In this document: one piece after another, positions 1 through 64,000 of the stretch
How the letters are laid out: each line of letters opens with the position of its first letter
How positions within the stretch are numbered: the stretch's first letter is position 1
Virus record (IMG/VR): IMGVR_UViG_3300028284_000001
Reading direction: 5' to 3' (one strand)
DNA: 64,000 bases
From: a virus
Translations under genes and position numbers: made by a program
The notes under the pieces: generated by a model
Database searches by the model: none
What the model was told of the DNA's origin: nothing
The model's input: the letters and a program-made list of their open reading frames with translations, nothing else

Positions 1-733
1 TCTCTTTAGTTTCTTTATTAAATCTTTCTAATACAAATGTTTGTAATGTTTTTCCATCATGTATATTAATAATAAATCCTGCAACTTCTTTAGAAAGATC
101 GTTCATTAAAGTAGATTGCTTTAAGTTCTCATTAAAGATTCCATAAACACTTCTTGTAAAATTAGGTCTATCTTTATTTTCATACTTATCCGTATATTCA
201 TTAATACTAGTAGATAACATTTCTTTAAGACCGTCCTTTTGACCTGAATGTAAAAAGCCTTCAAAAATAACTGGAGGTCTTTGTACTTCTAAAAGATCTG
301 CCCATTTATTTAATATTTTAGTATCTCTAATTACTTTTCTAACTTTATTAGGATTAGATGGTTGTAATACTTGGATATGTGTTAACACTAAATTAGATTT
401 AGGTAGTACATCATATTCAATATCAATAGTTTTGTTATCTCCTAAATATTCAAAACCAAACTTCCAATCAAATGGCATTTCTTCTACAGAATCAGAAGCA
501 ACTGTTTTAAAGTGTCTAATTGCATTTTCGTAGTATCTTACAATAGTACGATCTACTACATTCATCTTATCTTTAGAACCTGATTTATAGAATGCAAATT
601 CAGAACCTTCTCTTTTAGCGTGAAAAGATGAACCATCAATTTTTTCTGTTACAACACATTTGTTTGATAACAGTTTATCAATGTCATTAATATTAGATCC
701 TTCAAAATATGTTTTTAAATTCTGTAGTGCCAT
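1..733 (-). CDS. RNA-ligase-like nucleotidyltransferase (Rnl2/ATP-dependent ligase fold), runs off the window edge
   Basis: Not in ORF track; my translation from ATG at 733 gives MALQNLKTYFEG...CVVTEKIDGSSFH...KFGFEY, with ligase motif I KxDG. ATG overlaps the TAA of the upstream gene. Confidence 0.7.
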   Translation of the reverse strand, partial: MALQNLKTYFEGSNINDIDKLLSNKCVVTEKIDGSSFHAKREGSEFAFYKSGSKDKMNVVDRTIVRYYENAIRHFKTVASDSVEEMPFDWKFGFEYLGDNKTIDIEYDVLPKSNLVLTHIQVLQPSNPNKVRKVIRDTKILNKWADLLEVQRPPVIFEGFLHSGQKDGLKEMLSTSINEYTDKYENKDRPNFTRSVYGIFNENLKQSTLMNDLSKEVAGFIINIHDGKTLQTFVLERFNKETKE

Positions 734-2004
734 TATCTTCCGTATTTTATGATACCCATTAGCTGGTTAATCGCAGCAAAAGTACCGGTTAGTTTAAAGG
801 TTTTTCCTTTAAATTTAAAGACCACTCCTTCTGTTGGGATGATCGACTCAATACCACCAATTCCCTCTAGTCTTTTTAGTTCTTTTTCAACCTTTGCAAT
901 TTGAGTAAGGTCGCCATTCTTTTTAATCTTGCCAGCTTCAGTTCTAATCTGATTATGTAATCTTGCTTTTTCAGCATCTGGATTAGCAGCTACAAAATTA
1001 GAAGCGTTCTTTAAAACATCTGCACCTAACTCTAAAAATAGATTCTCAAAAGGTAAAATGTTTTCTTTATACTTCTTATTTCTTTGACCATCAAAATCTT
1101 TAACAGCCTTATTTTGTTCCGGTGTTAATTCCTTCTTTAATGCAGTTAACTTAAGCGTCTGCTTATCTAAGTAAGCCCATCTTAAAAGTAAACCCTCTTT
1201 GTGTGCAGGTTCTAAGTCTGCAAAGTTCTCTTCGATTTGGCCTCTCCACCACATCTCGTGATACATTTTAACCTCATCAGTATCTGATAGACTATAAGTA
1301 TCTCTTAGTTTATTTATCGCCTTTTCGTAATAGCCTACTCTATCATCAAAGTTAATGTCTTTTCCTAACTTTAAAATTTGAGGGGGAATTATTGTAAACG
1401 TCTTTTGAACATCTGACTTTAATTCTTTAAGAGCTTTAACTAGTTCTGTAGCAATATTTTGTTTTCCAGTTTGATTACCTTCACCATCAGTCTCTACAAT
1501 ACCATGAAATTGTATAACATCTCTGTCATAATAGATAACATTAGGGTTTTTAGAGTAAATTAGTTCCATGTTAACGAAATTTAATCCGTTCGCGAACATT
1601 GATTGGTCCTTAAGCGCTGGGAGCGCCGCTGCTAGATCTTTAGCAGCAAAGATATATGTTTCTTCAACCAGCTGTGAGGCATGACCAGTGAACATCGTAA
1701 TGATGCCTGCTAGATCAAGTGGGTTTATCATTTGCCCCTTATTTCTGGCAAACATTGCTTGACCATCTTTTACAGTTGCAAATAGGTTTTGACCATCAGT
1801 CTTTTCAGTTGCAGCCTCTTCGAAATCTAGTCCACCCTGTAATGAAGATTTAACAATAGTCTTGAAATCTGCAAAAGTTAATGAGTGGTCATCGAAGGGG
1901 TGCATCATGTGTCCTGCTGCTCCACCTTCAAATACGAAAGAGTCCAAGTTGTTCACTTGGATTTTCTCGTTTAAAAATTCTGTAAAATTAGTGTATATCT
2001 TCAT
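733..2004 (-). CDS. Ligase-fold nucleotidyltransferase (DUF6267-like) with putative capsid-targeting leader
   Basis: GGAAGHMMHPFD, TEKTDGQN (motif I) and C-terminal EGVVFK...FKLTG (motifs IV/V); leader MKIYTNFTEFLNE. Confidence 0.65.
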   Translation of the reverse strand: MKIYTNFTEFLNEKIQVNNLDSFVFEGGAAGHMMHPFDDHSLTFADFKTIVKSSLQGGLDFEEAATEKTDGQNLFATVKDGQAMFARNKGQMINPLDLAGIITMFTGHASQLVEETYIFAAKDLAAALPALKDQSMFANGLNFVNMELIYSKNPNVIYYDRDVIQFHGIVETDGEGNQTGKQNIATELVKALKELKSDVQKTFTIIPPQILKLGKDINFDDRVGYYEKAINKLRDTYSLSDTDEVKMYHEMWWRGQIEENFADLEPAHKEGLLLRWAYLDKQTLKLTALKKELTPEQNKAVKDFDGQRNKKYKENILPFENLFLELGADVLKNASNFVAANPDAEKARLHNQIRTEAGKIKKNGDLTQIAKVEKELKRLEGIGGIESIIPTEGVVFKFKGKTFKLTGTFAAINQLMGIIKYGR

Positions 2005-2024
2005 AAGAAGTTTTTAGATTTATT

Positions 2025-3458
2025 TTATCCTAATGATGCTGTTAATGCACCGACAGCAGCTCCGTAATCGTCACCGTGCTTAGACAATAATCCGTCTACA
2101 ACTTCTTGTGCTTTTTCTTCGTCAAATTTATCACCGAAAGCTTTTCCTAAAACTGAGAAGGCATACTCTTTAAAATCTTCATCAGACTTTACTTCTGCTT
2201 CGTTAGTAGCTTCAGTTTCAGTTTCTTCAGTTGTAGCTTCAGTTTCAGTTTCTTCAGTTGTAGCTTCAGTTTCAGTTTCTTCAGCACCTTCTTCTACAAC
2301 TTCTTCTTCTTTAATAACTGGAAAGTTCTTACCATTAAATTCAAATTCTGCAGCATCTTCTTCAATTGCTTTAGCTCTTGCTGCTAAAAATGCATTGCCT
2401 TCGTTCATTACTGACTCGTTAGCCCATATTAATTCAAATGCATCTACTATTTTTTGTGCTTGTTGAGAATAACCAAATCCATCTAAGAATAAAGCCATAC
2501 CTTCAACAATACCGATACCAGACCATCCTGCAGCGTTAGCTAATCCAGAATAATGATTATCTAATAAACTCATGATTGATTTTTTACCAACTGGAACTTC
2601 TAAACCACCTAGGTTATCGATCTTTACTGAAACAGTAGTAATCTTACCACCAAGTGCTTTACTTACTGGATCTTTATATGAATGGAAGTTAGCGTCTGTT
2701 AAAGATTCTGATAATAAATATCTACAAACTCCTAATAAGAGCTGACCGTCCATTAATGCAGTGTGATTCGTAAAGAATGATTCTAACCATTTAGATACTT
2801 TCTTAGCATCTCTTAAATTACCCTTAGAAGGTTTAAATGATTCATTGATTATCATAGATTCAAATGCTGGGACTAAATCGTAACTATCATAAACATCAAC
2901 CATATACCATTTCTTATCTGTTTCAGAATATAGGTAGATAAATTCAGCTCCACCGTTATTAGCGGCATCTTTTACGAACTTCTCAGTATCTTTCATATCT
3001 CCGTCAGTAGTGGTCTTGTCGCCGTAGAATTTAATATCGTCTACATTTGCTTCTAGACCTGAACCACCCCCTTTCTTCAGTAGAGTGTCTACTGCCTTTC
3101 CATCTTTGTAACCCTTTTTAATTGTAGGTAACATGTGGTCTGGGTAACCATCATAGTGCATATACACTGTTGAGATTTTTCCGTTCTTTTTGATTTTACC
3201 GATTTGTGATCTTGTACCCTCTTCAATGATCGCTATTGATTCTGATATTTCAGAACTACCTAACTTTTGATAGAATGTATGTCTGTCTTCTTCTTTAAGT
3301 TCTTTAATAGAAGTTACTCCGAACTCTCCAAGTAGATTTTTAAACTGATCTGCAGCTACATTTCTTGCAGCTGATTGTTCTTCTTCTAATTTAGCGTTAG
3401 CTAGCTTTTTAGCACCATGTGCAAAATCTTCAAAAGATTGTAATTTTAATGATCCCAT
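2025..3458 (-). CDS. Multi-domain putative internal head polyprotein
   Basis: Domains GTRSQIG..YMHYDGYP, GNAFLAARAKA..FEFNGK and others separated by IIEE / IINE / VMNE / TNE; late motif upstream at 3493-3501. Confidence 0.6.
   Translation of the reverse strand: MGSLKLQSFEDFAHGAKKLANAKLEEEQSAARNVAADQFKNLLGEFGVTSIKELKEEDRHTFYQKLGSSEISESIAIIEEGTRSQIGKIKKNGKISTVYMHYDGYPDHMLPTIKKGYKDGKAVDTLLKKGGGSGLEANVDDIKFYGDKTTTDGDMKDTEKFVKDAANNGGAEFIYLYSETDKKWYMVDVYDSYDLVPAFESMIINESFKPSKGNLRDAKKVSKWLESFFTNHTALMDGQLLLGVCRYLLSESLTDANFHSYKDPVSKALGGKITTVSVKIDNLGGLEVPVGKKSIMSLLDNHYSGLANAAGWSGIGIVEGMALFLDGFGYSQQAQKIVDAFELIWANESVMNEGNAFLAARAKAIEEDAAEFEFNGKNFPVIKEEEVVEEGAEETETEATTEETETEATTEETETEATNEAEVKSDEDFKEYAFSVLGKAFGDKFDEEKAQEVVDGLLSKHGDDYGAAVGALTASLG
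2206..2284 (-). repeat. 27-bp coding tandem repeat, ~3 copies (TEETETEAT)
   Basis: gtagcttcagtttcagtttcttcagtt units start at 2206, 2233 and 2260. Confidence 0.9.
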
Positions 3459-3492
3459 GTGAATAATTTTATTTTATTATTTTAGTATTGTA

Positions 3493-3501
3493 TTATATAT
3501 C
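3493..3501 (-). promoter_or_regulatory. Late-type promoter GATATATAA
   Basis: Motif recurs upstream of more than 10 virion-type genes in the window. Confidence 0.65.
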
Positions 3502-5001
3502 CCCTTCAAATGTCACATTTTTTACTTCAAAAGGAAACTTCTGTTCTCTGTAGATCTTCTGCCTAGCTTTTGAATGTCTAATTAGATAATTATCCCAATC
3601 TGGAGATGACAAATCATCGACAAAATCTATAATGTTTACGTCTGTTTTTGATTTATGTTTTCTTAATCCTCTACCTATAGATTGTCTAATAATCACTTCT
3701 GATTTAAACGATTCAGTAAAGAATATGTTATGTATTTTATTAATTGATATACCAGTAGAAAATGTACCATAGGATGCTACGATTACAACTTCAGCCCCTG
3801 TTTCCATTTTCTTTTTATACTCTTCTCGAATATCTTTATCTGTATTACCATCTACATAGTAAACGTTTTTATCAGAATCTTGGCGAAGCTTTTCATATAT
3901 TCTTTTACCGTGTTCAATACGATGGAATAATACAAGACTATTACCGCGTACTCTGGAAATAATGTTTGTAATGAAAGCGAGCCTACCTGTTGACTGTATA
4001 ACATAATTGCTTTCAAATTTATAGACGTCTTTGCTTTCATACCTGTTTTGTGACATCTCCCTAAATGCGTTTTTTGTTGAGTCGGGAGCGTAATCCATTT
4101 TTATTACTTTTACTTTACAGCCGGCAATATGCCCCTCACCCTGTAAAAAGCTTGCACTAACTTCTGTAATTACAGGACCTGTATATGCCATTAAAGTCAA
4201 TCTATCTAAAGTACCTTCTTTTGGAATTGTACCTGACATACCGAATCTATAATTAGCAGCTGTACATTTTTGTAAAATAGTTTTGATCGATTGTGATTTA
4301 GCTTTATGTGTCTCGTCAATAAGTACTGCATCAAATTGATTAAAGTATTCTTTATCTTTTTTAACCAGCGATTGGTATGTACCAATTACCACGTTTCTTC
4401 CTGGTCTAATTTTTTGACCAGAATAAATTTGCTGTACTTTAATACTAGCTTGGTTTCTCCAGTTATAGTCTTGGAAATCTTCAGATCCTTGTACGACAAG
4501 TGAGACATTAGGTACAATCATTAGAACTCTACCTGCTTTTTGCTTTTCTAGTAGATATGAAATTACCATAAACGAAATAAGTGTTTTACCGGCAGAGGTA
4601 GCTAACTCACTTAAGCAATTTCTAAATTTAAGTATATTGTAAGCTGCTTCGATTTGATAATCCCTAGGTTGCATCTCTGATCCATCAAAGAAGTCCATTG
4701 CCCATTCCTCAAAGTCTGCTGCTTTTATATTAGTATCAAAAAGTCTTGTGATGCCATTTAGTTTAAGCTCGTATTTATACTGCTTACACATGTTCATCAC
4801 CTCTCTCCATAGTCCAGATGGAATCCATTTATCATCTTTGATATATGAAATATAACCATCCCATAAACCTTTTTTTACTAAAGGGTGAAATCGCCAAGAA
4901 TCAATACGCCTGTTTAATGTAATATTGAGTTGTTCAATTTCCATTTCAGTCGCAGAGTCTACTCGCAGGAACTGCTTATTATCTGTTAACGTTAAGTCCA
5001 T
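3493..5001 (-). CDS. uvsW: UvsW-like SF2 DNA helicase
   Basis: PRDYQ Q-motif, ATSAGKT Walker A, DETH, GMSGT, QSIGRGLR; T4-like context next to UvsY and primase. Confidence 0.92.
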   Translation of the reverse strand: MDLTLTDNKQFLRVDSATEMEIEQLNITLNRRIDSWRFHPLVKKGLWDGYISYIKDDKWIPSGLWREVMNMCKQYKYELKLNGITRLFDTNIKAADFEEWAMDFFDGSEMQPRDYQIEAAYNILKFRNCLSELATSAGKTLISFMVISYLLEKQKAGRVLMIVPNVSLVVQGSEDFQDYNWRNQASIKVQQIYSGQKIRPGRNVVIGTYQSLVKKDKEYFNQFDAVLIDETHKAKSQSIKTILQKCTAANYRFGMSGTIPKEGTLDRLTLMAYTGPVITEVSASFLQGEGHIAGCKVKVIKMDYAPDSTKNAFREMSQNRYESKDVYKFESNYVIQSTGRLAFITNIISRVRGNSLVLFHRIEHGKRIYEKLRQDSDKNVYYVDGNTDKDIREEYKKKMETGAEVVIVASYGTFSTGISINKIHNIFFTESFKSEVIIRQSIGRGLRKHKSKTDVNIIDFVDDLSSPDWDNYLIRHSKARQKIYREQKFPFEVKNVTFEGDI

Positions 5002-5007
5002 TAATTA

Positions 5008-5430
5008 TTATAGATCTTTTAGAGCCAATCTATTTCTAATAGCAAAGCCCATATTATCTAGTGTTTTTACAGAATCTCTTAGCCAATCCATTTGATTTTC
5101 TAAATGTGATAAAATCATATTATCATCTGCCAAGTCATTCTCTAAGAATTTCTCTTTCTGCTTTTCACCTAGTTTATAGTCATAATTATAGTATCTAATA
5201 TATGCCTCTCTATATCTTGCAGCAATAGTTTTCTTTTGTTGTTTAATTTTGACATTTATATATGCCATTTGATCTACGAGGGTTTGTCTAGAAGATAACA
5301 CATCAGCAATAGTAATCTCCATTGTATTAATGTTACGAAGACTTTGTGCAAGGTTTCTAATCGTGACTGACCATTCGTTTCTCTGTGCACTTAATTTTTG
5401 ATCTAGTGCTAATATCTTTTCGTTACTCAT
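5008..5430 (-). CDS. uvsY: UvsY-like recombination mediator (start revised to MSNEK at 5430)
   Basis: ~140 aa helical protein ending ..DSVKTLDNMGFAIRNRL, like the UvsY C-terminus; immediately upstream of uvsW. Confidence 0.7.
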   Translation of the reverse strand: MSNEKILALDQKLSAQRNEWSVTIRNLAQSLRNINTMEITIADVLSSRQTLVDQMAYINVKIKQQKKTIAARYREAYIRYYNYDYKLGEKQKEKFLENDLADDNMILSHLENQMDWLRDSVKTLDNMGFAIRNRLALKDL

Positions 5431-5434
5431 ATAT

Positions 5435-5464
5435 GTTATATTAAAATAGTGACGGTTTGTTCCT
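5435..5464 (-). promoter_or_regulatory. Middle-type promoter AGGAAC-N18-TATAAC
   Basis: Matches the recurring AAC-N17/18-TATAA motif upstream of replication and metabolism genes. Confidence 0.5.
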
Positions 5465-5650
5465 ATCTGGTTTAATAAACTTTGCAGCCTTTTGGCGCTT
5501 CTTAAGTTTAGGTTTGCTAAATTCCATGTTTGGATTTTCAGCTTTAAACTCAGGCATCTCAAAGTCAATAAGCATCCTCATTTTCTTAAACCGATCGCTA
5601 TCGTTAAAAAAGTCCTCTATCGTTTCTTCCATTTCTTCTATACGTACCAT
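5441..5650 (-). CDS. Small hypothetical protein
   Basis: Fills the gap between primase and uvsY on the coding strand. Confidence 0.6.
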   Translation of the reverse strand: MVRIEEMEETIEDFFNDSDRFKKMRMLIDFEMPEFKAENPNMEFSKPKLKKRQKAAKFIKPDRNKPSLF

Positions 5651-6717
5651 AAGTCTAAATCGCTTGATGTGAAATATTCATCTATTTGTTTCCATGCATT
5701 AGATTTATTATCAAAACACACTTTAACCAAATCGTTTAGATCTTTGATATTATATGTATCTAGCTTAAAATCTGTTAGAAATTTAGACCACATAAATACT
5801 GGTCTTCCTTTCTTTAATTTCTCTGCCATCTTCTTTTTACCTGTTGCATCATTATCAAACATATATCTGACTGTTGCCATTTCGTCAAATTCTTCTGTAG
5901 ATCTACCTGCAGTTGCAAGGGCAATAGAGTTATGCATAAACTTCGCATCAATTGGTCCTTCAAACAGAGTTACTGGCTGTTGGAAATTAACCTGCATAAT
6001 TCCAAAAAGTGTTGAAGCCTTTGCAATCTTAGTTAATGCAATTGGTTCTATTTCTAAAGGTTTCTTCCACTCTTCATATATTTTTGGTAGGTCATAAGTA
6101 AGATACCTAGACCCATAGCCTTTCATTCTTCTGGATTGCGCGCCGATAATTTTACCTTCTAGTCCCTTGTTTAAAATCCAAAGGCGATTACCTTTTGGGG
6201 AAAAAAGAAACTCATTAGCTTTGTTATGTAATAGCCTCTCTTTTAATTGAAACCAAATCCAGTCTCCAGGCTCTATTTCTTTAGCGCCAAATACTTGTTT
6301 AAACTCATCTACTGTCAATGCCAATTCTTGGACGCTTGCAAGTGACGCATTTTGTAATACCTGTTCTTGACTTACCTGCTGCTTATTCTCTTTAATATAG
6401 TCTATAATAGTAAAGGAGTCTCCAGTGTTAGGCATTCTTACCTCATGGTCTTTTAATATACCATAAAGATTAGTGTGGTGTGAGCAGTTATAGCAATGAT
6501 ACTGTAAAGTGTCCCAATACATATTGCCACGCTTCTTAGTGTCGTCATCGCTTGAATCACCACAATAAGGACATGCCAGGGTTATTCGCCCTGGCATGTC
6601 TTTAAGCAATTGCTTGTTAGGAGTAGAATGATGTTCTACACAAACTTGTTTGAGTGCTTTTTTTATTCTACCTTTAAGCTCTTCAGTAAGTTTTATATTA
6701 GATGTTGAGTTCATCAA
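5638..6717 (-). CDS. gp61: DNA primase (T4 gp61-like)
   Basis: Zn ribbon CPYCGDS...YHCYNC; TOPRIM motifs FEGPIDA and FDND. Confidence 0.9.
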   Translation of the reverse strand: MMNSTSNIKLTEELKGRIKKALKQVCVEHHSTPNKQLLKDMPGRITLACPYCGDSSDDDTKKRGNMYWDTLQYHCYNCSHHTNLYGILKDHEVRMPNTGDSFTIIDYIKENKQQVSQEQVLQNASLASVQELALTVDEFKQVFGAKEIEPGDWIWFQLKERLLHNKANEFLFSPKGNRLWILNKGLEGKIIGAQSRRMKGYGSRYLTYDLPKIYEEWKKPLEIEPIALTKIAKASTLFGIMQVNFQQPVTLFEGPIDAKFMHNSIALATAGRSTEEFDEMATVRYMFDNDATGKKKMAEKLKKGRPVFMWSKFLTDFKLDTYNIKDLNDLVKVCFDNKSNAWKQIDEYFTSSDLDLWYV

Positions 6718-7618
6718 GGAAAGAATCTAAATCATCATCTGTAGTTACCTTATTCTCTGTTGTTGAAGCTTCAGCTTTCGTTGGAGCTGCACTACCTGCT
6801 GTTGCAGTTACTGCTGCCTTTGGTGCTGGAGCTGCTTTTGGTGTGCCAGTTACTGCTGCAATGTCGTCACCTGGATTAAGATACATTCTTAACACATTGT
6901 TTACGAAAGCTCTTGTGTCTTCGTCCCACGCTTTGTAGTCATATTGTGCTAATGATGGTGCATTTTCTAATTCCTCTTTGATAGAAGCCATAGTCTCTTT
7001 GTTTCTTTCTGCTGGAGCTTCGCCCATTAAGATAGCAGATTTATTAGAAGAGAATTTAGATTTATCGTAGTTGTTATATTCACCTTGTCTTGTAATTACA
7101 AGCTCGAAGTTCTTACCTTCGAATAGGTCGAATACTTGTGTTGGCTCGCCAAAGTCTGGCTTCAACTCAGAATCAATCTTTTCTTTAATCTTATATCCAA
7201 ACTTAAATACTTTGTAAGTACCTTCCATTTCTGGATTTTGTGGATCTTTAATAATCTTGATTAAAGAATAATACTGTTGACGTCTCTTCAATTTCTCAGA
7301 AGATTTTCTGTCTACAGCAGAATCTGATTTTCTCAACTTCCAGAATACATCTGCAATAGGGCAGTGTTCTCCAATAGTTTGAGGTGAGTCTACTAGTTTA
7401 CCATCTCCAGAAGAGTTAGTTAACCAGTGTACGTATTTTTGAACCAAAGATTTTCTTGGGTTCTCTGGATTAGGTACAAAACGAATTAATGCTTTGTAAG
7501 TTCCGTCCTTGCCGTCGTCGGCAGTTGGTTTGTAAACTTCGTTTGTTGAAGTTCTTTCAGGCTGGTGTGTTTCCACATCTTCCACGCCTAAATTAAAAAT
7601 GTCGAATGAGTCGCTCAT
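6698..7618 (-). CDS. gp32: Single-stranded DNA-binding protein (T4 gp32-like)
   Basis: ALIRFVP, CPI, VFKFGYKIKEKI, FDLFEGKNF, NYDKSKF and acidic tail DDDLDSFLDEL. Confidence 0.9.
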   Translation of the reverse strand: MSDSFDIFNLGVEDVETHQPERTSTNEVYKPTADDGKDGTYKALIRFVPNPENPRKSLVQKYVHWLTNSSGDGKLVDSPQTIGEHCPIADVFWKLRKSDSAVDRKSSEKLKRRQQYYSLIKIIKDPQNPEMEGTYKVFKFGYKIKEKIDSELKPDFGEPTQVFDLFEGKNFELVITRQGEYNNYDKSKFSSNKSAILMGEAPAERNKETMASIKEELENAPSLAQYDYKAWDEDTRAFVNNVLRMYLNPGDDIAAVTGTPKAAPAPKAAVTATAGSAAPTKAEASTTENKVTTDDDLDSFLDELNI

Positions 7619-7677
7619 AATTTTCTTTTAGTTGTTTAATTGTTTAATAATGAAATACTTTAATTGTCTTTCAGTTC

Positions 7678-7707
7678 CTTATAGTTGTACAATATACAAT
7701 AGTTTCA
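7678..7707 (-). promoter_or_regulatory. Middle-type promoter TGAAAC-N18-TATAAG upstream of gp32
   Basis: Recurring bipartite motif. Confidence 0.6.
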
Positions 7708-7875
7708 ATTAAATGTTAAGATTGCTCCAGATGGCTCCTTCCATTCCCCGTCCTTTAGCTTAATCAGCCCTGATTTGTGTAGTAACTCTGATGCTTCCTT
7801 TTCAGTAAGCTGGTTCGCTGCCACCATTTTTTGTAGGATCGTATTGAGGCGAAGGTAATCTATAGTAATCAACAT
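7705..7875 (-). CDS. Small hypothetical protein (start revised to MLITIDY)
   Basis: The longer ORF start at 7923 lies inside a promoter motif (7904-7932). Confidence 0.5.
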   Translation of the reverse strand: MLITIDYLRLNTILQKMVAANQLTEKEASELLHKSGLIKLKDGEWKEPSGAILTFN

Positions 7876-7903
7876 ATCAATTAATACTTTGTTTATTATA
7901 CTT

Positions 7904-7932
7904 ATTATATATCTGAATTTCATTTTGTTTCT
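7904..7932 (-). promoter_or_regulatory. Overlapping middle-type (AGAAAC-N17-TATAAT) and late-type (GATATATAA) motifs
   Basis: Both motifs read directly from the sequence. Confidence 0.5.
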
Positions 7933-7940
7933 AGATTATA

Positions 7941-8024
7941 TGTTAATAACTTTGTTTCAAAATAGTTGCCGAAATATTTTTTTATGTCAATTATTATTCG
8001 TATATTAGTACTGTAATTAAAAAC
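7941..8024 (+). promoter_or_regulatory. Early promoter cassette, copy 1
   Basis: TGTTAATAACTTTG...TTTTTTATGTCA-N7-TTCGTATATTAGTACTGTAATTAAAAAC; core repeated at 39329-39375 and 63739-63819. Confidence 0.85.
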
Positions 8025-8032
8025 TAATAAAC

Positions 8033-8365
8033 ATGAGTAATCCACACTACGAACACCAATTAAAATTAGACGCTATGAAGAAACATACTAAATTATCGTC
8101 GAGAAACAAAACCCTTCTTTTGATGGGGGCTAAGGCTACTGGAAGCTTTCTAGAAGGTTATTATTATATAGAGGAAAGTTTATACATCGATGAGGCTAAC
8201 TCGCTCCATTCGTTCTGTACATGGATTGATGACATCATCGGTGGCGCAGGTCCAGTTAATATTGATATGTTATGGCTAGGGTTTAAATACCCTGAAGTAG
8301 ACAGATACTCTAGAGCATGTGTAGATATTAAGAAACAAATGGATGAAATTAAAGCTTACTGTTAA
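8033..8365 (+). CDS. Hypothetical early protein (counter-oriented, own promoter)
   Basis: 110 aa ORF directly downstream of the conserved cassette in an otherwise empty gap. Confidence 0.8.
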   Translation: MSNPHYEHQLKLDAMKKHTKLSSRNKTLLLMGAKATGSFLEGYYYIEESLYIDEANSLHSFCTWIDDIIGGAGPVNIDMLWLGFKYPEVDRYSRACVDIKKQMDEIKAYC

Positions 8366-8423
8366 CCAGAATATGGCTTTTCTTAGTTAATTAAAAAAAG
8401 ATTGTAGATTTGTTGAACCTTTT

Positions 8424-8453
8424 TGAAACCTTTTCTGGGAACTAGCATATAAG
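8424..8453 (+). promoter_or_regulatory. Orphan middle-type promoter TGAAAC-N18-TATAAG
   Basis: Same hexamers and spacing as the gp32 promoter but with no sizeable ORF downstream. Confidence 0.5.
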
Positions 8454-8551
8454 TAATGTCTTTAAGCCAAAGCCAGATAAGGTTCTGGAAGTAAGCTTTA
8501 AGTCTGTAAGCAGAGACAAGTATCAGTTAAGGGCTTGAAGCAGAGACTTGG

Positions 8552-9226
8552 TTAGTTTGGCAAATTTTCCCCAAGTTGTGTGTACAGATAATGATTAAGA
8601 AACCAAGCGTCGACTAGATCATCAAAAGGCTTCGGCACTTTTTTAACCTCATCACCTATATCATTTACACAATACTTAAATAAAGAAGTCTTAGCTAACT
8701 CTGGACTCTCTACTATATTATTTAAGAAAGCAACCCAAAGAGCTAACTTATTCATATTCCCTTTACCAGCATGTTTCTTAATTGTAGTAGGTGCAACGGT
8801 CAGTAAATTTTTGACCTCGAGTCTATTAATCATTTGTTCTTTAAGGATTGCAGCTCCTGCTGCCATGTCAATCATATTATTAGTTCCCATCTTAGAACCG
8901 TATGACGTACCTTCGAATGCTATATGATAATCTTCTTCTGTGTTTGTTATGCCTAATATTAGATTAATTATATCGTCCGCAGTTTGGATATATCTTTTAA
9001 TCTTTGCAAATTCGTTTTTAGAGTAATCACCTACTGAAGATTTCCAGTCAGGTTGGTGTACAAGAGTTACATCCGAGAACGTACTTATTTCTTCTTGTCT
9101 TTTTTGTTCAGCTTTTGTTCCTGAACCAGCTTTAATATAGGAGATAAAGTGATATTCATTCGTATCAGACTGCCAGACACAGATACCAGGGGAATTAAGC
9201 GAGAAGTCAACTGTAACTAAATTCAA
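8552..9226 (-). CDS. RuvC/RNase H-fold nuclease, putative Holliday junction resolvase (start revised to TTG 9226)
   Basis: VTVDFSLNSPG, IAFEG, PTTIKK..GKGN..K and DDLVDA acidic motifs. Confidence 0.7.
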   Translation of the reverse strand: MNLVTVDFSLNSPGICVWQSDTNEYHFISYIKAGSGTKAEQKRQEEISTFSDVTLVHQPDWKSSVGDYSKNEFAKIKRYIQTADDIINLILGITNTEEDYHIAFEGTSYGSKMGTNNMIDMAAGAAILKEQMINRLEVKNLLTVAPTTIKKHAGKGNMNKLALWVAFLNNIVESPELAKTSLFKYCVNDIGDEVKKVPKPFDDLVDAWFLNHYLYTQLGENLPN

Positions 9227-9227
9227 A

Positions 9228-9605
9228 TTAGATTCTTTTACCCATCGCAGCACCTAAAGCAGCACCGACTAATCTGGAGGTTAATAAATCGTAAAAGATA
9301 CCTTTTTGAATACCTAGTACTTTACAAATAACTTTACCAACTGATTTACCTAAAGCAAATCCAGCTAAACCACCAAAGATAGAACCTAAAAGACCTTCAT
9401 TCATAAAAGCTTCTTCTAATTTGTCTAATTCAAATGTACCATCTTCTTTTTGGTATTGTTGTACAAATTGCTCTAATGCAAAATCTACTTTATCTTCTAA
9501 GTCTTGCGACCATTCTTGTTGAAGCCCTTCTTGTAAAAGTTTCATATCAGTGTCAGTTAGCTTTTGCTCAACTAAGTACTGGTTAAATGTTTTAGTATCT
9601 TTCAT
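9228..9605 (-). CDS. Putative virion-internal protein with C-terminal glycine-zipper helices
   Basis: Leader MKDTKTFNQYLVE; MNE followed by GLLGSIFGGLAGFALG...LVGAALGAAMG; late motif 9609-9617. Confidence 0.6.
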   Translation of the reverse strand: MKDTKTFNQYLVEQKLTDTDMKLLQEGLQQEWSQDLEDKVDFALEQFVQQYQKEDGTFELDKLEEAFMNEGLLGSIFGGLAGFALGKSVGKVICKVLGIQKGIFYDLLTSRLVGAALGAAMGKRI

Positions 9606-9620
9606 AGTTTATATATCTTG

Positions 9621-10172
9621 TTAATCTATTTCTAATCTCAGGTCTAATTTATTATAGACAAATGTACATTCAAATGTAGCAAAGTCTGCTACGTTCTCAG
9701 CCATATTAAGATTTAATTCATTTATTGAATTCATAATGATTCCAGTAAATTCCATATATGCTACTGAAGCTCCTTCGGCATCTAATATTCTTAGAGTCAT
9801 AGGATCTATATAAGCCTTTTTAGTAGACTTAGCATAATAATATAAAAGAGTGTCCATCATTATCCAATAGTTAATAAAACCATCTAATAATTGAAAGGTC
9901 ACTGTAAATTCTCTTGTAATAGTATTTTGAATTGGCACTGAACCTCTATGATTTCTTATTGTACCATCATTATCTGATTGGGTAATTGGATCAAATGCTA
10001 CACCCGGAATATTAAGACCTTGTATAGAATAATTTACAAAATCAATAGGTTCTGCTAAAAGTCCACCTGGAACTCTGTTTAAATACTTCTTGTATTTTTC
10101 AGAAACTTCCTTTGGTATAAACAATCTAGGGAACCTAAAGTCGTATGCGTTATTTCTGCTATTTAATATCAT
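9621..10172 (-). CDS. Tail tube terminator/completion protein (T4 gp3 / tube fold)
   Basis: LNIPG, FTVTFQLLDGFINY, LRILD and FECTFVY match the gp3/gp19 pattern. Confidence 0.6.
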   Translation of the reverse strand: MILNSRNNAYDFRFPRLFIPKEVSEKYKKYLNRVPGGLLAEPIDFVNYSIQGLNIPGVAFDPITQSDNDGTIRNHRGSVPIQNTITREFTVTFQLLDGFINYWIMMDTLLYYYAKSTKKAYIDPMTLRILDAEGASVAYMEFTGIIMNSINELNLNMAENVADFATFECTFVYNKLDLRLEID

Positions 10173-12244
10173 TATCCAATAGTAAATTTACCTTTAGTAA
10201 TCATAGTTTCATCTGTGCCATTATCTATACTAATATAGAACGAGGTTGTTTTCATACCCCTAATGCTCCCGGCATTAGCTTTATTAATTTGGAATAAAAC
10301 TTCACCTTTACCCATATCAATATCTTTATTATAGATGTGGTTAAATTTTAAGTCAGTAGTACCATCCTCAAATGTAAGAACAACTCTTTCGGCATTTTCA
10401 AATGAAATCATTTCAAAATCATCCCCTCTTTTCTTAGCTATTACAAATTTATAGTAAGATGCAAAAGGAGGTATACTAATAGATAAATCACCTTCATTTA
10501 CAAAATCAGATGTATCAAACTCTTCAACATCTTTTCTAATTGGATTATCACCAGCTCCAACTAGATTTACTGTAGCTGAACTAGCAATTACATTATGTCT
10601 TTCGATAAATGCTGGAACTGTTTTAACAGACCTAGGTAAATTATCTGTAATAAATCCTGCAATAATTTTGTTAGTCGCTAGGTTAGGTAATACATTGTAT
10701 ACTTCTGTTAATACATTTGGGCTATCAATTTTAATTGATGATAATCTTTTACCGTATTTAGCAGCTTGATCTATTGTCAAACTAGCTCTTTTTACAATTT
10801 GAGTATTATCTGTTTGGTTGTATATTCTCATAGTTACTTCTATAGAAAAATTAACAGCAATATTAGCCTGATTAATTACAGGTCTAAACTTAATTGGAGT
10901 GTTAAAATCTTCATATTGAGTAAACTGAGAAGTGTATGATTTAATGTTAGCTGTACCTATTTGTTCAAATACATCAACATCGTATAGAACTACAATATCG
11001 TCAGACGAAGTTCGAATTCTATTTAAGATATGTCCTTCAAAATTATTAATTGAATTATCTTTCTCTCCGTAAATATTAAAGTAATCACCATCGGCTGCAT
11101 CTTCTACAACTACGGTAAAGTCAGCAAATTCGTCTTCTCGAGAAACTGTAAATAAGTTTTCTTCTCCTGTATAAACATAATCAAATCCTTCGATCGTTCT
11201 AATAGAATCTAATAAAGCAAATCTAATTCCATAGTTTGCAGTTGGGTTTAAATCACTTGAACCTGGTGTTCCATCTCCATAAAACCTATCATCAAACTCA
11301 GAATTCTGATTTACTAATGTAGGTATTTTAAGATTAATATATTTTGACCACAAAGTCTCACCTAAAATAAAAGGCTTAGGGTTTGAAAATTCATAATTAC
11401 TTGTATTAAGATATACAAGCTGTGTTAAATAGTTCTTAAGACCTGATGTTCTTTCTGCTGTAATTTCAAATAAGAAACCAGCCTTATTTCTTGCGGCAAA
11501 GCTAAATCCAGATTTTAAATGTAATCTAACTGAATCATAAACAATAAAATTAATATTAGCAGTAGCTTCTGTTTGATAATTTAAAAGATCGGCCTCATTA
11601 CCACCTGCCCAACCTGGTGCATTATTAATATAATTATGCATTTCATAAGCTCCTGTAGAATCATAACCTAATAAAGCATATTTAGTAGAGTCGCTAGCAT
11701 CTTGTACATCAACTGCATGATATCTACCTATTGTTTGATTAATATCATTTCCTGTTGCTTCATCCGGAGATGCAAAAAGAGGATTAGCTCTTGTGTCAAC
11801 TATAATTTTACCACCTATTAAACCAGGATAACTATAAGATATTTTACCATTTATAGTAGGAGTAAATTCTCCAAGATTGGTAACTGATGAAAACGTGTAA
11901 ATACCTAAAGCACCTGAGATTGCAAAATCAGCAGGATTAGCTAAGGCACTTAAATCAAATTTATATGTTTTACCACTTTGTAAAAGCAATGTTCTAGCTG
12001 CAAAGTTCTCAACCGCAATATAGCCTGAAATTTCAGTTACATCAAAGTTAACTACCGCACTACCTAATTCATTTATTAAATGTCTAGATTTATATGGATC
12101 TTGATCCACCGTATCTAAAAACATTACCTCACTACCGTTATCATCAACTTCGATTTTAAACTTCTCTAAATCGCCTTGATCGTGATAAATAAACTCTAAA
12201 AGTATATCTTCGTCTATTCTGAAATATCTACTTGACTGTGCCAT
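10172..12244 (-). CDS. Putative virion structural protein
   Basis: 690 aa, beta-rich, translationally coupled within the tail module. Confidence 0.5.
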   Translation of the reverse strand: MAQSSRYFRIDEDILLEFIYHDQGDLEKFKIEVDDNGSEVMFLDTVDQDPYKSRHLINELGSAVVNFDVTEISGYIAVENFAARTLLLQSGKTYKFDLSALANPADFAISGALGIYTFSSVTNLGEFTPTINGKISYSYPGLIGGKIIVDTRANPLFASPDEATGNDINQTIGRYHAVDVQDASDSTKYALLGYDSTGAYEMHNYINNAPGWAGGNEADLLNYQTEATANINFIVYDSVRLHLKSGFSFAARNKAGFLFEITAERTSGLKNYLTQLVYLNTSNYEFSNPKPFILGETLWSKYINLKIPTLVNQNSEFDDRFYGDGTPGSSDLNPTANYGIRFALLDSIRTIEGFDYVYTGEENLFTVSREDEFADFTVVVEDAADGDYFNIYGEKDNSINNFEGHILNRIRTSSDDIVVLYDVDVFEQIGTANIKSYTSQFTQYEDFNTPIKFRPVINQANIAVNFSIEVTMRIYNQTDNTQIVKRASLTIDQAAKYGKRLSSIKIDSPNVLTEVYNVLPNLATNKIIAGFITDNLPRSVKTVPAFIERHNVIASSATVNLVGAGDNPIRKDVEEFDTSDFVNEGDLSISIPPFASYYKFVIAKKRGDDFEMISFENAERVVLTFEDGTTDLKFNHIYNKDIDMGKGEVLFQINKANAGSIRGMKTTSFYISIDNGTDETMITKGKFTIG

Positions 12245-12247
12245 GTT

Positions 12248-13054
12248 TTAAAATTGTAAAAATTTAGGTGACCAATAAAGACCTACTCCAATTGAAGGGC
12301 CTGTACTAATTACTTGGTTATTATTTAGATTAACACCATATCCAACTCCAAATCCAACTAGCCATCTAGATTTCTTTTGGTCTTTTCTGTTTAATCTGCT
12401 ATTAACTAAATTGATATTTTCAATATCTTTAATCTCTAATCCAGGATATCCAGTTGATAGCTTTAATCTATCAGCACCATCTACATTTTCAATTGCTGCC
12501 ATCAGGCTTAGAGTTTGTTTTAATTCAAACTTAGTTTCTAATACTTTAAATTGTTCAAATTCATATTTAAAAGTAGAGAATCCAGTTAGTTCTCTAGAGT
12601 TACCATCACCAAAATCTTCTGACGATGCAAATGTAACTTTAGTAGTTGTCGTGTCAATAGCCTCGGTTGTAGTAGTTACATCTAAACTATCTGTAATTTC
12701 TAAGTTAGCAGATATTAATGAATTAACTTCTTTTAAGTCATCATTAAGTGCTAACGCTTTCTTATACTTGTTGGTCAACTTAGCTTGGCTAGATTCTAGG
12801 TTTGATAAATCAAACTCATAAGATCTAATCTGAGCAAGTTGATCTCCGTTATCATTTCTTAGTATTGTAACAGAGTCTTGAGCAGCCTTAAAGTTATTAA
12901 GTTGTCTACCAGCATCTTCTTGTGCTAATTTTACATCTTGTTTTAAGTTCTCAATACTATTACATTGTTTAAGAAAAAATAAACACAAAAGAGCTCCAGC
13001 AACGAATGTTACTAGAGTTCTATTTGAAAGTATGTCTTTAATTTTTGTTATCAT
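12248..13054 (-). CDS. Membrane-anchored coiled-coil protein, spanin-like candidate
   Basis: N-terminal hydrophobic helix ending LKQC, coiled coil, C-terminal Gly/aromatic beta hairpin (WLVGFGVGYG...GVGLYW) and terminal Phe. Confidence 0.45.
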   Translation of the reverse strand: MITKIKDILSNRTLVTFVAGALLCLFFLKQCNSIENLKQDVKLAQEDAGRQLNNFKAAQDSVTILRNDNGDQLAQIRSYEFDLSNLESSQAKLTNKYKKALALNDDLKEVNSLISANLEITDSLDVTTTTEAIDTTTTKVTFASSEDFGDGNSRELTGFSTFKYEFEQFKVLETKFELKQTLSLMAAIENVDGADRLKLSTGYPGLEIKDIENINLVNSRLNRKDQKKSRWLVGFGVGYGVNLNNNQVISTGPSIGVGLYWSPKFLQF

Positions 13055-13060
13055 AATTTA

Positions 13061-15874
13061 TTATTTTGGTGCGCCAGGAATATTGTGCCATACAATACCA
13101 TCTGCTATATAAATATCTTGATCTTCAACTCCTACCGAATATGTAGCAAAATCTACTTCCGGAGTTACAATTTCAATATTAGTAACCTCAGTCCAAGCAC
13201 CGTTAATATAGAACGAATCACCGTTAACTACACTTCCAGCTTTCTTGAAAGAAATACTACCATCAGCCGTTTTTGTTAAAACTGGATGTTCGTGTGTAAC
13301 CTTAGATAAATCATTATTAAAGTTAATATATTTATTATATGTACCCTCGTTTACAAAAGTTACAGTTGTTGTGCTTTCAACAGCAGTCCATCCTTCTGCA
13401 TTTGCAGTATAAGAGCTTGGCGGTTGTTCGTTTTCATTAGTTCCAAGACCTGTAATGCTATATGATTTCAATACATCACCAACTTCTAGATCTTCAATTA
13501 ATTTAGTTGTACCATCAGCTAAATGCATTACGGTACCTGCAAGGTGACACCACGCTGCTAGTACTACCCACATACCTGTAACCGAACCTGATGCTAAAGT
13601 ACCACCCCATGCGGATCCGTCAAATATAACCTCTGTTCCGTTATTATTACCGCCTTGTTGTCCTGCGCTTTCCGTCCCATCATTTTCGAACCAGAATTTT
13701 GCAAAACCTGAACCACCTGTATGTGGATCTGAGCCGTTAGTTCCGGAACTCGCACTTTGTGCCCCTATAAGAGAATCAGAGACATATACGTATGAATTAG
13801 CTGAATCTAATTGGGTCCAATTGTACCAGTTAAAGTCACTGGTAGACGCAGATCCACCTGTAAGTGGAGGACCTTGTACGCCGGAATTAACATCTTGCCA
13901 AGTAAATTCTTGGATGTTATATCCAGAGGTAAAATCATCCTGGTCTTCCCATCCAAAATAATTTTGTGAGCTTCCTGTTCCAGGCGTTAGCCATGAAAAT
14001 GTAAACTCTTCAACAGGTAGTGAACCTGCAACAGTCACTGGTATAGTTTCGTTCTGGCCTTGGTTAACATATTGTAGTGCAAACCTGACCCAATCACCAT
14101 TAGGCCCCATTGTTGGGTTAGGAGCTACTGTACCTCCAAAAACAGTAACGGTTACCTCATTAGTATTTGTAAATGCTACATGCCCTTGCTCTTTTACTAC
14201 ATATAAGTATGCAGATTGAGTAGTACCAGATATACCCGGTATTGAGACTAGGGAACTAACCGGAGACGCTCCGTTCATATTGTCATCTAATACTGCACCT
14301 GTAAAGTTATCAGTTAAATTCCAAGTTGTTGTATATTCAGGCGCGCTTGATCCAACTGCAGGGTCTACACATGTAAATGCATTCCCTGAATTACTAAATC
14401 CACTAGGAACATTAAAGGCAAGAGTATAATTACTAGCTCCAGCAGCATAATACCCTGGAGTTACAGAAGCTGGTTGTATAGGAACGCCGTTCCATGTTAG
14501 AGTAAAGGTTACTGCTTCACCAATAATACCATTATCAACTTCAGCTACTAAACCTGCAGTGTTACAATCAAATGTTGCTGTTCCATTTACGTTTTCAACC
14601 TGACATGTAACAGTACTACCTTCGTTATCCCAAACACCACCGGTTGGAACTTGAACTACTACATCATAAGTGTTTACGCCTGCTACATAATTTGCAGGTG
14701 AAACTGAAATTACAGTTCCCGCATCAGCAGTTGCTGTTATCGGATCGTTAACTACACCATCAGCTATTTCTACTTCTGCATCATCACATTCAAAATCTGG
14801 TAAAGCAGTATATGAAGAAGATTGTGTTACACTTATAGTTTCAGTAATTGTATTACCTGCATTTGTATATCCTGTAGGAACTAAAATTGAAAGAACTAAA
14901 CTAAGTGTATTAGAACCCGCTGTAGTATTTGGCGGGAACGAAGCCGGAGCTGAAGTCACATTACTAGAGTTTCCTTGATCAATATTTACTGTTCCAGCTG
15001 GATTAACACTTGCAGAGCCTGTCCAATTTGAATAAGCAAAGTTAGAGATAACACTTCCATCAGGTCCTAAGACTAAATCAGAATCATCATCCATTGATAT
15101 TGTATTACTAGAACCGCCACTACCACATGATCCGTTTAATGGTGCCATACAAAATTCTAACCATGATCCATCAATGAATCCTTCGAATTTATTACCACCT
15201 GGGTTATATCTTACCATACCGTCAGTACCAACTACACTTGTATCGAAATTATCTAACGTTAATGTTGTTGCTACTACTGTAGGAACATTAATTTGAAATC
15301 TAACATCTGGTGCATTACCGGATATCGGTGCAACAGAAGTAAGATTATATCTAACGTAATTAGGATCTGATACTACATCTTCAGAACTAATTAATATTTT
15401 ATTATTTGCATCATGCCATAAAGTAATATAGCCATCAACAATTGTATCAGTAAAAAAGTCATAGTGTCTACCAACATTCAAAGTAGATCTTAAACTTAAA
15501 TCACCGTCATTTGCATTTGAACCAATATCTTCAAAAGAACTATCACCTAACCAAATTACTGGAGTTTCCTTATCATCGCCTCTCTTAGGCTTTAATACAG
15601 TAACGTTGTTTACCCCGTCATTTGAGTTTAAATCGATCTGTATCTTTTTCCACGGGCTAGTAGTCTCACCAGAGTCTCCTTTAGCACCTTTATTACCCTG
15701 GTCACCCTGTGGTCCAGTTTGACCAACAACGCCTTGTGTACCTTTACCACCTTTAGGGCCTTCTGGTCCACCGCCATTAGCAACAATCTGATCAAAATTA
15801 TAGTTAATCTTATCAAACTTGATAATATCAGAGTCGCTTGGGTGTAATATTTCTTGAATGTTAATTACCGGCAT
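13061..15874 (-). CDS. Tail fibre/appendage protein with collagen-like segment and C-terminal Hint domain
   Basis: N-terminal IQEIL..DS..KINYNF, Gly-X-Y run, three VP.G..N.G repeats; Hint CHLAGT..IEDLEVGD..VTHEHP..ADGIVWHN. Confidence 0.8.
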   Translation of the reverse strand: MPVINIQEILHPSDSDIIKFDKINYNFDQIVANGGGPEGPKGGKGTQGVVGQTGPQGDQGNKGAKGDSGETTSPWKKIQIDLNSNDGVNNVTVLKPKRGDDKETPVIWLGDSSFEDIGSNANDGDLSLRSTLNVGRHYDFFTDTIVDGYITLWHDANNKILISSEDVVSDPNYVRYNLTSVAPISGNAPDVRFQINVPTVVATTLTLDNFDTSVVGTDGMVRYNPGGNKFEGFIDGSWLEFCMAPLNGSCGSGGSSNTISMDDDSDLVLGPDGSVISNFAYSNWTGSASVNPAGTVNIDQGNSSNVTSAPASFPPNTTAGSNTLSLVLSILVPTGYTNAGNTITETISVTQSSSYTALPDFECDDAEVEIADGVVNDPITATADAGTVISVSPANYVAGVNTYDVVVQVPTGGVWDNEGSTVTCQVENVNGTATFDCNTAGLVAEVDNGIIGEAVTFTLTWNGVPIQPASVTPGYYAAGASNYTLAFNVPSGFSNSGNAFTCVDPAVGSSAPEYTTTWNLTDNFTGAVLDDNMNGASPVSSLVSIPGISGTTQSAYLYVVKEQGHVAFTNTNEVTVTVFGGTVAPNPTMGPNGDWVRFALQYVNQGQNETIPVTVAGSLPVEEFTFSWLTPGTGSSQNYFGWEDQDDFTSGYNIQEFTWQDVNSGVQGPPLTGGSASTSDFNWYNWTQLDSANSYVYVSDSLIGAQSASSGTNGSDPHTGGSGFAKFWFENDGTESAGQQGGNNNGTEVIFDGSAWGGTLASGSVTGMWVVLAAWCHLAGTVMHLADGTTKLIEDLEVGDVLKSYSITGLGTNENEQPPSSYTANAEGWTAVESTTTVTFVNEGTYNKYINFNNDLSKVTHEHPVLTKTADGSISFKKAGSVVNGDSFYINGAWTEVTNIEIVTPEVDFATYSVGVEDQDIYIADGIVWHNIPGAPK
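13082..13549 (-). other. Hint (intein/hedgehog/BIL-like) autoprocessing domain
   Basis: Block A Cys at 13547-13549, block B TxxH (THEH), terminal HN followed by Ile and a short tail. Confidence 0.85.
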
Positions 15875-15880
15875 TTCTTA

Positions 15881-18800
15881 TTATGACTTTATTTTTACCA
15901 TAGGTCTAACTTCGTAAGAGTAGCCTAATCTTTTATTATATATCAACCTAAAATTAAGAGGCTGTTGTTCGTGTGATTTAAACGTAAAGTTTATATCATT
16001 AGAGAATGCTCCATCGTCTAAATTATCAATGCTGTCTGTTGATAAAATTTCAGAGAATTGACCCTTTCTTCTACTTGTGTATAATTTTATTTGATCTAAA
16101 TTAAATGTATTAAGTAGGTTGTTTTCAACGTATAATAACGCATCATCTTTAGTTGTTGTTTTGTCACCTGCAGAATTAACAGCAGTTACAAATTTATTTA
16201 TTGAATTTAGTACACCATCTGAAGATAATAACTTCTTAAGCGTCGATGTAATATAAAAATCCATATAAATGTAATCCTTATTTTCAAATGATACTACATC
16301 ATACTTTTCATCACCGTTAGCTAAAATTCGATCTTGCTGTTCTTGTGTTTTAGTAGCATACGAAGTAAAGTTAGTAATATTATATGAATCTTTTATCTTC
16401 ATAATAGTAGAGCCTAAATAAGATCTTTCTTCTTTAGTTTCAAAAGTACCAGGTACTTGTTCAAATAAACCACCGGACAAACTTCTAGTATAATAGTTTT
16501 TATCCCAAGAAGACTTAAATACATTTATATCTTTTTTGTCTATTGTAACCTCACCGATTAAAGGATAAAGAGGTAATTTATCAGTAGACTCAGATAGTTT
16601 AGTTACTGCCGCAGCATTAGTTTCATTTACTTTTCTGTAAAAATGATTTTTAATAATACCCCATCCATTATCATGTATGTTACGATCTTGTATGTAACCT
16701 AAGTTAAATGAAGTTCCACATCTATTATATTTCTTATAGTAATCTCTAGCCAATTCAACTTCTTTAGCATTTGTTAATGAATGCTTATACATTGATTCTT
16801 CAAATAAGATTTCAGTTGGGTTAGCAGTAGACTGTAAAGTGTTTGTTTTAAAATGAGTATATGTGTCAGTAAAAGTTACAATCGGATTTGTTGATATTGT
16901 ATAATCACCATTATGTCTAACTAAGAATGGATAATATGTATCACTTACAGATAATTCGTAACCTATTGTACCTTGTTTTAATTTAAACGTTTTAGGCTTT
17001 TCTTCGTCTGACACTGTAACTAACATAGATTGTTTAATTACTTCTACTCCACTTTCGAATTGAATTTCAAATCTATTAGAATTAATAGCACCATCAATCT
17101 CAACTGTTGTATATTTAATTGAACCATCATTATTCTTTAATAAATCAGACACCGCTGATACTGACAGACTGCCTAAGATCGAAGTGAAGGCATTTTTACC
17201 CCCGCCTTTATATACATAAGTAGCAGACGTTTGAAGATAACCAGCAATATTAGAAACATTAACCGGGTTGCCGTTTAAATCAACAGGGGCTGATGTTAAA
17301 GTAAGTTGAGCTTGGTCATCAATAGATGCAATCTTTAATTTAAAAGTAACAGGACCACTCGAGTCTTGCACCGTTACATATATGTTTCCAAATACTTCAT
17401 TTTCATCTGGATTAATTTGATCTAAGAATTGAGGTAATCCCCCATCAACATGATCTATTCCACTCGCTATTAAATAATCAGCAGCAGTTGGATCTGTAAA
17501 ATTAATGTCATTCAGATTTAAAGCTCCGCTTATAGCAACGTCAGAATAACTAAAGTTTTCTGTCTCATGGTTCCATACAAAGCTGTGATTCATTTCATAT
17601 AATAGTTTCCTATTTAAAGCACCATCAATCCATAAATCATCCATAGATATTGTAATTAAAAATACAACAAATTCAAACTCCTTATTTTGAATAACTTCAT
17701 ATTCAATGTCGTTCGTAGCTTGTCCACCTCTAACCATAACTAAAGTACTAAACTTATAGCCATTAAATTCAGAAGATTTCACAAAATCATTAGTTGTAAT
17801 ATTTTCAAATTCTTTTCTATTCTTAAAAGAAACTTTAATACCTTTAAATAAAGTACTACCAAACGATGCGTCGTTACCGCCTGAAACATTTGTATATTTC
17901 TTTTGTAAATTTGTTTTAATAAAAGATTTAATACCGTTACTATCAGTTTTCTCAAAACCTTCAGTTACCATAAATCTATCAAAGTAATTATATGAAGTGC
18001 TCTTAAAGTGAGATGCATTTAATTCAAAACCTTCTAAGAAGTTTACATAACTAAACGTATCATTAAGCTGATCGTATTTTAAATATTTTGGTACATTATC
18101 TAAATAAAACCACTCATGTGTCATACCTAGTCTATCTCTACCTTCAGCATCAAAATCTGGTGAGAAGTTAGTTCTTCCAAATGCTTCGTTTGAGTTTAAA
18201 TGATAACCCTCTTCTCTTACAGTCGTACCATCTTTTAATACCCACTTGTTAATATTAGGAGTTACTCTAGATCTTACTGCAAATTGCTTAAGATTATTTT
18301 CTTGTAATCTATCATATTCACTCCATAGTTTAGATTCGTTATATGAATCCAATCCTTCTTCTGGTAAAATACCTCCAATACCAGTAAAGTAATTAACAGG
18401 CTCATCTTCAAATTCACTATCGAAAACGGTTAATGTGTTAGTAGTACTTTGTTGAGGTTCATAATTAATATTAGCCGGAGTTTCAAATTCTAATTCTTTT
18501 AGATCTGAATTTGATATATCATAAAAATCAAAATCCATATCATGAATATCGTACGCTGAAAATAAACCAATCCTAGCAACATTATCTGCATATACATTTT
18601 GCTCTCCAGAAGCTAAAGTGTTTATGTCTTCTAAAATAATTTTATTGTATATAGTATCAGCTCTTTCTATATCTTCCACTATATCAATAACTTTGTTGTA
18701 CACATTGTCTGAATTTGTAGCAATTAAATCACCAACATTAATGTCAGCAACAGAATCTTTAGTTACTAATATAGATTTCCCAGCAGAATTACCGCCGTTC

Positions 18801-21800
18801 ATATAGTACACTTGATTTACATTAAATATAACATCGCTTAAATTAAGCAATCCATTTGTATTAGCATTTGTTATAGAATCTCTATTGTTTACATCTAAGA
18901 AAACAGCAGAGTTTGCATTAGGAATTAAAATACCTGATTGTAATCTTCTATAACCTTTAATATTTGATTTGACATAAAAGTAATCAGCACCATCTTCAAT
19001 AATAGCCGTAAAATCAATAGGACTATTATTAACACATTCCGTAATTGCTTTAGCAATATCAGCAAAGTTACCTTGAGATGAGAACGAAGTGCTCTCGTAT
19101 GTACCTGATGGTAAAACTGGCGAAGCAAAGAATGTTGAATTATCTAATTTAACGCTTGTTTGAATTTCAGACACTTTAGCGATTGTACTTGAAGTTAAAG
19201 GAACCGTAGCTTCAAAAGATATTTCTAAATCTGAAAGAGTTGCATACTTATCTGTAATATAAATAGTTTTATCTATATCAGATCTTTCTATTTTAATACC
19301 AGCACTATTACCGTCTGGGTATAAGTTTTGAATAGTATCAAATGTATCTGAAAGAGTTGTTCCCGTAGCTATTACGTGTTCAATTGGAGTACCTCCTTGT
19401 ATATTTAGCTTTAACTTCCAGCCTTCACCTGCAATATGTCTTAAGAATTTAATAGAATATGCAGATTCTTTAGAATCAAAAATTACAAATCTATCATTAG
19501 ATTGTGGAATTCCAGTTACCTGTACTTTATTAAAATCAAAACCTGCTGAATCTTCTTTAATAACATCTATAGAGTTACCATTAGCAGCTAGTTTTATTTC
19601 AGAAGAAATACTATTATCACTATCTTCTACAATTACATTTAAACTGCTAGTCTCATAAGCAGCCCTAGATGATATTTTATAGAATGTATCACTTACCGCA
19701 ACATAACCTAAAGTTGGAGTTCCGGAAATATGTTTGAATGAAGGTATTGCAGATTCTGGAGAGTCATTAATATCAGAGCTTAAAGTCTTAAATATAATGT
19801 TTCCATTTTCTGCTGTAGATATACTACCACTTCCTGAATCAATATCGTTTACATAAAGTCCAAAATATCTATTAATAGAATAATCAGAAGCGCTGTTATC
19901 ATCAAATAAGAATTCTAAATTAATAAGATTTGCACATGCTAAGTTGTTTCTTTGAAAGCCATCACTAATAATTTGATTACTAGCAATTAATGGACTATCA
20001 TTTCTTACAAAATCTTGATATAAAAATTCAGGCTTTGATGCAAATCCGCCTTTAACTAAATCAATACCTCTGAAATTTGATTTCTCACCTTTAGCAAAAT
20101 TAAATTGTATTGGCGATTTAGGGAATGCTTCTGCATTAACGTGATTTCTAATATATTTACCTAAAGAAGATTCTGAAGTTAAATCAAATGTCTTAACAAT
20201 CTCAGAGTGTTTAAGTATATCTTGTATGTTTTCTAAATTAGATCTATCGTCAAAATCTAATTCTCCAACTGGATCGTTAACTCTAAATACTACAAATTTC
20301 TTAGGAACTTCTTTATCCAACCAGATTGGAGCTAACATTCTAAAATCTTCATCATGAATTTTAGAGTAATTATATGTAGTACCATAATGATACACTTCTT
20401 CTATTTGCTTATTGAAACTATCTTGAACTGAATAGTCAGAATAATCTGATCTCGTAGCAAACATTATATCTCCTGGCGTGTAGTTAGACTTATAGAATCT
20501 CTGTAAATCATAAGACCATTTACCTGTAGCATTAAGTTCCCATTTTTTATATTCAATAGATGCTAATTCTTTTGTAGCATCAATTGATTCAATAAAGATC
20601 TTATTAGAACTATTAGCAACTAATTTTGCATTAGTAGATAATTTAGGGTTTGTTCTTAACAATGGTTTAGAAACGTTATCCAACGTGTAGTTTGTTTCTA
20701 AATCAAAATTAGGTAAATTTCTATTTGTAATTATTGCATTATCAAGCGTTGGAAATGTATAAGATAGCCATGTTCCAGTTTCTGAATCACACAAATAACA
20801 AATGCTTCCATTTGCACTACTTTCTACAATATCTTGTTGATATAATACCGTTGAGTTACTACCAAATCCTAAATCAACCGGGTTGATAGATATTGGTTTT
20901 AAGTCAACATCTAAATTTTGTTGATATGTTCCTATTTCAACTTCTAACTTGTCAATTGCATCTTCAATGTTAGTTGCTATAATTCTATTAATATAGGTAT
21001 AACAATTACCATCTACTTTAATTTGCGCACGTTCTCCTAAGTTTAAAACATCTGAAGTTCTAAGAGTTTTAATGAAATCTAAAATATAAGAAACATCATC
21101 TCCGGATTCTGATGCAAAATGTAAACCATCTATTACATATAATGGGAAATAAGGCTGGGTTCCAGTAGTTAATCCCGGATCTAATTGAGCTTCACATCCA
21201 TAAAAAACATAATACATCGATTTAGAAGAATCGCTTTCTAGCCCAATCGTAGTATCATTTGGTGGTCCTATAATAGGCAAATCTAAAAGAGGCCTTACGT
21301 AATCGGCGTTTGGCAAACCAATGCCGTCACCACAACCTCCTAATATAGAGCCTACGTTTGCAATTTCCAATACATTGTCTGAATCAAAACCGTACCACCT
21401 GGTCGATCCTGCATATCCAGTTGCATTATCATTATCCCATACTACGAAACCTCCTGTGGTAGCGTCTAATATCACTGAACTAGGCTGTAATAGTGTATAA
21501 TCTAGAACAGTAGCTCCTCCTTGTGTAGCAAAGACTCTAACTTGTTTTTGGGCTAATTGTAATAATGTATAATCAGGTGATGTTCCATTAGGATCTGGTA
21601 TACCATTACCATCTAATCTTGGAGATCTATACCATATAATTATGTCATCAAATAATGTATTAACATCTGCCCATGTTTGGTAAGTTCCGAATACATTACA
21701 TACCGACCCAATATCTGTTGGATCTGGCGTAAACCATTTTACAGAAAGCCATTTAGTATCATATACTGTTGCAGGAACACATTCAAATAAATTTGGATCA

Positions 21801-24088
21801 GGTGCACCAGACACTCCATTTGCTAGCCAAATGCCGGCGTCGACAATATAGTATTGTAATGGACTTTGTTGTAACGCAGTATCTGTATATGAACCGCTCG
21901 GTGCTAATTGTTCTGATGGCGCAGTAGATCCTGAATAAGAATTTGCTACAGCTTCACTTGAAAACAATTGACCATTTGCCGCAACAACGTCTGATAGTGT
22001 AGTGTTAAAACCACCACTATTAAGTTCTCCAATATTTTGCCAAACCTCAACTTCAACCACAGACGACTCATTATCACATAATGGACCATAGTTTTCTTCA
22101 TAAGATACTAGTATTGGCCATGCGCTACCAGTCGTAACATTACAGTTTACAATTTCTTCAAGAGTTGCCCCAGAAGATATCTTTATAGCTCTTACTGTGT
22201 TGTTTGCAGTTTCTTCAGCAGAAAGCCATGGCGATCCTGCACTAAAAAAATTAACAGGTACTGTTAGAGCTTGATCTTGGTATAGTTGATAACCCGGTCC
22301 TATTGGTAAATCCGATAAGAACGTTGAAAAAGCAGCTAAATTTGTATTAGCACTAGTATCATACCAGTATTCTAATGGACCTCTAGTTAAATTACAAACA
22401 GTAGTGCTTGAGTTTCCAAAATTAGAAACCAATACTTTTCTAGAAGCAGCTGCAGATGATTCAAAAGTAAATGTTATATTTTCACTAGCATCATATCCTC
22501 CGTAAAAATCTACTACTTTAAGAGTTACACTAATACTATTAGAGACTGCCGTTGCTGTCACCGAAAGTATTCCGGTAAATGTGTTATATGCTGCATTAAT
22601 TGGACCCGATTGACTCTCGATTGAGACTGTTACATCATGATTTTCAGCATCATTTGTTGTAATTGCAGCACTCTCCCATTCCATACCAACTGCCATTGAT
22701 ATTGTACTAGGAGGTGATATTGTAAACGTAGGAGCAGCATTACTAGGAGTTAGTACCTGTATTTGTATTTGACCTATATCAGTTAAACCATACTCATCCG
22801 TTGCTCTAAAATAAAATACTTCAGTTTGTGATGAATCATTTGGGGTAAGATCTACACTTGTTGTATACGTAAAACCCTCTGTAATATTTGGAGTTGGAGC
22901 AATAGCTCCCGCTTGTAAGTTTTGGTTTATCTGAGCAAGTGTTATTACATTACTTCCGTTCTGGTCATCAACCCAATCGTATGTTACAGTTGGAGTATTC
23001 TCATCAGTTGCCGTTCTTTGAAATGATGTTGTATTACCATTTTGCCCCTGTAATGAAACACTAACAGGATTTGCACTTGGTGCTACGTTAGCAGGATCAT
23101 TAACTGTAATTTCTACTTCCGCAGCGAACAGTTGTTCTTGCCCGTTTGAATCTTCCGCTTTATAGAAAAAAGCATCTGTGTTTCCACCTGCAAATGAATT
23201 ATTTGGGTAATATCTAATTTTTAAGGGATCTGCGCCCGTAATTGTAGTAGGGGTTGTTGTAATATCAACTCCCTGTAATGTTTTAAGCGTTCCATTCGCA
23301 GGAAGCGCTGTTATGTTTATTGTATAACTTTCTGATTCAGGCTCTGTAACATGCTGTGAAAAATCTATTTCCTTAAATGAACTGCCATCTCCGGCATTCA
23401 CCATATTAGTAATTACATTATTACTGACCGGTGGTAGATTAACACTACTATCAGTAATAGTAACTGTTACAGTACTGTTTCCAGTGTTTGTCACACCGTT
23501 AACATCAGCAGCATCTAATACTAATTCAAGAATTTCATCACCTTCATTAAAAGAAATGTCTTCTGCAATACTAAAACTTTGAGACCAATTACCCGAAGAA
23601 AAAGTTCCGGAAGCTACCCAATTGGCTGGGACCACTAAATCGTTGGCATCTATTGTAGTATTAGCACCAAGAGTCCAGCCTATACTATCAAGTGTTCCTC
23701 CTGATGGGTCTGCATTTACTACAAAATTTACTGTAGTTCCCTCATTTGTTGATGAAATATTACCGGCAGTTTCTAAAACATAAATAGGATCTGGGGGAAG
23801 TGTCGTAGTCGTAGTTACAGGCGATTGGACGACACCTACATCACTAATCTGTACTACATAGCCAACAGTATTTATAGAGTACCACCAGTAATCATCACCT
23901 CCAACTACTTCGTTACCCGTAGTTAAGCCTGCATCTGTAAATAATACGTCGCCAGCTTCTAGATCTGTGCTACTTCCTTGTGCCGCCTCGTCAAAGTGAT
24001 ATGTTATAGTATTTACACTTCCAGGTCCGTTTGTCCAAGCACCCGCTTCTGTTGTGTACCCACTATTATGAAATATAATTTGTGCCAT
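15881..24088 (-). CDS. Giant (2735 aa) virion/baseplate protein with N-terminal Ig/cadherin/Calx-beta-like repeats
   Basis: NEG.TV.F, EGDEILEL.L, N.AP, F.Y.A.D motifs in the N-terminal ~1100 aa; late motif at 24126-24134. Confidence 0.65.
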   Translation of the reverse strand: MAQIIFHNSGYTTEAGAWTNGPGSVNTITYHFDEAAQGSSTDLEAGDVLFTDAGLTTGNEVVGGDDYWWYSINTVGYVVQISDVGVVQSPVTTTTTLPPDPIYVLETAGNISSTNEGTTVNFVVNADPSGGTLDSIGWTLGANTTIDANDLVVPANWVASGTFSSGNWSQSFSIAEDISFNEGDEILELVLDAADVNGVTNTGNSTVTVTITDSSVNLPPVSNNVITNMVNAGDGSSFKEIDFSQHVTEPESESYTINITALPANGTLKTLQGVDITTTPTTITGADPLKIRYYPNNSFAGGNTDAFFYKAEDSNGQEQLFAAEVEITVNDPANVAPSANPVSVSLQGQNGNTTSFQRTATDENTPTVTYDWVDDQNGSNVITLAQINQNLQAGAIAPTPNITEGFTYTTSVDLTPNDSSQTEVFYFRATDEYGLTDIGQIQIQVLTPSNAAPTFTISPPSTISMAVGMEWESAAITTNDAENHDVTVSIESQSGPINAAYNTFTGILSVTATAVSNSISVTLKVVDFYGGYDASENITFTFESSAAASRKVLVSNFGNSSTTVCNLTRGPLEYWYDTSANTNLAAFSTFLSDLPIGPGYQLYQDQALTVPVNFFSAGSPWLSAEETANNTVRAIKISSGATLEEIVNCNVTTGSAWPILVSYEENYGPLCDNESSVVEVEVWQNIGELNSGGFNTTLSDVVAANGQLFSSEAVANSYSGSTAPSEQLAPSGSYTDTALQQSPLQYYIVDAGIWLANGVSGAPDPNLFECVPATVYDTKWLSVKWFTPDPTDIGSVCNVFGTYQTWADVNTLFDDIIIWYRSPRLDGNGIPDPNGTSPDYTLLQLAQKQVRVFATQGGATVLDYTLLQPSSVILDATTGGFVVWDNDNATGYAGSTRWYGFDSDNVLEIANVGSILGGCGDGIGLPNADYVRPLLDLPIIGPPNDTTIGLESDSSKSMYYVFYGCEAQLDPGLTTGTQPYFPLYVIDGLHFASESGDDVSYILDFIKTLRTSDVLNLGERAQIKVDGNCYTYINRIIATNIEDAIDKLEVEIGTYQQNLDVDLKPISINPVDLGFGSNSTVLYQQDIVESSANGSICYLCDSETGTWLSYTFPTLDNAIITNRNLPNFDLETNYTLDNVSKPLLRTNPKLSTNAKLVANSSNKIFIESIDATKELASIEYKKWELNATGKWSYDLQRFYKSNYTPGDIMFATRSDYSDYSVQDSFNKQIEEVYHYGTTYNYSKIHDEDFRMLAPIWLDKEVPKKFVVFRVNDPVGELDFDDRSNLENIQDILKHSEIVKTFDLTSESSLGKYIRNHVNAEAFPKSPIQFNFAKGEKSNFRGIDLVKGGFASKPEFLYQDFVRNDSPLIASNQIISDGFQRNNLACANLINLEFLFDDNSASDYSINRYFGLYVNDIDSGSGSISTAENGNIIFKTLSSDINDSPESAIPSFKHISGTPTLGYVAVSDTFYKISSRAAYETSSLNVIVEDSDNSISSEIKLAANGNSIDVIKEDSAGFDFNKVQVTGIPQSNDRFVIFDSKESAYSIKFLRHIAGEGWKLKLNIQGGTPIEHVIATGTTLSDTFDTIQNLYPDGNSAGIKIERSDIDKTIYITDKYATLSDLEISFEATVPLTSSTIAKVSEIQTSVKLDNSTFFASPVLPSGTYESTSFSSQGNFADIAKAITECVNNSPIDFTAIIEDGADYFYVKSNIKGYRRLQSGILIPNANSAVFLDVNNRDSITNANTNGLLNLSDVIFNVNQVYYMNGGNSAGKSILVTKDSVADINVGDLIATNSDNVYNKVIDIVEDIERADTIYNKIILEDINTLASGEQNVYADNVARIGLFSAYDIHDMDFDFYDISNSDLKELEFETPANINYEPQQSTTNTLTVFDSEFEDEPVNYFTGIGGILPEEGLDSYNESKLWSEYDRLQENNLKQFAVRSRVTPNINKWVLKDGTTVREEGYHLNSNEAFGRTNFSPDFDAEGRDRLGMTHEWFYLDNVPKYLKYDQLNDTFSYVNFLEGFELNASHFKSTSYNYFDRFMVTEGFEKTDSNGIKSFIKTNLQKKYTNVSGGNDASFGSTLFKGIKVSFKNRKEFENITTNDFVKSSEFNGYKFSTLVMVRGGQATNDIEYEVIQNKEFEFVVFLITISMDDLWIDGALNRKLLYEMNHSFVWNHETENFSYSDVAISGALNLNDINFTDPTAADYLIASGIDHVDGGLPQFLDQINPDENEVFGNIYVTVQDSSGPVTFKLKIASIDDQAQLTLTSAPVDLNGNPVNVSNIAGYLQTSATYVYKGGGKNAFTSILGSLSVSAVSDLLKNNDGSIKYTTVEIDGAINSNRFEIQFESGVEVIKQSMLVTVSDEEKPKTFKLKQGTIGYELSVSDTYYPFLVRHNGDYTISTNPIVTFTDTYTHFKTNTLQSTANPTEILFEESMYKHSLTNAKEVELARDYYKKYNRCGTSFNLGYIQDRNIHDNGWGIIKNHFYRKVNETNAAAVTKLSESTDKLPLYPLIGEVTIDKKDINVFKSSWDKNYYTRSLSGGLFEQVPGTFETKEERSYLGSTIMKIKDSYNITNFTSYATKTQEQQDRILANGDEKYDVVSFENKDYIYMDFYITSTLKKLLSSDGVLNSINKFVTAVNSAGDKTTTKDDALLYVENNLLNTFNLDQIKLYTSRRKGQFSEILSTDSIDNLDDGAFSNDINFTFKSHEQQPLNFRLIYNKRLGYSYEVRPMVKIKS

Positions 24089-24125
24089 TCAGTTTTATCT
24101 TATTTATAGAGATCTTTCGTCTCTA

Positions 24126-24134
24126 TTATATATC
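24126..24134 (-). promoter_or_regulatory. Late-type promoter GATATATAA
   Basis: Recurring motif, intergenic. Confidence 0.65.
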
Positions 24135-24164
24135 AAGATTATTATCTAACTAAATGAAGGATAG

Positions 24165-27100
24165 CTATTGTACTATGTTTCTACCGTTGGACTGAGTATA
24201 CCATACTTGTCCAGTTACCGGTAGCGATCTAGTCAATCTAGCAGCTTTAATAGAATTTAAGTTTTTACCTTTAGGGCTGTATTTAGCAAACACTTCTAAG
24301 TCAAATGAAAACTGTTCATCATACTTGTCGAAAATATCTAAGCCAATCTTTTTAGTATATGTTAAGTTACTATAAGCTAATCTAGCAAATCCTCCAATTC
24401 TACCAGTATCTAAATCTTCATTATTTCCAAAGTAATCTGTCATTCTATATTGGAAAACAATGTCTATTGAAACTGCGTTAGATTCATTATCTTTTTTAGG
24501 GTTAATTGATTTTTTACTTCTTCTAGTATCACCACCAACTTTTAAAGTATTAACATTAATTGGAGACATGAATAGAAATGCACCACAAGATCTACCACCT
24601 AATAAATATTGGTCACTTTCTTCAAATGACATTTTAATAGGTCTTCCTAGCGGATCGTTTGGCGTAATAGCACTTAAACCTCTACCATTATGGTATGCTG
24701 TTTGTTGTTTTGATTTCTTAACATCTAATAAAGAATTGTAACCAAAGAAACTAAATAAAGTTGCTCCTGTAGCAATACTTGCAGTTTTTGGCATAGAAAC
24801 AACCATGGCCTTACGTGCATTATCTACATTAAAAGAACCTGCATCATTAGCATCTTCCCATAAATTCTCTATAACAGGATGATCTTTATGCATATACAAA
24901 CCTCTATTGTATTGGTATAAACCTATATCTCCTATGCTTGTTCTACTAGCTTTTGTTTCGTCCCATATTTCAGATGAGCCATAAACAGTTGATCCAGCAC
25001 CGGCTTCAAAATCACCAGCCCAAATAAAATCGTTTACACCATTAGTAACTGTTAATGTAGTACCTGAATTGTAACTCATTTCATGTTCGTAATCTGTAAT
25101 ATCGTCACCGCTAGCAGTTTCAACTGGTTCAATAACATAATGTGGATTTTGATTAGCAACATCCATAAATCTACTATAAACAAATTGACCTCTTCTCTGT
25201 GCTGATTGATATGGAGCATCTCCAGATTCTTCAACATTCGATGTATCTACATTTTGATATAAAATAGGTGATAAATCATATTTACCTTCTGTTAAGTAAT
25301 ACGTATCATTTTCTACTTTTCTATCTTTAGCATCTGCATTATTATCATTCGTTTCAATACCGAAGCCGTTTGTAGACTCGGTTGAATTAGAATCAGAAGA
25401 TCTATATGCAGCTTTTTCTCTATCTCCAACAAGTCTAGTAATTAATTCTAATTTAGTTGCTTTACTATTTTCTAGTTGTAACTTAAATGTTTTGTTTACA
25501 ATAGCTCCTTTTCTAATAGTTAAATCAGCAACCTCATCTCTATAATATCCTCCAAACAATTGGACTGTTTGATTATTACTTACGTTTGTAACTGTACCAT
25601 CTTCTGAAACAAGCTTAACAATAAGTTCTCCAACTTCAGCTTCAACACTACCTTTAAGAGCTGCAATCTGAGCTTCGAGTTCCGCAATCTTGTCATATAC
25701 AGAAATTGGCTTTTGTTCTGGGGATAAGAATCCAGATGCAATATTAGTTGCAATGTGAGCATAATAACTTTCGTTAGCTGTAAAAGAATCTCCAACGTGA
25801 GTGTAAATACCTTGAGCATTTAATTCTTCCGTCATTCTTACTCTAGCTAATTCAGCTAGGTTAGCTTCAACTGTTGCAGCAATATCTGTTGTGTCTATTT
25901 CTGCTTCTGGGAATCCAACCGTCATAGGCTCTGACCAATCAGACATAATAGGGTTTTGAGGATAACCTGCTTCTGAAATAGATTTAACTCTAATTTCTAC
26001 AGTTTCACCCTGACTAATTGGAATATCTAATTGATTAAAGTTAATCTCTTGACCATCTTCAACTTTAGGGTTTTGCCATGTAAATTTAGTAGCAACGCTT
26101 CCGTCGGCTGCAACTGTTTTTAATCTAGGTCTTACTTTAGTTTTATATTCGTTCCAATTTGAAAATACCGCTGTCTTTTCTCTAGCGCCATCTTTAAATT
26201 TAAGTTGAGAAGCTTCACCTGATTTACCAGATGTAGATAAGTATCTATATGATACGATAAATTGTACAACTTCTTGATCGGCAGTATCTGCAACTTGTTT
26301 AGCTGTAGGAGTAGCCCAAAAACCTCTAATTCTATATTTAGCTTTTATGTTCTTAACATTAGAACTAGAAGAAATACTTTGAATCTGATTTACTACTGAA
26401 TTAAAAAGTTTTGCTTCAGAAGTTCTTTCTTGAATTAATGAAGATAATTCAGATCTATCTTTATCTCTCTGCACTTTAGATTCGTACTTCTTAGTAGAAA
26501 TCTCTTCACGCTTTTTAGAAATTGTAGAATCTAATTTCTTAACCGCCTCATCAACTGTAATTTTATCAGCTGATAATTTAGAAATTTTATCTTTAGAATC
26601 ATTAGCAGTTAAATGCTTATTAATAGCTACTACTTTAAAGTTCTCACCATCTAATACTGGAGCATCAGGTGTAACACCGCTTGCTGCAGGAGGAATTGAA
26701 TCCACTTTAAGAGCTTCAATCATTCTACTGAAATCTGCTACGTTATCTTTATAGTACTCAGCTAGGGTGATTTGAACACCATCATCTTGAGTAATTAATA
26801 ATTCGTTTGTGTAATAACCAACACCAGGTGACCAGTTCTCAGCTAATAGCTTTGATTCTGGATCTATTGCTTTCATAAACATTAAGACTCTCTCGTTGAA
26901 TCCACATGGTACCTCAATCTTTAAGTTATTATCTTCGCTCTTATAGATACCAACTATGCCTACTCCGTTTACTCCAATTTTAATTGGCTCATAGCCCTCA
27001 ATCAATCTAAGCTCAACCTGTCTAGCTGAAGAATCCAGCTTGTCAATTACATATCTTGTATTTCTAGATCCACCATTAACCATTAATTCATCTCCAACGG

Positions 27101-27875
27101 TTAGTAATTCAGTCTGATCTAAATCTTTAGTTTTATCAGAATATGTTAATTTATCTAATGTATATAATTTAATAGCTTGTTTTGTAGTAACTCCATCAAC
27201 TAAAACTTCTCTTTGAGAATTTGAAATTGATATAACATCAAACTTACCAGTGTATTGACCAGTTCTATATGGCATATCTCTTAACTCTTCGTCAACGATA
27301 TATGCAATATTATTATTAACAACATCATTAAGTACTGTTAAGTAATTTAAGTTCTCTTGGTTTCTATAATTGTCATTAAAGAAGTTAACCGCAACATCAT
27401 TCGTTGAATCAAATATAATTCTTTTAACTAAAACTCTTTCAGTATCATTTGGAACTTGTCCACTAACATCAAACGCAGTTTTAAGCATTGGATTTAAGAA
27501 ATCTTCTGCAAAATAGTTTGGAGATGTTGTAAATAGTACAGGTTTAGAAACTGCTGTAAGGTCGTTTGCTGGAGTTTTAAGAGAAGATGTAATAATATTT
27601 TGATAAGTTCCATCTGGTAACTTAATCTTAGTTGTACCTTTACCTAATCCTGTCAGAGCTTTAAGATTAGTATCTAATCTTTGCAACTCTTTTTGCATAA
27701 ATCCAAATCCGGGAATAGACACTATTTTAGTGCCCTCGTCAGTAAGTATTTCTAATGGAATACTTTTTTGCTCGGTTGTAACTGCTTCGTTAATTCTTTC
27801 AAAAGTTTTTAACGAGTTAGTATTAAGCTCTAAGAGCTTTTTTAAAGAGTTAGAAATAGAGTTGTTTGTGTTCAT
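24165..27875 (-). CDS. Large virion structural protein with coiled coils
   Basis: 1236 aa in the baseplate operon. Confidence 0.55.
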   Translation of the reverse strand: MNTNNSISNSLKKLLELNTNSLKTFERINEAVTTEQKSIPLEILTDEGTKIVSIPGFGFMQKELQRLDTNLKALTGLGKGTTKIKLPDGTYQNIITSSLKTPANDLTAVSKPVLFTTSPNYFAEDFLNPMLKTAFDVSGQVPNDTERVLVKRIIFDSTNDVAVNFFNDNYRNQENLNYLTVLNDVVNNNIAYIVDEELRDMPYRTGQYTGKFDVISISNSQREVLVDGVTTKQAIKLYTLDKLTYSDKTKDLDQTELLTVGDELMVNGGSRNTRYVIDKLDSSARQVELRLIEGYEPIKIGVNGVGIVGIYKSEDNNLKIEVPCGFNERVLMFMKAIDPESKLLAENWSPGVGYYTNELLITQDDGVQITLAEYYKDNVADFSRMIEALKVDSIPPAASGVTPDAPVLDGENFKVVAINKHLTANDSKDKISKLSADKITVDEAVKKLDSTISKKREEISTKKYESKVQRDKDRSELSSLIQERTSEAKLFNSVVNQIQSISSSSNVKNIKAKYRIRGFWATPTAKQVADTADQEVVQFIVSYRYLSTSGKSGEASQLKFKDGAREKTAVFSNWNEYKTKVRPRLKTVAADGSVATKFTWQNPKVEDGQEINFNQLDIPISQGETVEIRVKSISEAGYPQNPIMSDWSEPMTVGFPEAEIDTTDIAATVEANLAELARVRMTEELNAQGIYTHVGDSFTANESYYAHIATNIASGFLSPEQKPISVYDKIAELEAQIAALKGSVEAEVGELIVKLVSEDGTVTNVSNNQTVQLFGGYYRDEVADLTIRKGAIVNKTFKLQLENSKATKLELITRLVGDREKAAYRSSDSNSTESTNGFGIETNDNNADAKDRKVENDTYYLTEGKYDLSPILYQNVDTSNVEESGDAPYQSAQRRGQFVYSRFMDVANQNPHYVIEPVETASGDDITDYEHEMSYNSGTTLTVTNGVNDFIWAGDFEAGAGSTVYGSSEIWDETKASRTSIGDIGLYQYNRGLYMHKDHPVIENLWEDANDAGSFNVDNARKAMVVSMPKTASIATGATLFSFFGYNSLLDVKKSKQQTAYHNGRGLSAITPNDPLGRPIKMSFEESDQYLLGGRSCGAFLFMSPINVNTLKVGGDTRRSKKSINPKKDNESNAVSIDIVFQYRMTDYFGNNEDLDTGRIGGFARLAYSNLTYTKKIGLDIFDKYDEQFSFDLEVFAKYSPKGKNLNSIKAARLTRSLPVTGQVWYTQSNGRNIVQ

Positions 27876-27876
27876 A

Positions 27877-29817
27877 TTATCTTAAAATATCTGCTTCAAA
27901 TACATAATTAGATGGATCCATACATACAATTTCAATATAAGGAGTTGTCGTTATCAACTGCGATGGGTCGATATTAACAACTGCTTGATTAAAACCTGTA
28001 GAAGTACTTGTCCAAATTTTTATATTATTTCCGTTAATGTCAATGTTATCCAGTGCGACTCTAAATATTTGTCCTTTAGTCCAACCTATCGTAGAATCAT
28101 CAATGTATATATTAAGATTTCCATTGAAGGGTTGGGCGTCGATTAAGTTTTTTAAACTTAATCTATTTGAGAACGAAACTAGTTTAGACCAAACACCATA
28201 AGTGTTTGCAAACGTTGGGTTAAATATGTTCCCTGATGTCAATTGACCAGATATTGTTTTAGCAGCAATATCCCATCTAAACACGTCAGAGATAGCATAA
28301 CCATCGACGGTGTTATTTACTTTTATCTTTCCTGCAATAGATTTATCAACAGTTGTACCTTTACCTGCAAAAATTACATCTGTATTATACTGTAATTCTA
28401 CTGGTATCGTACCATCTATTAACGAATTGATTTTTCCATGTGCATTATTTACAAGCGCTAACAAAGAGTTTGAATCTTGTAATTGTAGAGAAGAAGCTGT
28501 AAAATTATCTTCTAGCTCTATTATTCTTTTTTCTAAAGCAGCTGCTTTCGCAGTAGCTAATATTACATTCTCTAAACTATCTAATCTATCTACGACTTTA
28601 CCATATCTATTATTTGCTTGCAATAATAAATCTGTTGCATTTTCTAATGCAGTAGTAGTGTCCATAAAAAGGTCCATTGAGAATGTAGTAAAATCATTTA
28701 CACTTGTCTCAACACCTACATTATCTAGAGATGAATTAAATTTAAGATTTAACTTTAATGAATAAGCATTACCGTTTAAACCTGTAACTTCATTAGGCTT
28801 AAATTTAATTTGTTCATGTATTTTTGTACCAGGTCCAGAAGTATCTTGAATATCATCTAAGATTAAGATACCATATAGGTTGGTAGATCTATTTGCTGGA
28901 ATTGACTGACTATATAAATCATAGTAAACTAGAACGGCATTAAATCTAAATTGTTGTCCAGTCTTAGCAAAGTCTAATAGCGACTTTACATCAGGGTTAT
29001 TCTGAATTCCTGCATAAGAAGCAGTGTCCCAATCAATAACAACTGAATCCGTAGCGTTTGTTGCGATATCATAATAAGCACCTGAATTAACTGACCATTC
29101 GTCTACGACTGGTGCAAGATTAACATTAGGATCTGGGTGTGTTTGTCCCTCTCTTCCTTCAATGTTAGCAGCTTCGCTATCTGTTGGGTATAATTTTGTA
29201 GCAGTTGTGTTATACTCCTGTGGCTTAAATAAAACTAATGGAGAGTAACCTACTGATGTTGGTACATTAATGTAAACTTCATGATATGTATTACCTTGAT
29301 AAGCCACATCATTTTCTGCATCAATGCTACCTAAATACTTTACTACTCTATCATAATTAGCACCACCTAAAATAGCATTATTATTTTCAGCGTAGGCTCC
29401 TGTTGTAGATTCGTTAGAATCTGTAGGTCTAAGCTTTATTGCTCCTAATGCAGACATCCATTTAAAGAATATCTTCTCAGCATCTGAAGCTAAAATAATT
29501 GGATCGTAATCATCATCATGTAGTAGAATCTCTTCCATGTTTAACGCATAGTTCTGAAAAGTCTGTGCGAAATCAACGTTAGGTGGACCTGCTACATAAT
29601 CTTGTCCAGAAGCTTGCTTTAAGTTCAGACCAAAGTCTATGGTATTAGAGCCGCTATTAGAATCTGTAAAATCTGGTAAGTCTAGTAAAGCGTATTTACT
29701 AAATTCAAATTTTAAATCAGAACTATTAAACGCCCTAGTCATGTCCCTTGCCGATGAAGCAAAAGCATACATTGTGCCACCCTGAGGCTGCGGTATTCTA
29801 ACTAAAGGAGTTGCCAT
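27877..29817 (-). CDS. Putative baseplate structural protein
   Basis: FNAVLVYYD..NLYGIL motif, coiled coil, baseplate context. Confidence 0.5.
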   Translation of the reverse strand: MATPLVRIPQPQGGTMYAFASSARDMTRAFNSSDLKFEFSKYALLDLPDFTDSNSGSNTIDFGLNLKQASGQDYVAGPPNVDFAQTFQNYALNMEEILLHDDDYDPIILASDAEKIFFKWMSALGAIKLRPTDSNESTTGAYAENNNAILGGANYDRVVKYLGSIDAENDVAYQGNTYHEVYINVPTSVGYSPLVLFKPQEYNTTATKLYPTDSEAANIEGREGQTHPDPNVNLAPVVDEWSVNSGAYYDIATNATDSVVIDWDTASYAGIQNNPDVKSLLDFAKTGQQFRFNAVLVYYDLYSQSIPANRSTNLYGILILDDIQDTSGPGTKIHEQIKFKPNEVTGLNGNAYSLKLNLKFNSSLDNVGVETSVNDFTTFSMDLFMDTTTALENATDLLLQANNRYGKVVDRLDSLENVILATAKAAALEKRIIELEDNFTASSLQLQDSNSLLALVNNAHGKINSLIDGTIPVELQYNTDVIFAGKGTTVDKSIAGKIKVNNTVDGYAISDVFRWDIAAKTISGQLTSGNIFNPTFANTYGVWSKLVSFSNRLSLKNLIDAQPFNGNLNIYIDDSTIGWTKGQIFRVALDNIDINGNNIKIWTSTSTGFNQAVVNIDPSQLITTTPYIEIVCMDPSNYVFEADILR

Positions 29818-29841
29818 CTATTAGGTTTTAATTTAATTCTT

Positions 29842-30405
29842 TTAAGATATAGTACAAGCGAATGCGCTGATAATATACCATTTGTTTTCAAAACATCTTA
29901 ACGTTATCGTTGAGTTTAATCCAGTTAATTCAATGCTAGTTGCACCAAGTGTTACACCTGACGCAGGGTTCACAGCATAAGCTGCGGCACCGACATTAAT
30001 TAGAGTTGCCTCTGTTCCATCAACTGCTTGGGGAATTGTAAATATCCCATTAATAAAGTATGATCCTTTTGTAATTGCGGATGGTGCTAAATCTGATGCT
30101 GGAACTGCTGCGGTTCCTGCTACACCTGTTTTAGCTATCCTAGCACCAAGTGATACGTTGTTAGAGAATGCTGCTGCAGTACTAACGGCCATACCTGATG
30201 TGTTTACTACTAAAAGATTCGTACCATCATTAACTGTTAATGAAGCTGTAGTTGCACTAGCTAATCCACTTATTACCGAAGTAGTAGGATTTAATAATGC
30301 AATCACAGAAGCTAACTCATCGTTTAATAACTCAAAGTTACTGTTAATAGTTGGTCTTGAAGACGATACCGAGTCGGTACCTAAAATTTCTGTAATGTTT
30401 GCCAT
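29842..30405 (-). CDS. Short fibre/connector protein
   Basis: N-terminus NITEILGTDS..INSNF resembles that of the 13061-15874 fibre; C-terminal ITL....KWYII. Confidence 0.55.
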   Translation of the reverse strand: MANITEILGTDSVSSSRPTINSNFELLNDELASVIALLNPTTSVISGLASATTASLTVNDGTNLLVVNTSGMAVSTAAAFSNNVSLGARIAKTGVAGTAAVPASDLAPSAITKGSYFINGIFTIPQAVDGTEATLINVGAAAYAVNPASGVTLGATSIELTGLNSTITLRCFENKWYIISAFACTIS

Positions 30406-30411
30406 TTTAGT

Positions 30412-33165
30412 TTATTTTACTTTTATCATGTTACGTCTTATGACGTTTTTGTTATTATATGTATCTTCCGCTTCAAGTTGAATAGAGTAATCTCCAGGCT
30501 CCTTGAAAATGTAGGTCAACCACATATTATTATAGTATATATCATTGATTTCTGGGTTACTTAGATTAGTTATAGTCCATTTAGGATTTTTAGCTCCGGG
30601 AAACTTAGAAATGTCAGTCGATATAGTTAAATGTGTAGATCTCTCTACGGTTGCATGGTTTTTAAATACTTTCGTATCGTCCCATGTTGGATTATATTGT
30701 TTTGAGTGAGTAAGGCCACTAACTTGCGCCTGAGACGTAATGTCTGCCTTTACTATTTGTACAGAATCGAGGTCATAATTCCTAGATAATTCTCTTCCAC
30801 TACATAATACATAGTGAAACTTATCTAAAATTTGACCGCCGTTATCAAAGTCCTCAAATATAGGATTAAAATTAAATTTAGTTATTATTGGATCAACACT
30901 TGTATTAATGTCAGCAATTATTGCTTGCCATGCACCAAAATCAGCAGCATTAACCGGAGTTGAAGCCGTGATTGTATGTGATCCTACTGATGTTAAATTT
31001 GTAACAGGATTTGTATGAGTTATTCTTAACTCATCGCCTTGTTCAATCCAATCTATTTTAAAAGAAGCTGCTAAATCGGTACCAACTCTCATTGCGTCCC
31101 ACCATAAATGTTCTGTATCTTTATATCTAAAAGTAGACTCTTCCCATTGATATGGTCCAGTTGTTTCAGAATATCCTGTTTCAGAATAAATATCTTTATA
31201 TCTTCTAACTGTAGAAAACCTAACTCCTTGGTCTGCTTCTAAGTGTATATAGTTTGCCCTATCTAACGTTAAGTGATAAGGTGCAATATTATCATCCACT
31301 TGCATTAAGTTGTCCTGTGCGAAGTCCCAGTAACCACCAGACGCTCCCCAGTCTAAAGTTTTAGAGTTCCATGTATTACCTACGTTATTAATATCAGTAT
31401 CTAACCATTTGTACATACCGTATAATTCTAACTCTTTTAATTTAACTTCAAATAAATCTTTTGTTTTATAGAAAGACATGTGTCCGAATAAATCGTATGT
31501 TCTCATTTCTACAGTATAAGATCCAGGGTATGGCAGTCTTAAAGGTAATCTTTTGTAATCATCGATTGCACCTCTATATTCTTGATGAAAATCATTTGGT
31601 CCGTCAATCAGCCATTCAATTTCATATACCCATTTCTTCCACCAATTATCCCACGTTACTTTTAAATTCGCGTTTGCATCTACAGCATCATCCCAAACAA
31701 AAACAGCTTCATCCCATATATCGTCAAATGAAAGAATTCCATCTAATATAACTGGACATCCAATTGGGATATTTTCATTATATGAATTTAATTCTCTATC
31801 ATGGTATGTTGAGTAAAAGGCTGTAATCATGTCTTTAAGCTCAGTTCTCTCTGCGCTAGTTAACGTAGACTCTTCACCTGGAAGCATGTTTAAAAATTTA
31901 TCGTAATTATTTAAAGGATCATTTTGGTTTAATGTAGTTTTTAAAACATTAGAAGTATCTTCAATAAATAATTCTCTATCATTTGGAAACACCTCGTACT
32001 TGATTCTATTACCTTCAGTAAATAAACCGATTGGGTTTTGAATTTTCCAAACGTTTAAATTCCTATTTGTAAAATAATCACCTTCACCTGTAATATCAAT
32101 AATCTTAGCCTCAAGTGGTAGATAGTCTTTTTGTAATCTATTCTTTAAGCCATATAGTTTAATAATAACTTCTTCAGGAGTATAATCAAAAGTTTCAGTT
32201 ACATTAGGAATATCCCATTGGTCAAACGATCCGTTAGGTTCATTTAATCTATAAACTAAACTAAATCTACTGGTTTTCTTTTTAGTAGAAGAGGGTACTT
32301 TAAACTTTAACCTCTTTCTAATCATCTCACCTCTAACCGAAGCATTAGGAACTGGAATTGCATGTAGCTTTCCAAAATTGTTTTCGGATTTATCTACATT
32401 AATCCAATATTCTTTTAATGTAATTTTATCATAACCGAAAAAGTCTATCGCATTTAAGATAGCTTTATATGTACCAACAAATGGTTTAATGTTATGTAAT
32501 TCTAAAAGTAATTCCTTTCTCTTTTGGTTTAATAAAACTTGATCAGGCGCTTGTTCTGAAATATCATGTGATTTAAACAACATAAAATCAGAGTCCTGTA
32601 ATTGATTTCCTAAATTACCTAAAAGAACTTTAAGTCTTTCATCTTCTCCTTCAACTTCACCGTATACTTGAATTCTTGCAATTACCTCATCGCCAGCTTT
32701 AACAGCCAATATTCTTTTGTGTATACCTTCTACAGTAGAGCTAAGTGCAATATTAACTTGTATTGCAACTGGTGTATTTTCGTTTAATACTTTTAAGTAA
32801 TTAGCATCTTGAGAATTAATAATACTATTATCTGATAATTCTTTAGTTTGAGTTTTATATTCTTTTATGCTAGACGCAGTTTCGCCTAATGCATAGCCAT
32901 ACATAATAATATCTTCAGATTGATCTAACTTTGTAGCCTCCCACTCAAAAGAAAAATTATTAATTGTCCCATCAGGAGATACCGGAGTATTAACGATTGG
33001 ACCACCACTTAAATCTACACACTCTTCTAGAATAAACAGGTTGACCGTTTCAAAAAGATCTGTAGATACAATAGGTAAATAGATAGTACCTTCCCAGATG
33101 CCATCTACCTTTTCGAATTGTAGCTCGCTTGTTATTCCCTTAAAAAATCTTAAGTTATTCCACAT
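30412..33165 (-). CDS. Baseplate wedge protein (gp7/tail-I-like) with PKD-like segments
   Basis: GTYKAILNAIDFFG motif; PGSYTVEM and PGDYSIQL; follows the gp6-like gene. Confidence 0.55.
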   Translation of the reverse strand: MWNNLRFFKGITSELQFEKVDGIWEGTIYLPIVSTDLFETVNLFILEECVDLSGGPIVNTPVSPDGTINNFSFEWEATKLDQSEDIIMYGYALGETASSIKEYKTQTKELSDNSIINSQDANYLKVLNENTPVAIQVNIALSSTVEGIHKRILAVKAGDEVIARIQVYGEVEGEDERLKVLLGNLGNQLQDSDFMLFKSHDISEQAPDQVLLNQKRKELLLELHNIKPFVGTYKAILNAIDFFGYDKITLKEYWINVDKSENNFGKLHAIPVPNASVRGEMIRKRLKFKVPSSTKKKTSRFSLVYRLNEPNGSFDQWDIPNVTETFDYTPEEVIIKLYGLKNRLQKDYLPLEAKIIDITGEGDYFTNRNLNVWKIQNPIGLFTEGNRIKYEVFPNDRELFIEDTSNVLKTTLNQNDPLNNYDKFLNMLPGEESTLTSAERTELKDMITAFYSTYHDRELNSYNENIPIGCPVILDGILSFDDIWDEAVFVWDDAVDANANLKVTWDNWWKKWVYEIEWLIDGPNDFHQEYRGAIDDYKRLPLRLPYPGSYTVEMRTYDLFGHMSFYKTKDLFEVKLKELELYGMYKWLDTDINNVGNTWNSKTLDWGASGGYWDFAQDNLMQVDDNIAPYHLTLDRANYIHLEADQGVRFSTVRRYKDIYSETGYSETTGPYQWEESTFRYKDTEHLWWDAMRVGTDLAASFKIDWIEQGDELRITHTNPVTNLTSVGSHTITASTPVNAADFGAWQAIIADINTSVDPIITKFNFNPIFEDFDNGGQILDKFHYVLCSGRELSRNYDLDSVQIVKADITSQAQVSGLTHSKQYNPTWDDTKVFKNHATVERSTHLTISTDISKFPGAKNPKWTITNLSNPEINDIYYNNMWLTYIFKEPGDYSIQLEAEDTYNNKNVIRRNMIKVK

Positions 33166-33437
33166 TATCTAGTGAGTTTATTATCTTTTTTAACTGTATA
33201 GTTTTTGTAACTTCTTAAAAATCTATTAGCATTAAGTATATTAAGTAAATAGTCATCTAAGAATTGAATAAATTCAGATACTACTTTATTTCTTTGTATA
33301 TGTTTAGATAACATGTTTGCTAGTAAACCTTTAGTCTGATAATTACCAGGACCGTTTAATCTAACATCTTGCTTTTCTTTAGCAACATCATATAGCCTCT
33401 TTCTTTTATATGTAAATAAGTTTTTATATAATGACAT
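33165..33437 (-). CDS. Small baseplate-associated protein
   Basis: Translationally coupled on both sides. Confidence 0.55.
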   Translation of the reverse strand: MSLYKNLFTYKRKRLYDVAKEKQDVRLNGPGNYQTKGLLANMLSKHIQRNKVVSEFIQFLDDYLLNILNANRFLRSYKNYTVKKDNKLTR

Positions 33438-35266
33438 TATTTCAGGGCTTTTCTATTTCCAGCTTGTACTCTAGTGTAAATAGTTCTAGGCACTGGGTTA
33501 GGGTCAAAATTAACTGACATTGCTGCTTCCGCATTTATCAAAGCTGTATCTACGATTTCGTCACCGTCACGATCTTGCCATCCACCTCTAAATACTGCAA
33601 CCTCTTCCTTCTCCATTATTATATCACCCCACTGGTCTAGCCCTGCAACAGTATATGGTATCACTGTAGAAGCTTCAACATCAACAGTCTTCACTTCTTC
33701 TATTTTCTTAAAGAAGATATATTTTTGTTTACCATTACCTATGTCTTCTAAAACTACAGGCTCTTGCGGTTGTACTGTTACTGTAACAGATTCATAGTAA
33801 CCAAGTCTTCTTGCAGTCTCTTCTGTTTCAGAAATAAATCTAATATTAACAGCATCAATTCCCTCTATCTTTTCTAAGATGTAAATAATATCTGACTTAG
33901 GTAGTTTATCTCTTCTTGTTACATTTAACAAATAATCACTTACCTTGGTTCTAACATCGTTAAAGATTTCTTCTTTACTAAATCCTTCAAAATATCTAAT
34001 ATCAATATCCATGCTATATTTTCTAACTTTAGGTTTAACAAATACAACTTCTGTTGTTACCATTTGCTGACCACTAGTTTGAATCACTTGTCCCATTTTG
34101 TCATATTCGTTTTGGTCGAAGAACATTTCGTTTTCTGGGATTGAAAAATAATCTTGCCCAGTCGCTAATTTCTTTTTAACATCTGGCACTGCAAAAATAT
34201 AGATTACATTATCATCATCTAAATACTCATCTGACGTAGTATTGTAAGCGTCGATGTACGAGAATAAACCGTATCTTGATAAGAAGTATTCATAATTATC
34301 TGGCGTTGCTAAAACAAAAGATTTTGAAGCAAGAGGCGTCATAATTTTAGTAAATTCTATAGACTCTCTGTCAGATCCCATTTTAGGAGACGACGTTACA
34401 GTAATATCTAAAAACTCATTTAAGTCATGTGTTACTCCTAATGAATCAGTACCTTCAGCTTCCCACTTAAATGTAATATCTTGGCCATCGTCTATATTAC
34501 CAGAATAGCCATCATGTTGTACATATTCTACTTCAATAGTAGATCCTAGTTGTGGAATTGCACCAAAAGCTCCATTACCAAAATAAATATCAATACCACC
34601 TGAGATACCTGTTTTTACTAAGTAGCCTTTTTCTTTATTTAATAAGTCATATAAAGACTCATGTTTAGTCCACTTTTCTCCATTGACTGAAACAGCCACT
34701 TTTGAATGATCCGATAGTTTTACAGTTTGTAAATTAAATGATTGTAGTTTCTCACCAGTTCCAGTTACAGTTTGTGTTTCTAAAACACCCTGCATAAGTG
34801 GAGCTTTAATCTTAAACATGTTAGTCTTTTCTAATCTAAATCTATCATTTGAAGAAATGGCAGAATATTTTAAATTGTTTAATTCACATTTAAGTTCTGC
34901 GTTTGTTTCTATATTTAAACCAGTTCCTGCAATCTTACCTAGATCAGCACCTGGCTTCCATCTAAATTCAATTTCACCGGTTGCTGCAAAACCTCTAGTT
35001 GCATCATGGCCTGTTAATCTTGACATACCATAAATAGATTCAGGCTGTTGTGCTGTATAAATATTTTGCTCAACAACTGAGTCTTCAATATAGAACATAA
35101 TAAGTTCATACAATTCACCGAATACGTTAATGATCTGAGCAAATGGAGACGCCTCCGTGAATAAAGTATTGGCACGTTTGTAAACTCTTGTAATATAAGT
35201 TCTCGTGTCCTGTTGGATTTGGGTTGCTCTTGCCCTAGTCGTTTCTAAAAAATTTAATTGTGCCAT
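33437..35266 (-). CDS. gp6: Baseplate wedge subunit (T4 gp6 / baseplate J-like)
   Basis: IYFGNGAFG.IP..GS.IEVEY, G.DRESIE, LATPDNYE; follows gp25. Confidence 0.8.
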   Translation of the reverse strand: MAQLNFLETTRARATQIQQDTRTYITRVYKRANTLFTEASPFAQIINVFGELYELIMFYIEDSVVEQNIYTAQQPESIYGMSRLTGHDATRGFAATGEIEFRWKPGADLGKIAGTGLNIETNAELKCELNNLKYSAISSNDRFRLEKTNMFKIKAPLMQGVLETQTVTGTGEKLQSFNLQTVKLSDHSKVAVSVNGEKWTKHESLYDLLNKEKGYLVKTGISGGIDIYFGNGAFGAIPQLGSTIEVEYVQHDGYSGNIDDGQDITFKWEAEGTDSLGVTHDLNEFLDITVTSSPKMGSDRESIEFTKIMTPLASKSFVLATPDNYEYFLSRYGLFSYIDAYNTTSDEYLDDDNVIYIFAVPDVKKKLATGQDYFSIPENEMFFDQNEYDKMGQVIQTSGQQMVTTEVVFVKPKVRKYSMDIDIRYFEGFSKEEIFNDVRTKVSDYLLNVTRRDKLPKSDIIYILEKIEGIDAVNIRFISETEETARRLGYYESVTVTVQPQEPVVLEDIGNGKQKYIFFKKIEEVKTVDVEASTVIPYTVAGLDQWGDIIMEKEEVAVFRGGWQDRDGDEIVDTALINAEAAMSVNFDPNPVPRTIYTRVQAGNRKALK

Positions 35267-35282
35267 TTATTATTTATCTCTT

Positions 35283-35639
35283 TTATCTTAGGTTTATTTG
35301 TACTAGGTATTTACTATCAACTGTAATATCAATATAAGCAATATCTCTCACTTCACCTCTAAAGAACTTGACATCTGTTTCTACATTATACTTTACAGCC
35401 AATGGACAATATCTAGATATCTGGTCATCAATCGTACTTCTAATTTGATATTCGTTCTGGCCTAAAGAATAAACCATATCTTCTAGGTTGCATCCAAAGG
35501 TTGGAGAACCTAAAACTTCTTGTCTTCTAGTGAACAATATCGTTTCGATCTGAGTCAGTAATTGCTCAATCTCACCGTTGTTTTGTATTTGTGTCGAATT
35601 GTAGTTCGGGTCACCTATGTACTTTATATATAAATCCAT
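35283..35639 (-). CDS. gp25: Baseplate wedge gp25-like protein
   Basis: IETILFTRRQEVLGSPTFGCNLEDMVY, typical GPW/gp25 pattern. Confidence 0.85.
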   Translation of the reverse strand: MDLYIKYIGDPNYNSTQIQNNGEIEQLLTQIETILFTRRQEVLGSPTFGCNLEDMVYSLGQNEYQIRSTIDDQISRYCPLAVKYNVETDVKFFRGEVRDIAYIDITVDSKYLVQINLR

Positions 35640-35669
35640 TTATATATGTATCTGGCTTTTTATGAGTGC

Positions 35670-36512
35670 TTATGAGTGGAACATCCAGTCCACGCCTTCA
35701 TCGCCTTTGATTTCTTCAACAATTGACTCTAATTCGGTGTCTCCCATGTCTTTTATTGCTCCATAATCAAATTCAACATTACCAGGTAATGCAAATTTAA
35801 AAATACCTAACTTAGCGCCAAGTGATTGTTTAATCTTAGCACTTACATATCTAAAAAATATCTCGTCACTGTACAATGCACAATCTGAAATAGTTTCATA
35901 TATGTTTAATATCACATCTCCCTTTGGAGTATCACCTAATATCTTTAACTTACCATCTAATCTAGTGTAGTTAAAGCTAATAGGATTTTCCATAATTTGT
36001 CTAGACATATCAGCTAAAGAAGCATTCAATACATAATATTGTAATTCTTCTGCTGCTTCTGCAGGGCCTGAGCCATCGTACATTCCTCTAAACAACATTT
36101 TTTCTAAAGCAAAGTCTCCGCCACCTTGGAATCTCACATCCATGCCTCCACCTGTACTGTTAAATCCGGATTTTAAATCAAATACACCAAACACAGAATA
36201 TACTCCGCCACCACCGTCAGCGCCAGCTTTTGGTAGATTTAAACATCTAGTGTTTTTAAAGTATGCTGATTGAAAAACTGCAGCAGGGATATGATAATAG
36301 TTTTCTGCAACAGAATCTTCATATTGTTTATAGAACCATTTCTTAGCTCTATTAATAATATTAACAATTTCTTTTTGTGGTAAATTAACAGGCACCATAC
36401 AAGCACCGGTCATATCATCACCGATCTCCTGTAAGAATTCGTTTAAACAGTTATTACCAAAATCTCTTTCGGTACCTAATCCATTTTCACTGCCGCTTCT
36501 AATTTCGCTCAT
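35670..36512 (-). CDS. Neck/head completion protein (T4 gp13-like)
   Basis: FFRYVSAKIKQSLGAKLGIF...LPGNVEFD..AI...G..ELE C-terminal pattern. Confidence 0.7.
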   Translation of the reverse strand: MSEIRSGSENGLGTERDFGNNCLNEFLQEIGDDMTGACMVPVNLPQKEIVNIINRAKKWFYKQYEDSVAENYYHIPAAVFQSAYFKNTRCLNLPKAGADGGGGVYSVFGVFDLKSGFNSTGGGMDVRFQGGGDFALEKMLFRGMYDGSGPAEAAEELQYYVLNASLADMSRQIMENPISFNYTRLDGKLKILGDTPKGDVILNIYETISDCALYSDEIFFRYVSAKIKQSLGAKLGIFKFALPGNVEFDYGAIKDMGDTELESIVEEIKGDEGVDWMFHS

Positions 36513-36513
36513 T

Positions 36514-37827
36514 TTAGTTTTTAATTTTTTTACTTACTATAACTTCAGTCTCATCTGAGAATCTAGCATGAGGTCCAACCCCACCTTCTCTGAAAATACC
36601 TCCAGTCATTCTACCTTTAAAAATACCATCTCTTCCAAAAACATAACAGTTTTTTAAATGACAGCTACCATGTACAAACGAAGATTCAACTTTAGAATCT
36701 GCCACTTCAGCACCTTGGTATAGATTTGATCTTAATATTTGTGCTCCTTCGATTTTACCACCGTAAATTTCACAATTCTCAAGATTACCAGATAACTTGC
36801 AATTAACAAATTCAAAACCGTCTAATAAATATGCTGTTTTAAAAACACCATCTTTAACTTGGATCGCCCCATAATCAGAATCATAGTTAATTACGCCCTC
36901 TTCCATACTACCGTTCGATAGAAGATCTAAGACTTTTTTCTTAAATCGATTCCATTGGACTCTAATAACCTGAGGATCATCTTGTAAATCTACTAGTATA
37001 TGTATCTTAGGCCAATGTTTATTTACGGCGCTATAGTCTTTTAACATAGCCATTAGCGGCTCATTTTTCTGTAAAATCCTTTTCATCTCTATTTTATTCT
37101 CAGGTGTAAACCTAGGATTAAAACAAGAATTAAAAATTGACAGGATAAACATGTCAGCTAAATTTAAAATATCTTCAGTTCTTTTTTCGTAATCAGCACC
37201 ACCAACATATCTAAATTCTAGATAATTGCTTTGAGCCTTTTCAAAGTTAATACCGTAATATTTAGTATTAGCAAATGTAAAGTTATCTGAACTTATTAAA
37301 TTTTCATTGTAATAAAAGGCTTCATGTTTAGGCATAACCCATTTAATAGATTTTGCATAAGTAGAATTTTCTCTATTAGGGAAGTATTTGTAAACTCTCT
37401 TCTCGTCGAATTCTAAAATAAACTTTAAAATATTCATTTTAGAAATCATTAGAGTATCTTCTAAACAGTCTGGGTTAAAAGACATGTTTAGGTGGATAGA
37501 GGCTCGATCATTTGTATAACCGTTCTCTCTAATCCATCCCAACATTTTAATGATAACTAATCTTGCATCACGATATAGCATCGCTCCAGTTACAAGTTCC
37601 ATAAGGCCTTTACCACCAGACATATCTGGTTCAAGTTTAAAAACCTCTTTACTAGGTTGAAAGTCTGAATGTGCCTTAGTCTCTAATCTAATTTTACGAT
37701 TAAGTAACTTAGATATAGAATCTACAGTAGCTTGTTCTTCTAGATTTGAGTAGAATTCAAATTCAATCCCAATCTGACTTGAGTTGAGTATTGAAATCCT
37801 ACTAGATTCTTTGTTTAGTTTTTGCAT
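36514..37827 (-). CDS. Putative amidoligase (COOH-NH2 ligase) with C-terminal beta-helix-like repeats
   Basis: IGIEFEF, EPD.S, MELVT, ASIHLNMS, KYYGIN and LEFRY motifs; late motif at 37852-37860. Confidence 0.8.
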   Translation of the reverse strand: MQKLNKESSRISILNSSQIGIEFEFYSNLEEQATVDSISKLLNRKIRLETKAHSDFQPSKEVFKLEPDMSGGKGLMELVTGAMLYRDARLVIIKMLGWIRENGYTNDRASIHLNMSFNPDCLEDTLMISKMNILKFILEFDEKRVYKYFPNRENSTYAKSIKWVMPKHEAFYYNENLISSDNFTFANTKYYGINFEKAQSNYLEFRYVGGADYEKRTEDILNLADMFILSIFNSCFNPRFTPENKIEMKRILQKNEPLMAMLKDYSAVNKHWPKIHILVDLQDDPQVIRVQWNRFKKKVLDLLSNGSMEEGVINYDSDYGAIQVKDGVFKTAYLLDGFEFVNCKLSGNLENCEIYGGKIEGAQILRSNLYQGAEVADSKVESSFVHGSCHLKNCYVFGRDGIFKGRMTGGIFREGGVGPHARFSDETEVIVSKKIKN

Positions 37828-37877
37828 ATTGAGAGTATGATATTACTTTCAATATATATCAACCATATCTAAGATAG

Positions 37878-39161
37878 TTATTGGGGCATCTTCAAAAACA
37901 CCTTCATTGTACCTTCATCAATCCTAGTAATTTGAACAGTGATCTTGTCACCAGGGTTAAATACAGTCATTGTTTCTTCTCCAATCTCACTAACGTGTAG
38001 TAATCCAGTTACACCATCTTCAATATTAATAAACAAACCATAGTCTTTTTTAGACTTAACAGTTGCTTCTACCACTGATGGTATTGAGTATCTAGTAGAT
38101 ATGTTAATCCAAGGATTAACTTCTACGACATCCTTCTGAGTTAACGTAATTTTATTATTACTAATAATATCTTTTACTTTAAACGCAATAGCATCTCCTG
38201 GTTTAATCTCTCTAGCTTTGAATTTAGTTAAAGTATCTTCGTCTAAGTCGTTGTTGTGAATCATACCTGTTAAGCATTTATCAAATTCAACAAATACACC
38301 ATACTTAGCAGTTCCAGTTACTAGACCCTGCTTATCTTCAGAAATACTTTCTTTTAAATTATCTATAGCTTGTGGTATAAGTGCTTGTAAGTATTTTCTA
38401 TGTGATACTACAATCGTGCCTCTGTCTGCTGAGAAGCTTACTGGTACAACATAAATTTCTTCACCTATAATAGAACTAAAGTCTGATAGTTTATTAATAC
38501 CTGCAAGTGAACCTGGCATAAAGCAATTAATACCCTGTACTTCTACAACGTATCCGCCATTTTCAATCATGTTCTTTACAGTACCGATCCATGCAGTTCT
38601 ACCTTCCTCAATTCCATTTCTTAAATCTGTGAATGTTTTATGCTTAATACCACCAGTAATAGTTCCTGCTAGTAATCCTTTTGTTTCTGTAATTAAGACT
38701 GCAGTCTCATCACCAACCGAACTAGCTTTTACAATATCAGATTCTTTACCGAAGTTAACGTAAACTAATTCTCTATAACCAACATCAACTGTGATATATT
38801 GTTGATCTATTCCGTAAATAATACCTTCATGGATTTCACCCTCATTAACATTAGGTTTTATATCTTGTCCAAACTCTTCCATTGTATCGTAGAGTTGCTG
38901 CGCATACGGCTCTCTAGAAAATACCTTATCACCATCTTTAGTTTTAATATGTGGGTTTGGTTTTCTATACCTAGTTGGGCATGTGCTTTCGTAAGCATCC
39001 CATAGGAACTCTCCATTTTCATCGTAAAATTCGTCGTGTTGTCCAACAACTTCTTCTGGCTTTGTGGTTGCCGTTGTTGTTTCTTGGTTTGTAGTTTCTT
39101 CTTTAACTACGGTGATTGTTGCATCGGAAGTATCTCCGATTCGTTTTCTCTTCTGAGTCAT
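37878..39161 (-). CDS. rpsA: Ribosomal protein S1 homologue, four S1 domains
   Basis: EGEIHEG..VDVG, GGYVVEVQGINCFMPGS, YGVFVEF..GMIH, DYGLFINI..GLLHVSEI; N-terminal EFLWDAYE. Confidence 0.85.
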   Translation of the reverse strand: MTQKRKRIGDTSDATITVVKEETTNQETTTATTKPEEVVGQHDEFYDENGEFLWDAYESTCPTRYRKPNPHIKTKDGDKVFSREPYAQQLYDTMEEFGQDIKPNVNEGEIHEGIIYGIDQQYITVDVGYRELVYVNFGKESDIVKASSVGDETAVLITETKGLLAGTITGGIKHKTFTDLRNGIEEGRTAWIGTVKNMIENGGYVVEVQGINCFMPGSLAGINKLSDFSSIIGEEIYVVPVSFSADRGTIVVSHRKYLQALIPQAIDNLKESISEDKQGLVTGTAKYGVFVEFDKCLTGMIHNNDLDEDTLTKFKAREIKPGDAIAFKVKDIISNNKITLTQKDVVEVNPWINISTRYSIPSVVEATVKSKKDYGLFINIEDGVTGLLHVSEIGEETMTVFNPGDKITVQITRIDEGTMKVFLKMPQ

Positions 39162-39205
39162 GTATTTTTATTTAAAAGGTTATCTTATACTATCTTAGTA
39201 ACATA

Positions 39206-39282
39206 TTATATATCTGCTAAAATATTTGTATTATCCAGCTTTGCTCTTTCCTAAATTTTAGGTGTTTAACAGTTTATATATC
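39206..39282 (-). promoter_or_regulatory. Two tandem late-type promoters upstream of S1
   Basis: GATATATAA at 39206-39214 and 39274-39282. Confidence 0.6.
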
Positions 39283-39328
39283 GATATAAAAAGAGTTGGC
39301 TTTTTCTACAAAATAATTACCAAATAAT

Positions 39329-39375
39329 TTTTTTATGTCAATTATTTTTCGTATATTAGTACTGTAATTAAAAAC
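39329..39375 (+). promoter_or_regulatory. Early promoter cassette, copy 2
   Basis: TTTTTTATGTCAATTATTTTTCGTATATTAGTACTGTAATTAAAAAC, one mismatch to copy 1 over the core. Confidence 0.85.
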
Positions 39376-39389
39376 AAACAATAACTATT

Positions 39390-39788
39390 ATGAGTAAATT
39401 TAATGTAAATGAAGTAAAGTGTAATGGAGTCGGTGGCTCCGGTTACCAGGCAGTTCTTAAACACAAGGATGCAATCCAAGGAATTTGTCAAGAAGTTAGA
39501 GATCTTATCGGTATTGAAAAACTATGGGAACTAGCAACTACAGATCCTAATGTGGATTATCACCAAGGTACTAGATTTAATTCTGTAGAAGATAATGCAT
39601 ACCGACTTATTACTGGAATAGCAGGACATGTGGCTGAGTATCTCCCGACAAGTGAGTTAATCGAGATGCACGTAGGAGCCATTCTACCGATGTTAACAAT
39701 GAAAGATAAGGTAACACTTGTTGCCGATGCTTGTAGGGACTGTGCGTCTGCAGACCATTGGTATACCTTCGAAAAAGACTGGGGTTAA
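39390..39788 (+). CDS. Hypothetical early protein (counter-oriented, own promoter)
   Basis: 132 aa downstream of the cassette; stop overlaps the stop of the convergent gene (TTAA). Confidence 0.8.
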   Translation: MSKFNVNEVKCNGVGGSGYQAVLKHKDAIQGICQEVRDLIGIEKLWELATTDPNVDYHQGTRFNSVEDNAYRLITGIAGHVAEYLPTSELIEMHVGAILPMLTMKDKVTLVADACRDCASADHWYTFEKDWG

Positions 39789-41692
39789 AATACAATAGGT
39801 ACAAAACCAACCATAGGCACTGGACCTACAGGAGTTGGAATACCACCAAGATATAATAGTTTAAATTCAAGTAGATGCAGGGCATAAGTTCCTGCAACTG
39901 CAGTTGCGGTTGCATTTGATGCTGGAGCCTGAGTTCCAGGTGTTGCAAAAGATTTACCTGTATTCCAGGCTCTTCTTAAATTATTTGCTAAACGATTTGC
40001 ACTTCCATAATAAATTGGAATATAAATTCCTGTTAGTGGTGCTGGTATTAAAGCAGGGGGAGCAGATGGCATATTTTTAAATGGTTTAACAATACAAGCA
40101 TACCAATATGCTATTGTAACTCTTGCCATCATCATATAAGGATCTCCGCTAAATGATTTACCACCAGGAGTAGTTCCACTTGGATCCCATGGATGTGCAA
40201 CTTCAGTCATTGGTTCTTCACAGTTAGCAGCAGCCTTAATAGCACAAAGAGCTTTATGGAATTCAAATTTATATTGAGTACCTGCCTCATCACCATTCCA
40301 TGAACTACCATCCCAGCCTAAAGCTAAGAATGCATCACCTGGTTTTGATTTGCCCATAAAAGAACTATCATCACTTGCTCTTGCAGCTGCATTTAATTTA
40401 CCTTGAGGTGGAGTCTTTCTCCATTTATTTTTCCACTCTCCATTTTCGTATTTTGATTTTACCCAATTACTAGTCTTCTCATACTTAACATTATTTGAAC
40501 CTTTGCTAAATTGAACTTTAAGATTATTAGTAATATAAGGTTCTCCTCCAGTTCTTTTGTTTGGATAAAATGAAAAAGCAGCAACTACGTTAGATGTTAA
40601 AACCTTAGGCCTTTTACTTGGATTTTCCGGTGGAGTATGTTCAAAATCATAAGCCACTTGTATTTTATATGGATTTATAGGACAATAGTCAGGTGTAATA
40701 TCTTTTCCATCTGGGTCTAATAACGTAGGATATTCAATTTGTTCTGTTGCAACCCTTTTAATTCGCTTTTTAATAACAGAGTTACTACCAGTTCCAATGC
40801 CATCATTATCTAATTCTGGATGTGCAGCTAATATTGCATCACGTACATATTTAGAAACATTATCTGCTAATTTTTCATAATTATATCCCGCAGCAGCAAT
40901 TTCAGTTCTAGCCTTACTGTTTATATTAGGATATGGTAGACTATTATCAAGTACTCCTGTATTGCTTGTTGAATAATTTGATTTGCCTAAATGACATGCC
41001 CATACAAAATAATCCCATCTTCCATTTCCGTTACTCATATACTTATATCCCATTAAAATTCTAGTTGCAAAAATAACTTCTAATTCTTCTTGAGACTCTG
41101 TACCTATTAAGCACGGGAATTGATAAAACTTAAATCTATATAAATCATAGTTACTAGCATTTTCAGCTGATGTAAACTGATTAAAGGCTTTAGTATTTTC
41201 TGCTTCAATCTTAGCTAAAGCTTCAGCGTCTGGTTGTTTAATTTCAGGACAAAAATCAGCATAGGCAGGATGAGACTCTTTTCCCATCTCAATTAAATTA
41301 CCATCTTCATCATATTGATCTTGTAGAGGTATATCACCTTCTCGTAAAAGTCTTTCGAATGCAATACCATACCCTTCTTTTAAAAGTGCCTCAGCACCTC
41401 CGTTATTAGTATGAAGTTCTCCAACATGCGTTTGTGCCATACTCTTTACAGCATCTAAATAATGTTGAGCAACTTGTTTACCGAAATCATATCTACCTGA
41501 AAGTGGCGCAACGTTAAATGAATTAACATAATCAGCTTGATTAGATTTTAAAATAGCATTTTTAGGATTACCTACAACAGACTCTTGTACTGGAAGATCA
41601 TAAGAAATTCCGGCACCTCCTGGTTTAGTAAATTGCTGGCTCTGTAGCGTATTCGCTAATGCTGGAATAAATGTAGCCCAATTTGCTGGCAT
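39785..41692 (-). CDS. Hypothetical protein following the baseplate spike gene
   Basis: 635 aa, Pro-rich C-terminus, 2 bp from the gp5-like gene. Confidence 0.55.
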   Translation of the reverse strand: MPANWATFIPALANTLQSQQFTKPGGAGISYDLPVQESVVGNPKNAILKSNQADYVNSFNVAPLSGRYDFGKQVAQHYLDAVKSMAQTHVGELHTNNGGAEALLKEGYGIAFERLLREGDIPLQDQYDEDGNLIEMGKESHPAYADFCPEIKQPDAEALAKIEAENTKAFNQFTSAENASNYDLYRFKFYQFPCLIGTESQEELEVIFATRILMGYKYMSNGNGRWDYFVWACHLGKSNYSTSNTGVLDNSLPYPNINSKARTEIAAAGYNYEKLADNVSKYVRDAILAAHPELDNDGIGTGSNSVIKKRIKRVATEQIEYPTLLDPDGKDITPDYCPINPYKIQVAYDFEHTPPENPSKRPKVLTSNVVAAFSFYPNKRTGGEPYITNNLKVQFSKGSNNVKYEKTSNWVKSKYENGEWKNKWRKTPPQGKLNAAARASDDSSFMGKSKPGDAFLALGWDGSSWNGDEAGTQYKFEFHKALCAIKAAANCEEPMTEVAHPWDPSGTTPGGKSFSGDPYMMMARVTIAYWYACIVKPFKNMPSAPPALIPAPLTGIYIPIYYGSANRLANNLRRAWNTGKSFATPGTQAPASNATATAVAGTYALHLLEFKLLYLGGIPTPVGPVPMVGFVPIVF

Positions 41693-41694
41693 AA

Positions 41695-42414
41695 TTACTT
41701 ATTCTTTTGTTGATAGTTAATATGAGTACTAGATAGTTTTGCTACCGTTACTGGAGTAGGCGGCATCGGTGGACCTGATGGCCCAACTCCTGTTGGATGT
41801 ATATGTGCATTGTAATCATCTAATAAAGCCTGTAACCAATCTTGTAAAGATTGACCCCTCACTGCTGGCTCAGTTTCATCTGCTCCACCTTCTCCAGTAT
41901 TAGATACAAATATATCACCGCAATCCATAAAGATCTTTGCATCCGTAGATATCTTAATAAAACCCTCTTCATCTATTTGAATCATAGGTCTTTCTTTTGC
42001 GCCCTCGCCTCTTGTAATAACTAAACCATCTTCTGGTGAGTGGTATATTCTTAAATTACGTTCCGCGTCATATACTAATGAGATAACATCATGGGGTGCT
42101 CCAGACTTTTCAAGGATATCTCCTTTAAGTTCTACGTTCTGATCTATTTGAAACCAGTATTCAGGATGGTAGATGTTTCCATTGTCAAATCTAACTGCGA
42201 CAATATCACCTACTCTTGGTACGATATGCATACCAGGTGCTTCTCTATTCTGTGGAGTTGCCCATGGAATAGCATCATCAGGTAACTTATCAAATTTACC
42301 ATATACCTTTACTCGTGCTCTACCTTGAAGTAGTGGATCTTCTATATCGACGACCTCTCCTAACCAATGTGCATCTCGTAAATTATCTCTAAATAGTTCA
42401 TCGTTATTATTCAT
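41695..42414 (-). CDS. gp5: Baseplate central spike (gp5/gpV-like), no lysozyme domain
   Basis: OB-fold GEVVDIEDPLLQGRARVKVYG..WA..VP.VGD.V.V.F; HIH metal-binding apex followed by PTGVGPSGPP. Confidence 0.8.
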   Translation of the reverse strand: MNNNDELFRDNLRDAHWLGEVVDIEDPLLQGRARVKVYGKFDKLPDDAIPWATPQNREAPGMHIVPRVGDIVAVRFDNGNIYHPEYWFQIDQNVELKGDILEKSGAPHDVISLVYDAERNLRIYHSPEDGLVITRGEGAKERPMIQIDEEGFIKISTDAKIFMDCGDIFVSNTGEGGADETEPAVRGQSLQDWLQALLDDYNAHIHPTGVGPSGPPMPPTPVTVAKLSSTHINYQQKNK

Positions 42415-43780
42415 ATACGTTGTCGTTTAAATTACCATCAGGTGTTGAATCAACACCCCTCTCATGTATTCTATAGTTCAACTGTCCATCCGGTGAAGAA
42501 TCAACTCCAGCAGGGTGTATATTCTCTTGGATGCCAGTACCACCTCCTGTATTACCAAATAGGCTTCCTAATTGATTTGCAATTCCATTAATAGATCCTG
42601 CCGCGATGGCGTCTAATAAACTACCTCCACTAATACCATGTACATTACCTAAAAGTAATTTACTTAATATCGCATCTTCAGCTTTATCTAAGATACCTGC
42701 TGCTATTCCACCCGGCTTACCGTATACATTACCTATATCAGAATTATTCTGCAGAGTTAATGAATCTTTAGCGTTATTAAGTCTATTTGTAACTCCAGCA
42801 GCTGCATCTTTAATTGTATCGGTAACTTTACCTAATGTTCTGTCTTTAAGTACAGATTTAAAAGTAGGATCTCCAGGTAATGAGAAGTCACCTCGACCAG
42901 CACCGTCACCTGAAGAAATAGTTCTTCTAGCATTACTAGGATCAAACGGATTTCTATCTTGGTCCGAAGTATCGATTTCTTTAAATGGTGAATTGTCCTC
43001 TTCAATCACTAGGTTATTACCTAATTTTTGACTAAGCTGATGAACTGATCCCCATTTAATAGCGATCTTAGGTTTTTTCATTTCTGGATTCTTAGTTAAA
43101 TCTGCAAACATTGGAGCAATAGAATCTATATCAAATTCACAATGTGAGAATTCTAATTGTATAAATGGTTTTGCAGCTAAAGAAAAATCTTGATTGATTT
43201 GTTTTATAGCACCTCCATTACCAGAATTACCAGCATTATCTGGATTATCATAAAATCCTAAATTAGCTGCATCTGTATCTTGTTGGAATTTTCTTACTTC
43301 AGAAACAAAAACGTACATTTTAAAATGTCTTAAGTTATGTGGAATAACTTCTACCCATCTTTGGAAATCATAACAAGCTCTCTTGTATAAGTCCATTAAG
43401 CCGATTGCTGTTAATTCAACATTCTCCTCTAAACATTCGATTTCAAGCTTAGGTTTTTCAGCACCCCACCAAGGCTCTTGCATTTCATTAAAAGTCATGG
43501 CTGTATCAATTCCAGCTAAAGATTGCCAAAACCAAGGCATTTCCCTATTAATCTTCATTAATACTTTTTGAAAGTTTTCTAGATGCTTGGCATACTTATT
43601 ACCTTCATCTGCTCGTAGCACTTTAGTTAAGTAATCTTTTGCAGCACCAGACAATAGGGGTGACCCTTCTCTATCCGATGTCTCGAACGCTAGAAAAAAG
43701 CTTAAGTATGTTGGATCTTCATGTAACTTACGAAGTATCGAACCTTTTCTAAAATCTTGTTGTTTACCAAAATCTGCCAT
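42407..43780 (-). CDS. Putative tail tube initiator/baseplate protein
   Basis: Position between hub and spike genes; late motif 43784-43792. Confidence 0.4.
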   Translation of the reverse strand: MADFGKQQDFRKGSILRKLHEDPTYLSFFLAFETSDREGSPLLSGAAKDYLTKVLRADEGNKYAKHLENFQKVLMKINREMPWFWQSLAGIDTAMTFNEMQEPWWGAEKPKLEIECLEENVELTAIGLMDLYKRACYDFQRWVEVIPHNLRHFKMYVFVSEVRKFQQDTDAANLGFYDNPDNAGNSGNGGAIKQINQDFSLAAKPFIQLEFSHCEFDIDSIAPMFADLTKNPEMKKPKIAIKWGSVHQLSQKLGNNLVIEEDNSPFKEIDTSDQDRNPFDPSNARRTISSGDGAGRGDFSLPGDPTFKSVLKDRTLGKVTDTIKDAAAGVTNRLNNAKDSLTLQNNSDIGNVYGKPGGIAAGILDKAEDAILSKLLLGNVHGISGGSLLDAIAAGSINGIANQLGSLFGNTGGGTGIQENIHPAGVDSSPDGQLNYRIHERGVDSTPDGNLNDNVYE

Positions 43781-43803
43781 GTATTATTTATCTTCCTTTT
43801 TTA

Positions 43804-45312
43804 TTACGCTTCTAAATTCTTAATTCTAGTAGGCCATTCTCTTCTAATCAGAGTTACTTTTTGTCTTAAACCGCCATCTGGTTCTGTAATTACATAATTA
43901 ATATTTTCAATAATATAATGACCACTTAAAAATTTATCCATTACTTGAGTTGCATCCGCAGCATCTTCACCCTTTCCAGCCTTAAATGGTTTATCCTTAA
44001 ACCCAGCTTCATCTCTTTTAAAATCACCTATTTTAGATGCTTCTGCTCTTGCACCATCATAATGATACATTACTACTGGAATCTTCTGGTACTTGTAAAT
44101 AGCAGGATTAAAAGACGATAGAGTCAATACAACTTTCATCTTATTAATTTCCATTTTATTTTGTACATTATGTAGTTTTGAAAAAGCAGCATTAGGATGT
44201 GTATTACCTAAGCCATCTTCACCTGCATTTTGCCTACCCATATACTTATGTTTTATTTGAGTCTCGTGGCGGTTATCTTTTTCATTACCCTTTAACGGAG
44301 CTTCAATATCCGGTAAATTTTCAGTTACTAATGGTTCAACTTTAAACTCTTGTAATCTATCTCCAGGTTCTGAATTATTGTCATAGATCTGGATGTTTCT
44401 AGCATAGCCAGCCTCAAGACTTATAGTAGATGAGTTGTTTATCAATTCATGTTCATCGATGTAACAGGATAGCCCATTCGTATCCTTATGGTTAGTCAGC
44501 ATTAAAGGTACTTCAATATTATCTGCTTTATTATCTCCACCTTCTTCAGCATCATGGTTTTCTGAAACAGAAGCTGCAAAAGATGCTAGCACCGCCATAA
44601 CCTCATCTAGGTTTTGATTTGGCGCATTAAATATTTTATTAATATCTACAAAAGTTAAGTAGTAATATTGATCTATATAATATGTAGTAAATGCATCATC
44701 TGAAATATAAGAATCTTCTACGATACTCTTTATGAAATCATCATAAGTAACATAGGCTTGCATTCTTGATTGCTTATCATCTGTTGTGTCAACGTTTGTA
44801 ACTAATCCTAGTTCTAAATCTCTTGCCACTAATTCTAAATGGTTTAATGAACTATCAGCATCTAGTAATTGACAATCTTCAGCAAACATTCTTGGTATTT
44901 TCGCAACACCTTCCATCATAATAACTGGAGGAGCTCCCATAATTTCAGGAGTAGTCTCTATTGTAACAATATCAAAATCGATATGTATAGACTTAAATGT
45001 TTCTTGATGTTTAGAGTTAAGTAATATTGTAAAGAAGTCACCGTCTCTAGGATATGAATCAACAGCAAATGTATTCTTATTATCTAGAAGAGTAATTGTA
45101 CAATTAGGTATAATTCCACTACAATCTAATTCAAAGCTCTGTATATCTGCAGGGCCAAATTGATATGAGTTAACTAGAACAAAAGGTTTTAGCGAACCAA
45201 TTACTTTGGTCTGCTTATTACCACCACCATCTTCACCTAAGTTATCAATCTTAATTTCTGTAGGTAATATTGCCGGTTCAACAACCGCTAATAAATGATT
45301 ATCTAACTTCAT
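43804..45312 (-). CDS. Putative baseplate hub protein (gp27-like)
   Basis: C-terminal FLSGHYIIENINY...QKVTLIR, typical of hub proteins. Confidence 0.55.
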   Translation of the reverse strand: MKLDNHLLAVVEPAILPTEIKIDNLGEDGGGNKQTKVIGSLKPFVLVNSYQFGPADIQSFELDCSGIIPNCTITLLDNKNTFAVDSYPRDGDFFTILLNSKHQETFKSIHIDFDIVTIETTPEIMGAPPVIMMEGVAKIPRMFAEDCQLLDADSSLNHLELVARDLELGLVTNVDTTDDKQSRMQAYVTYDDFIKSIVEDSYISDDAFTTYYIDQYYYLTFVDINKIFNAPNQNLDEVMAVLASFAASVSENHDAEEGGDNKADNIEVPLMLTNHKDTNGLSCYIDEHELINNSSTISLEAGYARNIQIYDNNSEPGDRLQEFKVEPLVTENLPDIEAPLKGNEKDNRHETQIKHKYMGRQNAGEDGLGNTHPNAAFSKLHNVQNKMEINKMKVVLTLSSFNPAIYKYQKIPVVMYHYDGARAEASKIGDFKRDEAGFKDKPFKAGKGEDAADATQVMDKFLSGHYIIENINYVITEPDGGLRQKVTLIRREWPTRIKNLEA

Positions 45313-45322
45313 GTTTTAAGTA

Positions 45323-46126
45323 TTAATTACAGGGTGCTCCGTCGTTAGCAATATCGTTACTATTACCAGTACCTCCGGGTGACGTTCCATCTCCAGCTGC
45401 ACCACCAGTTGGATCTGCACTTCCAGCACCTTTGCCTGCGTTTGATGTTTGACCACCACCCTTACCGGCTTTATCTGCTAAATTTTTATCTAATTGACTC
45501 TCGGTCAAACTGTCACCTGTATCGGCGGATGTATTCGTATCTTCAAATAATTCTAAAGCATCTTCTAACTGATCAATTCTATTTTCTATCACTTCTCTAG
45601 TAAGATCTGATAATATAGATTCAGTAACCGCATCATTCTGAGCTTGAGCTCCTAATATTACAGTACCATCAGGTTTAAATGCATAATTCTTTTTACCAAC
45701 TGCAATTACGTTAGGTGGCAATAGAGTTTCTTTGTTATATTTCTTTTTAAGAGCTTCTAATCTATTCTTATCCTTTTGACTCAGTCTTTTACCTTGTACA
45801 AATTGATTCTTAATAGAATTCTCTTCGGATATGCTAGGTCGATCTAATCTATAAAATGGCACACCATCATCTGGAATTTCTAAAGTCTCTCCAGGTCTTA
45901 ATGAGAACGGATCTGAAATACCATTCCATTTTAGAATAACATCAGTCATACTATCGCTATTATAGTATTCTAAAGAAATTAAGTCAGGTCTCCCTACCTC
46001 ATCATCTCGTACAACGTGGTATGCGATAATGTTAACGTTTTGTTTTCGTTTAAACATCATCGTTGGTTGGGCTAAGACATACTTAATCCCATCAATTGCT
46101 TTATATAGTAAACTTTTAAATTCCAT
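45323..46126 (-). CDS. Baseplate wedge gp53/LysM-like protein
   Basis: RPDLISLEYY...VILKWNGISDPFSL.PGETLEIP. Confidence 0.7.
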   Translation of the reverse strand: MEFKSLLYKAIDGIKYVLAQPTMMFKRKQNVNIIAYHVVRDDEVGRPDLISLEYYNSDSMTDVILKWNGISDPFSLRPGETLEIPDDGVPFYRLDRPSISEENSIKNQFVQGKRLSQKDKNRLEALKKKYNKETLLPPNVIAVGKKNYAFKPDGTVILGAQAQNDAVTESILSDLTREVIENRIDQLEDALELFEDTNTSADTGDSLTESQLDKNLADKAGKGGGQTSNAGKGAGSADPTGGAAGDGTSPGGTGNSNDIANDGAPCN

Positions 46127-47877
46127 TATCCGTGTCCAAAATTTGATAGTTTAGTTGCAAGTCCTGCAGTAATATTCTTTCTATCTTTATTACCATAAGC
46201 ACTTACATCAACAATTTTATCTAAATCAACTGCTCCTTCAACTTCTGGTTGTAAATACATTCTACCTCTACCAGCGTTAAACATGCTTTCAATTTCACCC
46301 TTATCTCTAGGTCTTGCAGGTTTTAAACTACATACTAGTTTCATTTTACTTGGAAAGCCTTCATAACCTAAAGGGCCTTCAAATTCTACAGAAGAATTTT
46401 GTAAAGCTAAATTACCACAAACCATCATCGGGTTCATAGGATTACCTACAGTCATGTGCCATTGTCCAGTTGGATCTCCAGTTAAGAATGCTGCAATTAC
46501 TTGACCACCTTGAGGACCATTCATTAATTTCATTAGTCCACCACCGATAATGTTATCCATAATCTTAGAGTCACCTAATGCATTAATACCTTTACCACTT
46601 AAAAGACCACTTGCCGCTTTTCCTATATCATCGAACGCAGCACCCATTGAAGATTTCAATTGAGTAGTTAAACTAGTCATAAACCCAGCGTAATCTCCAT
46701 TCTTTAATTTTTCAGCATCACCGAAAGGCGCTCCAACTGAGCCACTTCCAGTATATCTAGTAGCACCACCCCAAAACGGAGCATTGTTATATGTTAATGC
46801 TAATATGTTTGATAACGTATCCATAAATGCAATCTTAGGCGATGTACCTAAGTAACCTCTTAAGTCATAATGGAATGTTAAGTTAAACTCACTATCGAAT
46901 TGTAAACCTTGTTCTCTTGATAAAACTTCTTTAATTACGTTTAAAGGTCCAAACACTTTATTTGGATATGTTTCTTTCATAGGATCAAAACCGCCACCTT
47001 TATCTCTAATTGTTGCAGCTTCACTTGCACTCTTACCACTAAGACCTGCTTCAACAGCACGACCTAATGAAGATGAATCCATCATCTCTCCAAGTTTACC
47101 CCTAGATTTAGCATTACCTTGTACTGTTTGAATTTCTGATTCCACCTTTTTCCATGGGAATGCAGTACCAAACTTTAAAATCTCTTTCATGTCATTACCT
47201 AAAGCAGGTGACATCCATGTCATTACTCTAGCCAAATCAGGTTGTGAAGAATCAAACTCCTTACCATTCTTATCTAAACCAGTAACATTCATAATATCAT
47301 CATTTACAGGATATGCAAATCTTCTTAATGTAATTAAGTACTCGTTAGAAATTTGACCATAATGTTCACATTGTATAAAGTCAGAAAATGAATAAGAATA
47401 ACCTGATCCACCATTCGCAGAAGCATACTCTACAATTCTTCTAGCAGTTGGGTTTAATATATTAGAATCATTTCCTTCTAATGTAGTTTTATTATATTTC
47501 TTATATGCATTCTTTCCCCTTACAGTTCCAGTTCCAGTATTCTTGTAATTATGTAGAGCCCACTTATTGTATAATGATTTTACACCTTTACCTTCACTTA
47601 CTTTATCAGGATTACCATCTTTAATCTTGTAAGTTCTAGAATCAACAGCATTAGTACCGTATTTAGAAGTAATTACACCGCCCTTACCGTCTGGTTGAAA
47701 GAATGTAGTACTACCCGGAGCTACTGCATCGTCCTCTCCCTCTTCTATTACAGAATTAATAACTGGTTCATCTACAATCTCCTGGTTCTTAACTACCTCC
47801 TCACCAGCTTCATTATCGTAATAAGTAAACTTAGTTGGAGGTCCAGGGGAAATGTTTAATAGTGTATACTTCGCCAT
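46126..47877 (-). CDS. Putative baseplate tail-tube cap (gp48-like)
   Basis: FNLTFHY and VGNPMNP..CGNL motifs; late motif at 47896-47904. Confidence 0.45.
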   Translation of the reverse strand: MAKYTLLNISPGPPTKFTYYDNEAGEEVVKNQEIVDEPVINSVIEEGEDDAVAPGSTTFFQPDGKGGVITSKYGTNAVDSRTYKIKDGNPDKVSEGKGVKSLYNKWALHNYKNTGTGTVRGKNAYKKYNKTTLEGNDSNILNPTARRIVEYASANGGSGYSYSFSDFIQCEHYGQISNEYLITLRRFAYPVNDDIMNVTGLDKNGKEFDSSQPDLARVMTWMSPALGNDMKEILKFGTAFPWKKVESEIQTVQGNAKSRGKLGEMMDSSSLGRAVEAGLSGKSASEAATIRDKGGGFDPMKETYPNKVFGPLNVIKEVLSREQGLQFDSEFNLTFHYDLRGYLGTSPKIAFMDTLSNILALTYNNAPFWGGATRYTGSGSVGAPFGDAEKLKNGDYAGFMTSLTTQLKSSMGAAFDDIGKAASGLLSGKGINALGDSKIMDNIIGGGLMKLMNGPQGGQVIAAFLTGDPTGQWHMTVGNPMNPMMVCGNLALQNSSVEFEGPLGYEGFPSKMKLVCSLKPARPRDKGEIESMFNAGRGRMYLQPEVEGAVDLDKIVDVSAYGNKDRKNITAGLATKLSNFGHG

Positions 47878-47928
47878 GTAAAGCTTTTATTTTTAATATA
47901 TATCTGTGCAATATATTACACTGATATA

Positions 47929-48525
47929 TTAGACCCACTCACCGCGGTCCATTTCATCATGGTTTGGTCTATATAAGATCGTGTCGACCCAACCATCTTC
48001 CTTAGGATATCTATCTCCTAAAAACTTTTCAAGTGCTTTAACGAACTCTCCTTTTGTATGAAATTCATAATCGCCCTTATATGCGGATCTATTTGTTAGA
48101 TTAAATAGATCTCTAATACAAGTTTCAACTTGGAATGCTTGTATCTTATTAAATAGAGAATCTTGTTCAGCTTTGGTCTTGACGCAGAATACAGAATCTA
48201 CGCAAATCAAATACTGTTCCCATTTATCACCATTAAAAACCTTATCTTCAAGTTCTTTAACAGTATTATACTCTTGTCTCTTCAGGTTAATCTTAGTATC
48301 TTTACCTTCAAACCCTCTAATAAATCTACCACCAAATAGGTTTCTCTTTAGAAAACTAATCTGGTCATAGAACTTCTTAATCTTAATTTGATATTGTGGA
48401 TTGACATCGTCGAATTTAACGTCGTATATCATAGCCCTTACGGGAATCAATACATTAGGAGCTTGAGTTGTAGAGATTAAAGCTTGAATCAATTCACCTT
48501 TAGTAAATATCTTGTGTTTAATCAT
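47929..48525 (-). CDS. Hypothetical protein
   Basis: 198 aa ORF in a coupled operon. Confidence 0.7.
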   Translation of the reverse strand: MIKHKIFTKGELIQALISTTQAPNVLIPVRAMIYDVKFDDVNPQYQIKIKKFYDQISFLKRNLFGGRFIRGFEGKDTKINLKRQEYNTVKELEDKVFNGDKWEQYLICVDSVFCVKTKAEQDSLFNKIQAFQVETCIRDLFNLTNRSAYKGDYEFHTKGEFVKALEKFLGDRYPKEDGWVDTILYRPNHDEMDRGEWV

Positions 48526-48925
48526 GGTCTATGAATCTTACATTATCAAATTTACTTAGGACACCCCTTTTAGGGTAATCACATCGGTTAATGATAATCA
48601 GATCCAAATCGACTGGTTCTTCTAATAAGTCATTTACAAATTCTTTTAAGCCTAAGACTGAACCATTATCTAAGGTTTTGAACATGTATAAAATTTTGGC
48701 TTGATTTTTTTCGTTTTCTGATGAATCATTAATCAAACGCTGCATAAGCTTTCTAATGTAGAGTGACACAATAATATCTGATGGTTCTTTACCATAAGGA
48801 TCAGATTTAATCAGCCTATTGAATATATCAAAATAGGACACGATCAAATCGTAATCTCCTGACTTAGCTAATCTTTCAAACTCAGTCCTGGTTTTGCACC
48901 ATACTCCCTCTACGTGTAGTTTCAT
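48518..48925 (-). CDS. Hypothetical protein
   Basis: Coupled ORF. Confidence 0.7.
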   Translation of the reverse strand: MKLHVEGVWCKTRTEFERLAKSGDYDLIVSYFDIFNRLIKSDPYGKEPSDIIVSLYIRKLMQRLINDSSENEKNQAKILYMFKTLDNGSVLGLKEFVNDLLEEPVDLDLIIINRCDYPKRGVLSKFDNVRFIDHD

Positions 48926-49245
48926 TTATCTAATAAACAAGTTAGCCCTTTTAATTCTTTTTGGAGTTGACTAACTCTTGCTTTAATTTCAGTTTCTGTA
49001 GGAGTATATCCTTTACCCCATTGAATACCAACCTCCAATTTATCACGGTCCATGTCAGTTCCCGTACTTAAACCTAGATCTAATATTAGATCATTTAAAA
49101 ATTTAACCTGTTGTTGCCTACCTAAATAACCATCGAAGTCATAAACGTATCTAGATGTGAATTCTTCACCTCCACCGTTTACATTATCATCGATTAAAAA
49201 TTTAACTAGCCCGTTATCAGCAGGTTCTATTTGAATACTAACCAT
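48922..49245 (-). CDS. Hypothetical protein
   Basis: Coupled ORF (ATGA overlap). Confidence 0.7.
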   Translation of the reverse strand: MVSIQIEPADNGLVKFLIDDNVNGGGEEFTSRYVYDFDGYLGRQQQVKFLNDLILDLGLSTGTDMDRDKLEVGIQWGKGYTPTETEIKARVSQLQKELKGLTCLLDK

Positions 49246-49255
49246 GTTTCGTTTC

Positions 49256-49714
49256 TTATTTTCTAGAGCGAAGTGATTGAGCCACTTCTCTTTGTAATTT
49301 CTTAATAGTTTGCTTGTCCTCTTTACGAGTCTCTTTATCTTTAATAACTGACATAGACCAAGCTTCTTCTAATTTATCTATCTCACTCTTATTGTAGCCA
49401 ATAGATGTCCATGTAGTTTTCATAGATTCTAATTTAGATTCAAGTATTGCTGCATTGGTTTTTTCTAATGCATCTAAATTTTGTTGATGTATCTTTTTAC
49501 CATTTTCAATATTTTGAGCACGGAAGCCACTTCTAACTTCACCTAAGAAATTCAAGCCACTTAAGTATTTTAATACACCTTGTTGTTTTAACATGTAACG
49601 TCTTTGACGTCTGTTCATTTTAGTAGGTGATGTCTGGGGCAGCGTTACCGCTTGTTCGATCGCTTTTTGTTGTTCCTCTGTTAGTTGAACTTCCTTTTCT
49701 GTTTGAGTTGCCAT
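49256..49714 (-). CDS. Hypothetical basic helical protein (MNRRQRR motif)
   Basis: 152 aa; overlaps the upstream ORF by 95 bp. Confidence 0.65.
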   Translation of the reverse strand: MATQTEKEVQLTEEQQKAIEQAVTLPQTSPTKMNRRQRRYMLKQQGVLKYLSGLNFLGEVRSGFRAQNIENGKKIHQQNLDALEKTNAAILESKLESMKTTWTSIGYNKSEIDKLEEAWSMSVIKDKETRKEDKQTIKKLQREVAQSLRSRK

Positions 49715-50234
49715 TGTAATAGTTTTTAATGAATTCTTCAGCCTGTGGCTTTAATTGTTCTTGTAGGTTATTTATCTGACTTAATACAAGCTCTAAAATT
49801 TGCTCATTTAAGTCTGCTTTTGTAATGTCCATTTGATCTTTAAATAAATCATAGACTTCTTTTGACGGAACGTTAAGGTCCATCGGCATTGTAATACTAT
49901 TTTTAGCGCTAAGCTTTTTTAGCATTTCTAGCATTACATTAATTTCAGCGGGTTGGTTTTCTACTACTGTGTTTTCAGCCACCTTAACTTTAGTATTGGA
50001 TTTAGGTGATGATACATCTGGTGTAAGAAACGGTTGTGCTAAATTAAAAGCGCTAGCTTCGTCTTTAGCTTCCATCAAAACCTCGCTAATCATCTTAGTA
50101 AAAACCTTGGTACCGTCTGTAAAGTATGTAAACTCTCCTTTGGTTTTATCAGTAGTTACAGTCTCTCCAGCACGTTCTGATTTAGTCCAAACATATACCT
50201 TAGGTTTAGCTTCTTCTTTTACTTCTGTTGACAT
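49620..50234 (-). CDS. Hypothetical protein (start revised to MSTEV)
   Basis: A-rich leader before ATG 50234 and a middle-type motif at 50296-50324. Confidence 0.65.
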   Translation of the reverse strand: MSTEVKEEAKPKVYVWTKSERAGETVTTDKTKGEFTYFTDGTKVFTKMISEVLMEAKDEASAFNLAQPFLTPDVSSPKSNTKVKVAENTVVENQPAEINVMLEMLKKLSAKNSITMPMDLNVPSKEVYDLFKDQMDITKADLNEQILELVLSQINNLQEQLKPQAEEFIKNYYNGNSNRKGSSTNRGTTKSDRTSGNAAPDITY

Positions 50235-50241
50235 ATTTTTA

Positions 50242-50472
50242 TTATTTGTTATTGATTTGATCAAAATCCATACTGATCTGACCAGTCTCTCTATAGTTAT
50301 ACTCACGATTTAGAAATTGTTTAATAAAGTCATGTGAATCAGGAGGTCCCATGATGGCGTCTGCCTTCCAAAACCTTCTTTTCCAGAAGTCAAAGAACTC
50401 CTCATTACCTTTTTCTTTTAATGATTCTTTTAAATAGTCTACATCCGGTAGCATTAGTTTGTTAAATCCCAT
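50242..50472 (-). CDS. Small hypothetical protein
   Basis: Fills the operon gap. Confidence 0.6.
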   Translation of the reverse strand: MGFNKLMLPDVDYLKESLKEKGNEEFFDFWKRRFWKADAIMGPPDSHDFIKQFLNREYNYRETGQISMDFDQINNK

Positions 50473-50475
50473 TGT

Positions 50476-51048
50476 TTATTTTTTTGAGTTAAAAAAGAAT
50501 GTTTGAAATAGCCTGCCGTCTTCCTTAGTTTTACCGAAGTAATCTAATGACGCATGAAACATGTCGCCTTTATAGAATACGCATCTATTATATTTGTTAC
50601 CTATAACATCAACAAGTTCCCATTTGGTATAATCTTGTGCTTCGCTTTCTACGATAGCCATAAGAGATTCGTTAACTTCTCCATTAGGTAATCTAGGTGC
50701 TGATGTTAATCCAGTTGCTTTATGTTTAAATAAACCAGTTCCACCGGTTACTGGTGCGTCAGGTGTTAAGTAACAAACGCCTGCCCATTCATTCCAGCTA
50801 TCAGCATGAATCCAAGTTCTATCACTGGCAAATGTAACTTGAAAAGCTCCGGTATACCCAGGATCTTCTAGTGGTTCCATTTCAAATCCAGTAATTTCTT
50901 CTATGTATTTTACAATAGGTTCATTTAAAAACGATTTCGTTCTATGTCCCGGATAATTACCATCTATATTAAAATCTTGCTCTAATGCAAAACTTCTAAC
51001 TTCGTCCGGATTTGTGTAGAAATTATCTACGATAATTACATCTCTCAT
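50476..51048 (-). CDS. 2OG-Fe(II) oxygenase-like protein (DUF6445-like)
   Basis: IIVDNFY.NPD, NYPG.R, WIHAD, GVCYL, FHAS, RLFQTFF (HxD...H...R). Confidence 0.8.
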   Translation of the reverse strand: MRDVIIVDNFYTNPDEVRSFALEQDFNIDGNYPGHRTKSFLNEPIVKYIEEITGFEMEPLEDPGYTGAFQVTFASDRTWIHADSWNEWAGVCYLTPDAPVTGGTGLFKHKATGLTSAPRLPNGEVNESLMAIVESEAQDYTKWELVDVIGNKYNRCVFYKGDMFHASLDYFGKTKEDGRLFQTFFFNSKK

Positions 51049-52781
51049 TAATATATTGTTTTAAGTCTTTCTTCAAAAGATGGAGGAAAGAATCCTGGTT
51101 TATTTATCAGGCTTCTAAAGCACGCATCTAAAATATATGTTATAGCCCAATCATCTTTAGATCTTATTGATCGACCGGCGCCTTGTTGTATTGCAATCCC
51201 TGTTTTCCAATCATACCATCCCGGGAATGCGGTCATCTTAGCTTTCACAAGTGGATCGCCAAGAGATGGATATGGTACTTTAAAGAAGATCTGAAATCTA
51301 GACTTGTCATCTTTTAAATCTAATCCCTCTAGCAAAGAAGGTCCAACTAAGACCTTACCTTCTGATTTGTTAAACAGGTCGATTGCGCCACTCCTCTCTT
51401 TTGCCATGTCATAGCTTATTAGGTTAAAGCTGTGTTTTGATCTGGCATTAATTTCATTCATGAACTGATAGGAGCCGGCGTGAATAATTCCACTTTGTCC
51501 TTTGTGTTTCTCTAAGATCTTGTCAAGTGTTTTAATGACATGAGGGAGATTTTGTTCGCGTTCTCTAAAAGACAGTTTGTGCCTGTTAATGAAAATGATG
51601 GGGGATTTTTTGTAATCAAAATTATTACCCATTCTAATAACCCTAGCATTTCCCATTTTAGTATGTTTAGCAAATGATTTAATATCACCTAATGTTGCTG
51701 ACATAAAAACTTTAAAGCCACTTTTCTTTTGTAAGAATTTATCAATCATCATTGCCTCTTCCAAACATAAGAATTTTACTTCAGTTTCTTTTCGATCGAT
51801 AACAATTGCATCCATACCAAGATCTTTAATAATGTCATGATAGTCATCAAACTTACACCATATATCTTTTAGTCTATCGAGTCGACCAAAAAAAGTCTGC
51901 CAATCCTTAGGGACATCTCCGTTCTTATACTGTAGTTTGCTGACCTTAAGTGCTGCAGTTCTGGCCTTGCGGTAAACCTTGGCTATACCTCTGAATTCGC
52001 TGATGTGCCTCATGAGCTCTTGGTGATCGTCTTCCCGCATTAAGCGGTCAACAATGTCTTCTATTCTGTTATCAGATACCCAGGCAGCTTGTAATCCATG
52101 CTTCTGTATAAACTTGTTTACTTCTTTAAATATCTTACTGGTTGTTCTGTCTATTCTAGGACTAAAGTGTGATTGTACTATACTGTCTACCTTATGTGCC
52201 TCATCAAAGAATACAAAGTCTCTTATAGGGAATGGTACCTCTCTGTCTTGTTCTTGCATCTTATCCTCTACGTAATTCCTTTGTATTAGATAGTATGAAT
52301 AGTTGAAGAGAGCTACAGGTAGCTCCTTCGCGCGCTTTCTGCCCTGAAGATACCCACAATTATTCCAGCATGGAAGTTTCTCAGCAGCTTCATACCCAAT
52401 CCCTTTCATCTTACAATCAGCAAGTGAGAATGGAAGATCGTTTACGTTACAATTATAGTTGTCTACTCCTCTTATACTTGGCCAATTAAGTTTTAGCCTT
52501 TTAAAGTCTTCTTCATATTGATCTTGTAGCATTAGATCAGAGGTTACTAAATAACCTCTTTTACCCAGTTCTTTTAGGACGTGCGCGGACCACATAGCAA
52601 TTAATGATTTACCACTTCCAGTTGGGGCATCTAAAATAATAGTCCCTTGTGGATCTTCAATGTAATGATTACAGATAGCTTCAATAACTTCTCTTTGCCC
52701 CTCTCTGAATTTGAAATCTTTTCCAAATGTACCAGTGACCAGGGCTTCATTAATAATAGCGTCTACTCCGCGTTCCAACAT
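51048..52781 (-). CDS. DinG/YoaA-family SF2 helicase
   Basis: APTGSGKS, four Cys for an Fe-S cluster, DEAH, MSAT, EGLD, KVPYP, QGAGRSIRS..D. Confidence 0.9.
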   Translation of the reverse strand: MLERGVDAIINEALVTGTFGKDFKFREGQREVIEAICNHYIEDPQGTIILDAPTGSGKSLIAMWSAHVLKELGKRGYLVTSDLMLQDQYEEDFKRLKLNWPSIRGVDNYNCNVNDLPFSLADCKMKGIGYEAAEKLPCWNNCGYLQGRKRAKELPVALFNYSYYLIQRNYVEDKMQEQDREVPFPIRDFVFFDEAHKVDSIVQSHFSPRIDRTTSKIFKEVNKFIQKHGLQAAWVSDNRIEDIVDRLMREDDHQELMRHISEFRGIAKVYRKARTAALKVSKLQYKNGDVPKDWQTFFGRLDRLKDIWCKFDDYHDIIKDLGMDAIVIDRKETEVKFLCLEEAMMIDKFLQKKSGFKVFMSATLGDIKSFAKHTKMGNARVIRMGNNFDYKKSPIIFINRHKLSFREREQNLPHVIKTLDKILEKHKGQSGIIHAGSYQFMNEINARSKHSFNLISYDMAKERSGAIDLFNKSEGKVLVGPSLLEGLDLKDDKSRFQIFFKVPYPSLGDPLVKAKMTAFPGWYDWKTGIAIQQGAGRSIRSKDDWAITYILDACFRSLINKPGFFPPSFEERLKTIY

Positions 52782-53269
52782 ATAACCTCTTTTACTTCAA
52801 TACCTGCACGTTCTAGTAATTCTACTCCTCCCATATCTCTATAGTCTTCTGAATAGAATACTCTTGCAATACCTGCTTGAATAATTAATTTTGCGCAATC
52901 AAAACAAGGACATGTAGTTACATACATATCTGCTCCTTCTGAGCTTAATGTTGATTTGCTTACTTTTGCTAATGCATTTGATTCTGCATGTAAGACCTCT
53001 CTTTTAGTTACCTCTTTAGAGCAACATACATCATCGCATTCATAGCCCTTTTCTTCCAATACCTTCTTGTGGTTTTCATTCTCTACTTCTCTAACTTGGA
53101 TCTCCTCACAATCGTTTTCGAACTTGTGTGGCGTACCGTTATATCCAGTTGATATAACTTGTGTATCTTTAACAATGATGCAGCCTACGCGCCTTCTCTT
53201 GGCATAGGATAGTTTGGCTATTTGGTAAGCCATTTGCATATAAATTAGATCTACTGGTATTCTTGGCAT
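52763..53269 (-). CDS. cd: dCMP deaminase
   Basis: VGCIIV, GYNG, HAESNA and PCFDC zinc motifs. Confidence 0.92.
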   Translation of the reverse strand: MPRIPVDLIYMQMAYQIAKLSYAKRRRVGCIIVKDTQVISTGYNGTPHKFENDCEEIQVREVENENHKKVLEEKGYECDDVCCSKEVTKREVLHAESNALAKVSKSTLSSEGADMYVTTCPCFDCAKLIIQAGIARVFYSEDYRDMGGVELLERAGIEVKEVICWNAE

Positions 53270-53271
53270 AT

Positions 53272-53312
53272 AAAAAAGAGTCTATGTTACTATTGTTATA
53301 CATAGACTCTTT
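53272..53312 (-). terminator. Intrinsic terminator overlapping a middle-type promoter
   Basis: 12-bp stem AAAGAGTCTATG/CATAGACTCTTT plus T run; TTAAAC-N17-TATAAC at 53295-53323. Confidence 0.7.
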
Positions 53313-53341
53313 AAAAAGTTTAATTCGATGATACTCAAATA

Positions 53342-53971
53342 TTAAAACTCAAATGGGATATAATCATCATCTTTATCCATACCGTACCAGACACCTTTGT
53401 TTTGCCAGTAGATCCATCCATACTTATCGTCGATAACTACTTCAAACTTACCCTTTGGCATCTCCACGCTCTTCTTAGGAGCCCTGGCGATATGCTTAAG
53501 TACAGGTACACCATCTTCCCATGTTTTCTTAGTAGATCTAGCATCAACTATTGCGCCATCACCAAATCCATGGTGAAATTCAGCACCTTCGATCTCATCA
53601 GCTAATAACATAGTCGGAGTTTTATCTGATTCATTAACTACTGATTCGTTTTCAGGCATTACTCTTTTATACTTAGCTTGTAATTCTTTAAATTCATCTT
53701 TAAGGTTAGAAGAGATTTTCTTCTTAATACCCCAGTTATCTCCAAAGATTAGTGGAGCTACAGCGCCCATACCAGCAGTCTTAACTTGCTTCTCGTATTT
53801 TCTAGCATAAGTAGAGCTATCAAACCAGTCTAATGCAGCCTGAGCCATATCCTTAGATATCTTAACACCTTCTATTTCAGAAGTACTACCTTTAACTACC
53901 ATTTTAAATAGAGTTTTAGCAGGAGCTTGTCTTGCCTCATTTAATTCGTTTATTGACTTGATATATTTCAT
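53342..53971 (-). CDS. Two-domain putative internal head protein
   Basis: Leader MKYIKSINELNE; internal NESVVNE linker. Confidence 0.65.
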   Translation of the reverse strand: MKYIKSINELNEARQAPAKTLFKMVVKGSTSEIEGVKISKDMAQAALDWFDSSTYARKYEKQVKTAGMGAVAPLIFGDNWGIKKKISSNLKDEFKELQAKYKRVMPENESVVNESDKTPTMLLADEIEGAEFHHGFGDGAIVDARSTKKTWEDGVPVLKHIARAPKKSVEMPKGKFEVVIDDKYGWIYWQNKGVWYGMDKDDDYIPFEF

Positions 53972-53978
53972 AATTATA

Positions 53979-54656
53979 TTATTCTTTTCCAGCTCCCCAA
54001 GCTTCTTTTAATTCTTCAATCTTTTTAGAATAAGATTCTTTCATCTCATTACAGATTGCTTCATACATTTCTTGAGTCATATCTTCATCTTTAACTTCAC
54101 CATAACCTTCTTCCATTGCAGTTGCAGCAAGAGTAGCTACAAGTGCAGCATTTTCTTTCATATACATTTCTAAAGTATGATCTTGGTATTCATCTTTTTC
54201 ATAAGCACATGCAGCTTCAGAAACTTTACCATAACCTTCTGATAACATTTCTTCTACTGTAGCAGATGTTTCAGCAGGAGCAGCAGGCTCTTCAGCTTCT
54301 ACTTCTTCAGCTTCTTCAGAATCATCTTCATCATCTTCATCATCAGAATCATCTTCGTCATCAGAATCATCTTCATCATCGTCATCATCAGAATCTTCAG
54401 CAGCAGGCTCTTCAGCTTCTACTTCATCAGAATCTTCATCTTCTACTTCATCAGAATCTTCATCTTCTACTTCATCAGAATCTTCATCTTCTATTTGTTC
54501 GTCAGGTAATTCAGACGTTTCTTCGCATTCTATGCAGTTACCCTCTTCGTCGGTACCACATGGACACTCTTCGTTCTCTTCTTCAGAGATTTCATTTTTA
54601 GCATCTGCTTTTATAGTTTCAGAATACTCTTGAAATGATAATATTTTTTTAGCCAT
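53979..54656 (-). CDS. Highly acidic putative scaffold/internal head protein
   Basis: Leader MAKKILSFQEYSE; long D/E tract. Confidence 0.65.
   Translation of the reverse strand: MAKKILSFQEYSETIKADAKNEISEEENEECPCGTDEEGNCIECEETSELPDEQIEDEDSDEVEDEDSDEVEDEDSDEVEAEEPAAEDSDDDDDEDDSDDEDDSDDEDDEDDSEEAEEVEAEEPAAPAETSATVEEMLSEGYGKVSEAACAYEKDEYQDHTLEMYMKENAALVATLAATAMEEGYGEVKDEDMTQEMYEAICNEMKESYSKKIEELKEAWGAGKE
54417..54493 (-). repeat. 24-bp coding tandem repeat, 3 copies (EDEDSDEV)
   Basis: ttctacttcatcagaatcttcatc at 54417, 54441 and 54465. Confidence 0.9.
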
Positions 54657-54682
54657 GTTATATGTTTTTTATATTTATTATT

Positions 54683-55390
54683 TTAATGTGTTATTGTATG
54701 AAAAGGTACATCGATCTTACTGTAGTCTACTAGAATACCTTCTTCAGTATGTCTTAATACATCTTCAAATCCTAGCCTCTGTAAATCATCTACCATTGTA
54801 CCGATAAATGTTCCCTTACCATTTGTTTCGTCTTTATAGTTGAAGTGGTACATTGGAATTCCCATTGCAGATGCCCCTACTAATTTTATATTATCTTTTA
54901 AATGTCTTTCAGATTTACCTTCATACTGTAATTGTGTTCCCTCTTGCTGTACATCCACATTATGAGAATCTCCATCTTGTAGGGAATGAACAATATTACC
55001 AGTGTATGCAATATTTGCATATCTCCATGCCGTATTAGTACCGCCATTACTTGTTACTGTAAAGACAAAATTACCAGTACGAGATACTGTATCTACTGTC
55101 CATGTAGTTGGGTTTATAGACATCCATGACGGCATATTTATATCAGATTCTTGTGGAGTCTGTCCACCGCCGTCTCCTCCCCATTCAAAATATGCACTGT
55201 AGTTACTACCTCCGGCAATTAAGAATTCATGGTCTAAAGTACTAACATTATCAACAGGACTACCTGCAAAATTTATCCAATTAAACCAACTGTCTGCCAT
55301 CGCGTTTCCAGGATATTGATAGTTAAGTATTGTTTTAGTTAACCCATCAGGGCTAACCGCTATTAAGTATTTTATATTTGGATTTGACAT
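54683..55390 (-). CDS. Fibre-like protein with BACON-like domain and C-terminal S74 intramolecular chaperone
   Basis: PSWMSI..FTV..N..R.A.I..V.V.Q; SERHLKDNI..YHFNYK..G.M...VDYSKI. Confidence 0.7.
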   Translation of the reverse strand: MSNPNIKYLIAVSPDGLTKTILNYQYPGNAMADSWFNWINFAGSPVDNVSTLDHEFLIAGGSNYSAYFEWGGDGGGQTPQESDINMPSWMSINPTTWTVDTVSRTGNFVFTVTSNGGTNTAWRYANIAYTGNIVHSLQDGDSHNVDVQQEGTQLQYEGKSERHLKDNIKLVGASAMGIPMYHFNYKDETNGKGTFIGTMVDDLQRLGFEDVLRHTEEGILVDYSKIDVPFHTITH

Positions 55391-55404
55391 CTTGTTATTT
55401 ATTA

Positions 55405-56742
55405 TTAATTTCCACTTCCATCAGTCCATTCTATAGAACCGTCTCCAGCAATAATACCGTTATTAGCATCAGTATCATTCCATGCCGTAGACGTTACAAT
55501 TCCGGTAATTGGATTGTCATTAAGTTGTTGTGTATCATTAGTTGCACCCATTGAATCATTTGACCAGTAAAAAGTTCCCGGTACGTCAACTGCAATTAAT
55601 TCTAGTGTTAAAGAATCCGCCGGACTATTTAAGCCTTGTACTAATATGCTTTGTTGTGGACCTACCATACCAACGCCAGCATTATTCCAACTATATCTTT
55701 TAACATTTCCGGAACTAGTTGGGCTTCCTAGTAAAATAGAATTATTTACATCGTTATATCCAAATTCAAGACCGCCAGAAACTGAATCATCACTAATCAC
55801 AAAGTTTACAGACGATAACAGTGTATTATTACTATCACTATCTGTTGCATCAAAATTAATTACGAAAGTTTCAGGGCCTTCTGTTAAACCATCCGATGAT
55901 ACTTGAATCATTAAACTCGCAGTATTGTTTGTAAATACAAACGGAGATGGGCTTACTTGTGTATCATCATTACCCCAATATGAAGAATTAGATCTTACAA
56001 AATCACCAAAATCAATAAAGCCACCGTTATGTGTAATCGTGGAACCTATTGATGTACCATCAGAGACTGGATTACTAGCATTAATAGTTATAGTAACAAA
56101 AGAATTTCCATCGTTTGTTTCACTAGGGTTTCCATCATTAGCTGGCCCTCCTGTTAATACTACGCTATACAAAGGACCTCCCTGAAATTGCTGAACTACC
56201 AACGTTTCCGGTCCTAAAGTTGTACCAACTCCAGTTCCCTCGGAATTAACAGCATACGCTGTATAATAATAATCGCCAGTCGCGCTGACTGTATGGGATA
56301 AAGTATAACTTCCTAAAGAAGTTCCACCTGCAGCTACTTGTGCGTTTTGAGTATAATCTGAATTTGTTCCTATATAGAAACCTCTTTGTGTAATAGCGTT
56401 ACCATTAATAGAATCAATACTCCCGTTTAAGTCAAGATCATTATTTACAACATTTGTCGCCTGGATTGTTGTAACAGATGGAGATGAATTACCTAAACCA
56501 GATTGAGTAACTGTAAAAGATTCTACAGTAATATTATCGGAATGAGTAACTGTACATGTTGCAGTTCTTTCAGCACCAGGGTTATCTGCAACTAAAAAAT
56601 CCCAAGTATCAGTGTCAACACCGTTACTATCTTGAGCATTTGAAATAGTTATCCAATCAGCATTAGAATCACCAGATTTACTCCATGAATATGAATCATC
56701 TACTGGGAATACTGTGATTGTTTTTTGATGTGTATATGGCAT
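55405..56742 (-). CDS. Virion decoration/adhesin: BACON + FN3-like + Calx-beta-like domains
   Basis: DWITIS..NPGAERTAT; PSVTT..ITQRGF..YYYTAYAVNSEG; DGLTEGPETF; late motif 56763-56771. Confidence 0.7.
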   Translation of the reverse strand: MPYTHQKTITVFPVDDSYSWSKSGDSNADWITISNAQDSNGVDTDTWDFLVADNPGAERTATCTVTHSDNITVESFTVTQSGLGNSSPSVTTIQATNVVNNDLDLNGSIDSINGNAITQRGFYIGTNSDYTQNAQVAAGGTSLGSYTLSHTVSATGDYYYTAYAVNSEGTGVGTTLGPETLVVQQFQGGPLYSVVLTGGPANDGNPSETNDGNSFVTITINASNPVSDGTSIGSTITHNGGFIDFGDFVRSNSSYWGNDDTQVSPSPFVFTNNTASLMIQVSSDGLTEGPETFVINFDATDSDSNNTLLSSVNFVISDDSVSGGLEFGYNDVNNSILLGSPTSSGNVKRYSWNNAGVGMVGPQQSILVQGLNSPADSLTLELIAVDVPGTFYWSNDSMGATNDTQQLNDNPITGIVTSTAWNDTDANNGIIAGDGSIEWTDGSGN

Positions 56743-56785
56743 CTCTTACTTTCTTTGTTTTTTTATATATCTTCCTAATATAGTA

Positions 56786-58837
56786 TTACAGGGTTTCAAT
56801 TGCATTATCTTTCATCCACTTCTCTAGTTTCTCAACAGCAATATTAAATATTTTACTTCTGTTAATAGACATTCCAAATGAATTAAAGTATTCTTTCATC
56901 ATATAGTATGCTGGTTCTATCTCTTCTTTATTAGCAATTCGATCTTGGATATGTTTACTAACCTCATACGCAGCTTCAGCACCTACAAACACAAAAGCAG
57001 TATAACCTGTTAAGTCGTTCCAATGTAGATCTGATAATTTGTAACCTATTTCACCTAGTTCTTTTTTTCTTGCAGCTGTATCGAATTTACGATCTCCCAT
57101 TTGGTTTAACCAAAAAGACATGTAGTTAGATTCTTTACCATACATCTTTTCTACAAATCCTCCAGCAACAAGTTCTTTTATTTTAACTCCAATATACTTA
57201 GGGTATTTAATCTTTCCATACTGCTTAATAAATCTATCGTATTCGTAGTTACCGAAATATTCATTAAGGGTTTTAACAAATCCACTTTTAACAACTACTG
57301 TCTCATTTGCTTTTCTCATATCAATCCAAACTCTAATAATATCTGCATAGTCTTTAGAAGTTAAGCCCTCTTTTTCACCATGTGTAGTTTCACTATTACG
57401 ATCCCACATTTTTTGAGCAAAAGCATCGATGTTACCTTCTTTAAAAGTCATAACAGCTCTTTGAGTACCATTATCTAATAATTGAAATGTTTCTTCTTTT
57501 TCATCATGTGGATCTAATCTCCAACCAGCTGAATTATTAACTCTAATATCTAAACCACTAGAGTTACTATCAACCACAACAGTCCAAGGACCTTCTGATT
57601 GATATGTTTTACCTTTTTTATATTTGATTTTACCTTCATTAACTGATTCTTTAAGACCTAATGCTTTATTAACTAGATCTTCAATCACACTAGAGTAATC
57701 ATCCTTTAAAGCCCATTTAATTGTTTGGCCTTCACTTCTTGCTTTCTTGTTTATCCATTTAAGGTGTGTTGCATCAGTAAGAAAATCAGAAGCTTCTTTT
57801 GCAATTCCTTTTGGATCTATTTTCCATTCATCAATTGTAGTACCAAAGTTATTACCGTATGTAGAACCATTAGTTCTTTTAAGGTTATTGATTCCACCAA
57901 TCTTAATGTATATGTCATTATTAATAGGCATTGCTTCAAAGAAAACTACATCTCTTTCTTCTGGGTTGTTTTCACCAGATACTTGATCGATAGCATAAGT
58001 ACTATGAACTCTCCATGTAGGTTCGCCTTTTACATTGTACGCTGCTGAGTGTGTATCTGCACCGAATTCAGAAGCCTTTAACTTATATGCTTTAGCTTCG
58101 TTAACTGATTCAGTAAATCCTCTTTCTTTAGCATCATTCTTTACCCATTCTCTATCTTTAGATGAAAGCTTTTTAAAATCTTTATCAAATTTATGATGTG
58201 CAATTAATTCATAAACATCTTCTAATTCTACTGACTCGCTAAATAGAGTTTCTCCAGTATTAGACTCAACACTTATTACAGCATTAGGATATTGTTTTTG
58301 TAATTCATTAAATACGGCAGGAACCGCAGCTGGTGTATCAACTAATTCTTGTTTAACAACCATACCACTATTAATTACTACAATACTTACAGGATAACTT
58401 CCTTTCTTTGCAGCTTTATGGATTGCGCCTCTTTTAGCTTCACCTATTGGTTTAATGTACTTCATTTGGTTTGACTCTTTCATAGCGTCTATTTCTTTTG
58501 ATTTTTCAATTGCCCAATCAACACCTTCATCTCCACCCCAGATTAACCAGGCTACGTAGCCTCTGTCTTTCCATGGAGTTGCTTTTAATTCAGGTTTGAT
58601 TGATGAGTTTTTTCTGTGTCTATTGAATGCGGACATTCTTTTAACTGTATCTGTACTAAGGTTTTCACCTTTAGCCAGTTGATGAGCTCTTGCCCAACCT
58701 ACTGGAGTTCCAGCATCAACTTCGTCTCTACCATGTTCCTCTTTCCAGTCAATTGCCTTTTGAGCATTCTTCTTTGCAGCAGCAGGATAGTCATTCCAAG
58801 TATCTTCTTCGTTTAATACAGATTCTATGTACTTCAT
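56786..58837 (-). CDS. Multi-domain putative internal head polyprotein
   Basis: Leader MKYIESVLNE, internal MKYIKPIGE, two ESVNE and one KTLNE linker; first domain GTPVGWARAHQLA..AWLIWGG. Confidence 0.7.
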   Translation of the reverse strand: MKYIESVLNEEDTWNDYPAAAKKNAQKAIDWKEEHGRDEVDAGTPVGWARAHQLAKGENLSTDTVKRMSAFNRHRKNSSIKPELKATPWKDRGYVAWLIWGGDEGVDWAIEKSKEIDAMKESNQMKYIKPIGEAKRGAIHKAAKKGSYPVSIVVINSGMVVKQELVDTPAAVPAVFNELQKQYPNAVISVESNTGETLFSESVELEDVYELIAHHKFDKDFKKLSSKDREWVKNDAKERGFTESVNEAKAYKLKASEFGADTHSAAYNVKGEPTWRVHSTYAIDQVSGENNPEERDVVFFEAMPINNDIYIKIGGINNLKRTNGSTYGNNFGTTIDEWKIDPKGIAKEASDFLTDATHLKWINKKARSEGQTIKWALKDDYSSVIEDLVNKALGLKESVNEGKIKYKKGKTYQSEGPWTVVVDSNSSGLDIRVNNSAGWRLDPHDEKEETFQLLDNGTQRAVMTFKEGNIDAFAQKMWDRNSETTHGEKEGLTSKDYADIIRVWIDMRKANETVVVKSGFVKTLNEYFGNYEYDRFIKQYGKIKYPKYIGVKIKELVAGGFVEKMYGKESNYMSFWLNQMGDRKFDTAARKKELGEIGYKLSDLHWNDLTGYTAFVFVGAEAAYEVSKHIQDRIANKEEIEPAYYMMKEYFNSFGMSINRSKIFNIAVEKLEKWMKDNAIETL

Positions 58838-58840
58838 AGG

Positions 58841-59155
58841 TTATTTATCGCCCTCTTCTTTTTTAGTTTCTTTAGCACTTCTAATCTGAGCTTTCTTAAC
58901 TTCTACATTCTTCTTAATTGATTGCTTTTGAGCTTCAGCCTGCGCAAGTTGTACTTTCATCTTAGCAAGAGTACTTGACATTTTATCAGTAACTTTAGGC
59001 GATTGAGATAACTCTTTAGCCTTATTAGTTTCTTTCTCAATTTTGTCGTACTGTTTAGTAATAACCTTGTTAATCTTTTTAACCTTCTTTTTAATGTTAG
59101 GTTTATTCTTACGATTTTCACTAGTAAAATCTTCAAGTAATTTTATATGCTTCAT
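58841..59155 (-). CDS. Basic coiled-coil protein with MKHIK leader
   Basis: MKHIKLLEDF; Lys-rich. Confidence 0.65.
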   Translation of the reverse strand: MKHIKLLEDFTSENRKNKPNIKKKVKKINKVITKQYDKIEKETNKAKELSQSPKVTDKMSSTLAKMKVQLAQAEAQKQSIKKNVEVKKAQIRSAKETKKEEGDK

Positions 59156-59397
59156 TAGAGTTGAGTTCTTTTGATTTTATTGATCTTAAGATCTACTCTT
59201 AACATCTCCATCTTTAAATCTTCTTTTTGTAAACTAAGATTTAATAATTCATTTTTAACAGGATCCTTTTCATCTCCAAGCTTATCAGTAAGATCCTTCA
59301 TTTTATCATGAGTATCTTTAATCTTACCTTGAAGATCTCTAATCTTAGTATTATACTCAGCCTTGGTAGATTCGTATAGTGGTTTTATATGCTTCAT
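59155..59397 (-). CDS. Small coiled-coil protein with MKHIK leader
   Basis: MKHIKPLYES. Confidence 0.65.
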   Translation of the reverse strand: MKHIKPLYESTKAEYNTKIRDLQGKIKDTHDKMKDLTDKLGDEKDPVKNELLNLSLQKEDLKMEMLRVDLKINKIKRTQL

Positions 59398-60074
59398 AGT
59401 CTAAATCCTAAATGTTTTGCACGAGCTTCCCATTTAACTAGGACTTCTGCTCTTTCTTTACTATTTATCTCCCCCATCTCTTCTTTTGAGTCTAGGTATC
59501 TATTTACAGCATCAATAGTCTTCTCACCTCTCTTCTTAGCCTCAAATCTTAAGCCTTGTAGATTTGCATCAACTTCTTTAGGTAGGAGTAAATAATGCAT
59601 CTTTGGTAACATGCCATTATTAATTAAAGCTCTCATCATATCATCTGGTTCATTAGGTTTACCCTTTCTATAATTACCAATGTCAATACCATCTTGAGTA
59701 ATATGTTCAATCTCATGCCTTAAGACATCTGCTAAAACAAAGTAAATCTCTTCCCAATAAGTAGGTAACCAATCTGGATTACAAGCAAAATCTATATTAA
59801 TAAATGGATCTTGCCAATCACCTTCATCATCTTCATCTCTGCCATCAGCTCCAGTTGAATTTAGGACTTCAAATCCCTTGCCTTTAAAATAAATTGAACA
59901 GTTTAGGTCAAATGTAAGACCTGGGTTCTGTACTTCAAATGAGTAACTAGAAGATTTTTTGCCGTTCTCAAAATCTAATACCCACTGTTTAAAACAATCA
60001 CCTAATAATTTATTAGAGATAGAATCTAGTTTTGTATATCTTTCAAATATAGCCTTTGATTTAATATGCTTCAT
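59394..60074 (-). CDS. Zincin-like metallopeptidase with MKHIK leader
   Basis: HEIEH (HExxH) plus downstream Y..L.KEVDA third-ligand motif; late motif 60078-60086. Confidence 0.7.
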   Translation of the reverse strand: MKHIKSKAIFERYTKLDSISNKLLGDCFKQWVLDFENGKKSSSYSFEVQNPGLTFDLNCSIYFKGKGFEVLNSTGADGRDEDDEGDWQDPFINIDFACNPDWLPTYWEEIYFVLADVLRHEIEHITQDGIDIGNYRKGKPNEPDDMMRALINNGMLPKMHYLLLPKEVDANLQGLRFEAKKRGEKTIDAVNRYLDSKEEMGEINSKERAEVLVKWEARAKHLGFRL

Positions 60075-60090
60075 TTATTATATATCAAAC

Positions 60091-60121
60091 AAAAAAAGGG
60101 ACCTAAATTAATAGATCCCTT
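60091..60121 (-). terminator. Intrinsic terminator
   Basis: AAGGGATCTA-ttaatt-TAGGTCCCTT followed by a T run; lies just before the late promoter. Confidence 0.8.
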
Positions 60122-60154
60122 GCTCCTTAGTTTTTTATCGTCTAGCCTAAATAA

Positions 60155-60400
60155 TTAACTGTTTACGGAGCCTGGTTGTGAGATGTCTGTGTCTCCGTTG
60201 TTGTCAACAAAGATTTCATCTAATGTAGCTAAGCAATCATTTGCATTGGTTGCTTGTTCTACGAGTTTTGCCATTTCTTCAATAACTTGTGGGTGTTCCC
60301 CAATTCCTACTGAATTCTTAACGTACACTTCAAGTGTCGCAATTGCTTCTAATTTATCAGCTTGGAACCTTGCTCTAAGAGCATCTACTTTTAAATTCAT
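60155..60400 (-). CDS. Small conserved phage protein (GIGEH motif)
   Basis: NSVGIGEHP motif that I recall from T4-like marine phage hypotheticals. Confidence 0.7.
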   Translation of the reverse strand: MNLKVDALRARFQADKLEAIATLEVYVKNSVGIGEHPQVIEEMAKLVEQATNANDCLATLDEIFVDNNGDTDISQPGSVNS

Positions 60401-60402
60401 AA

Positions 60403-60612
60403 TTAATTATTATTTAATTTAATTTCATTGATAATACCTTGTACTCCTGTAAAGATAATTGCAAATCCTAAAACATTCCAGAATTGCGGCTCGCCTACAT
60501 AGAGGAAAGAAGCTACCATCCAAATAATACCTATTAGGTAAAAGTACTGGTCTGATGCTGATTTAAGAATTGATTTAACTACTGAAGTTGCTGCTTTTAA
60601 AAACTTTTTCAT
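60403..60612 (-). CDS. Small two-TM membrane protein
   Basis: Two hydrophobic helices; middle-type motif TGAAAC-N18-TATAAC at 60631-60660. Confidence 0.65.
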   Translation of the reverse strand: MKKFLKAATSVVKSILKSASDQYFYLIGIIWMVASFLYVGEPQFWNVLGFAIIFTGVQGIINEIKLNNN

Positions 60613-60631
60613 ATTAATGATTATTTAAGGG

Positions 60632-61555
60632 TTATACTAGTTGTGATGCAAATTGTTTCACATATTTTTGTACAGCTAATTCCTTAGCCTTTGCTTCTAA
60701 CTCAATGTCTAAATTAAGACCATAAGTATTGATGTGCTCATAAATGTAATCCGCATGAGCCCTTGCCATTACAGAAGCGTCCTCGTGTATTTGCTTGCAC
60801 GAAGAGTAGTGGCATAATTGTTTAACGTCTTTAGGCCAAGTTGTTGAAGCCATTTTAAGAGCTTCCTCCTGCGTCAACTCGCCTGGGTGACACCAATGGT
60901 GATGGTAATCAAATGTAATTGGAATACCAACCTTGCTGTAAATGCCCATATAAAGATCTTCTACTGCGTATTGTTTTTGTTTGTCATCATTTTCTACTAC
61001 AAGTCTGCTTTTAACAGATGGGTCAAGTTCATTGAATGCATCTACAAATCTTTGCATAGATTCTTCTTTACCACCTTGTGTAGTATTGATATGTATATTG
61101 ATCGCAGCATAGGGAGTACGAGGTAGACCCATAAGGTCAAATATTTCACCGTGCTTGTTGAGATCAGCAATGGATTTGGTGACAACGTTTTCATTTAGTG
61201 ACGCGAGGACATCGAATGGTCCAGGGTGGAATGTAATCCTCTGTCCGTACTCCCTAGCCAGATCGCCACAATCCTCTAGGATAGTTCTAATAATTTTAAA
61301 ATCTTTTAGATCTGAGATATTATACTCTGACATCCATGGCATAATATCTGAAGACATACGATATAGTTTAAGGCCGTTAGCCTCATTCCATTTAATAATA
61401 GTACGTAGATCTTTACAGTTTTGTACAATAAGTTCTGAAGCGTAGTCCATACCTTTAGCTACAAAGGTACGTTTAATCATAGAACGATTTGTAGTAATAC
61501 TTGGTTTTTGTTGTCGGAGTTGCATATTGATGCAACAATATCCATAGTTTGTCAT
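60632..61555 (-). CDS. uvsE: UV-damage endonuclease (UvsE/UVDE), start revised to MTNYG
   Basis: GYCCIN, YRMSS, TFHPG, ENDD, FDYHHH, HYS, HAD, ELEAKAKE; the ATG at 61573 overlaps the promoter -10 box. Confidence 0.92.
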   Translation of the reverse strand: MTNYGYCCINMQLRQQKPSITTNRSMIKRTFVAKGMDYASELIVQNCKDLRTIIKWNEANGLKLYRMSSDIMPWMSEYNISDLKDFKIIRTILEDCGDLAREYGQRITFHPGPFDVLASLNENVVTKSIADLNKHGEIFDLMGLPRTPYAAINIHINTTQGGKEESMQRFVDAFNELDPSVKSRLVVENDDKQKQYAVEDLYMGIYSKVGIPITFDYHHHWCHPGELTQEEALKMASTTWPKDVKQLCHYSSCKQIHEDASVMARAHADYIYEHINTYGLNLDIELEAKAKELAVQKYVKQFASQLV

Positions 61556-61582
61556 AAGGCTAGATTTATTCATTATAGTGGT

Positions 61583-62170
61583 TTATTGGTAATTGTTCCA
61601 GTTTAAAAACTCTCGCCAATCATGTTTTTTAATTAGCTTAGTCCAAAGCATAATATACTTTCTCTCTTTAGGTTTTAGTATATGTCTTGGTTGTTCTAAA
61701 ATTAATCTCGGTTGCTTGTCCGGATTAAAATGTTTATTTAAGGCAATTGACTTAATATGGAAATAAAGCTCTCTAGTAGTTCCATCGAACTCTTCCATTT
61801 CATTCTTAACTATTTCAGGATCTAGATTAAACTCTTCTGCAAGTTTATTCATAATATCTCTTAGTAATAAATGTTCTGCCTTTAAGTGAGCCTCCATCAT
61901 TTTAGTCTTACGCTTATTACGTTGTTTCCTAGCGTCAGCAATTGCCTCTTCTAATGTTTCGTCTTTAAGCCATGGAGACTCCTTTTGTATTCTCTTTACT
62001 TCAGCGTCGTAGATTGAATCTTCTAAGTAGATTTCTCTACCTAAGCTATTGACTTCAAATTCGCCGAACTCAATTCGCTGTAAGAGTTCGCTTGCTCCTT
62101 TGTAAAGATATTGCTTAGGGATTTTACGTACTCCCCAGAATCTACGCCACCAAGTAAATTGCCTACTCAT
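61583..62170 (-). CDS. Hypothetical protein
   Basis: 195 aa coupled ORF. Confidence 0.7.
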   Translation of the reverse strand: MSRQFTWWRRFWGVRKIPKQYLYKGASELLQRIEFGEFEVNSLGREIYLEDSIYDAEVKRIQKESPWLKDETLEEAIADARKQRNKRKTKMMEAHLKAEHLLLRDIMNKLAEEFNLDPEIVKNEMEEFDGTTRELYFHIKSIALNKHFNPDKQPRLILEQPRHILKPKERKYIMLWTKLIKKHDWREFLNWNNYQ

Positions 62171-62358
62171 TATATTCGATCTAGTTCTGAAATTAATTCT
62201 TTAATAGAACTGATTGCTAATTCGCATTCATTGTTTTCTGATTCTCCATCTTCTACTTCCATTTCTGCTAGAAAGTATAAGTCTCTAACTTCGTCGTCAA
62301 GTTGTGGGTATTGTTTTGAAATTCCTTCTGCGTACGTTTTAAGATTTGATAATGTCAT
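62170..62358 (-). CDS. Small acidic hypothetical protein
   Basis: 62 aa; ATAAAC-N17-TATAAT upstream. Confidence 0.65.
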   Translation of the reverse strand: MTLSNLKTYAEGISKQYPQLDDEVRDLYFLAEMEVEDGESENNECELAISSIKELISELDRI

Positions 62359-62410
62359 AGTTTAATTTATTTAGGTTATACAGTTATTATAGTTTAAAAT
62401 TGGTTAATGT

Positions 62411-62659
62411 TTATGGTCTGAACCTGCCCAAAGAGCTATTGAATTCGTCTTCCTCTATTTTACGGATTCTGTCTGATTCTTCTCTTGCGTCTGCCCAATC
62501 ATCTGCAAATTTACACATGATTTTCTTTTCTTCATCCAGGAATGTCTTAGCAATAGCGATTGCATATTCCATACCTTGCCAAACTTCCTTTGGACTGTTT
62601 TCTAATTCTTCTTGCATTGCCTCGATCAATAACGAGACTGGTGTTTGTCTTTTACTCAT
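62411..62659 (-). CDS. Small hypothetical protein
   Basis: 82 aa coupled ORF. Confidence 0.65.
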   Translation of the reverse strand: MSKRQTPVSLLIEAMQEELENSPKEVWQGMEYAIAIAKTFLDEEKKIMCKFADDWADAREESDRIRKIEEDEFNSSLGRFRP

Positions 62660-63173
62660 AAGCTGCGGGTGATGTTAAACCAGAATATGCACAGTATTCT
62701 TTCTCGCTGTCATAAACTAGTGTTGCGTTAAACGTTTCGATTAATTTCTTTTCATTAAATCCTGCGTGGCCATGGATTGATTTACCTCCAGTCGCTTTCG
62801 CTTCTAAGACTGGCATGATAACATCAGTCGGTACCTCGTAGATTTTCTTGATGGTAACTCCATCTCTAACGGCAAAGTACATATTATTCGTTTGCGCGTA
62901 TTTTTCAATTTTGTTTTCAGATAACCAATGGAACTGGAAAGTACCAGATTTACCCTTGTTTCTCATGTTGATTGCCTTATATTCTGTAGGCGTTTCAGTG
63001 GCATCTAATGCGTCGCCACCCTGGGTATTGTTACCATACTCATGGCCTAAATGATTTGCCATGAACATCTCTATGAACCTCTCATTATAGAATATATTGT
63101 CAAGTCCTAGTTGATCTTTGGCGATTTGTTCTGCCTCTTGCAGAAGTGATTGTATTTGTTTTATTGCTTCCAT
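62652..63173 (-). CDS. PvuII-like PD-(D/E)xK restriction endonuclease
   Basis: GLDNIF..GGDALD....EYKAIN..IEKY.Q...FA..G..I..IY parallels R.PvuII as I recall it (GINDIF..GNDAVD....ELKSIN..IAKYRQ..FA..G..I..IY); similar length. Confidence 0.65.
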   Translation of the reverse strand: MEAIKQIQSLLQEAEQIAKDQLGLDNIFYNERFIEMFMANHLGHEYGNNTQGGDALDATETPTEYKAINMRNKGKSGTFQFHWLSENKIEKYAQTNNMYFAVRDGVTIKKIYEVPTDVIMPVLEAKATGGKSIHGHAGFNEKKLIETFNATLVYDSEKEYCAYSGLTSPAAYE

Positions 63174-63203
63174 ATTAGTATAATTACATGTTTATTTTAA
63201 AAT

Positions 63204-63413
63204 TTACAAACTATGGCCAATTTTTTCATGTAATCTTTTCATGTGCTTACATGGAGTATATCGGCTAAACTCTCTGGCTTTACATTCACAGTCTACAATT
63301 TTATGATCTGTTACCTTTACATTGTAGTAGGATAACTTACCAGTCTTTTTGCTTCTGGAACCCATCTCGCGGTAATACCACGAAGTACCCTTTGGTAGTG
63401 AGTAGATGCCCAT
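63204..63413 (-). CDS. SWIM zinc-finger protein
   Basis: Y.V...DCECK.......CKH. Confidence 0.75.
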   Translation of the reverse strand: MGIYSLPKGTSWYYREMGSRSKKTGKLSYYNVKVTDHKIVDCECKAREFSRYTPCKHMKRLHEKIGHSL

Positions 63414-63727
63414 TAAGCTTCTACTCTATCGTGAACAGGAATCGGCGCTCTGCCAGGAAACCTTGAATCTGAAGTGTGGATAAAATTACCACCGAACATT
63501 GAATGTTTATTACTCTTGTAAATTCCAGCAGGAACTGCATACCAGGCATCTTCTCCGAATAAGCTTCTTTCTACTAAAACCAATTCATCATCTGGAATTA
63601 AAGTAAGATCTGCTAAATCAGTATCAGGACCGTGATGCAGAACGATTGAGTCTTCTCTTGAAGTAAGACCATTGTTTGTTGAATCTCCCATGGAGTTTCT
63701 AAGTACGAATGTTAAAATGTTTGACAT
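63413..63727 (-). CDS. Hypothetical early protein
   Basis: First gene after cassette copy 3; MFGGNF..SDSRF..IPVHDR motif. Confidence 0.75.
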   Translation of the reverse strand: MSNILTFVLRNSMGDSTNNGLTSREDSIVLHHGPDTDLADLTLIPDDELVLVERSLFGEDAWYAVPAGIYKSNKHSMFGGNFIHTSDSRFPGRAPIPVHDRVEA

Positions 63728-63738
63728 AGTGTTTGTTT

Positions 63739-63819
63739 GTTTTTAATTACAGTACTAATATACGAAAAAAAACTGACATAAAAAAATATTATGGCAGTTT
63801 TTTTGCAAAGTTATTAACA
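63739..63819 (-). promoter_or_regulatory. Early promoter cassette, copy 3
   Basis: Reverse complement reads TGTTAATAACTTTG...TTTTTTATGTCA-N7/8-TTCGTATATTAGTACTGTAATTAAAAAC. Confidence 0.85.
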
Positions 63820-63820
63820 A

Positions 63821-64000
63821 TTAAGATAATAAAGCAAATATAGCATCAATGTCTTCTCTAGATTGCCAGCCAGCAACTTCTTCATGGTGCTCTTTAATAA
63901 ACAAGTCTGTAATAAACCTGCCTTCTGGATCTATAATAGCAATTTCAAATGAACTGTATTCAGTAGGACTGTTTAAATTCTCACGAGGAGTACAGTAAAC
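63821..64000 (-). CDS. C-terminal part of a small hypothetical protein
   Basis: Open frame VYCTPREN..EYSSFEIA..EVAGW..LLS* running in from the window edge. Confidence 0.65.
   Translation of the reverse strand, partial: VYCTPRENLNSPTEYSSFEIAIIDPEGRFITDLFIKEHHEEVAGWQSREDIDAIFALLS

Follow-up and report, generated by a model that had tools for sequence, protein, structure and literature searches.

A putative head-cargo polyprotein with exchangeable, cleavable modules in an uncultured T4-like phage

The stretch of viral DNA analysed in this study, called the window below, is 64,000 nucleotides long (IMG/VR record IMGVR_UViG_3300028284_000001). Its source is a large, uncultured marine myovirus of the T4-like kind, in which genes for baseplate wedge, hub and sheath were recognised, and its G+C content is about 33%. 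The lineage probably infects Flavobacteriaceae. No near-identical DNA was found in cultured phages, and the phage is without a close cultured relative. Related contigs are 101-205 kb long with completeness ratings of 33-75%, which puts the probable genome size at about 270-300 kb. On the minus strand, a single frame at 2025..3458 encodes a protein of 477 amino acids and 53 kDa (477 codons plus the stop codon at 2025-2027), and this gene is the proposed head-cargo polyprotein gene discussed here. On one side it is flanked by a ligase-like pair of genes (2..2004), on the other by a cluster of helicase, primase and gp32-type SSB genes. The neighbours are replication and repair genes and not head genes, a setting that counts against a role of the product as head cargo.

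The predicted protein has the architecture C-D-E-A-B, in which short connectors with predicted cut sites separate the modules (all positions in this paragraph are on the minus strand). Module C (residues 1-80; 3219..3458) is the putative N-terminal address module, with helices at residues 9-45, 56-68 and 71-79, and it is always the first in the chain among the relatives that carry it. The sequence LQSFEDFA near its start (residues 6-13; 3420..3443) holds a CTS-like aromatic pair, F9/F12, and its end is linker 1, ESIAIIEE (residues 73-80; 3219..3242), with a predicted cut after E80. Module D (residues 81-206; 2841..3218) has an alpha/beta fold and the motif T-R...Y-x-H-x-D-G-Y-P of the phrog_1987 / T4-GC 66 family, and it closes with linker 2, ESMIINE (residues 200-206; 2841..2861; predicted cut after E206). 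The next unit, module E (residues 207-353; 2400..2840), is a mostly helical and confidently folded domain that ends in linker 3, ESVMNE (residues 348-353; 2400..2417; predicted cut after E353). The core of module A (residues 354-383; 2310..2399) is a mini-module of the form GNAFLAARAKAI...FEFNGKNFPVIK, consisting of a helix and a beta hairpin. It is followed by an acidic spacer of ETEATTE repeats (residues 384-420; 2199..2309), the place where relatives hold zero to four extra cassettes. Linker 4, ATNE (residues 417-420; 2199-2210), forms the end of this spacer, with a predicted cut after E420. Module B (residues 421-477; 2028..2198), an acidic three-helix module reading AEVKSDEDFKEYAF...ASLG, makes up the C-terminus. 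The masses of modules C, D, E, A and B are 8.9, 14.1, 16.0, about 7 and about 6 kDa, respectively. All of them are acidic to neutral (pI 4.0-6.3), and this was counted against the cargo reading. For module E, a comparison with a structure atlas gave an uninformative best score of 0.77 and no known relative.

The original prediction had quoted four junctions for this frame, and all four are present in it: SESIAIIEE/GTRS (E80), FESMIINE/SF (E206), NESVMNE/GNAF (E353) and ATNE/AE (E420), where the slash marks the predicted cut. The pattern ES[IVLM]..[NE]E occurs three times in the polyprotein and three times elsewhere in the window, in all cases on the coding strand (frames of at least 80 aa). 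The other three copies are found in the N-terminal tag of a second proposed polyprotein (56786-58837), in ORF 53342-53971 and in ORF 35670-36512. The two proposed polyproteins of the window have no modules in common, and only their connectors are alike. Across 31 aligned sequences, with identities as low as 39%, E206 never varies, and the conservation of E80, E353 and E420 is at least 90%. The full-length AlphaFold2 model, built on a 31-sequence alignment, has pLDDT values below 50 only at residues 1-7, 71-80, 202-206, 349-354 and 384-418, and the rest is a confident fold. Three of the four junctions are inside these low-confidence stretches, and the fourth (417-420) is at the end of the last one. 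When module D was modelled alone (residues 81-206), pLDDT was 94.7 and pTM 0.88, and its last six residues, SMIINE, were uncertain. The pLDDT of linker 2 in this single-module model is about 60; the free-standing marine forms of the module end at the equivalent of PAFE.

A non-circular test of the junctions was carried out, in which modules were found by their own internal sequence and the residues upstream of them were then read. Glu was at P1 in 149 of 149 distinct contexts of module D, 108 of 108 of module B, 121 of 122 of module A and 44 of 44 of module F; these contexts are phylogenetically related, so the total of 422 in 423 overstates their independence. P3 was I, L or V in all 149 contexts of module D and V, I, M, L or T in nearly all contexts of A, B and F. 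P2 showed no restriction (E, N, T, L, K among others), and P1' was G, A or S. Both GAA and GAG are used for the P1 Glu, and many codons for P3, which indicates that the constraint acts on the protein and not on the DNA. Since the motif is short and as many as 15 phi-x-E sites occur in the polyprotein, seven of them inside confidently folded parts, the motif by itself is no predictor of cutting. Several independent lines agree, and they confirm the connectors as borders of units at the level of sequence comparison and structural modelling. Each connector also has two potential cut sites placed 6-7 residues apart (..E/S-x-x-x-N-E/), as seen in linkers 1-3 and their equivalents in relatives, and the leader FINE/SQEINE/G likewise has two. 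With sites paired in this manner, a short spacer peptide may be excised and the C-terminus of the upstream module may be trimmed.

Residues 81-193 of module D align to positions 2-121 of the 128 positions of the phrog_1987 profile (E 7e-16), and by this match the module is a full-length member of phrog_1987 / T4-GC 66. The homology search proposed earlier for the GTRS module was run with phmmer, using residues 81-206 against 1.84 billion representative proteins, and gave 818 hits. The TR start could be placed in 114 of the best 150 of these hits. Among the 114, 31 copies are free-standing proteins, about 105-220 aa in length apart from one with 398 aa, and all of them begin with M-(S/A/G)-T-R. 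A further 82 are embedded or bear a leader, and in every one of them Glu stands directly before (G/A/S)TR; the starts of the embedded copies range over residues 16 to 636. One copy begins MEL-STRS. The profile match and the free-standing copies bear out the resemblance, stated in the original prediction, to a family of standalone genes beginning M(A/S/G)TRSRIG. An upstream extension of the homology, which would have contradicted that prediction, was not seen: no alignment to a free-standing member passes upstream of G81, and in the leader-bearing marine forms the similarity upstream is the 3-4 residue cut motif only. The free-standing forms have a small second residue, so that loss of their methionine would leave (S/A/G)-T-R-S, the same end as a cut after E80 would produce. 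The claim that this cut recreates a native N-terminus therefore holds for the sequences compared, as a predicted match of two ends.

When 53 members of the D family were aligned, T2 and Y19 were invariant and H21, D23, G24, Y25, G50, Y95 and W104 were conserved in at least 90%. Homologues were found in 147 isolate phage records, where they are free-standing; these records include cyanomyoviruses and KVP40-like, GAP32-like and CcrColossus-like phages. Named members are S-PM2 p016, annotated as T4-GC 66, and KVP40.0229, and members were also found in Streptococcus prophages. Gene neighbourhoods of free-standing members were read in S-PM2, KVP40 and a Streptococcus prophage. In S-PM2 and KVP40 the genes are leaderless and located within arrays of small ORFs, which fits a non-virion origin of the module and gives indirect support to the idea of an ordinarily cytoplasmic protein. 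As to function, neither the whole protein nor the 53 members matched a Pfam family above threshold, module D had no sequence match in the PDB, and a Foldseek search of the PDB gave nothing at E <= 0.001. Matches in BFVD were uncharacterised phage proteins only. A resemblance to anticodon-binding or Brix-like alpha/beta folds was considered and rejected, as the best VIA-align Z was 4.5, below the trusted level.

A gp21-type protease is present in the lineage. Peptidase_S77 (PF03420) was found above the Pfam cut-off in five of five related large contigs, all of which carry the homologous gene or a module D gene, with E values of 1e-12 to 7e-16; within the 64-kb window there is no Peptidase_S77 gene, and that the protease was seen in relatives only counts against the cargo reading. 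In the relatives, a fusion joins the S77 domain to a scaffold-like ORF (about 640 aa) that directly follows the portal gene. This ORF, in contigs L081-L085, has a long scaffold-like region with tandem ..QYSEHVAEK.DQ.I.. repeats and an acidic tract. Judging from these ORFs, protease and scaffold appear to be one gene in this lineage.

The rule that the connectors follow is, by comparison of motifs, that of the T4 gp21-type phi-x-E site. In the T4 sequences, AEIGG comes directly after FLTE in gp23 and S directly after LLRE in gp24, and we take gp21 to cut gp23 after E65 (FLTE/AEIGG) and gp24 after E10 (LLRE/S). In Alt the cuts fall at ITE-6 and LTE-619, and T4 and the giant phiKZ-like phages have in common that cleavage takes place on the C-terminal side of Glu (PMC5694885, PMC10052503). 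The same kind of motif opens the major capsid protein of the relatives (contigs L088, L089 and L091), which begins MANLINE/AEIR..PIIEE/ATGINE/S. Three phi-x-E sites within capsid residues 1-26 suggest a short propeptide, in comparison with the 65 residues of that in T4. Mapping of the T4 gp23 cut site onto this capsid protein was tried and abandoned since the propeptide regions do not align, and for that reason only the presence of LINE/A-type N-terminal motifs can be stated.

The polyprotein starts with MGSLKLQSFEDF, in which the aromatic pair F9/F12 (SFEDF) is conserved and F9 is invariant. Unlike the T4 CTS, this pair has no directly following phi-x-E, a point against the cargo reading. In T4, CTS residues 4 and 7 (Y4/F7) direct targeting, and residues 8 and 10 direct processing (PMC9026906). 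An Asp at position 10 of the T4 CTS blocks the cut. The small D genes of related marine phages carry the leader MNNIKNFNDFINESQEINE, followed at the cut site by GTRS, and in one case an extra module lies between leader and D with the same joint. This leader, F-N-D-F-I-N-E (pattern F-x-x-F-I-x-E), matches the T4 CTS MKTYQEFIAE. Since the joint between leader and D is like the internal joints of the polyprotein, the same type of joint would connect leader with cargo and cargo with cargo. By analogy with the T4 signal, module C would be an extended form of such an address.

More than 800 near-length homologues of 389-751 aa were found. Residues 1-385 are conserved among them, and beyond this point there are zero to four extra cassettes, each closing with ..ES-x-x-(N/T)E. 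Insertions in relatives sit exactly at the joints. For 186 proteins of the family, the chains were split at the motif and the pieces were clustered at a reciprocal coverage of at least 70%; 38 recurring module families emerged, which are combined in about 90 architectures in the 186 proteins, with a core of C-D-E-A-[variable]-B. When homologous pieces with different left neighbours were compared, the median unaligned N-terminal overhang was 0 residues. Cassette L occupies three different places (D/E, A/F and A/B), and cassette N can follow E, L or A. In relatives, module B is present in up to three copies, and there are cases in which a CTS-like leader is followed by B alone. BLAST HSP end-points were too noisy as a detector of breakpoints, with an enrichment of about 2-fold near motifs. 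HSP ends are blurred by the acidic repeats and the similar linkers, and segment clustering and anchor-defined junctions were used instead.

The most promiscuous cassette is module A, a 30-residue unit of the pattern GNAF.AAR..AI..G...F.F.G..YPV that is often tandemly repeated; 11 different left neighbours and 20 different right neighbours were counted for it. A second and longer polyprotein family was also observed, with MNFNDFLNE-type leaders and a module J of 230-400 aa at the end (examples are L071 ORF +8307 with 956 aa, L050 ORF +15508 with 835 aa and L053 ORF +7598 with 956 aa). Copies of D or E occur in other order in the polyproteins that end in J, which indicates that cassettes move between precursor genes.

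Upstream of the polyprotein gene, the element GATATATAAT is located on the minus strand at 3492..3501, 34 nt before the ATG, and overlaps the stop codon of the upstream helicase gene. The window contains six exact copies against 0.55 expected, all on the coding strand; on the minus strand they are at 3492-3501, 7904-7913, 15935-15944, 24125-24134, 39205-39214 and 60077-60086. The five copies inspected are just upstream of the polyprotein gene, of genes for tail-type proteins of 937 aa and 2735 aa, of the S1 gene and of ORF 60074, and the sixth (7904-7913) falls within a listed frame (7705-7923). The variants GATATATATT and GATATATAAA precede other structural genes (37827, 47877 and 56742). The T4 late promoter TATAAATA was rejected as the promoter here, as it has four coding-strand copies against three on the opposite strand and only one is upstream of a gene. 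A looser form of this T4 pattern, ATATATAWW, showed no enrichment. From its placement, GATATATAAT may be the core of a late-type, phage-specific promoter that differs from TATAAATA of T4. With such a promoter, the location of the polyprotein gene among replication genes would be compatible with a function of its product in the head.

We consider it probable that the 477-aa protein is a processed head-cargo precursor of the T4 internal-protein kind. The polyprotein would be made late, from its own promoter-like element, and the CTS-like aromatic pair of module C would bring it into the prohead scaffold core. There, the gp21-type S77 prohead protease would cut after Glu at E80, E206, E353 and E420, possibly with an extra cut at the ..E/S site that opens each connector. 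These cuts would release C, D, E, A and B as separate small proteins inside the head, the GTRS module with the N-terminus of its free-standing gene, and the released proteins would presumably be delivered together with the DNA. We infer in this scheme the late expression, core targeting, cleavage, head retention and injection of the polyprotein products. The connectors double as standard joints by which whole cassettes can be gained, lost and moved, so that the set of proteins placed behind the one address tag differs among relatives. A wider proposal appears plausible rather than probable: the gene may represent a plug-and-play loading device of widespread marine giant T4-like phages, in which cleavable joints admit any small phage protein, including ordinarily cytoplasmic early ones such as T4-GC 66, so that it is carried in the head on a shared address and freed with its native N-terminus for injection.

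The joints are also the point at which other explanations must be weighed. If the protein were an ordinary multidomain protein of the 'polyvalent' type that is uncut in action or packaging, the connectors would be hinges or docking motifs. Variable multidomain phage proteins that are delivered as single chains are well documented (PMC5512222), phi-x-E is present within the folded modules too, and cleavage is a prediction. However, a hinge needs neither an invariant Glu at position -1 of four unrelated modules, as read in the upstream contexts (422/423), nor a residue-exact coincidence with the native start of the free-standing D family, and a hinge motif would not recur in short CTS-like leaders. 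We therefore regard the uncut chain as unlikely, the more so as a search with Pfam detected no known polyvalent-protein domain or peptidase in the protein. The joints might also be maintained mainly for recombination without a proteolytic role, or another protease might cut the polyprotein in the cytoplasm. The replication and repair neighbourhood and the evident exchange of cassettes at the joints agree with these ideas. On the other hand, the synonymous P1 codons (GAA, GAG) and the varied P3 codons point to selection on the protein, the joint motif is that of the protease family found in relatives, and no other protease candidate was seen, so that both ideas are very improbable.

In a further alternative, the polyprotein would belong to the core or the scaffold accessories of the prohead, as T4 gp22, gp67 and gp68 do, and its pieces would mostly exit the head at maturation and serve assembly. 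In T4, core proteins undergo cleavage at many Glu sites, and the resulting fragments leave the capsid (PMC5694885). Modules C and B are acidic, helical and near-universal in the family and the spacer is highly acidic, as would suit such a protein. Modules D and E, in contrast, are modelled as compact globular domains with confident folds, D is free-standing in the 147 isolate records with no scaffold role known, and the fast turnover of the internal cassettes is closer to that of hypervariable internal proteins than to that of a scaffold. A role limited to assembly is quite unlikely for these reasons.

The proposed head-cargo precursor shares with T4 IPI, IPII, IPIII and Alt an aromatic pair in the putative N-terminal tag, the phi-x-E motif and a lineage with a gp21-type protease, and, as in the T4 internal proteins, unrelated and fast-changing cargo bodies are placed on a common tag. 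Tagging by the CTS, cutting by gp21 and hypervariable internal proteins are classical T4 biology, and T4 Alt is trimmed at both ends (PMC9026906, PMC5694885, PMC3012670). The T4 internal proteins have one cargo per gene behind one short leader, whereas several cargoes are chained in one frame here, with predicted internal copies of the cut site that separate the cargoes and at which cassettes are swapped. The tag differs as well, as it is a module of 80 residues with no immediately following cut site. Many cuts after Glu per precursor are known for T4 gp22, gp67 and gp68 and for the propeptides of phiKZ and SPN3US head and ejection proteins (PMC5694885, PMC10052503). In those cases the fragments are disposable and one mature protein is left, but the pieces of the present polyprotein are predicted to fold independently and at least one of them belongs to an autonomous family. 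The family phrog_1987 / T4-GC 66 itself is free-standing and leaderless in cultured phages, whereas module D is embedded between predicted cut sites.

Polyvalent proteins (Iyer et al. 2017, PMC5512222) are similar in that many unrelated small domains occur in variable architectures and delivery with the DNA is proposed. Effector domains can be recognised in them, and an MPTase peptidase is often part of the chain (PMC5512222), whereas no Pfam domain was detectable here and separation would depend on the head protease, acting in trans at standard joints. The scheme is also reminiscent of retroviral Gag, with one address, several products and release by the particle's own protease after assembly; there is no homology and the protease family is another, so this is a likeness of working and not of membership. 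A limited literature search found no description of chained autonomous cargo proteins between prohead-protease joints that are shuffled as cassettes. Relative to the second proposed polyprotein of the window (56786-58837), the present gene contributes a residue-exact junction with a free-standing family and a far larger comparative basis.

Proteins injected with phage DNA act before phage gene expression, and in T4 they include counter-defence factors. If the proposed scheme is true, a cleavable chain of interchangeable cassettes on one address would be a general way to diversify this first-strike payload, and the arsenal that the phages inject would be reshuffled rapidly. In ocean viromes the system is abundant, as reflected by the more than 800 near-length homologues and by the 818 representative clusters of module D alone. 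About 38 protein families would be marked as candidate early-acting effectors. The exact N-termini predicted for the present protein (GTRSQIGK, SFKPSK, GNAFLAAR and AEVKSDEDFK) are searchable in existing viral metaproteomes. At module D the joint is exact to the residue, which is an uncommon kind of evidence for the importance of a free N-terminus in this family. This natural design may also serve engineered cargo delivery by T4.

Two further observations concern single loci. In related contig L035, at about 9962-11650, two separate frames take the place of the homologous gene, one ORF with module D and another of the type A-A-B, which may be due to a frameshift or an assembly error. In the window, the downstream neighbour of the polyprotein gene (733-2004, minus strand) opens with MKIYTNFTEFLNE, a complete CTS-like pattern F-x-x-F-L-x-E, which may point to a small island of genes for head-addressed proteins at this place.

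What the first reader, a model, noticed from the sequence alone, without database searches (positions are those of the whole stretch)
37878..39282. Phage-encoded truncated ribosomal protein S1 with a Bacteroidota-type anchor, under tandem late promoters
Seen: four S1 domains (host Gram-negative S1 normally has six), preceded by EFLWDAYE, which matches the DFNWDAYE-like N-terminal segment I recall from Bacteroides RpsA. Known: S1 domains 1-2 bind the 30S and later domains bind A/U-rich leaders; Bacteroidota largely initiate without Shine-Dalgarno pairing; S1 genes have been reported in some huge phages but not functionally studied to my knowledge. Inference: it replaces host S1 late in infection to retune ribosomes toward phage A-rich or leaderless mRNAs.
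Basis: partly seen in the sequence, partly recalled or inferred. Interest (0 to 1): 0.75.

Follow-up and report, generated by a model that had tools for sequence, protein, structure and literature searches.

The report
Phage copy of ribosomal protein S1
A large marine phage that probably infects Flavobacteriaceae carries a shortened ribosomal protein S1 that keeps the segments the host protein uses to dock on the ribosome, so it most likely sits on host ribosomes and favours phage protein synthesis; similar genes were reported in huge phages but never shown to be true S1.

Summary
Window 37878-39161 (-) encodes a 427-aa protein colinear with domains D1-D4 of bacterial bS1. All best sequence and fold matches are bS1, and the AlphaFold2 model shows four OB folds.

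Before D1 lie two conserved helices. The first carries GEFLWDAYE. I found the F-x-W motif in 23 of 30 sampled class Bacteroidia RpsA, in none of 30 from other Bacteroidota classes and in none of 61 other cellular S1. A 2026 cryo-EM study places this helix of Flavobacterium johnsoniae bS1 on uS8. The second helix (YAQQLYD) occupies the position of the E. coli uS2-binding helix.

The gene is phage-borne. It sits in a myovirus baseplate/neck module, and the same synteny holds in relatives at about 37% identity. The family has over 119 clusters on contigs up to 250 kb. Window genes lack Shine-Dalgarno sequences. Three of five long related contigs also encode bS21.

The D1-D4 phylogeny does not resolve a donor. 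"Late promoter" is inference from a real, strand-specific motif (9 hits against 2.1 expected).

This is a new member of the "possible rpS1" already reported in huge phages. The scan had also noted this stretch in another window.

The parts
37878..39161 (-). Phage bS1 homologue, 427 aa plus stop codon
   Evidence: ORF. rpsA models and PDB bS1 are colinear with it. The family has more than 119 clusters at 66-81% identity.
39030..39161 (-). Residues 1-44: disordered N-terminal tail with a conserved basic patch (K4, R5, R7, I8)
   Evidence: pLDDT is below 50 for residues 1-40. Family conservation is 0.48 for residues 13-44, but R5, R7 and I8 are at least 95% conserved.
38982..39029 (-). Residues 45-60: first anchor helix with GEFLWDAYE, the Bacteroidia bS1-type F-x-W motif
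   Evidence: Predicted helix at 54-58. G50, F52, W54, Y57 and E58 are at least 95% conserved in 119 family members. Motif census. The homologous F. johnsoniae helix FLANFNWHNF contacts uS8 (PMC13000457).
38925..38981 (-). Residues 61-79: phage-specific conserved insert between the two anchor helices
   Evidence: Absent from Bacteroidia RpsA in alignment A5. Conservation is 0.81 within the family. Also present in the Lak-C1 homologue.
38868..38924 (-). Residues 80-98: second helix (KVFSREPYAQQLYDTMEEF), in the position of the uS2-binding N-terminal helix of E. coli bS1
   Evidence: Predicted helix at 87-97, 12 residues before D1. Y86, A87, Q88, Q89, Y91 and D92 are at least 95% conserved. The consensus KVxSxEPYAQELYD holds across 57 diverse phage homologues. 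E. coli reference in PMC10123108.
38661..38834 (-). S1 domain D1, residues 110-167
   Evidence: AF2 OB fold. Aligns with E. coli D1. R130 aligns with E. coli Lys43, which inserts into the uS2 pocket, and is at least 95% conserved.
38403..38597 (-). S1 domain D2, residues 189-253; the best conserved segment
   Evidence: AF2 model. Family conservation 0.92. G203, F214 and P216 are invariant even against cellular S1.
38139..38333 (-). S1 domain D3, residues 277-341; canonical RNA-binding type
   Evidence: Pfam S1. Y287, F290 and H302 align with the aromatic and His positions of E. coli D3.
37890..38078 (-). S1 domain D4, residues 362-424; canonical RNA-binding type
   Evidence: Best Pfam S1 stretch, 363-423. 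Y374, F377 and H389 align with E. coli D4.
39206..39214 (-). Proximal GATATATAA promoter-like motif, 44 nt before the start codon
   Evidence: Of 78 related loci, 56 have an exact copy and 77 a relaxed copy within 300 nt upstream of S1.
39274..39282 (-). Distal GATATATAA motif, 112 nt before the start codon
   Evidence: A second exact copy is seen in only 5 of 78 relatives, so the tandem arrangement is not conserved.

Best explanation
The gene encodes a phage version of ribosomal protein bS1. It consists of two N-terminal docking helices, the two protein-binding domains D1-D2 and two RNA-binding domains D3-D4.

During infection of a Flavobacteriaceae (class Bacteroidia) host, it docks at the normal bS1 site on the 30S subunit. 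Helix 1 (F-x-W) would sit on uS8. Helix 2 and D1 would sit on uS2, next to bS21. There it competes with or replaces host bS1. A conserved phage-only insert and a basic N-terminal patch may strengthen docking.

From that site its D3-D4 domains capture the A-rich, Shine-Dalgarno-less leaders of phage mRNAs. This raises output of phage proteins, probably when structural proteins are made.

Shown here: homology, domain count, motif distribution, conservation, phage context and SD-less leaders.

Inferred: binding to the ribosome, competition with host bS1, mRNA preference and timing.
For: 1. True bS1 homology, colinear over D1-D4, including the non-RNA-binding D1-D2 that are specific to bS1.
2. Both anchor elements are as conserved as the OB domains (0.80-0.84 against 0.79-0.92), while the preceding tail is not (0.48).
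3. The F-x-W helix is restricted to class Bacteroidia bS1 among the cellular S1 sampled. It is the segment seen bound to uS8 in the F. johnsoniae 30S, where the bS1 N-terminus binds uS2 and uS8 (PMC13000457).
4. R130 aligns with E. coli Lys43, and the helix 2 aromatics Y86 and Y91 lie where Phe5 and Phe9 stack on uS2. The uS2 aromatic partner positions are invariant Tyr in 23 Flavobacteriaceae uS2 sequences.
5. D3-D4 keep the RNA-binding aromatic and His residues.
6. Host and phage context:
   - A relative at 80% identity lies in a Flavobacteriaceae MAG.
   - The helicase's nearest relatives are Bacteroidota jumbo phages.
   - Only 3-4 of about 44 window genes have an SD core, and upstream A is about 50%.
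7. The gene is old and fixed in this lineage. Homologues at about 37% identity have the same neighbours: hub, S1, a ~420-aa protein, gp13-like, gp25-like, wedge.
8. Three of five long related contigs also encode bS21, which stabilises the bS1 N-terminus on the 30S (PMC13000457 and PMC10123108).
Against: - There is no direct test of binding. The complex predictor was unavailable.
- All rpsA equivalog models score far below their cut-offs (156.6 against 524 bits).
- D1-D4 is no closer to Bacteroidia bS1 than to other bS1. A 591-aa PDB bS1 chain, probably F. johnsoniae (inferred from length only), scores E 6e-23 against 4e-40 for E. coli. Identity to the MAG's own RpsA is 27%. The free ML tree places the phage clade outside Bacteroidota.
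- Helix 2 has its aromatics spaced i, i+5 rather than i, i+4 as in E. coli. E. coli Phe79 aligns with Leu.
- A 19-residue insert separates the two helices, so the host helix-loop-helix geometry may not be kept.
- Only 17 of 70 short phage-type representatives carry the strict F-x-W motif, so the family can work without it.
- Placement inside a baseplate/neck module is unusual for a translation factor.
Confidence: 0.55

Rival explanations
1. Ribosome-bound blocker. The protein docks at the bS1 site but, lacking D5-D6, recruits ordinary host mRNAs poorly. It would then act mainly to shut off host translation, or to leave ribosomes selective for leaderless or very short-leader phage mRNAs.
For: - The anchors and D1-D2 are the best conserved parts, and D5-D6 are absent.
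- Two window genes have the promoter-like motif only 3 nt before their ATG, which would fit leaderless or near-leaderless transcripts.
- From my own memory, not checked here: E. coli S1 N-terminal fragments make ribosomes selective for leaderless mRNA.
Against: - D3 and D4 keep their RNA-binding residues and are strongly conserved (0.87 and 0.82), which a pure blocker would not need.
- Most window genes have 20-60 nt A-rich upstream regions rather than none.
Confidence: 0.15
2. Off-ribosome RNA-binding factor. It could act as an RNA chaperone, mRNA stabiliser or cofactor of a phage enzyme, as host S1 serves Q-beta replicase and (from memory) T4 RegB. It would use D3-D4 for RNA and D1-D2 for a phage partner.
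For: - In Q-beta replicase, D1-D2 of S1 bind protein partners other than the ribosome (PMC10123108; PDB 4q7j and 4r71 are among the hits).
- Al-Shayeb et al. left open a role 'on or off the ribosome'.
- A ~420-437-aa neighbour is always adjacent.
Against: An off-ribosome role does not explain conservation of a helix that, among the cellular S1 sampled, occurs only in Bacteroidia bS1 and contacts uS8 there. It also does not explain the co-occurrence with bS1's partner on the 30S, bS21.
Confidence: 0.15
3. Virion-packaged factor. The protein is made late with the baseplate and neck proteins, packaged, and delivered at the next infection so that ribosomes are retuned from the start. This could hold together with the best explanation.
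For: - The gene is embedded in the baseplate/neck module across distant relatives.
- The same idea has been proposed for phage bS21 (PMC9723584).
Against: - Its N-terminus (MTQKRKRIGD) does not resemble the MK[HY]IK...LNE-type tags that earlier notes of this scan describe on putative capsid cargo in this genome (compared by eye only).
- No virion proteome exists.
Confidence: 0.07

Closest known systems
Bacterial ribosomal protein bS1 (RpsA), especially class Bacteroidia bS1 such as Flavobacterium johnsoniae bS1 (PMC13000457)
   Same: - Colinear D1-D4.
- An N-terminal helix with the F-x-W aromatic motif, followed by a second helix just before D1.
- RNA-binding residues kept in D3-D4.
- Works in an SD-less translation setting.
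   Different: - Four domains instead of six.
- Only about 24-27% identity.
- Fails every rpsA equivalog cut-off.
- Has a 19-residue conserved insert between the two helices and a basic N-terminal patch.
- Encoded in a phage structural module.
'Possible rpS1' genes of huge phages (Al-Shayeb et al. 2020, PMC7162821), e.g. LR756500, and the S1-like gene of Prevotella Lak megaphages
   Same: - Same protein family: 37.7% identity to LR756500 and 28% to Lak.
- The phages carrying it lack SD sequences.
- Lak-C1 has the same F-N-W motif, insert and YAQELYD helix.
   Different: - This one comes from a marine lineage of roughly 250-280 kb that is predicted to infect Flavobacteriaceae.
- LR756500 has a different N-terminus (NPFEEEF type).
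- Lak-C1 stops after D3 at 369 aa.
- The published work did not establish that these are true bS1 or describe any anchor.
Phage-encoded ribosomal protein bS21 (Mizuno et al. 2019, PMC6375957; Chen et al. 2022, PMC9723584)
   Same: - A phage copy of a small-subunit protein of the mRNA exit/platform region.
- Bacteroidia hosts.
- The gene lies among structural genes, and bS21 was shown to be transcribed late.
- Substitution into host ribosomes has been proposed.
   Different: - A different protein.
- bS21 has some experimental support: incorporation into E. coli ribosomes and metatranscriptomes. The S1 has none.
- Relatives of this phage carry both genes.
Naturally short S1 proteins: four-domain S1 of Firmicutes and three-domain plastid/cyanobacterial S1 (from general knowledge; plastid chains appear as weak hits)
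   Same: Fewer than six S1 domains.
   Different: By my recollection, those forms lack the ribosome-anchoring D1 or bind weakly. The phage protein keeps D1-D2 and the N-terminal anchors and loses the C-terminal D5-D6.

Membership tests
Ribosomal protein bS1 (RpsA) | Colinear tandem S1 domains, with the divergent protein-binding D1-D2 followed by canonical RNA-binding domains | tested here: met
   Residues 104-425 align with E. coli bS1 17-346. Pfam recognises only D3 and D4, as expected for bS1. Four OB folds in the model. bS1 chains top Foldseek.
Ribosomal protein bS1 (RpsA) | Scores above the curated NCBIfam rpsA equivalog cut-off | tested here: not met
   Best is NF004952 at 156.6 bits against a cut-off of 524. 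TIGR00717 scores 139 against 577.
Ribosomal protein bS1 (RpsA) | Six S1 domains, the Gram-negative form | tested here: not met
   Four domains. The protein ends after D4. The whole phage family is 425-438 aa.
Ribosomal protein bS1 (RpsA) | N-terminal helix and D1 loop that bind uS2 | tested here: inconclusive
   A conserved helix lies at 87-97 with Y86, Q88 and Y91, and R130 aligns with E. coli Lys43. The aromatic spacing differs from E. coli. The complex prediction could not be run.
Ribosomal protein bS1 (RpsA) | Stoichiometric or reversible association with the 30S subunit | not testable with these tools
   Needs biochemistry or cryo-EM.
Class Bacteroidia-type bS1 | Aromatic F-x-W helix N-terminal to the uS2 helix, which contacts uS8 in F. 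johnsoniae | tested here: met
   GEFLWDAYE at residues 50-58. F52, W54 and Y57 are at least 95% conserved. The motif is in 23 of 30 Bacteroidia RpsA, with three more I/V-x-W variants, and in 0 of 30 other Bacteroidota and 0 of 61 other cellular S1. Structural role from PMC13000457.
Class Bacteroidia-type bS1 | D1-D4 branch within Bacteroidia RpsA in a phylogeny | tested here: inconclusive
   The free ML tree puts the phage clade, on a stem of 1.14 substitutions per site, among other cellular S1. Constraining phage plus Bacteroidia costs 25.5 lnL, p-AU 0.14, so it is not rejected. The comparison set was biased, because the cellular rows were the top hits to the query.
Phage-encoded ribosomal protein homologues | Encoded on a bona fide phage genome rather than on host contamination | tested here: met
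   Flanked by baseplate wedge, gp25-like, gp13-like and gp5-like hub genes. Eighty IMG/VR loci found. Same synteny in distant homologues. No tRNA or rRNA in the window.

The most novel reading that the evidence does not exclude
This jumbo-phage lineage of Bacteroidia encodes a matched pair, its own bS1 and its own bS21. Together they rebuild the mRNA-exit/platform corner of the host 30S (the uS2-uS8-bS21-bS1 neighbourhood) into a phage-specialised ribosome for SD-less phage messages. The S1 N-terminal anchor would be the host-specific module of the family: F-x-W type in some phages, NPF type in others.
Probability: 0.3. Interest if true: 0.8.

Novelty: new member of a known kind. Interest (0 to 1): 0.58.

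Why it matters
How Bacteroidia pick start codons without Shine-Dalgarno pairing is an open question, and bS1 and bS21 are the proteins currently implicated.

Phage S1-like genes have been listed for years, but they were set aside because the S1 domain is so widespread. Here the case for a real ribosomal S1 rests on a class-specific docking helix whose structural role was solved only in 2026.

That makes the hypothesis directly testable in the existing F. johnsoniae in vitro initiation and cryo-EM systems. The tests are whether the phage protein binds the uS2/uS8 site, whether it displaces host bS1, and whether it prefers phage leaders.

If it does, it would be an example of a virus reprogramming ribosome composition with more than one subunit protein. 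The family is abundant in marine metagenomes, so it would bear on phage control of Flavobacteriaceae, which are major degraders of algal carbon.

Tried and rejected
- **Complex prediction.** I submitted phage S1 residues 41-190 with Flavobacteriaceae uS2 and uS8, using alignments A1, A3 and A4.
- **PHROGs.** No family matched the S1 protein.
- **Megablast of 15 kb against phage genomes.** No match.
- **The listing of cluster members.** It returned almost no organism names, so the cellular comparison rows stayed unnamed apart from one Wallbacteria and one Deltaproteobacteria MAG.
- **Mixture-model (PMSF) tree of 99 rows.** It did not finish on one CPU. I fell back to LG+G4 with 76 rows.
- **The 'quick' tree.** It was suboptimal. 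An AU test against it gave a misleading p of 0.92 for phage plus Bacteroidia. I repeated the test against a full search.
- **Donor of the gene.** Unresolved.
- **bS21 in the window.** Not found. In relatives it lies 25-28 kb upstream of S1, which would fall just past the window end.
- **IF3.** Not found in five related contigs.
- **Rfam.** Nothing in the window.
- **Anchor type against host.** I asked whether NPF-type S1 phages use SD and so have a different host. LR756500 is also SD-less (0 of 43 genes), so this gave no separation.
- **Rejected: host contamination.** The phage synteny rules it out.
- **Rejected: truncated pseudogene.** The length is uniform across the family.
Full report
**What is there**

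The finding's coordinates cover one ORF on the minus strand, 37878-39161 (427 aa), plus 121 nt of upstream DNA.

- Pfam finds two canonical S1 domains at the C-terminal end.
- The eleven best NCBIfam matches are all rpsA (30S protein S1) models. They align colinearly, for example residues 86-426 with positions 28-374 of the 580-position NF004952. All score far below the curated cut-offs, 156.6 against 524 bits.
- Against PDB sequences, every strong hit is bS1. Residues 104-425 align with E. coli bS1 residues 17-346, which are domains D1 to D4 (E 4e-40).
- An AlphaFold2 model built on 57 homologues (mean pLDDT 81) shows a disordered tail (1-40), a short helix at 54-58 and a helix at 87-97. Four OB folds follow at 110-167, 189-253, 277-341 and 362-424.
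- Foldseek's best matches are E. coli bS1 chains in 30S complexes (9gut_B, E 1e-27).
- D3 and D4 keep the aromatic and histidine positions of RNA-binding S1 domains: Y287, F290, H302 and Y374, F377, H389.

The short form is native: more than 119 clusters of close relatives are all 425-438 aa.

**The N-terminal segments**

I tested this on RpsA genes taken from sampled genomes.

- In class Bacteroidia, 23 of 30 RpsA carry F[DNSLM]W about 40 residues before D1. Three more carry I/V-x-W. At least two of the other four are artefacts of my start-codon choice.
- In 30 RpsA from other classes of phylum Bacteroidota the motif is absent.
- It is also absent from 61 long cellular S1 representatives.
- One Bacteroidia RpsA reads GEFNWDAYES, against the phage's GEFLWDAYES.

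A 2026 cryo-EM study of the Flavobacterium johnsoniae 30S subunit found that the first 42 residues of bS1 form a helix-loop-helix bound stably to uS2 and uS8. The aromatic helix FLANFNWHNF lies against uS8. This N-terminus becomes disordered when bS21 is missing (PMC13000457).

The phage residues F52, W54 and Y57 match F15, W17 and F20 of that helix. They are at least 95% conserved in 119 family members.

The phage's second helix (EPYAQQLYDTMEEF, residues 84-97) lies 12 residues before D1. That is where E. coli bS1 has the helix whose Phe5 and Phe9 stack on uS2 Phe32 (PMC10123108). Y86, A87, Q88, Q89, Y91 and D92 are at least 95% conserved. The consensus KVxSxEPYAQELYD runs through 57 diverse phage homologues.

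R130 aligns with E. coli Lys43, which enters an acidic pocket of uS2. The uS2 aromatic positions are invariant Tyr in 23 Flavobacteriaceae uS2 sequences.

Within the family the two helices and the 19-residue insert between them are as conserved (0.80-0.84) as the OB domains (0.79-0.92). The preceding tail is not (0.48), except for a basic patch at its very start.

The F-x-W helix is a class Bacteroidia feature that touches uS8. The probable uS2 helix is the second one.

**Context**

The gene is phage-borne.

- Its neighbours are a gp6-like baseplate wedge, a gp25-like protein, a gp13-like neck protein and a gp5-like hub, with helicases further out.
- Eighty IMG/VR loci carry close relatives. 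Family contigs reach 250 kb. One 212-kb contig is rated 76% complete, which implies a genome of roughly 280 kb.
- Two homologues at only about 37% identity sit in the same order: hub, small gene, S1, a ~420-aa protein, gp13-like, a ~115-aa protein, a ~600-aa wedge. The gene is therefore old and fixed in this lineage.
- The same protein family includes the S1-like gene of LR756500, a huge phage from Al-Shayeb et al. (37.7% identity), and that of the Prevotella Lak megaphages.
- Lak-C1 has the same F-N-W motif, insert and YAQELYD helix but stops after D3. LR756500 has a different, NPF-type N-terminus.

Host evidence:

- A relative at 80% identity lies in a Flavobacteriaceae MAG, which has its own 633-aa RpsA.
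- The window's helicase is closest to those of LR756500, Lak, Chryseobacterium phage MA9V-2 and Tenacibaculum phage pT24.
- Only 3-4 of about 44 window genes have a Shine-Dalgarno core. The 20 nt before start codons are about 50% A and under 10% G.

**Relatives also encode bS21**

In three of five long related contigs a 62-71-aa ORF matches Ribosomal_S21 above the Pfam cut-off. It lies 25-28 kb upstream of S1 in the same orientation. One of these is the 212-kb contig whose S1 is 80% identical to ours.

By eye, the ORF has a Tyr at position 53. That is close to the Bacteroidia-specific Tyr54 discussed in PMC9723584.

In this window the equivalent position would fall just beyond base 64000, and tblastn finds no bS21 inside the window.

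bS21 is the protein that stabilises the bS1 N-terminus on the 30S.

**Upstream motif**

GATATATAA occurs nine times in the window, always on the coding strand, against 2.1 expected and never nine in 100 shuffles. Eight copies lie within 112 nt upstream of an ORF start. Two copies precede S1, at -44 and -112.

Among 78 related loci, 56 have at least one exact copy and 77 a relaxed copy upstream of S1. Only five have two exact copies.

The motif is real and conserved, and a promoter role is plausible. "Late" and "tandem" as functional statements are inference. The sigma-70 consensus scan was at chance level.

**Phylogeny**

I built an LG+G4 tree of D1-D4 with 76 rows.

- The 28 short phage-type proteins form one clade, starred in the quick tree, on a stem of 1.14 substitutions per site.
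- In the full search that clade attaches among non-Bacteroidota cellular S1 (lnL -35388.25).
- Forcing phage plus Bacteroidia together costs 25.5 lnL units and is not rejected (p-AU 0.14).
- The cellular rows were the best hits to the query, which biases the placement. The mixture model did not finish.

The donor is unresolved. The D1-D4 body gives no support for a recent capture from Bacteroidia. The link to Bacteroidia rests on the anchor helix.

**Mechanism**

Most likely (0.55), the protein docks at the bS1 site of the host 30S through helix 1 (uS8), helix 2 and D1 (uS2), and uses D3-D4 to recruit A-rich SD-less phage leaders. The rivals are:

- a ribosome-bound blocker that selects leaderless messages (0.15);
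- an off-ribosome RNA-binding cofactor (0.15);
- a virion-packaged factor, which is compatible with the first explanation (0.07).

**What was known**

- Al-Shayeb et al. 2020 listed "possible rpS1" in huge phages and noted that such phages rarely have SD sequences. They stated that true rpS1 is hard to confirm.
- Mizuno et al. 2019 set S1-domain proteins aside as ambiguous.
- Chen et al. 2022 studied phage bS21 in Bacteroidetes phages without mentioning S1.
- A 2025 description of large aquatic Flavobacteriia phages does not mention ribosomal proteins.

This is therefore a new member of a reported but uncharacterised kind. The added evidence that it is a real bS1 derivative consists of a host-class-specific anchor, conserved synteny and a co-encoded bS21 in relatives.

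An earlier first-stage note of this scan flagged the same stretch from another window.

Noticed in passing
L198:1476-1665 (-), L199:1491-1677 (+), L200:1458-1671 (+); related IMG/VR contigs: Three of five long contigs of related phages encode a 62-71-aa bS21 homologue (Pfam Ribosomal_S21, 41-49 bits against a cut-off of 27). It lies 25-28 kb upstream of their S1 gene in the same orientation. In this window that position would fall just past base 64000.
   Followed up: partly
window 60078-60086 and 9609-9617 (-): In two genes the GATATATAA motif ends only 3 nt before the ATG (starts at 60074 and 9605). This would mean leaderless or near-leaderless transcripts, a wrongly called start codon, or a motif that is not a promoter.
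   Followed up: no
window 36514-37827 (-): The 437-aa gene directly downstream of S1 has no PHROG match. A gene of similar size (416-438 aa) follows S1 in distant relatives (L149, L150, L151). Earlier notes of the scan call it an amidoligase. It may work together with S1.
   Followed up: no
L202:622-1791 (LR756500) and many representatives: The phage S1 family has at least two N-terminal types. One is the F-x-W type (this phage, Lak, P0121, P0124, P0140 and others). The other is a (D/E)(N/D)PF(D/E) type (LR756500, P0133, P0137, P0149 and others). Both types keep the EPYAQELYD-like helix. The LR756500 region is also SD-less (0 of 43 genes).
   Followed up: partly
L201:565-1674 (Prevotella phage Lak-C1): The Lak megaphage homologue is 369 aa. 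It has the F-N-W motif, the insert and the YAQELYD helix, but ends after the third S1 domain.
   Followed up: partly
G001 (Flavobacteriaceae MAG SAT1509): L147 and L148: The MAG that holds a related phage contig has two different uS8 genes and many ambiguous bases. It is a mixed bin, so its link between phage and host is weak evidence.
   Followed up: partly
window 39390-39788 (+): A lone 132-aa ORF on the opposite strand faces the S1 promoter region, in a window otherwise coded almost entirely on the minus strand. It has no PHROG match.
   Followed up: no
window 39138-39152 (-), residues 4-8 of S1: A basic patch (KRKRI) at the extreme N-terminus is conserved across the family, and similar patches (KKRRRI, KKRKRL, RPRI) occur in more distant homologues. 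The following 35 residues are variable. It could be an rRNA contact or a targeting signal.
   Followed up: partly

Follow-up and report, generated by a model that had tools for sequence, protein, structure and literature searches.

The question raised by this locus is why a series of late viral proteins with otherwise unrelated bodies begin alike. It lies at 53.3-60.1 kb of a 64,000-nucleotide stretch of viral DNA (IMG/VR record IMGVR_UViG_3300028284_000001), which was analysed at its full length and is called the window below. An earlier note on this DNA had read the common start as an address tag that loads a diverse cargo into the capsid, comparable to the capsid-targeting sequence (CTS) of T4 internal proteins, which, together with its removal by gp21, was reportedly described by Mullaney and Black in 1996. 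In T4, the CTS (MKTYQEFIAE; PMC8442874) is carried by the internal proteins IPI, IPII, IPIII and Alt and is removed by the gp21 prohead protease (PMC9026906; PMC3012670; PMC8442874). Our analysis indicates that the shared N-termini studied here are in all likelihood propeptides of this T4 type. The phage, a large uncultured marine relative of T4 whose host is probably a member of the Flavobacteriia, most likely loads many unrelated late proteins into its head and has them trimmed by its head protease. T4 handles its internal proteins in this way, although on a smaller scale. Metagenome contigs of the lineage reach up to 254 kb, as in Ga0213869_10000007.

The nine N-termini quoted in the earlier note are indeed the first residues of minus-strand open reading frames at 53971, 54656, 58837, 59155, 59397, 60074, 2004, 3458 and 9605. 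The bodies behind them are unrelated, as had been claimed: without their first 16 residues, the nine tagged window proteins gave no mutual BLASTP match at E <= 1e-3. Of the 56 predicted window proteins, five have an MK[YH]I start, and each of the five lies within 53342-60074. After an internal methionine, only 10 of 1875 positions in the lineage set show it, and three of these ten are the conserved internal leader of a polyprotein. Of 325 lineage proteins, 15 carry the motif [FYW]xx[FYW][LIVM]xE, fixed beforehand from the T4 CTS, within their first 20 residues, whereas its frequency at internal positions (8 in 80552) predicts 0.45, an enrichment of about 33-fold. Grouped by body homology, about 15 of 132 families, tallied over partial genomes of the lineage, carry either an MK[YHF][ILV] start or the strict T4-derived motif, so that shared ancestry of a few genes cannot account for the number of tags. 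Neither MK[YH]I nor the T4-derived motif occurs in the replication, baseplate and tail proteins of the window, which agrees with the note's statement that replication and baseplate proteins are untagged.

The usual leader comprises 9-13 residues, with forms of 6-9 residues also seen, and follows the consensus M-K-H-I-K-T-[YF]-x-x-F-[ILV]-[NG]-E, in which the K-T-Y-x-x-F-I-x-E of T4 is contained. A broader consensus reads M-K-[HY]-I-K-x-[FY]-x-x-F-[ILV]-[NG]-E and is accompanied by shorter forms such as MKYIKPLNE; several window leaders lie off consensus (MKHIKSKAIFE, MKHIKPLYE and MGSLKLQSFEDF, the last lacking the Glu site). When 95 distinct leaders of the HExxH family, each 13 residues long, were compared, the information content was highest at M1, I4, [YF]7, F10, [ILV]11 and E13, and the last four positions correspond to T4 CTS residues 4, 7, 8 and 10. 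Genetic work in T4 found residues 4 and 7 to matter for targeting and residues 8 and 10 for processing (PMC9026906). Within the leaders, synonymous codon changes are as frequent as further downstream, yet the encoded amino acids are fixed, indicating selection on the leader at the protein level. For the acidic 225-aa protein, 30 distinct DNA sequences with synonymous changes showed residues 1-8, 10 and 11 to be invariant and residue 9 to be E in 90%; strong conservation ends abruptly after residue 11, residues 12-22 are variable and no conserved cleavage site follows MAKKILSFEEY. In the HExxH protein, the leader is disordered in an AF2 model with a pLDDT of 91, the disorder extending over residues 1-12. 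Searched for at the DNA level, the start-codon pattern M-x-x-[FY]-x-x-[FY]-h-x-E matched ipII and ipIII in T4 and two genes in G012, a relative collinear with the window at 45-88% identity, and its backward-read control had no match in T4 or G012. In LR756500.1, the exact-length CTS pattern performed no better than the reversed control (3 vs 2 matches).

Table 1. Features of the cargo block and tagged proteins elsewhere in the window (leader and linker positions in brackets).
Feature	Coordinates	Strand	Remarks
GATATATA late-promoter-like motif	60079..60086	-	12 nt upstream of the first cargo gene's ATG; terminator-like hairpin ahead of it
226-aa tagged protein, invariant HExxH	59394..60074	-	leader MKHIKSKAIFE (60042-60074), mature start RYTKL
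80-aa basic coiled protein, pI 9.3	59155..59397	-	leader MKHIKPLYE; start overlaps upstream gene
104-aa very basic coiled protein, pI 10.0	58841..59155	-	leader MKHIKLLEDFTSE (59117-59155)
GATAAATA late-promoter-like motif	58842..58849	-	12 nt upstream of polyprotein ATG
683-aa cargo polyprotein	56786..58837	-	leader MKYIESVLNE (58808-58837); internal leader-like MKYIKPIGE (58439-58465); ESVNE linkers (58097-58111, 57635-57649)
445-aa acidic BACON-domain protein, untagged	55405..56742	-	within late unit of cargo block
235-aa untagged protein	54683..55390	-	C-terminal Peptidase_S74 chaperone match, weak, below cutoff
225-aa extremely acidic protein, net charge -81	53979..54656	-	leader MAKKILSFQEY(SE) (54618-54656)
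209-aa tagged two-module protein	53342..53971	-	leader MKYIKSINELNE (53936-53971), linker ESVVNE (53630-53647)
125-aa tagged protein	9228..9605	-	leader MKDTKTFNQYLVE (9567-9605); GATATATA at -12
477-aa tagged polyprotein	2025..3458	-	degenerate leader MGSLKLQSFEDF (3423-3458); internal ESVMNE linker
423-aa tagged protein	733..2004	-	leader MKIYTNFTEFLNE (1966-2004)

Most of the tagged proteins (Table 1) had no match in Pfam and PHROGs. In the 226-aa protein, H120, E121 and H124 do not vary across 65 sequences. A first AF2 model of this protein from 6 sequences reached a pLDDT of 56 and was discarded as too poor. With the pLDDT-91 model, Foldseek against the PDB gave no match at E <= 0.001, and a wide VIA-align search returned a weak best Z of 4.8, with zincins in most of the top rows; a Pfam match was absent as well. 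Of the cargo labels in the earlier note, the analysis covered the metalloprotease and the basic coils. Behind the first stands the invariant HExxH motif, but the support from fold comparison is weak, and we regard the protein only tentatively as a zincin metallopeptidase. The basic coils that had been counted among the cargo are the 80-aa and 104-aa proteins. Orthologous leaders of the former read MRHIKPMYE and MRHLKQFKNFLNE, orthologues of the latter MKHIKLFEDFIIE and MKHIKIFEDFLNE. Two untagged proteins of the block are probably not cargo, the 445-aa BACON-domain protein being probably an external or decoration protein and the 235-aa protein probably fibre-like. Outside the block, the G012 orthologue of the 125-aa protein begins with MRTFNEYLVE, which equals T4's MKTYQEFIAE in length.

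Three cargo modules occur in relatives either behind a leader or within a polyprotein, and both forms end at the same Glu. They share the first mature residue irrespective of whether a leader or an internal linker precedes it (↓ marks the boundary): E↓RYTKL and E↓GR(S/Y); LNE↓EDTW; VNE↓SDKTPT versus VHE↓SDKTPT. In L001-L003, the 226-aa HExxH body sits in a 337-aa protein, preceded by ...ESKVFE↓RYTKL, and these 337-aa relatives start with MNTFTG..., without a clear leader. Orthologues of the 209-aa two-module protein read MKYIKPLNE↓ARQAPAK, and in G012 its C-module stands alone behind MKHIKPLNE...KAVHE↓SDKTPT. The modules of the 683-aa polyprotein are shuffled across relatives of 466-1247 aa and appear as separate tagged genes in L007, while the 104-aa basic coiled protein forms the first module of the polyprotein in L006. 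The first module of the 683-aa polyprotein was also found in head-morphogenesis fusion proteins of unrelated phages (haloviruses, roseophages). Among cultured phages, Flavobacterium phage vB_FspM_immuto (NC_055915) is the nearest that carries one of the cargo modules. Linkers of the ESVxNE type are confined to tagged proteins, with five occurrences of E[ST][VILF]x(0-1)NE in 2552 residues of tagged proteins versus none in 17485 residues of untagged ones.

The late-type GATAWATA motif heads the units of all nine tagged genes. This motif is on the gene strand in 19 of its 20 matches, and 12 matches fall between genes, in front of late or tagged ones. It also heads the baseplate and tail gene units, and no replication gene stands under it.

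Exact 42-mer searches of viral and metagenome contigs, and megablast against the phage records, detected no copy of the window. The head genes were therefore read in G012, which encodes a gp20-type portal (Portal_T4, 245.6 bits), a small tagged protein at the place of gp67/68, a Gp23-type capsid protein (160.5 bits) whose propeptide resembles that of T4, and a Peptidase_S77 domain (PF03420; 47.7-50.6 bits vs a cut-off of 27) fused to a scaffold protein. The identification of the gp21-type protease covers this collinear relative. His and Ser are kept at the motifs of the protease that align with T4 gp21. The propeptide sites I-N-E and I-I-E of the G012 gp23 align with L-L-E and L-P-E of T4 gp23, and the lineage capsid protein starts with MANLINE, the same kind of site as in the cargo leaders. 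Eight shorter contigs of the lineage (G001-G005 and G013-G015), fragments of 12-30% completeness, gave no PF03420 match. Linking the head-module loci to the window via proteins of more distant relatives yielded one module match only (50-53%).

A different use of the same sites is conceivable, albeit unlikely: leaders and linkers could mark core or scaffold parts for the prohead protease, which are cut up and expelled, so that nothing functional is delivered. The 225-aa tagged protein with its net charge of -81 fits this reading, as do the long acidic repeats in the scaffold part of the G012 protease fusion and a small tagged G012 protein located between portal and protease, where T4 places its core proteins gp67 and gp68. 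However, many of the tagged bodies are folded, conserved domains in which enzyme-like motifs occur, such as the invariant HExxH in a pLDDT-91 fold, and the 423-aa protein is 85% identical between window and G012. The candidate cut sites are found at module borders and are not scattered through the modules. Moreover, T4 puts the same leader on proteins that are retained in the head and ejected (PMC3012670, PMC8442874). Some tagged proteins, most clearly the acidic one of 225 aa, may nevertheless belong to the core or scaffold and be degraded instead of being delivered.

It is highly improbable that the common starts reflect a nucleotide-level or historical artefact without a protein signal, i.e. 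an mRNA or translation-initiation element of a host that does without Shine-Dalgarno sequences, or residual homology from duplication or recombination cassettes. The genome has a high AT content and no Shine-Dalgarno sequences, 11 of the 56 window proteins start with MK, and since modules are shuffled at the tag sites, conserved DNA there could aid recombination. Yet the synonymous variation within the leader codons, on which a translation or mRNA leader was rejected, is at the downstream level with fixed amino acids; conservation falls on hydrophobic and Glu residues that lie 7-13 codons from the start; the motif recurs inside polyproteins, far from start codons; and the equally AT-rich starts of structural and replication genes lack it. 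Although large phages can have protein-sorting systems, an address for a membrane, secretion or another phage-built compartment instead of the prohead is just as implausible, since the leader is short, charged and insufficiently hydrophobic for a signal peptide, which was rejected on composition, parallels the T4 capsid signal residue by residue, and has its counterpart at the start of the lineage capsid protein.

The comparison with the T4 CTS, from which the earlier note had started, agrees at all points that can be tested by sequence (leader consensus, conserved positions and head genes). As in T4, a short N-terminal leader precedes late proteins that are unrelated in their bodies, the core K-T-[YF]-x-x-F-[IL]-x-E is equally spaced with Glu as the last leader residue, the lineage possesses an S77 protease, a gp20 portal and a gp23 capsid protein with propeptide, and the cargo set differs between close relatives. 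In contrast to T4, the usual leader is three residues longer owing to its MKHI prefix and is joined by the 6-9 residue forms, the tagged families number about 15 in partial genomes, the protease is fused to a scaffold protein, and among the cargo are polyproteins of several modules, up to 1247 aa in length, with ES[VI]xNE linkers. To our knowledge, T4 has no polyproteins joined in this way. New with respect to T4 are thus the longer leader, the many cargo families and the polyproteins, in a system which, unlike that of T4, is known from sequence alone.

Propeptide-bearing inner-body or ejection proteins have also been described for phiKZ, 201phi2-1 and SPN3US (PMC5694885, PMC7411985, PMC10052503), likewise large phages with many head-internal proteins, which a prohead protease related to that of T4 processes after Glu. 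In these giant phages, some substrates are cut at several sites, as proposed here for the polyproteins. Whereas their propeptides are mostly longer than 100 residues and end in [SAG]-x-E or A-x-E, the leaders studied here have 9-13 residues and L, I, V or F at P3, as in T4, and we rejected an assignment to the long-propeptide class. The 10-residue pattern is also matched by MKTYKQFLNE (gp082) and MKSYKEFLSE (gp014) of the T4-like cyanophage S-H38 (Kyanoviridae) and by MKTFKEFIKE of T4 gp61.1, proteins annotated as hypothetical or enzyme; in this comparison only two CTS-like starts were found per genome versus many in the lineage. Our literature search found no discussion of the CTS outside the T-even phages.

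By analogy with T4, we infer core binding, cleavage, head retention and ejection of the tagged proteins. Late in infection, a set of unrelated proteins would be made, each with an unstructured leader of 9-13 residues that docks the cargo on the scaffolding core during prohead assembly. The scaffold-fused, gp21-type serine protease (Peptidase_S77) would then cut after the Glu of hydrophobic-x-Glu and, at the ES[VI]xNE linkers, separate the polyprotein modules. The mature pieces, among them the probable zincin, the two basic coiled proteins, the polyprotein modules and the 423-aa tagged protein, would be kept in the head, and at least some probably exit with the DNA at infection.

Whether K-T-[YF]-x-x-F-[IL]-x-E is an address code across the T4 superfamily (coliphages, cyanophages and large marine Flavobacteria phages), readable from sequence and loading here some 15 or more families including protease-cut polyproteins, an injected enzyme kit far larger than that of T4, is in our estimation evenly balanced. 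If true, the injected proteome of uncultured T4-like phages would be predictable from metagenomes alone. Proteins injected with the DNA act ahead of any phage gene expression, and those of T4 are counter-defence tools, e.g. IPI against a restriction enzyme. A leader readable in this way would identify injected proteins of abundant uncultured marine phages without virion proteomics and draw attention to dozens of as yet uncharacterised candidates for anti-defence or takeover proteins. The polyprotein layout suggests how one address tag could load several modules in fixed ratios, and a conserved leader (e.g. MKHIKTYESFINE) could double as a packaging tag in engineering Bacteroidota phages.

All nine N-termini that the earlier note had read as one shared address tag are genuine ORF starts and lie where it had placed them. 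As it had also proposed, the nine proteins have unrelated bodies (no mutual similarity at E <= 1e-3). The tag was found in 0 of the replication, baseplate or tail proteins of the window, neither in the full nor in a weaker form. An M-K-[YH]-I start is present in 5 of 56 predicted window proteins, all five inside 53342-60074 (the cargo block), the full motif in two further proteins (MKIYTNFTEFLNE, MKDTKTFNQYLVE) and weaker leader forms in another two (MAKKILSFQEYSE, MGSLKLQSFEDF). Three small genes upstream of the cargo block begin with weak leader-like stretches and are without a GATAWATA motif; these starts are either chance or a weak tag.

The capsid-targeting sequence (CTS) of T4 internal proteins is MKTYQEFIAE (PMC8442874), and T4 genetics assigned targeting to residues 4 and 7 and processing to residues 8 and 10 (PMC9026906). 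These residues yielded the test motif [FYW]xx[FYW][LIVM]xE, which is thus derived from T4 and not from the window. Among 325 proteins of the lineage set (the window and twelve loci of related IMG/VR contigs), 15 carry the motif within their first 20 residues, compared with 0.45 expected from its internal frequency (8 of 80552 positions). An M-[KR]-[YHF]-[ILV] start was observed in 33 of the 325 proteins, but after an internal Met in only 10 of 1875 cases. Grouped by body homology, about 15 of 132 lineage families either have the strict motif or begin with MK[YHF][ILV]. The tagged-protein finding is real.

Judged by its codons and conservation, the leader is a signal at the protein level. In the 209-aa family (19 distinct DNA sequences) and the acidic family (30), synonymous codon variation is about as high in the leader as downstream of it, with the amino acids unchanged. 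Residues 1-11 of the acidic protein are near-invariant (residue 9 is E in 90 %, the others are fixed), in contrast to the variable residues 12-22 (30 distinct DNA sequences). The HExxH family has 336 relatives in public data at E <= 0.001, and the 120 relatives listed contain 95 distinct versions of the 13-residue leader. Information peaks at M1, I4, [YF]7, F10, [ILV]11 and E13, with G-R-S next; the last four of these leader positions equal T4 positions 4, 7, 8 and 10. In contrast to the T4 CTS, the HExxH-family leaders have a three-residue prefix ahead of a T4-type core, and the typical leader MKHIKTYESFINE contains K-T-Y-x-x-F-I-x-E of T4. Residues 1-12 are disordered in the AlphaFold model of the 226-aa protein (65 sequences, pLDDT 91), which places the leader outside the fold.

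Three modules start with the identical first residue behind either a leader or an internal linker (see table). Window proteins contain the linker E[ST][VILF]x(0-1)NE at five places, always in tagged proteins (2552 residues), as against 0 in 17485 residues of untagged window proteins. An internal leader-like stretch of the 683-aa polyprotein, conserved in loci L002 and L006, could be a gene-fusion relic or an internal start. In the cultured Flavobacterium phage immuto, a protein annotated as NMN adenylyltransferase contains two HExxH modules, the last one homologous to the 226-aa cargo protein, which makes immuto a possible experimental system.

Coordinates of the analyzed features (a slash marks the module boundary; L001-L007, loci of related IMG/VR contigs; G012, collinear relative contig)
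Feature	Source	Coordinates	Sequence or remark
Starts of nine tagged ORFs (minus strand)	window	53971, 54656, 58837, 59155, 59397, 60074, 2004, 3458, 9605	
Full motif	window	733-2004	MKIYTNFTEFLNE
Full motif	window	9228-9605	MKDTKTFNQYLVE
Weak leader-like starts	window	62170-62358, 62411-62659, 62652-63173	MTLSNLKTYAEG, MSKRQTPVSLLIE, MEAIKQIQSLLQE
HExxH body, 226 aa	window	59394..60074	MKHIKSKAIFE/RYTKL (leader)
HExxH body	L001-L003		...FVMESKVFE/RYTKL, internal to 337-aa protein
HExxH body	L006, L007		MKHIKAYESFINE/GRS
HExxH body	immuto, NC_055915.1	107131-109854	...KKVMAE/GRYD, internal to 907-aa protein
First polyprotein module	window	56786..58837	MKYIESVLNE/EDTW
First polyprotein module	L003-L006		...ESVLNE/ED or ...ESVINE/ED, polyproteins
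First polyprotein module	L007		stand-alone gene with own leader
C-terminal module, 209-aa protein	window	53342..53971	...ESVVNE/SDKTPT
C-terminal module, 209-aa protein	G012		behind leader ending ...KAVHE/SDKTPT
Internal stretch, polyprotein aa 125-133	window	58439-58465	QMKYIKPIGE/AKRG
Acidic protein	window	53979-54656	three tandem DEDSDEVE repeats, long D/E runs
Untagged block proteins	window	55405-56742	M-[PA]-x-T-[HY]-x-K-T-[VI]
Terminator-like hairpin with T-run	window	60087-60140	directly before GATATATA
Protease-scaffold fusion	G012	88742-90928	728 aa
gp61.1	T4, NC_000866	18966-19130	MKTFKEFIKE
Leader starts	S-H38, NC_070964	128689, 176236	MKTYKQFLNE, MKSYKEFLSE

Nearly all window genes (33-38 % G+C) are carried by the minus strand, and a Shine-Dalgarno sequence was found ahead of none of them. 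The window encodes a T4-like helicase, primase and gp32-type single-strand binding protein, a dCMP deaminase and a second helicase. Its long baseplate/tail-fibre block contains, among others, a wedge protein of the gp6/J type and a hub whose OB domain is of the gp5 type. GATAWATA, which resembles the T4 late promoter TATAAATA, has 20 matches, of which 19 are on the gene strand; 12 are intergenic, just upstream of genes, and five lie exactly 12 nt ahead of an ATG. Of the tagged genes, 9/9 belong to units headed by the motif. It also heads baseplate, tail-fibre and S1-like genes, and none of the replication genes. Within the cargo block (60074 to 53342), intergenic gaps range from -4 to 43 nt, and the terminator-like hairpin ahead of the GATATATA motif suggests that the cargo operon is transcribed late and as a unit of its own.

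Regarding the cargo itself, the metalloprotease label of the earlier note is tentative: H120, E121 and H124 of the 226-aa protein are invariant, but fold matches are weak (Z <= 4.8), most of them to zincin peptidases, and the protein is a candidate zincin. The 80-aa and 104-aa proteins are basic coils (pI 9.3 and 10.0). The 225-aa acidic protein has a net charge of -81 and perhaps belongs to the core instead of the cargo; past residue 11 its relatives vary strongly in length and sequence, with 90 conserved C-terminal residues. The first polyprotein module recurs within the "prohead protease" of halovirus HGTV-1 and makes up the N-terminus of a capsid fusion in Roseobacter phage CRP-701, which fits a location inside the head. 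Two block members are untagged, a BACON-domain protein and one whose end weakly matches an S74 chaperone, and both look external. The untagged cargo-block proteins of the window and L001-L005 share an N-terminus that is part of the BACON domain, are present in 1 to 4 copies depending on the relative and may be external decoration or fibre proteins.

No head genes lie within the 64-kb window. The 101-kb IMG/VR contig G012 is collinear with about 57 kb of the window (45-88 % protein identity). Beyond this stretch it encodes a portal of the T4 type (Portal_T4, 246 bits) and a 112-aa protein that begins with MKIIKTFEEFIQE. Its Peptidase_S77 protease (48-51 bits, cut-off 27) is fused to a long, acidic scaffold-like region rich in repeats. 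The G012 capsid protein belongs to the Gp23 family (160 bits), and the start of one more protein, MLNTNKIKLFEEFSAGE, resembles the leader. The lineage shares portal, protease and capsid types with T4. Relatives have fusion versions of 583-635 aa. The G012 protease retains GELDHP and SSRAAG stretches, which in a more distant relative align with T4 gp21 (PDB 5JBL). In the capsid N-terminus, MANLINE-AEIRNTWAPIIE-EATGINE, the sites I-I-E and I-N-E line up with L-L-E and L-P-E in the propeptide of T4 gp23. Portal-protease-capsid order is the same in the distant relatives G006 and LR756500.1, with tagged genes flanking both sides.

No close DNA-level relative of the window was found among public phage records; its helicase shares 55 % identity with the one of LR756500.1, a 462-kb uncultured phage, and about 34 % with those of Lak megaphages and T4-like cyanophages. 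The host is probably a member of the Flavobacteriia, judging from the BACON domain, phage immuto and a relative labelled Flavobacteriales.

As a control, a DNA pattern for the 10-residue T4-type leader at ATG was compared with its reversed version. It matched ipII, ipIII and gp61.1 in T4 and two genes each in G012 and cyanophage S-H38, in contrast to 0 reversed matches in these three genomes; in LR756500.1 it did not exceed the reversed control (3 vs 2). For T4 gp61.1, a 54-aa hypothetical protein adjoining the primase gene, the fit to the CTS pattern is as good as for ipII and ipIII. The two genes of the Synechococcus phage S-H38 encode gp082 (MKTYKQFLNE), a hypothetical protein flanked by the small terminase on one side and by a virion protein on the other, and gp014 (MKSYKEFLSE), annotated as 'cytitidyltransferase'.

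Every feature of the T4 CTS system that can be read from sequence was found in the lineage. This supports the earlier T4-like reading and a tag system working like that of T4, with cleavage, packaging and ejection as predictions. The CTS principle is established for T-even phages (PMC3012670, PMC9026906), and our literature search found no paper that applies it to cyanophages, jumbo phages or phages from metagenomes. The lineage adds an extended leader, a larger count of tagged families, polyproteins with ES[VI]xNE linkers, which are not known from T4, and a host that is probably one of the Flavobacteriia. Leaders of the T4 type may occur generally across the T4 superfamily.

Follow-up and report, generated by a model that had tools for sequence, protein, structure and literature searches.

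The 683-aa chain described here, P0001, comes from a large uncultured marine T4-like phage (IMG/VR record IMGVR_UViG_3300028284_000001), of which a stretch of 64,000 nucleotides, hereafter the window, was analysed. The reading frame is open and consists of a 10-aa leader resembling the T4 capsid-targeting sequence (CTS), followed by six mutually unrelated modules, A to F. The modules meet at MKYIKPIGE|A, a degenerate SESVE, two copies of ESVNE| and KTLNE|Y, where the bar marks the predicted cut. The parts are as follows:

56786..58837, minus strand: putative polyprotein ORF P0001, 683 aa, ATG start, open
58808..58837, minus strand: N-terminal leader MKYIESVLNE (aa 1-10), T4 CTS layout; predicted cut after Glu10
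58466..58807, minus strand: module A (aa 11-124), a widespread head-associated domain
58439..58465, minus strand: MKYIKPIGE (aa 125-133), a linker of the KYIK type that copies the leader in full length; predicted cut after Glu133
58229..58438, minus strand: module B (aa 134-203), a small alpha/beta domain (pLDDT 75-87) whose C-terminal end is the degenerate junction SESVE
58112..58228, minus strand: module C (aa 204-242), a two-helix mini-module of about 40 aa
58097..58111, minus strand: linker ESVNE (aa 243-247); predicted cut after Glu247, giving the new N-terminus AKAYKL
57650..58096, minus strand: module D (aa 248-396), a compact domain, elsewhere a standalone gene of about 160 aa with its own leader
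57635..57649, minus strand: linker ESVNE (aa 397-401); predicted cut after Glu401
57275..57634, minus strand: module E (aa 402-521)
57260..57274, minus strand: linker KTLNE (aa 522-526); predicted cut after Glu526
56789..57259, minus strand: module F (aa 527-683), all-helical (pLDDT about 90), the constant C-terminal anchor in the family

The leader MKYIESVLNE satisfies the T4 CTS rule, with hydrophobic residues at positions 4 and 7 (I4 and V7) and L8-x-E10. In the CTS of T4 IPIII, positions 4 and 7 serve targeting and positions 8 and 10 processing, so that both kinds of information lie in the same 10 residues (PMC9026906). A preliminary description of this locus had named the leader, the internal leader copy MKYIKPIGE (ATG at 58465) and the linker motifs, and all were recovered at their positions in the open 683-aa ORF. 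Its observation that the two ESVNE linkers are nearly identical as DNA was borne out as well (gaatcagttaacgaa versus gaatcagttaatgaa, 14 of 15 bases the same), as was the claim that the intervening segments are unrelated, since no similarity beyond the linker residues was detected among the six (all pairs E > 0.1).

P0001 is one of four tightly packed leader genes (59394-60074, 59155-59397, 58841-59155 and 56786-58837), and a start of the form MK[YH]IK is found in five neighbouring ORFs, four of which have hydrophobic-x-Glu within 8-12 residues. The features around P0001 are:

60078..60086, minus strand: late-promoter-like motif GATATATAA, directly upstream of the first leader gene of the operon
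59394..60074, minus strand: leader-tagged 226-aa protein with a HEIEH motif, the first gene of the operon
58841..59397, minus strand: two small leader-tagged genes, encoding an 80-aa coiled-coil-like and a 104-aa Lys-rich protein
53342..53971, minus strand: 209-aa leader-tagged protein (MKYIKSINELNE), a putative two-module mini-polyprotein with one internal NESVVNE linker

The window has nine occurrences of the motif GATATATAA, where 2.1 would be expected, and every one of them is on the coding strand. The 209-aa mini-polyprotein is conserved in five relatives (L001-L005). Downstream, fibre-like genes gave BACON and S74-chaperone matches (Pfam, PHROGs).

Linker pattern and predicted structure

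The ES-type motif, ES[LIVA][LIVA]?[NTD]E, occurs four times in the 20,574 aa of the minus-strand ORFs of the window, compared to 0.52 expected and a maximum of three in 200 shuffles, and all four copies are confined to two proteins, both with a MKYIK leader. Two classes of linker can be distinguished, full-length leader copies (KYIKP[LI]xE) and the shortened forms ES-V-(x)-N/T-E and K-T-L-N-E. A hydrophobic-x-Glu pattern fits five of the six P0001 boundaries, the exception being the B|C boundary, where SESVE (aa 199-203) has Ser at P3. The preliminary description had counted this site, as LFSESVE, among the linkers; a junction does lie there, but it is degenerate and so modules B and C may remain joined. 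As hydrophobic-x-Glu is a short pattern, with 19 occurrences in P0001, most of them within modules, the choice of site must depend on exposure. In a full-length AF2 model, every linker falls in a low-pLDDT inter-domain stretch (low-pLDDT residues 1-18, 119-134, 203-221, 239-298, 391-405 and 511-526), which agrees with the earlier expectation that the linkers would lie outside folded domains.

A linker logo was built from 143 unique ES-type and 43 KYIK-type contexts that were picked by pattern, so that the Glu at P1 is fixed by the definition of the search. P3 is V, L or I, the set that the pattern allows, in 99-100% of contexts, and P1' is A, G, E, S or Y, being small (Ala, Gly or Ser) in the majority, as at gp21 sites. 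The logo agrees with the L/I-x-E site and the glutamyl-alanyl bonds cut by T4 gp21 (PMC9026906). The flanks of module D were located by homology instead of by pattern; in the 22 closest matches P1 is Glu, and hydrophobic-x-E|A[KR]AY.L precedes the module irrespective of the upstream sequence.

No known family or fold with an assignable function was found for the P0001 modules with Pfam, Foldseek or VIA-align. Pfam gave no match above threshold, at a profile sensitivity that is limited for small divergent domains, and Foldseek of the full P0001 model against the PDB gave none at E <= 0.001. Modules A, D and E were moderately or poorly modelled in the full-length prediction, and a model of module D had a compact folded core (residues 16-161) with both linkers disordered. 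In a wide VIA-align search, the best Z scores were 7.7 for module B (RbcS-like small alpha/beta) and 5.7 for module D; both are within the range of common arrangements, and hence no function was assigned. Module A matches PHROG 2859, and an Atlas feature search gave it a lead to DUF6321 with a score under 0.9. Beyond module A and the fibre-like genes, Pfam and PHROGs yielded nothing useful for P0001 and its neighbours. As no function can be assigned to the modules, the term effector applies to them by analogy only.

Module exchange among relatives

Neither a megablast of 8 kb against a phage collection, which gave no match, nor a tblastn of P0001, which matched module A only and in unrelated phages, found a cultured relative. 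In 134 relatives, taken from roughly 1000 homologues, about 70 module families are combined into about 70 architectures (67-71, depending on how short pieces are counted), and the only modules recognised were DUF5824, one GNAT, NUDIX and UPF0227. Of the homology breakpoints, 33% are no more than 3 aa away from a linker, versus 4% for random positions. The preliminary description had predicted breakpoints at ESxNE linkers together with non-colinear homologues and standalone modules, and all of these were found, with breakpoints at KYIKPLNE linkers as well and other module orders in a minority of cases. Comparison of the relatives indicates that related phages exchange whole units at linkers and that, as the family evolves, whole modules are gained, lost, replaced and occasionally reordered. 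These changes take place between a conserved N-terminal frame (leader, module 3 and module A) and the conserved C-terminal module F. Among the loci fetched, the longest fused ORF reaches 1247 aa, and a chain can hold up to about ten cargo units.

Module D was matched over at least 146 of its 147 residues in 24 of the 27 cluster representatives examined, and its position varies from 14 to 769 in proteins that are 166 to 1531 aa long. Standalone module D proteins begin with MKxxKxFxxF[LI]NE|A, which aligns column for column with ..GFTESVNE|AKAYKL of the polyprotein, and end with ..LVNKALG, their stop codon falling just ahead of the place of the next linker. The predicted mature N-terminus, AKAYKL, is identical for D behind a leader and for D within the chain. 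One standalone module D gene is among four individual leader genes that are arranged in tandem. In the relatives, 23 different neighbours precede module F, which in L007 is a separate 160-aa gene with its own leader; module C is missing in L001 and is found elsewhere in L002 and L007.

Module A is also standalone in L007 (228 aa), and in other phages it is fused to portals, prohead proteases and capsid proteins. The KYIK-type linker follows it in almost every relative, the first residue of the linker being M, L or F; KESKQ[MLF]KYIKPL[NH]E after module A is followed by seven unrelated sequences, and similarity stops at the Glu. The internal leader had been called a fossil, and this label should be dropped, as it represents a conserved, probably functional class of linker. 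A translation start at Met125 is unlikely to be a conserved feature, since relatives carry Leu or Phe there. An assembly chimera was rejected because the family is present in hundreds of independent metagenome proteins.

The suggestion that the linker DNA itself acts as a recombination joint was not supported. Linker codons vary synonymously at about the background level, except that Ser is always TCN (AGY in 0 of 50). For pairs of linkers in one gene, the sharing of Val and Asn codons does not exceed expectation; Glu codons, and to a lesser degree Ser codons, are shared above expectation. This codon pattern fits both the presence and the absence of microhomology-mediated joining and speaks for neither, and selection for junctions that stay in frame and cleavable would account equally well for the breakpoints at linkers.

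Head genes of the lineage and the proposed fate of the chain

No S77 protease was found in the 36 window ORFs scanned or in five related contigs searched; two of five further contigs contain one. The related contig G006, whose helicase is 85% identical to that of the window and has the same flanking synteny, gave matches to Peptidase_S77 (1.7e-12), Portal_T4 (gp20, 1e-72) and Gp23 (1e-46). A T4-type S77 prohead protease and gp23 are thus present in the lineage. In G006, KRVNE|S follows the catalytic domain of the gp21-like protease, and TGINE|S is located near the N-terminus of the gp23 capsid protein. The protease gene of this relative, 728 aa long with the catalytic domain at about residues 1-165, also includes an acidic coiled-coil region that resembles a scaffold. 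We also considered P0001 as a gp22-like scaffold or prohead core protein, which would be a conserved and essential long acidic coiled-coil encoded beside the protease and capsid genes; this was rejected, as P0001 is a chain of small globular modules at a hypervariable locus far from the head module.

Taken together, P0001 is probably a capsid-targeted cargo polyprotein that is cut after Glu by the prohead protease. It would be a head-to-tail fusion of small proteins that are encoded separately in related phages, where each cargo gene would have a capsid-targeting leader of the T4 type with hydrophobic-x-Glu at its end; after fusion, the first leader alone would be N-terminal and the remaining ones would persist as linkers. 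After late expression together with the structural genes, the leader would carry the entire chain into the prohead core, where the S77 (T4 gp21-like) protease would cut after Glu in each exposed linker. This would free about five or six proteins in the head, namely A (11-133), B(+C) (134-247), D (248-401), E (402-526) and F (527-683), which would presumably be ejected with the DNA, like the T4 internal proteins. Direct results are the anatomy of the chain, its mosaic composition, the coincidence of breakpoints with the scissile position, the correspondence between leader and linker, and the S77 and gp23 genes of the lineage. We infer that the chain is expressed late, packaged, cleaved and ejected, and the same holds for any role of its modules as effectors. 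Since whole units are swapped at protease-site-like linkers, the phage probably loads a changeable set of proteins into its capsid on one tag. The constant modules 3, A and F could have a structural role instead of being injected. The polyprotein interpretation proposed earlier is supported in part: it withstood the mosaicism, breakpoint and structure comparisons, except for the DNA joint and the fossil label.

The chain might instead stay uncleaved, as one multi-domain internal head or other virion protein resembling beads on a string, which would lose at most its N-terminal leader and whose linkers would be fusion relics that act only as flexible spacers. Phages do package some multi-domain, polyvalent proteins without processing, as with the virion RNA polymerase of N4 (PMC5512222); moreover, one junction, SESVE, has already decayed, and cleavage is itself a deduction. 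Relic spacers should, however, decay, yet P1 Glu and a hydrophobic P3 are kept at the homology-located module D, and standalone and internal D share the AKAYKL N-terminus; the 143 ES-type and 43 KYIK-type contexts also keep the pattern, although it was required for picking them. We consider an uncleaved chain unlikely. It is less probable still that the linkers are repeated capsid-targeting or scaffold-binding motifs that anchor the chain multivalently to the prohead core. The 10 residues of T4 serve both targeting and processing, and the KYIK-type linkers are complete leader copies. The commonest linkers, ESVNE and ESVVTE, nevertheless retain only the processing half of the leader (hydrophobic-x-Glu), with neither aromatic nor hydrophobic residues where the T4 leader has its targeting positions, and the mostly small P1' residue is that of a gp21 site.

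A different enzyme could also cut the linkers, or cut them at another time, in the head or after ejection, the candidate being the leader-tagged HExxH protein (59394-60074). The HEIEH protein heads the same operon, is present in 8 of 8 compared loci and is fused into leader polyproteins in some relatives, as the C-terminal module of 337-aa and 639-aa proteins; in addition, zincin-mediated processing has been proposed for polyvalent proteins (Iyer et al.). The Atlas leads for this protein, LPD23 and SprT-like, are weak (0.85-0.86, below the reliable range), and no match to a peptidase family in Pfam or PHROGs backs its assignment as a peptidase. Furthermore, P1 Glu with a hydrophobic P3 is the S77 signature, P1', which is usually important for zincins, is variable, and the same site ends the N-terminal leaders and recurs in the capsid protein and the protease of a relative. 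We regard this as the least probable of the explanations, and cleavage of a cargo polyprotein by the prohead protease as the preferred one.

Comparison with known systems and significance

A capsid-targeting leader combined with gp21 processing, as in T4, is the textbook route by which phages inject proteins with their DNA. In T4, Asp at position 10 of the leader prevents processing but leaves targeting intact. As in the chain described here, T4 IPI, IPII, IPIII and Alt have a leader of about 10 aa with hydrophobic positions 4 and 7 and L/I-x-E at 8-10, are cut after Glu, often before Ala, have cargo sequences that are unrelated except for the leader, and are encoded in a hypervariable gene cluster in a lineage with an S77 protease, gp20 portal and gp23 capsid. 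In T4, however, each cargo is a gene of its own with one leader, whereas here up to about ten units share an ORF, leader remnants are internal, and the set of units differs between close relatives. The T4 core proteins gp22, gp67 and gp68 are cut by gp21 at several L/I-x-E sites inside the prohead, but their fragments are remains of the scaffold, most of which leave the head, while the pieces of P0001 are folded domains with standalone homologues.

Head proteins of phiKZ, 201phi2-1 and SPN3US are likewise cut after Glu by gp21-related proteases (gp175, gp268 and gp245, respectively), at a three-residue motif (A-x-E in SPN3US), with several sites in some proteins and ejection proteins among the substrates. 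In SPN3US, the giant phage that was checked, the cuts remove N-terminal propeptides, which may be fragmented further, and leave one mature product. Unlike P0001, these substrates are not arrays of interchangeable, independently folding modules with standalone genes. Polyvalent proteins (Iyer, Burroughs, Anand, de Souza and Aravind, 2017) are also mosaic and rapidly shuffled, and are presumed to enter along with the DNA and perhaps to be processed into separate units. They are defined by chains that combine at least two members of a catalogued set of effector domains (MPTase, ParB-like, ART, SNF2, LPD families and others), with processing proposed through an in-chain zincin peptidase, whereas the modules here are small, mostly of no known family, and joined by standardised junctions of the prohead-protease type that derive from targeting leaders.

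In viral polyproteins, such as those of picornavirus-like RNA viruses or, among dsDNA viruses, pp220 and pp62 of African swine fever virus, one ORF gives several proteins through a viral protease acting at stereotyped sites, and the products form an invariant set of essential proteins for replication or the core, encoded in an order that does not change. P0001 shares independent units, with separate genes known for D, A and F, and stereotyped sites at five of six boundaries, all in low-pLDDT linkers; it differs in being a variable cassette array in a tailed phage, with cleavage predicted from its sites. No published description of a shuffled, cleavable head-cargo polyprotein was found in the literature.

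A more far-reaching possibility, which we advance tentatively and expect to be wrong rather than right, is a standardised capsid-cargo cassette system, in which one tag and a universal protease-site connector would deliver exchangeable, equimolar injected proteins and the connector would serve as a capture junction for standalone leader genes. By analogy with the T4 Ip proteins, the cargoes would be candidate anti-defence factors; each of the three internal proteins of T4 specifically inhibits GmrSD restriction enzymes (PMC12373910). Such a system would be a protein-level analogue of the integron and could naturally serve as a model for phage vehicles that deliver several cargoes. One tag with standard cut sites is also the design that engineers of T4-based delivery vectors have built by hand. 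If the cargo polyprotein reading is true, the roughly 70 module families would amount to a list of candidate injected factors whose mature ends are precisely defined, and the linker rule would be a direct prediction of S77 protease specificity in an uncultured phage group. Should this lineage indeed join many cargoes in a single cleavable chain, large marine phages would inject proteins in a far more elaborate and plastic way than has been known.

The polyprotein gene and its surroundings

The open reading frame P0001 encodes six segments, modules A (aa 11-124), B (134-203), C (204-242), D (248-396), E (402-521) and F (527-683), and each of the motifs that a preliminary description had placed in it was found where claimed.

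Motifs of P0001
56786..58837 (-), polyprotein open reading frame, 683 aa
aa 1-10, leader MKYIESVLNE
aa 125-133, internal MKYIKPIGE, its ATG at 58465
aa 199-203, junction SESVE
aa 243-247 and aa 397-401, two copies of the linker ESVNE, DNA gaatcagttaacgaa and gaatcagttaatgaa
aa 522-526, linker KTLNE

The modules had also been described as mutually unrelated, and similarity between them is indeed confined to linker residues. The SESVE junction between B and C lies outside the site rule, so that these two modules may stay together. In the minus-strand ORFs of the window (20,574 aa), the pattern ES[LIVA][LIVA]?[NTD]E was observed four times against 0.52 expected, with all copies confined to two proteins that both have an MKYIK leader, and an MK[YH]IK start followed 8-12 residues on by hydrophobic-x-Glu was found in five ORFs (53342-60074).

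In a full-length AF2 model (82-sequence alignment), mean pLDDT was 60, modules B (75-87) and F (about 90) were confident, and the stretches with pLDDT below 50, which include residues 1-18, 119-134, 203-221, 239-298, 391-405 and 511-526, cover every linker. Modelled alone with its flanks, module D (pLDDT 71.6, pTM 0.71) forms a compact core over model residues 16-161, with both ESVNE copies predicted to be disordered, which supports, at the level of models, the proposal of independent domains with disordered linkers. Fold and family matches gave no function for the modules tested. Structural look-alikes of module A are fused to portals and S78/ClpP prohead proteases in many phages, which would fit a location in the capsid interior, and some relatives have GNAT, NUDIX, UPF0227 or DUF5824 modules.

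The window has a G+C content of 33% and carries nearly all its genes on the minus strand, among them gp25, a gp6-like wedge and a hub (baseplate), gp32, UvsW-like and SNF2-type helicases, a dCMP deaminase and UvdE; no genes of host type, such as ribosomal ones, were seen in it. Against a phage collection, the top match of its helicase was an uncultured 462-kb phage (46% identity), followed by Lak phages (~30%). The completeness ratings of related IMG/VR contigs (19-33% at 60-101 kb) imply genomes of roughly 270-310 kb. The polyprotein is gene 4 of a compact run of leader genes that starts directly after a terminator-like hairpin and the motif GATATATAA. All nine copies of this motif in the window (2.1 expected) are on the coding strand, most of them immediately 5' of genes, and the motif may be a late-type promoter.

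Sites of GATATATAA, all (-)
3493, 7905, 9609, 15936, 24126, 39206, 39274, 56763, 60078

Other genes of the window
59394-60074 (-), protein of 226 aa, leader-tagged, HEIEH motif
53342-53971 (-), 209-aa protein with leader MKYIKSINELNE and a single internal linker, NESVVNE↓S (arrow, predicted cut), a two-unit mini-polyprotein
53979-54656 (-), 225-aa protein, extremely acidic, with DEDSDEVE-type repeats; its C-terminal ~90 aa are conserved
54683-56742 (-), two hypervariable leaderless proteins with their own GATATATAA motif at 56763-56771
2025-3458 (-), 477 aa, start MGSLKLQSFEDF, one ES-type linker (slightly looser pattern)
37878-39161 (-), 427 aa, one ES-type linker (slightly looser pattern)
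15881-24088 (-), single 2735-aa ORF with a GATATATAA motif ahead of it

Relatives have the sequence of the HEIEH protein at the C-terminus of a larger product, either a 337-aa protein (loci L001-L003) or, in L005, a 639-aa leader polyprotein; a family search with the 226-aa protein gave no match, and the Atlas gave only the weak leads LPD23 and SprT-like. The 209-aa protein is 75-89% identical across L001-L005, and its gene is always adjoined by that of the acidic protein, whose N-terminus, MAKKILSFEEY, resembles an aromatic-type leader. The leaderless pair, for which each relative has other genes in their place, comprises 445 aa with a BACON domain and 235 aa with He_PIG and an S74 intramolecular-chaperone domain; both resemble fibre or surface-binding proteins.

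Mosaic relatives and module boundaries

Relatives of the polyprotein occupy the same syntenic slot in seven IMG/VR loci, and their products range from 160 to 1247 aa.

Blocks of P0001 matched in these loci
aa 5-136, module A
aa 131-203, module B
aa 205-246, module C
aa ~393-520, module E
aa 521-683, module F

The B-D-E stretch of L001 is colinear with P0001 but lacks C, module A lies internally in six of these products (positions 165-877), and L007 encodes A and F separately, in genes of 228 and 160 aa that both carry an MKYIK leader of their own. Among 5.8 billion proteins searched, 649 relatives had lengths of 375-1196 aa and a further 348 were shorter. When 134 relatives were split at the linker pattern and the pieces clustered, we obtained ~70 module families, each narrow in its length distribution, and ~70 distinct architectures (71 including leader and short pieces, 67 by module families alone). 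This variation is mostly the gain, loss or replacement of units inside a conserved frame (leader, module 3, which precedes A, then A ... F), and 23 different neighbours occur upstream of module F, with 9-10 downstream of A and B. The expectation that modules would be found standalone was borne out for A, D and F; true reordering also exists but is in the minority, as both orders were seen for only 8 of 317 co-occurring pairs.

Homologues are thus non-colinear, with breakpoints at linkers as had been predicted: among architecture representatives, 33% of internal homology ends lie within 3 aa of a pattern-defined linker, compared to 4% of random positions (median distance 11 aa versus 41 aa), a statistic in which the HSPs are non-independent and the pattern misses some linkers, e.g. 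KTLNE. The clearest junction follows module A, where the compared loci retain KESKQ[M/L/F]KYIKPL[N/H]E and continue beyond its Glu into seven unrelated modules. The further suggestion that the linker DNA acts as a recombination joint found no support, since synonymous codons vary like background, except that Ser is always TCN, and Val and Asn codons are not shared above expectation in within-gene linker pairs. Homologous recombination in conserved flanking modules, with subsequent selection for in-frame cleavable junctions, explains the breakpoints equally well.

Linkers, leaders and predicted cut sites

Module D alone, searched against 1.84 billion cluster representatives, had matches in 31 clusters only, extending over at least 146 of 147 residues in 24 of the 27 representatives examined. 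The module either stands alone or begins at positions 14 to 769 of proteins that are 166-1531 aa long. In the 22 closest matches it is directly preceded by hydrophobic-x-E↓A[K/R]AY.L, regardless of the upstream sequence, and most fused forms continue after it with ..NK[S/A]LG and another ES-type linker. Standalone D proteins (~160 aa) begin MKxxKxFxxF[L/I]NE↓A, which closely resembles the capsid targeting sequence (CTS) of T4, MKTYQEFIAE. The positional rules of the T4 CTS have been described (PMC9026906). In an alignment of both forms, the standalone leader falls on ..ERGFTESVNE↓AKAYKL of the polyprotein, and standalone D genes end exactly at the start of the next linker. Sequence comparison hence indicates that the linkers are leader remnants. 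In a different phage contig (L041:8001-10118), four consecutive separate leader genes, each starting with MK[HS][IV][KR]LFE.[FY]..E, the first being a standalone module D, form a tandem array that is the unfused counterpart of the polyprotein.

MKYIKPIGE belongs to a second, full-length linker class with M, L or F at position 1 in relatives, so the start codon is not conserved there; it is a leader-type copy, as proposed, but the term "fossil" understates the conservation of this class. The N-terminus of P0001, MKYI-ESVLNE, looks like a deletion in which the leader was fused straight to the pre-A ESVLNE linker and module 3 was lost.

In the linker logo, Glu at P1 is fixed by the search pattern, and V, L or I at P3 (99-100%) falls within the set that it allows; P2 is N/T/D/S in the ES-type (pattern-required) and N/H/S/G in the KYIK-type (unconstrained), and P1', likewise unconstrained, is A, G, E, S or Y. 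P1 is also Glu in the 22 closest module D flanks, whose location came from homology without use of the pattern. T4 gp21 cleaves after the Glu of L/I-x-E, as first seen at a glutamyl-alanyl bond, and its homologues in giant phages cleave after A-x-E or similar.

Head genes were not found among the window ORFs scanned. The related contig G006, with a helicase 85% identical to that of the window and the synteny of acidic protein, 209-aa leader protein, deaminase and helicase kept, encodes a T4-type portal, a 112-aa leader protein, a 728-aa S77 protease and a gp23-type capsid protein. The protease (L040:7543-9729) has KRVNE↓S immediately after its catalytic domain, an acidic, coiled-coil, scaffold-like tail of ~560 aa with 14-aa EDEAGEGAEEVVDE repeats, and hydrophobic-N-E sites at 165-167, 360-362, 596-598 and 699-701; it resembles a fusion of protease and scaffold. 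The N-terminal sequence of the capsid protein is MANLINE↓A...TGINE↓SAKLA.

Proposed processing of the precursor and known systems

Judged by their residues, the predicted sites in the G006 protease and capsid protein are the same hydrophobic-N-E sites as the polyprotein linkers, and we consider it probable that a head-to-tail fusion of cargo genes, of the kind that encode T4 internal proteins, gave rise to a one-tag precursor that is cut by the S77 protease. P0001 could instead act as a multi-domain protein that is never cleaved, which seems unlikely to us, and it is more doubtful still that the linkers serve as targeting repeats. Least probable, by a little, is cutting at the linkers by a different enzyme, with the co-encoded HExxH protein as one candidate.

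Full-text searches turned up no account of CTS-linked cargo polyproteins, which is not proof of their absence. Polyvalent proteins are mosaic, multi-domain and presumably delivered, but differ in their domain repertoire and proposed processing enzyme, and the giant phage SPN3US has several Glu sites per head protein, although these serve propeptide removal. The closest known system is T4 IPI-III/Alt with CTS and gp21, which agrees in leader, site motif, hypervariable locus and, as seen in this lineage, protease family, whereas T4 has one cargo per gene. In the fusion that we favour, cargo genes of this type would have been joined head to tail with their leaders kept as cleavable connectors, one tag would carry the precursor into the prohead, and the S77 protease would cut it into five or six proteins.
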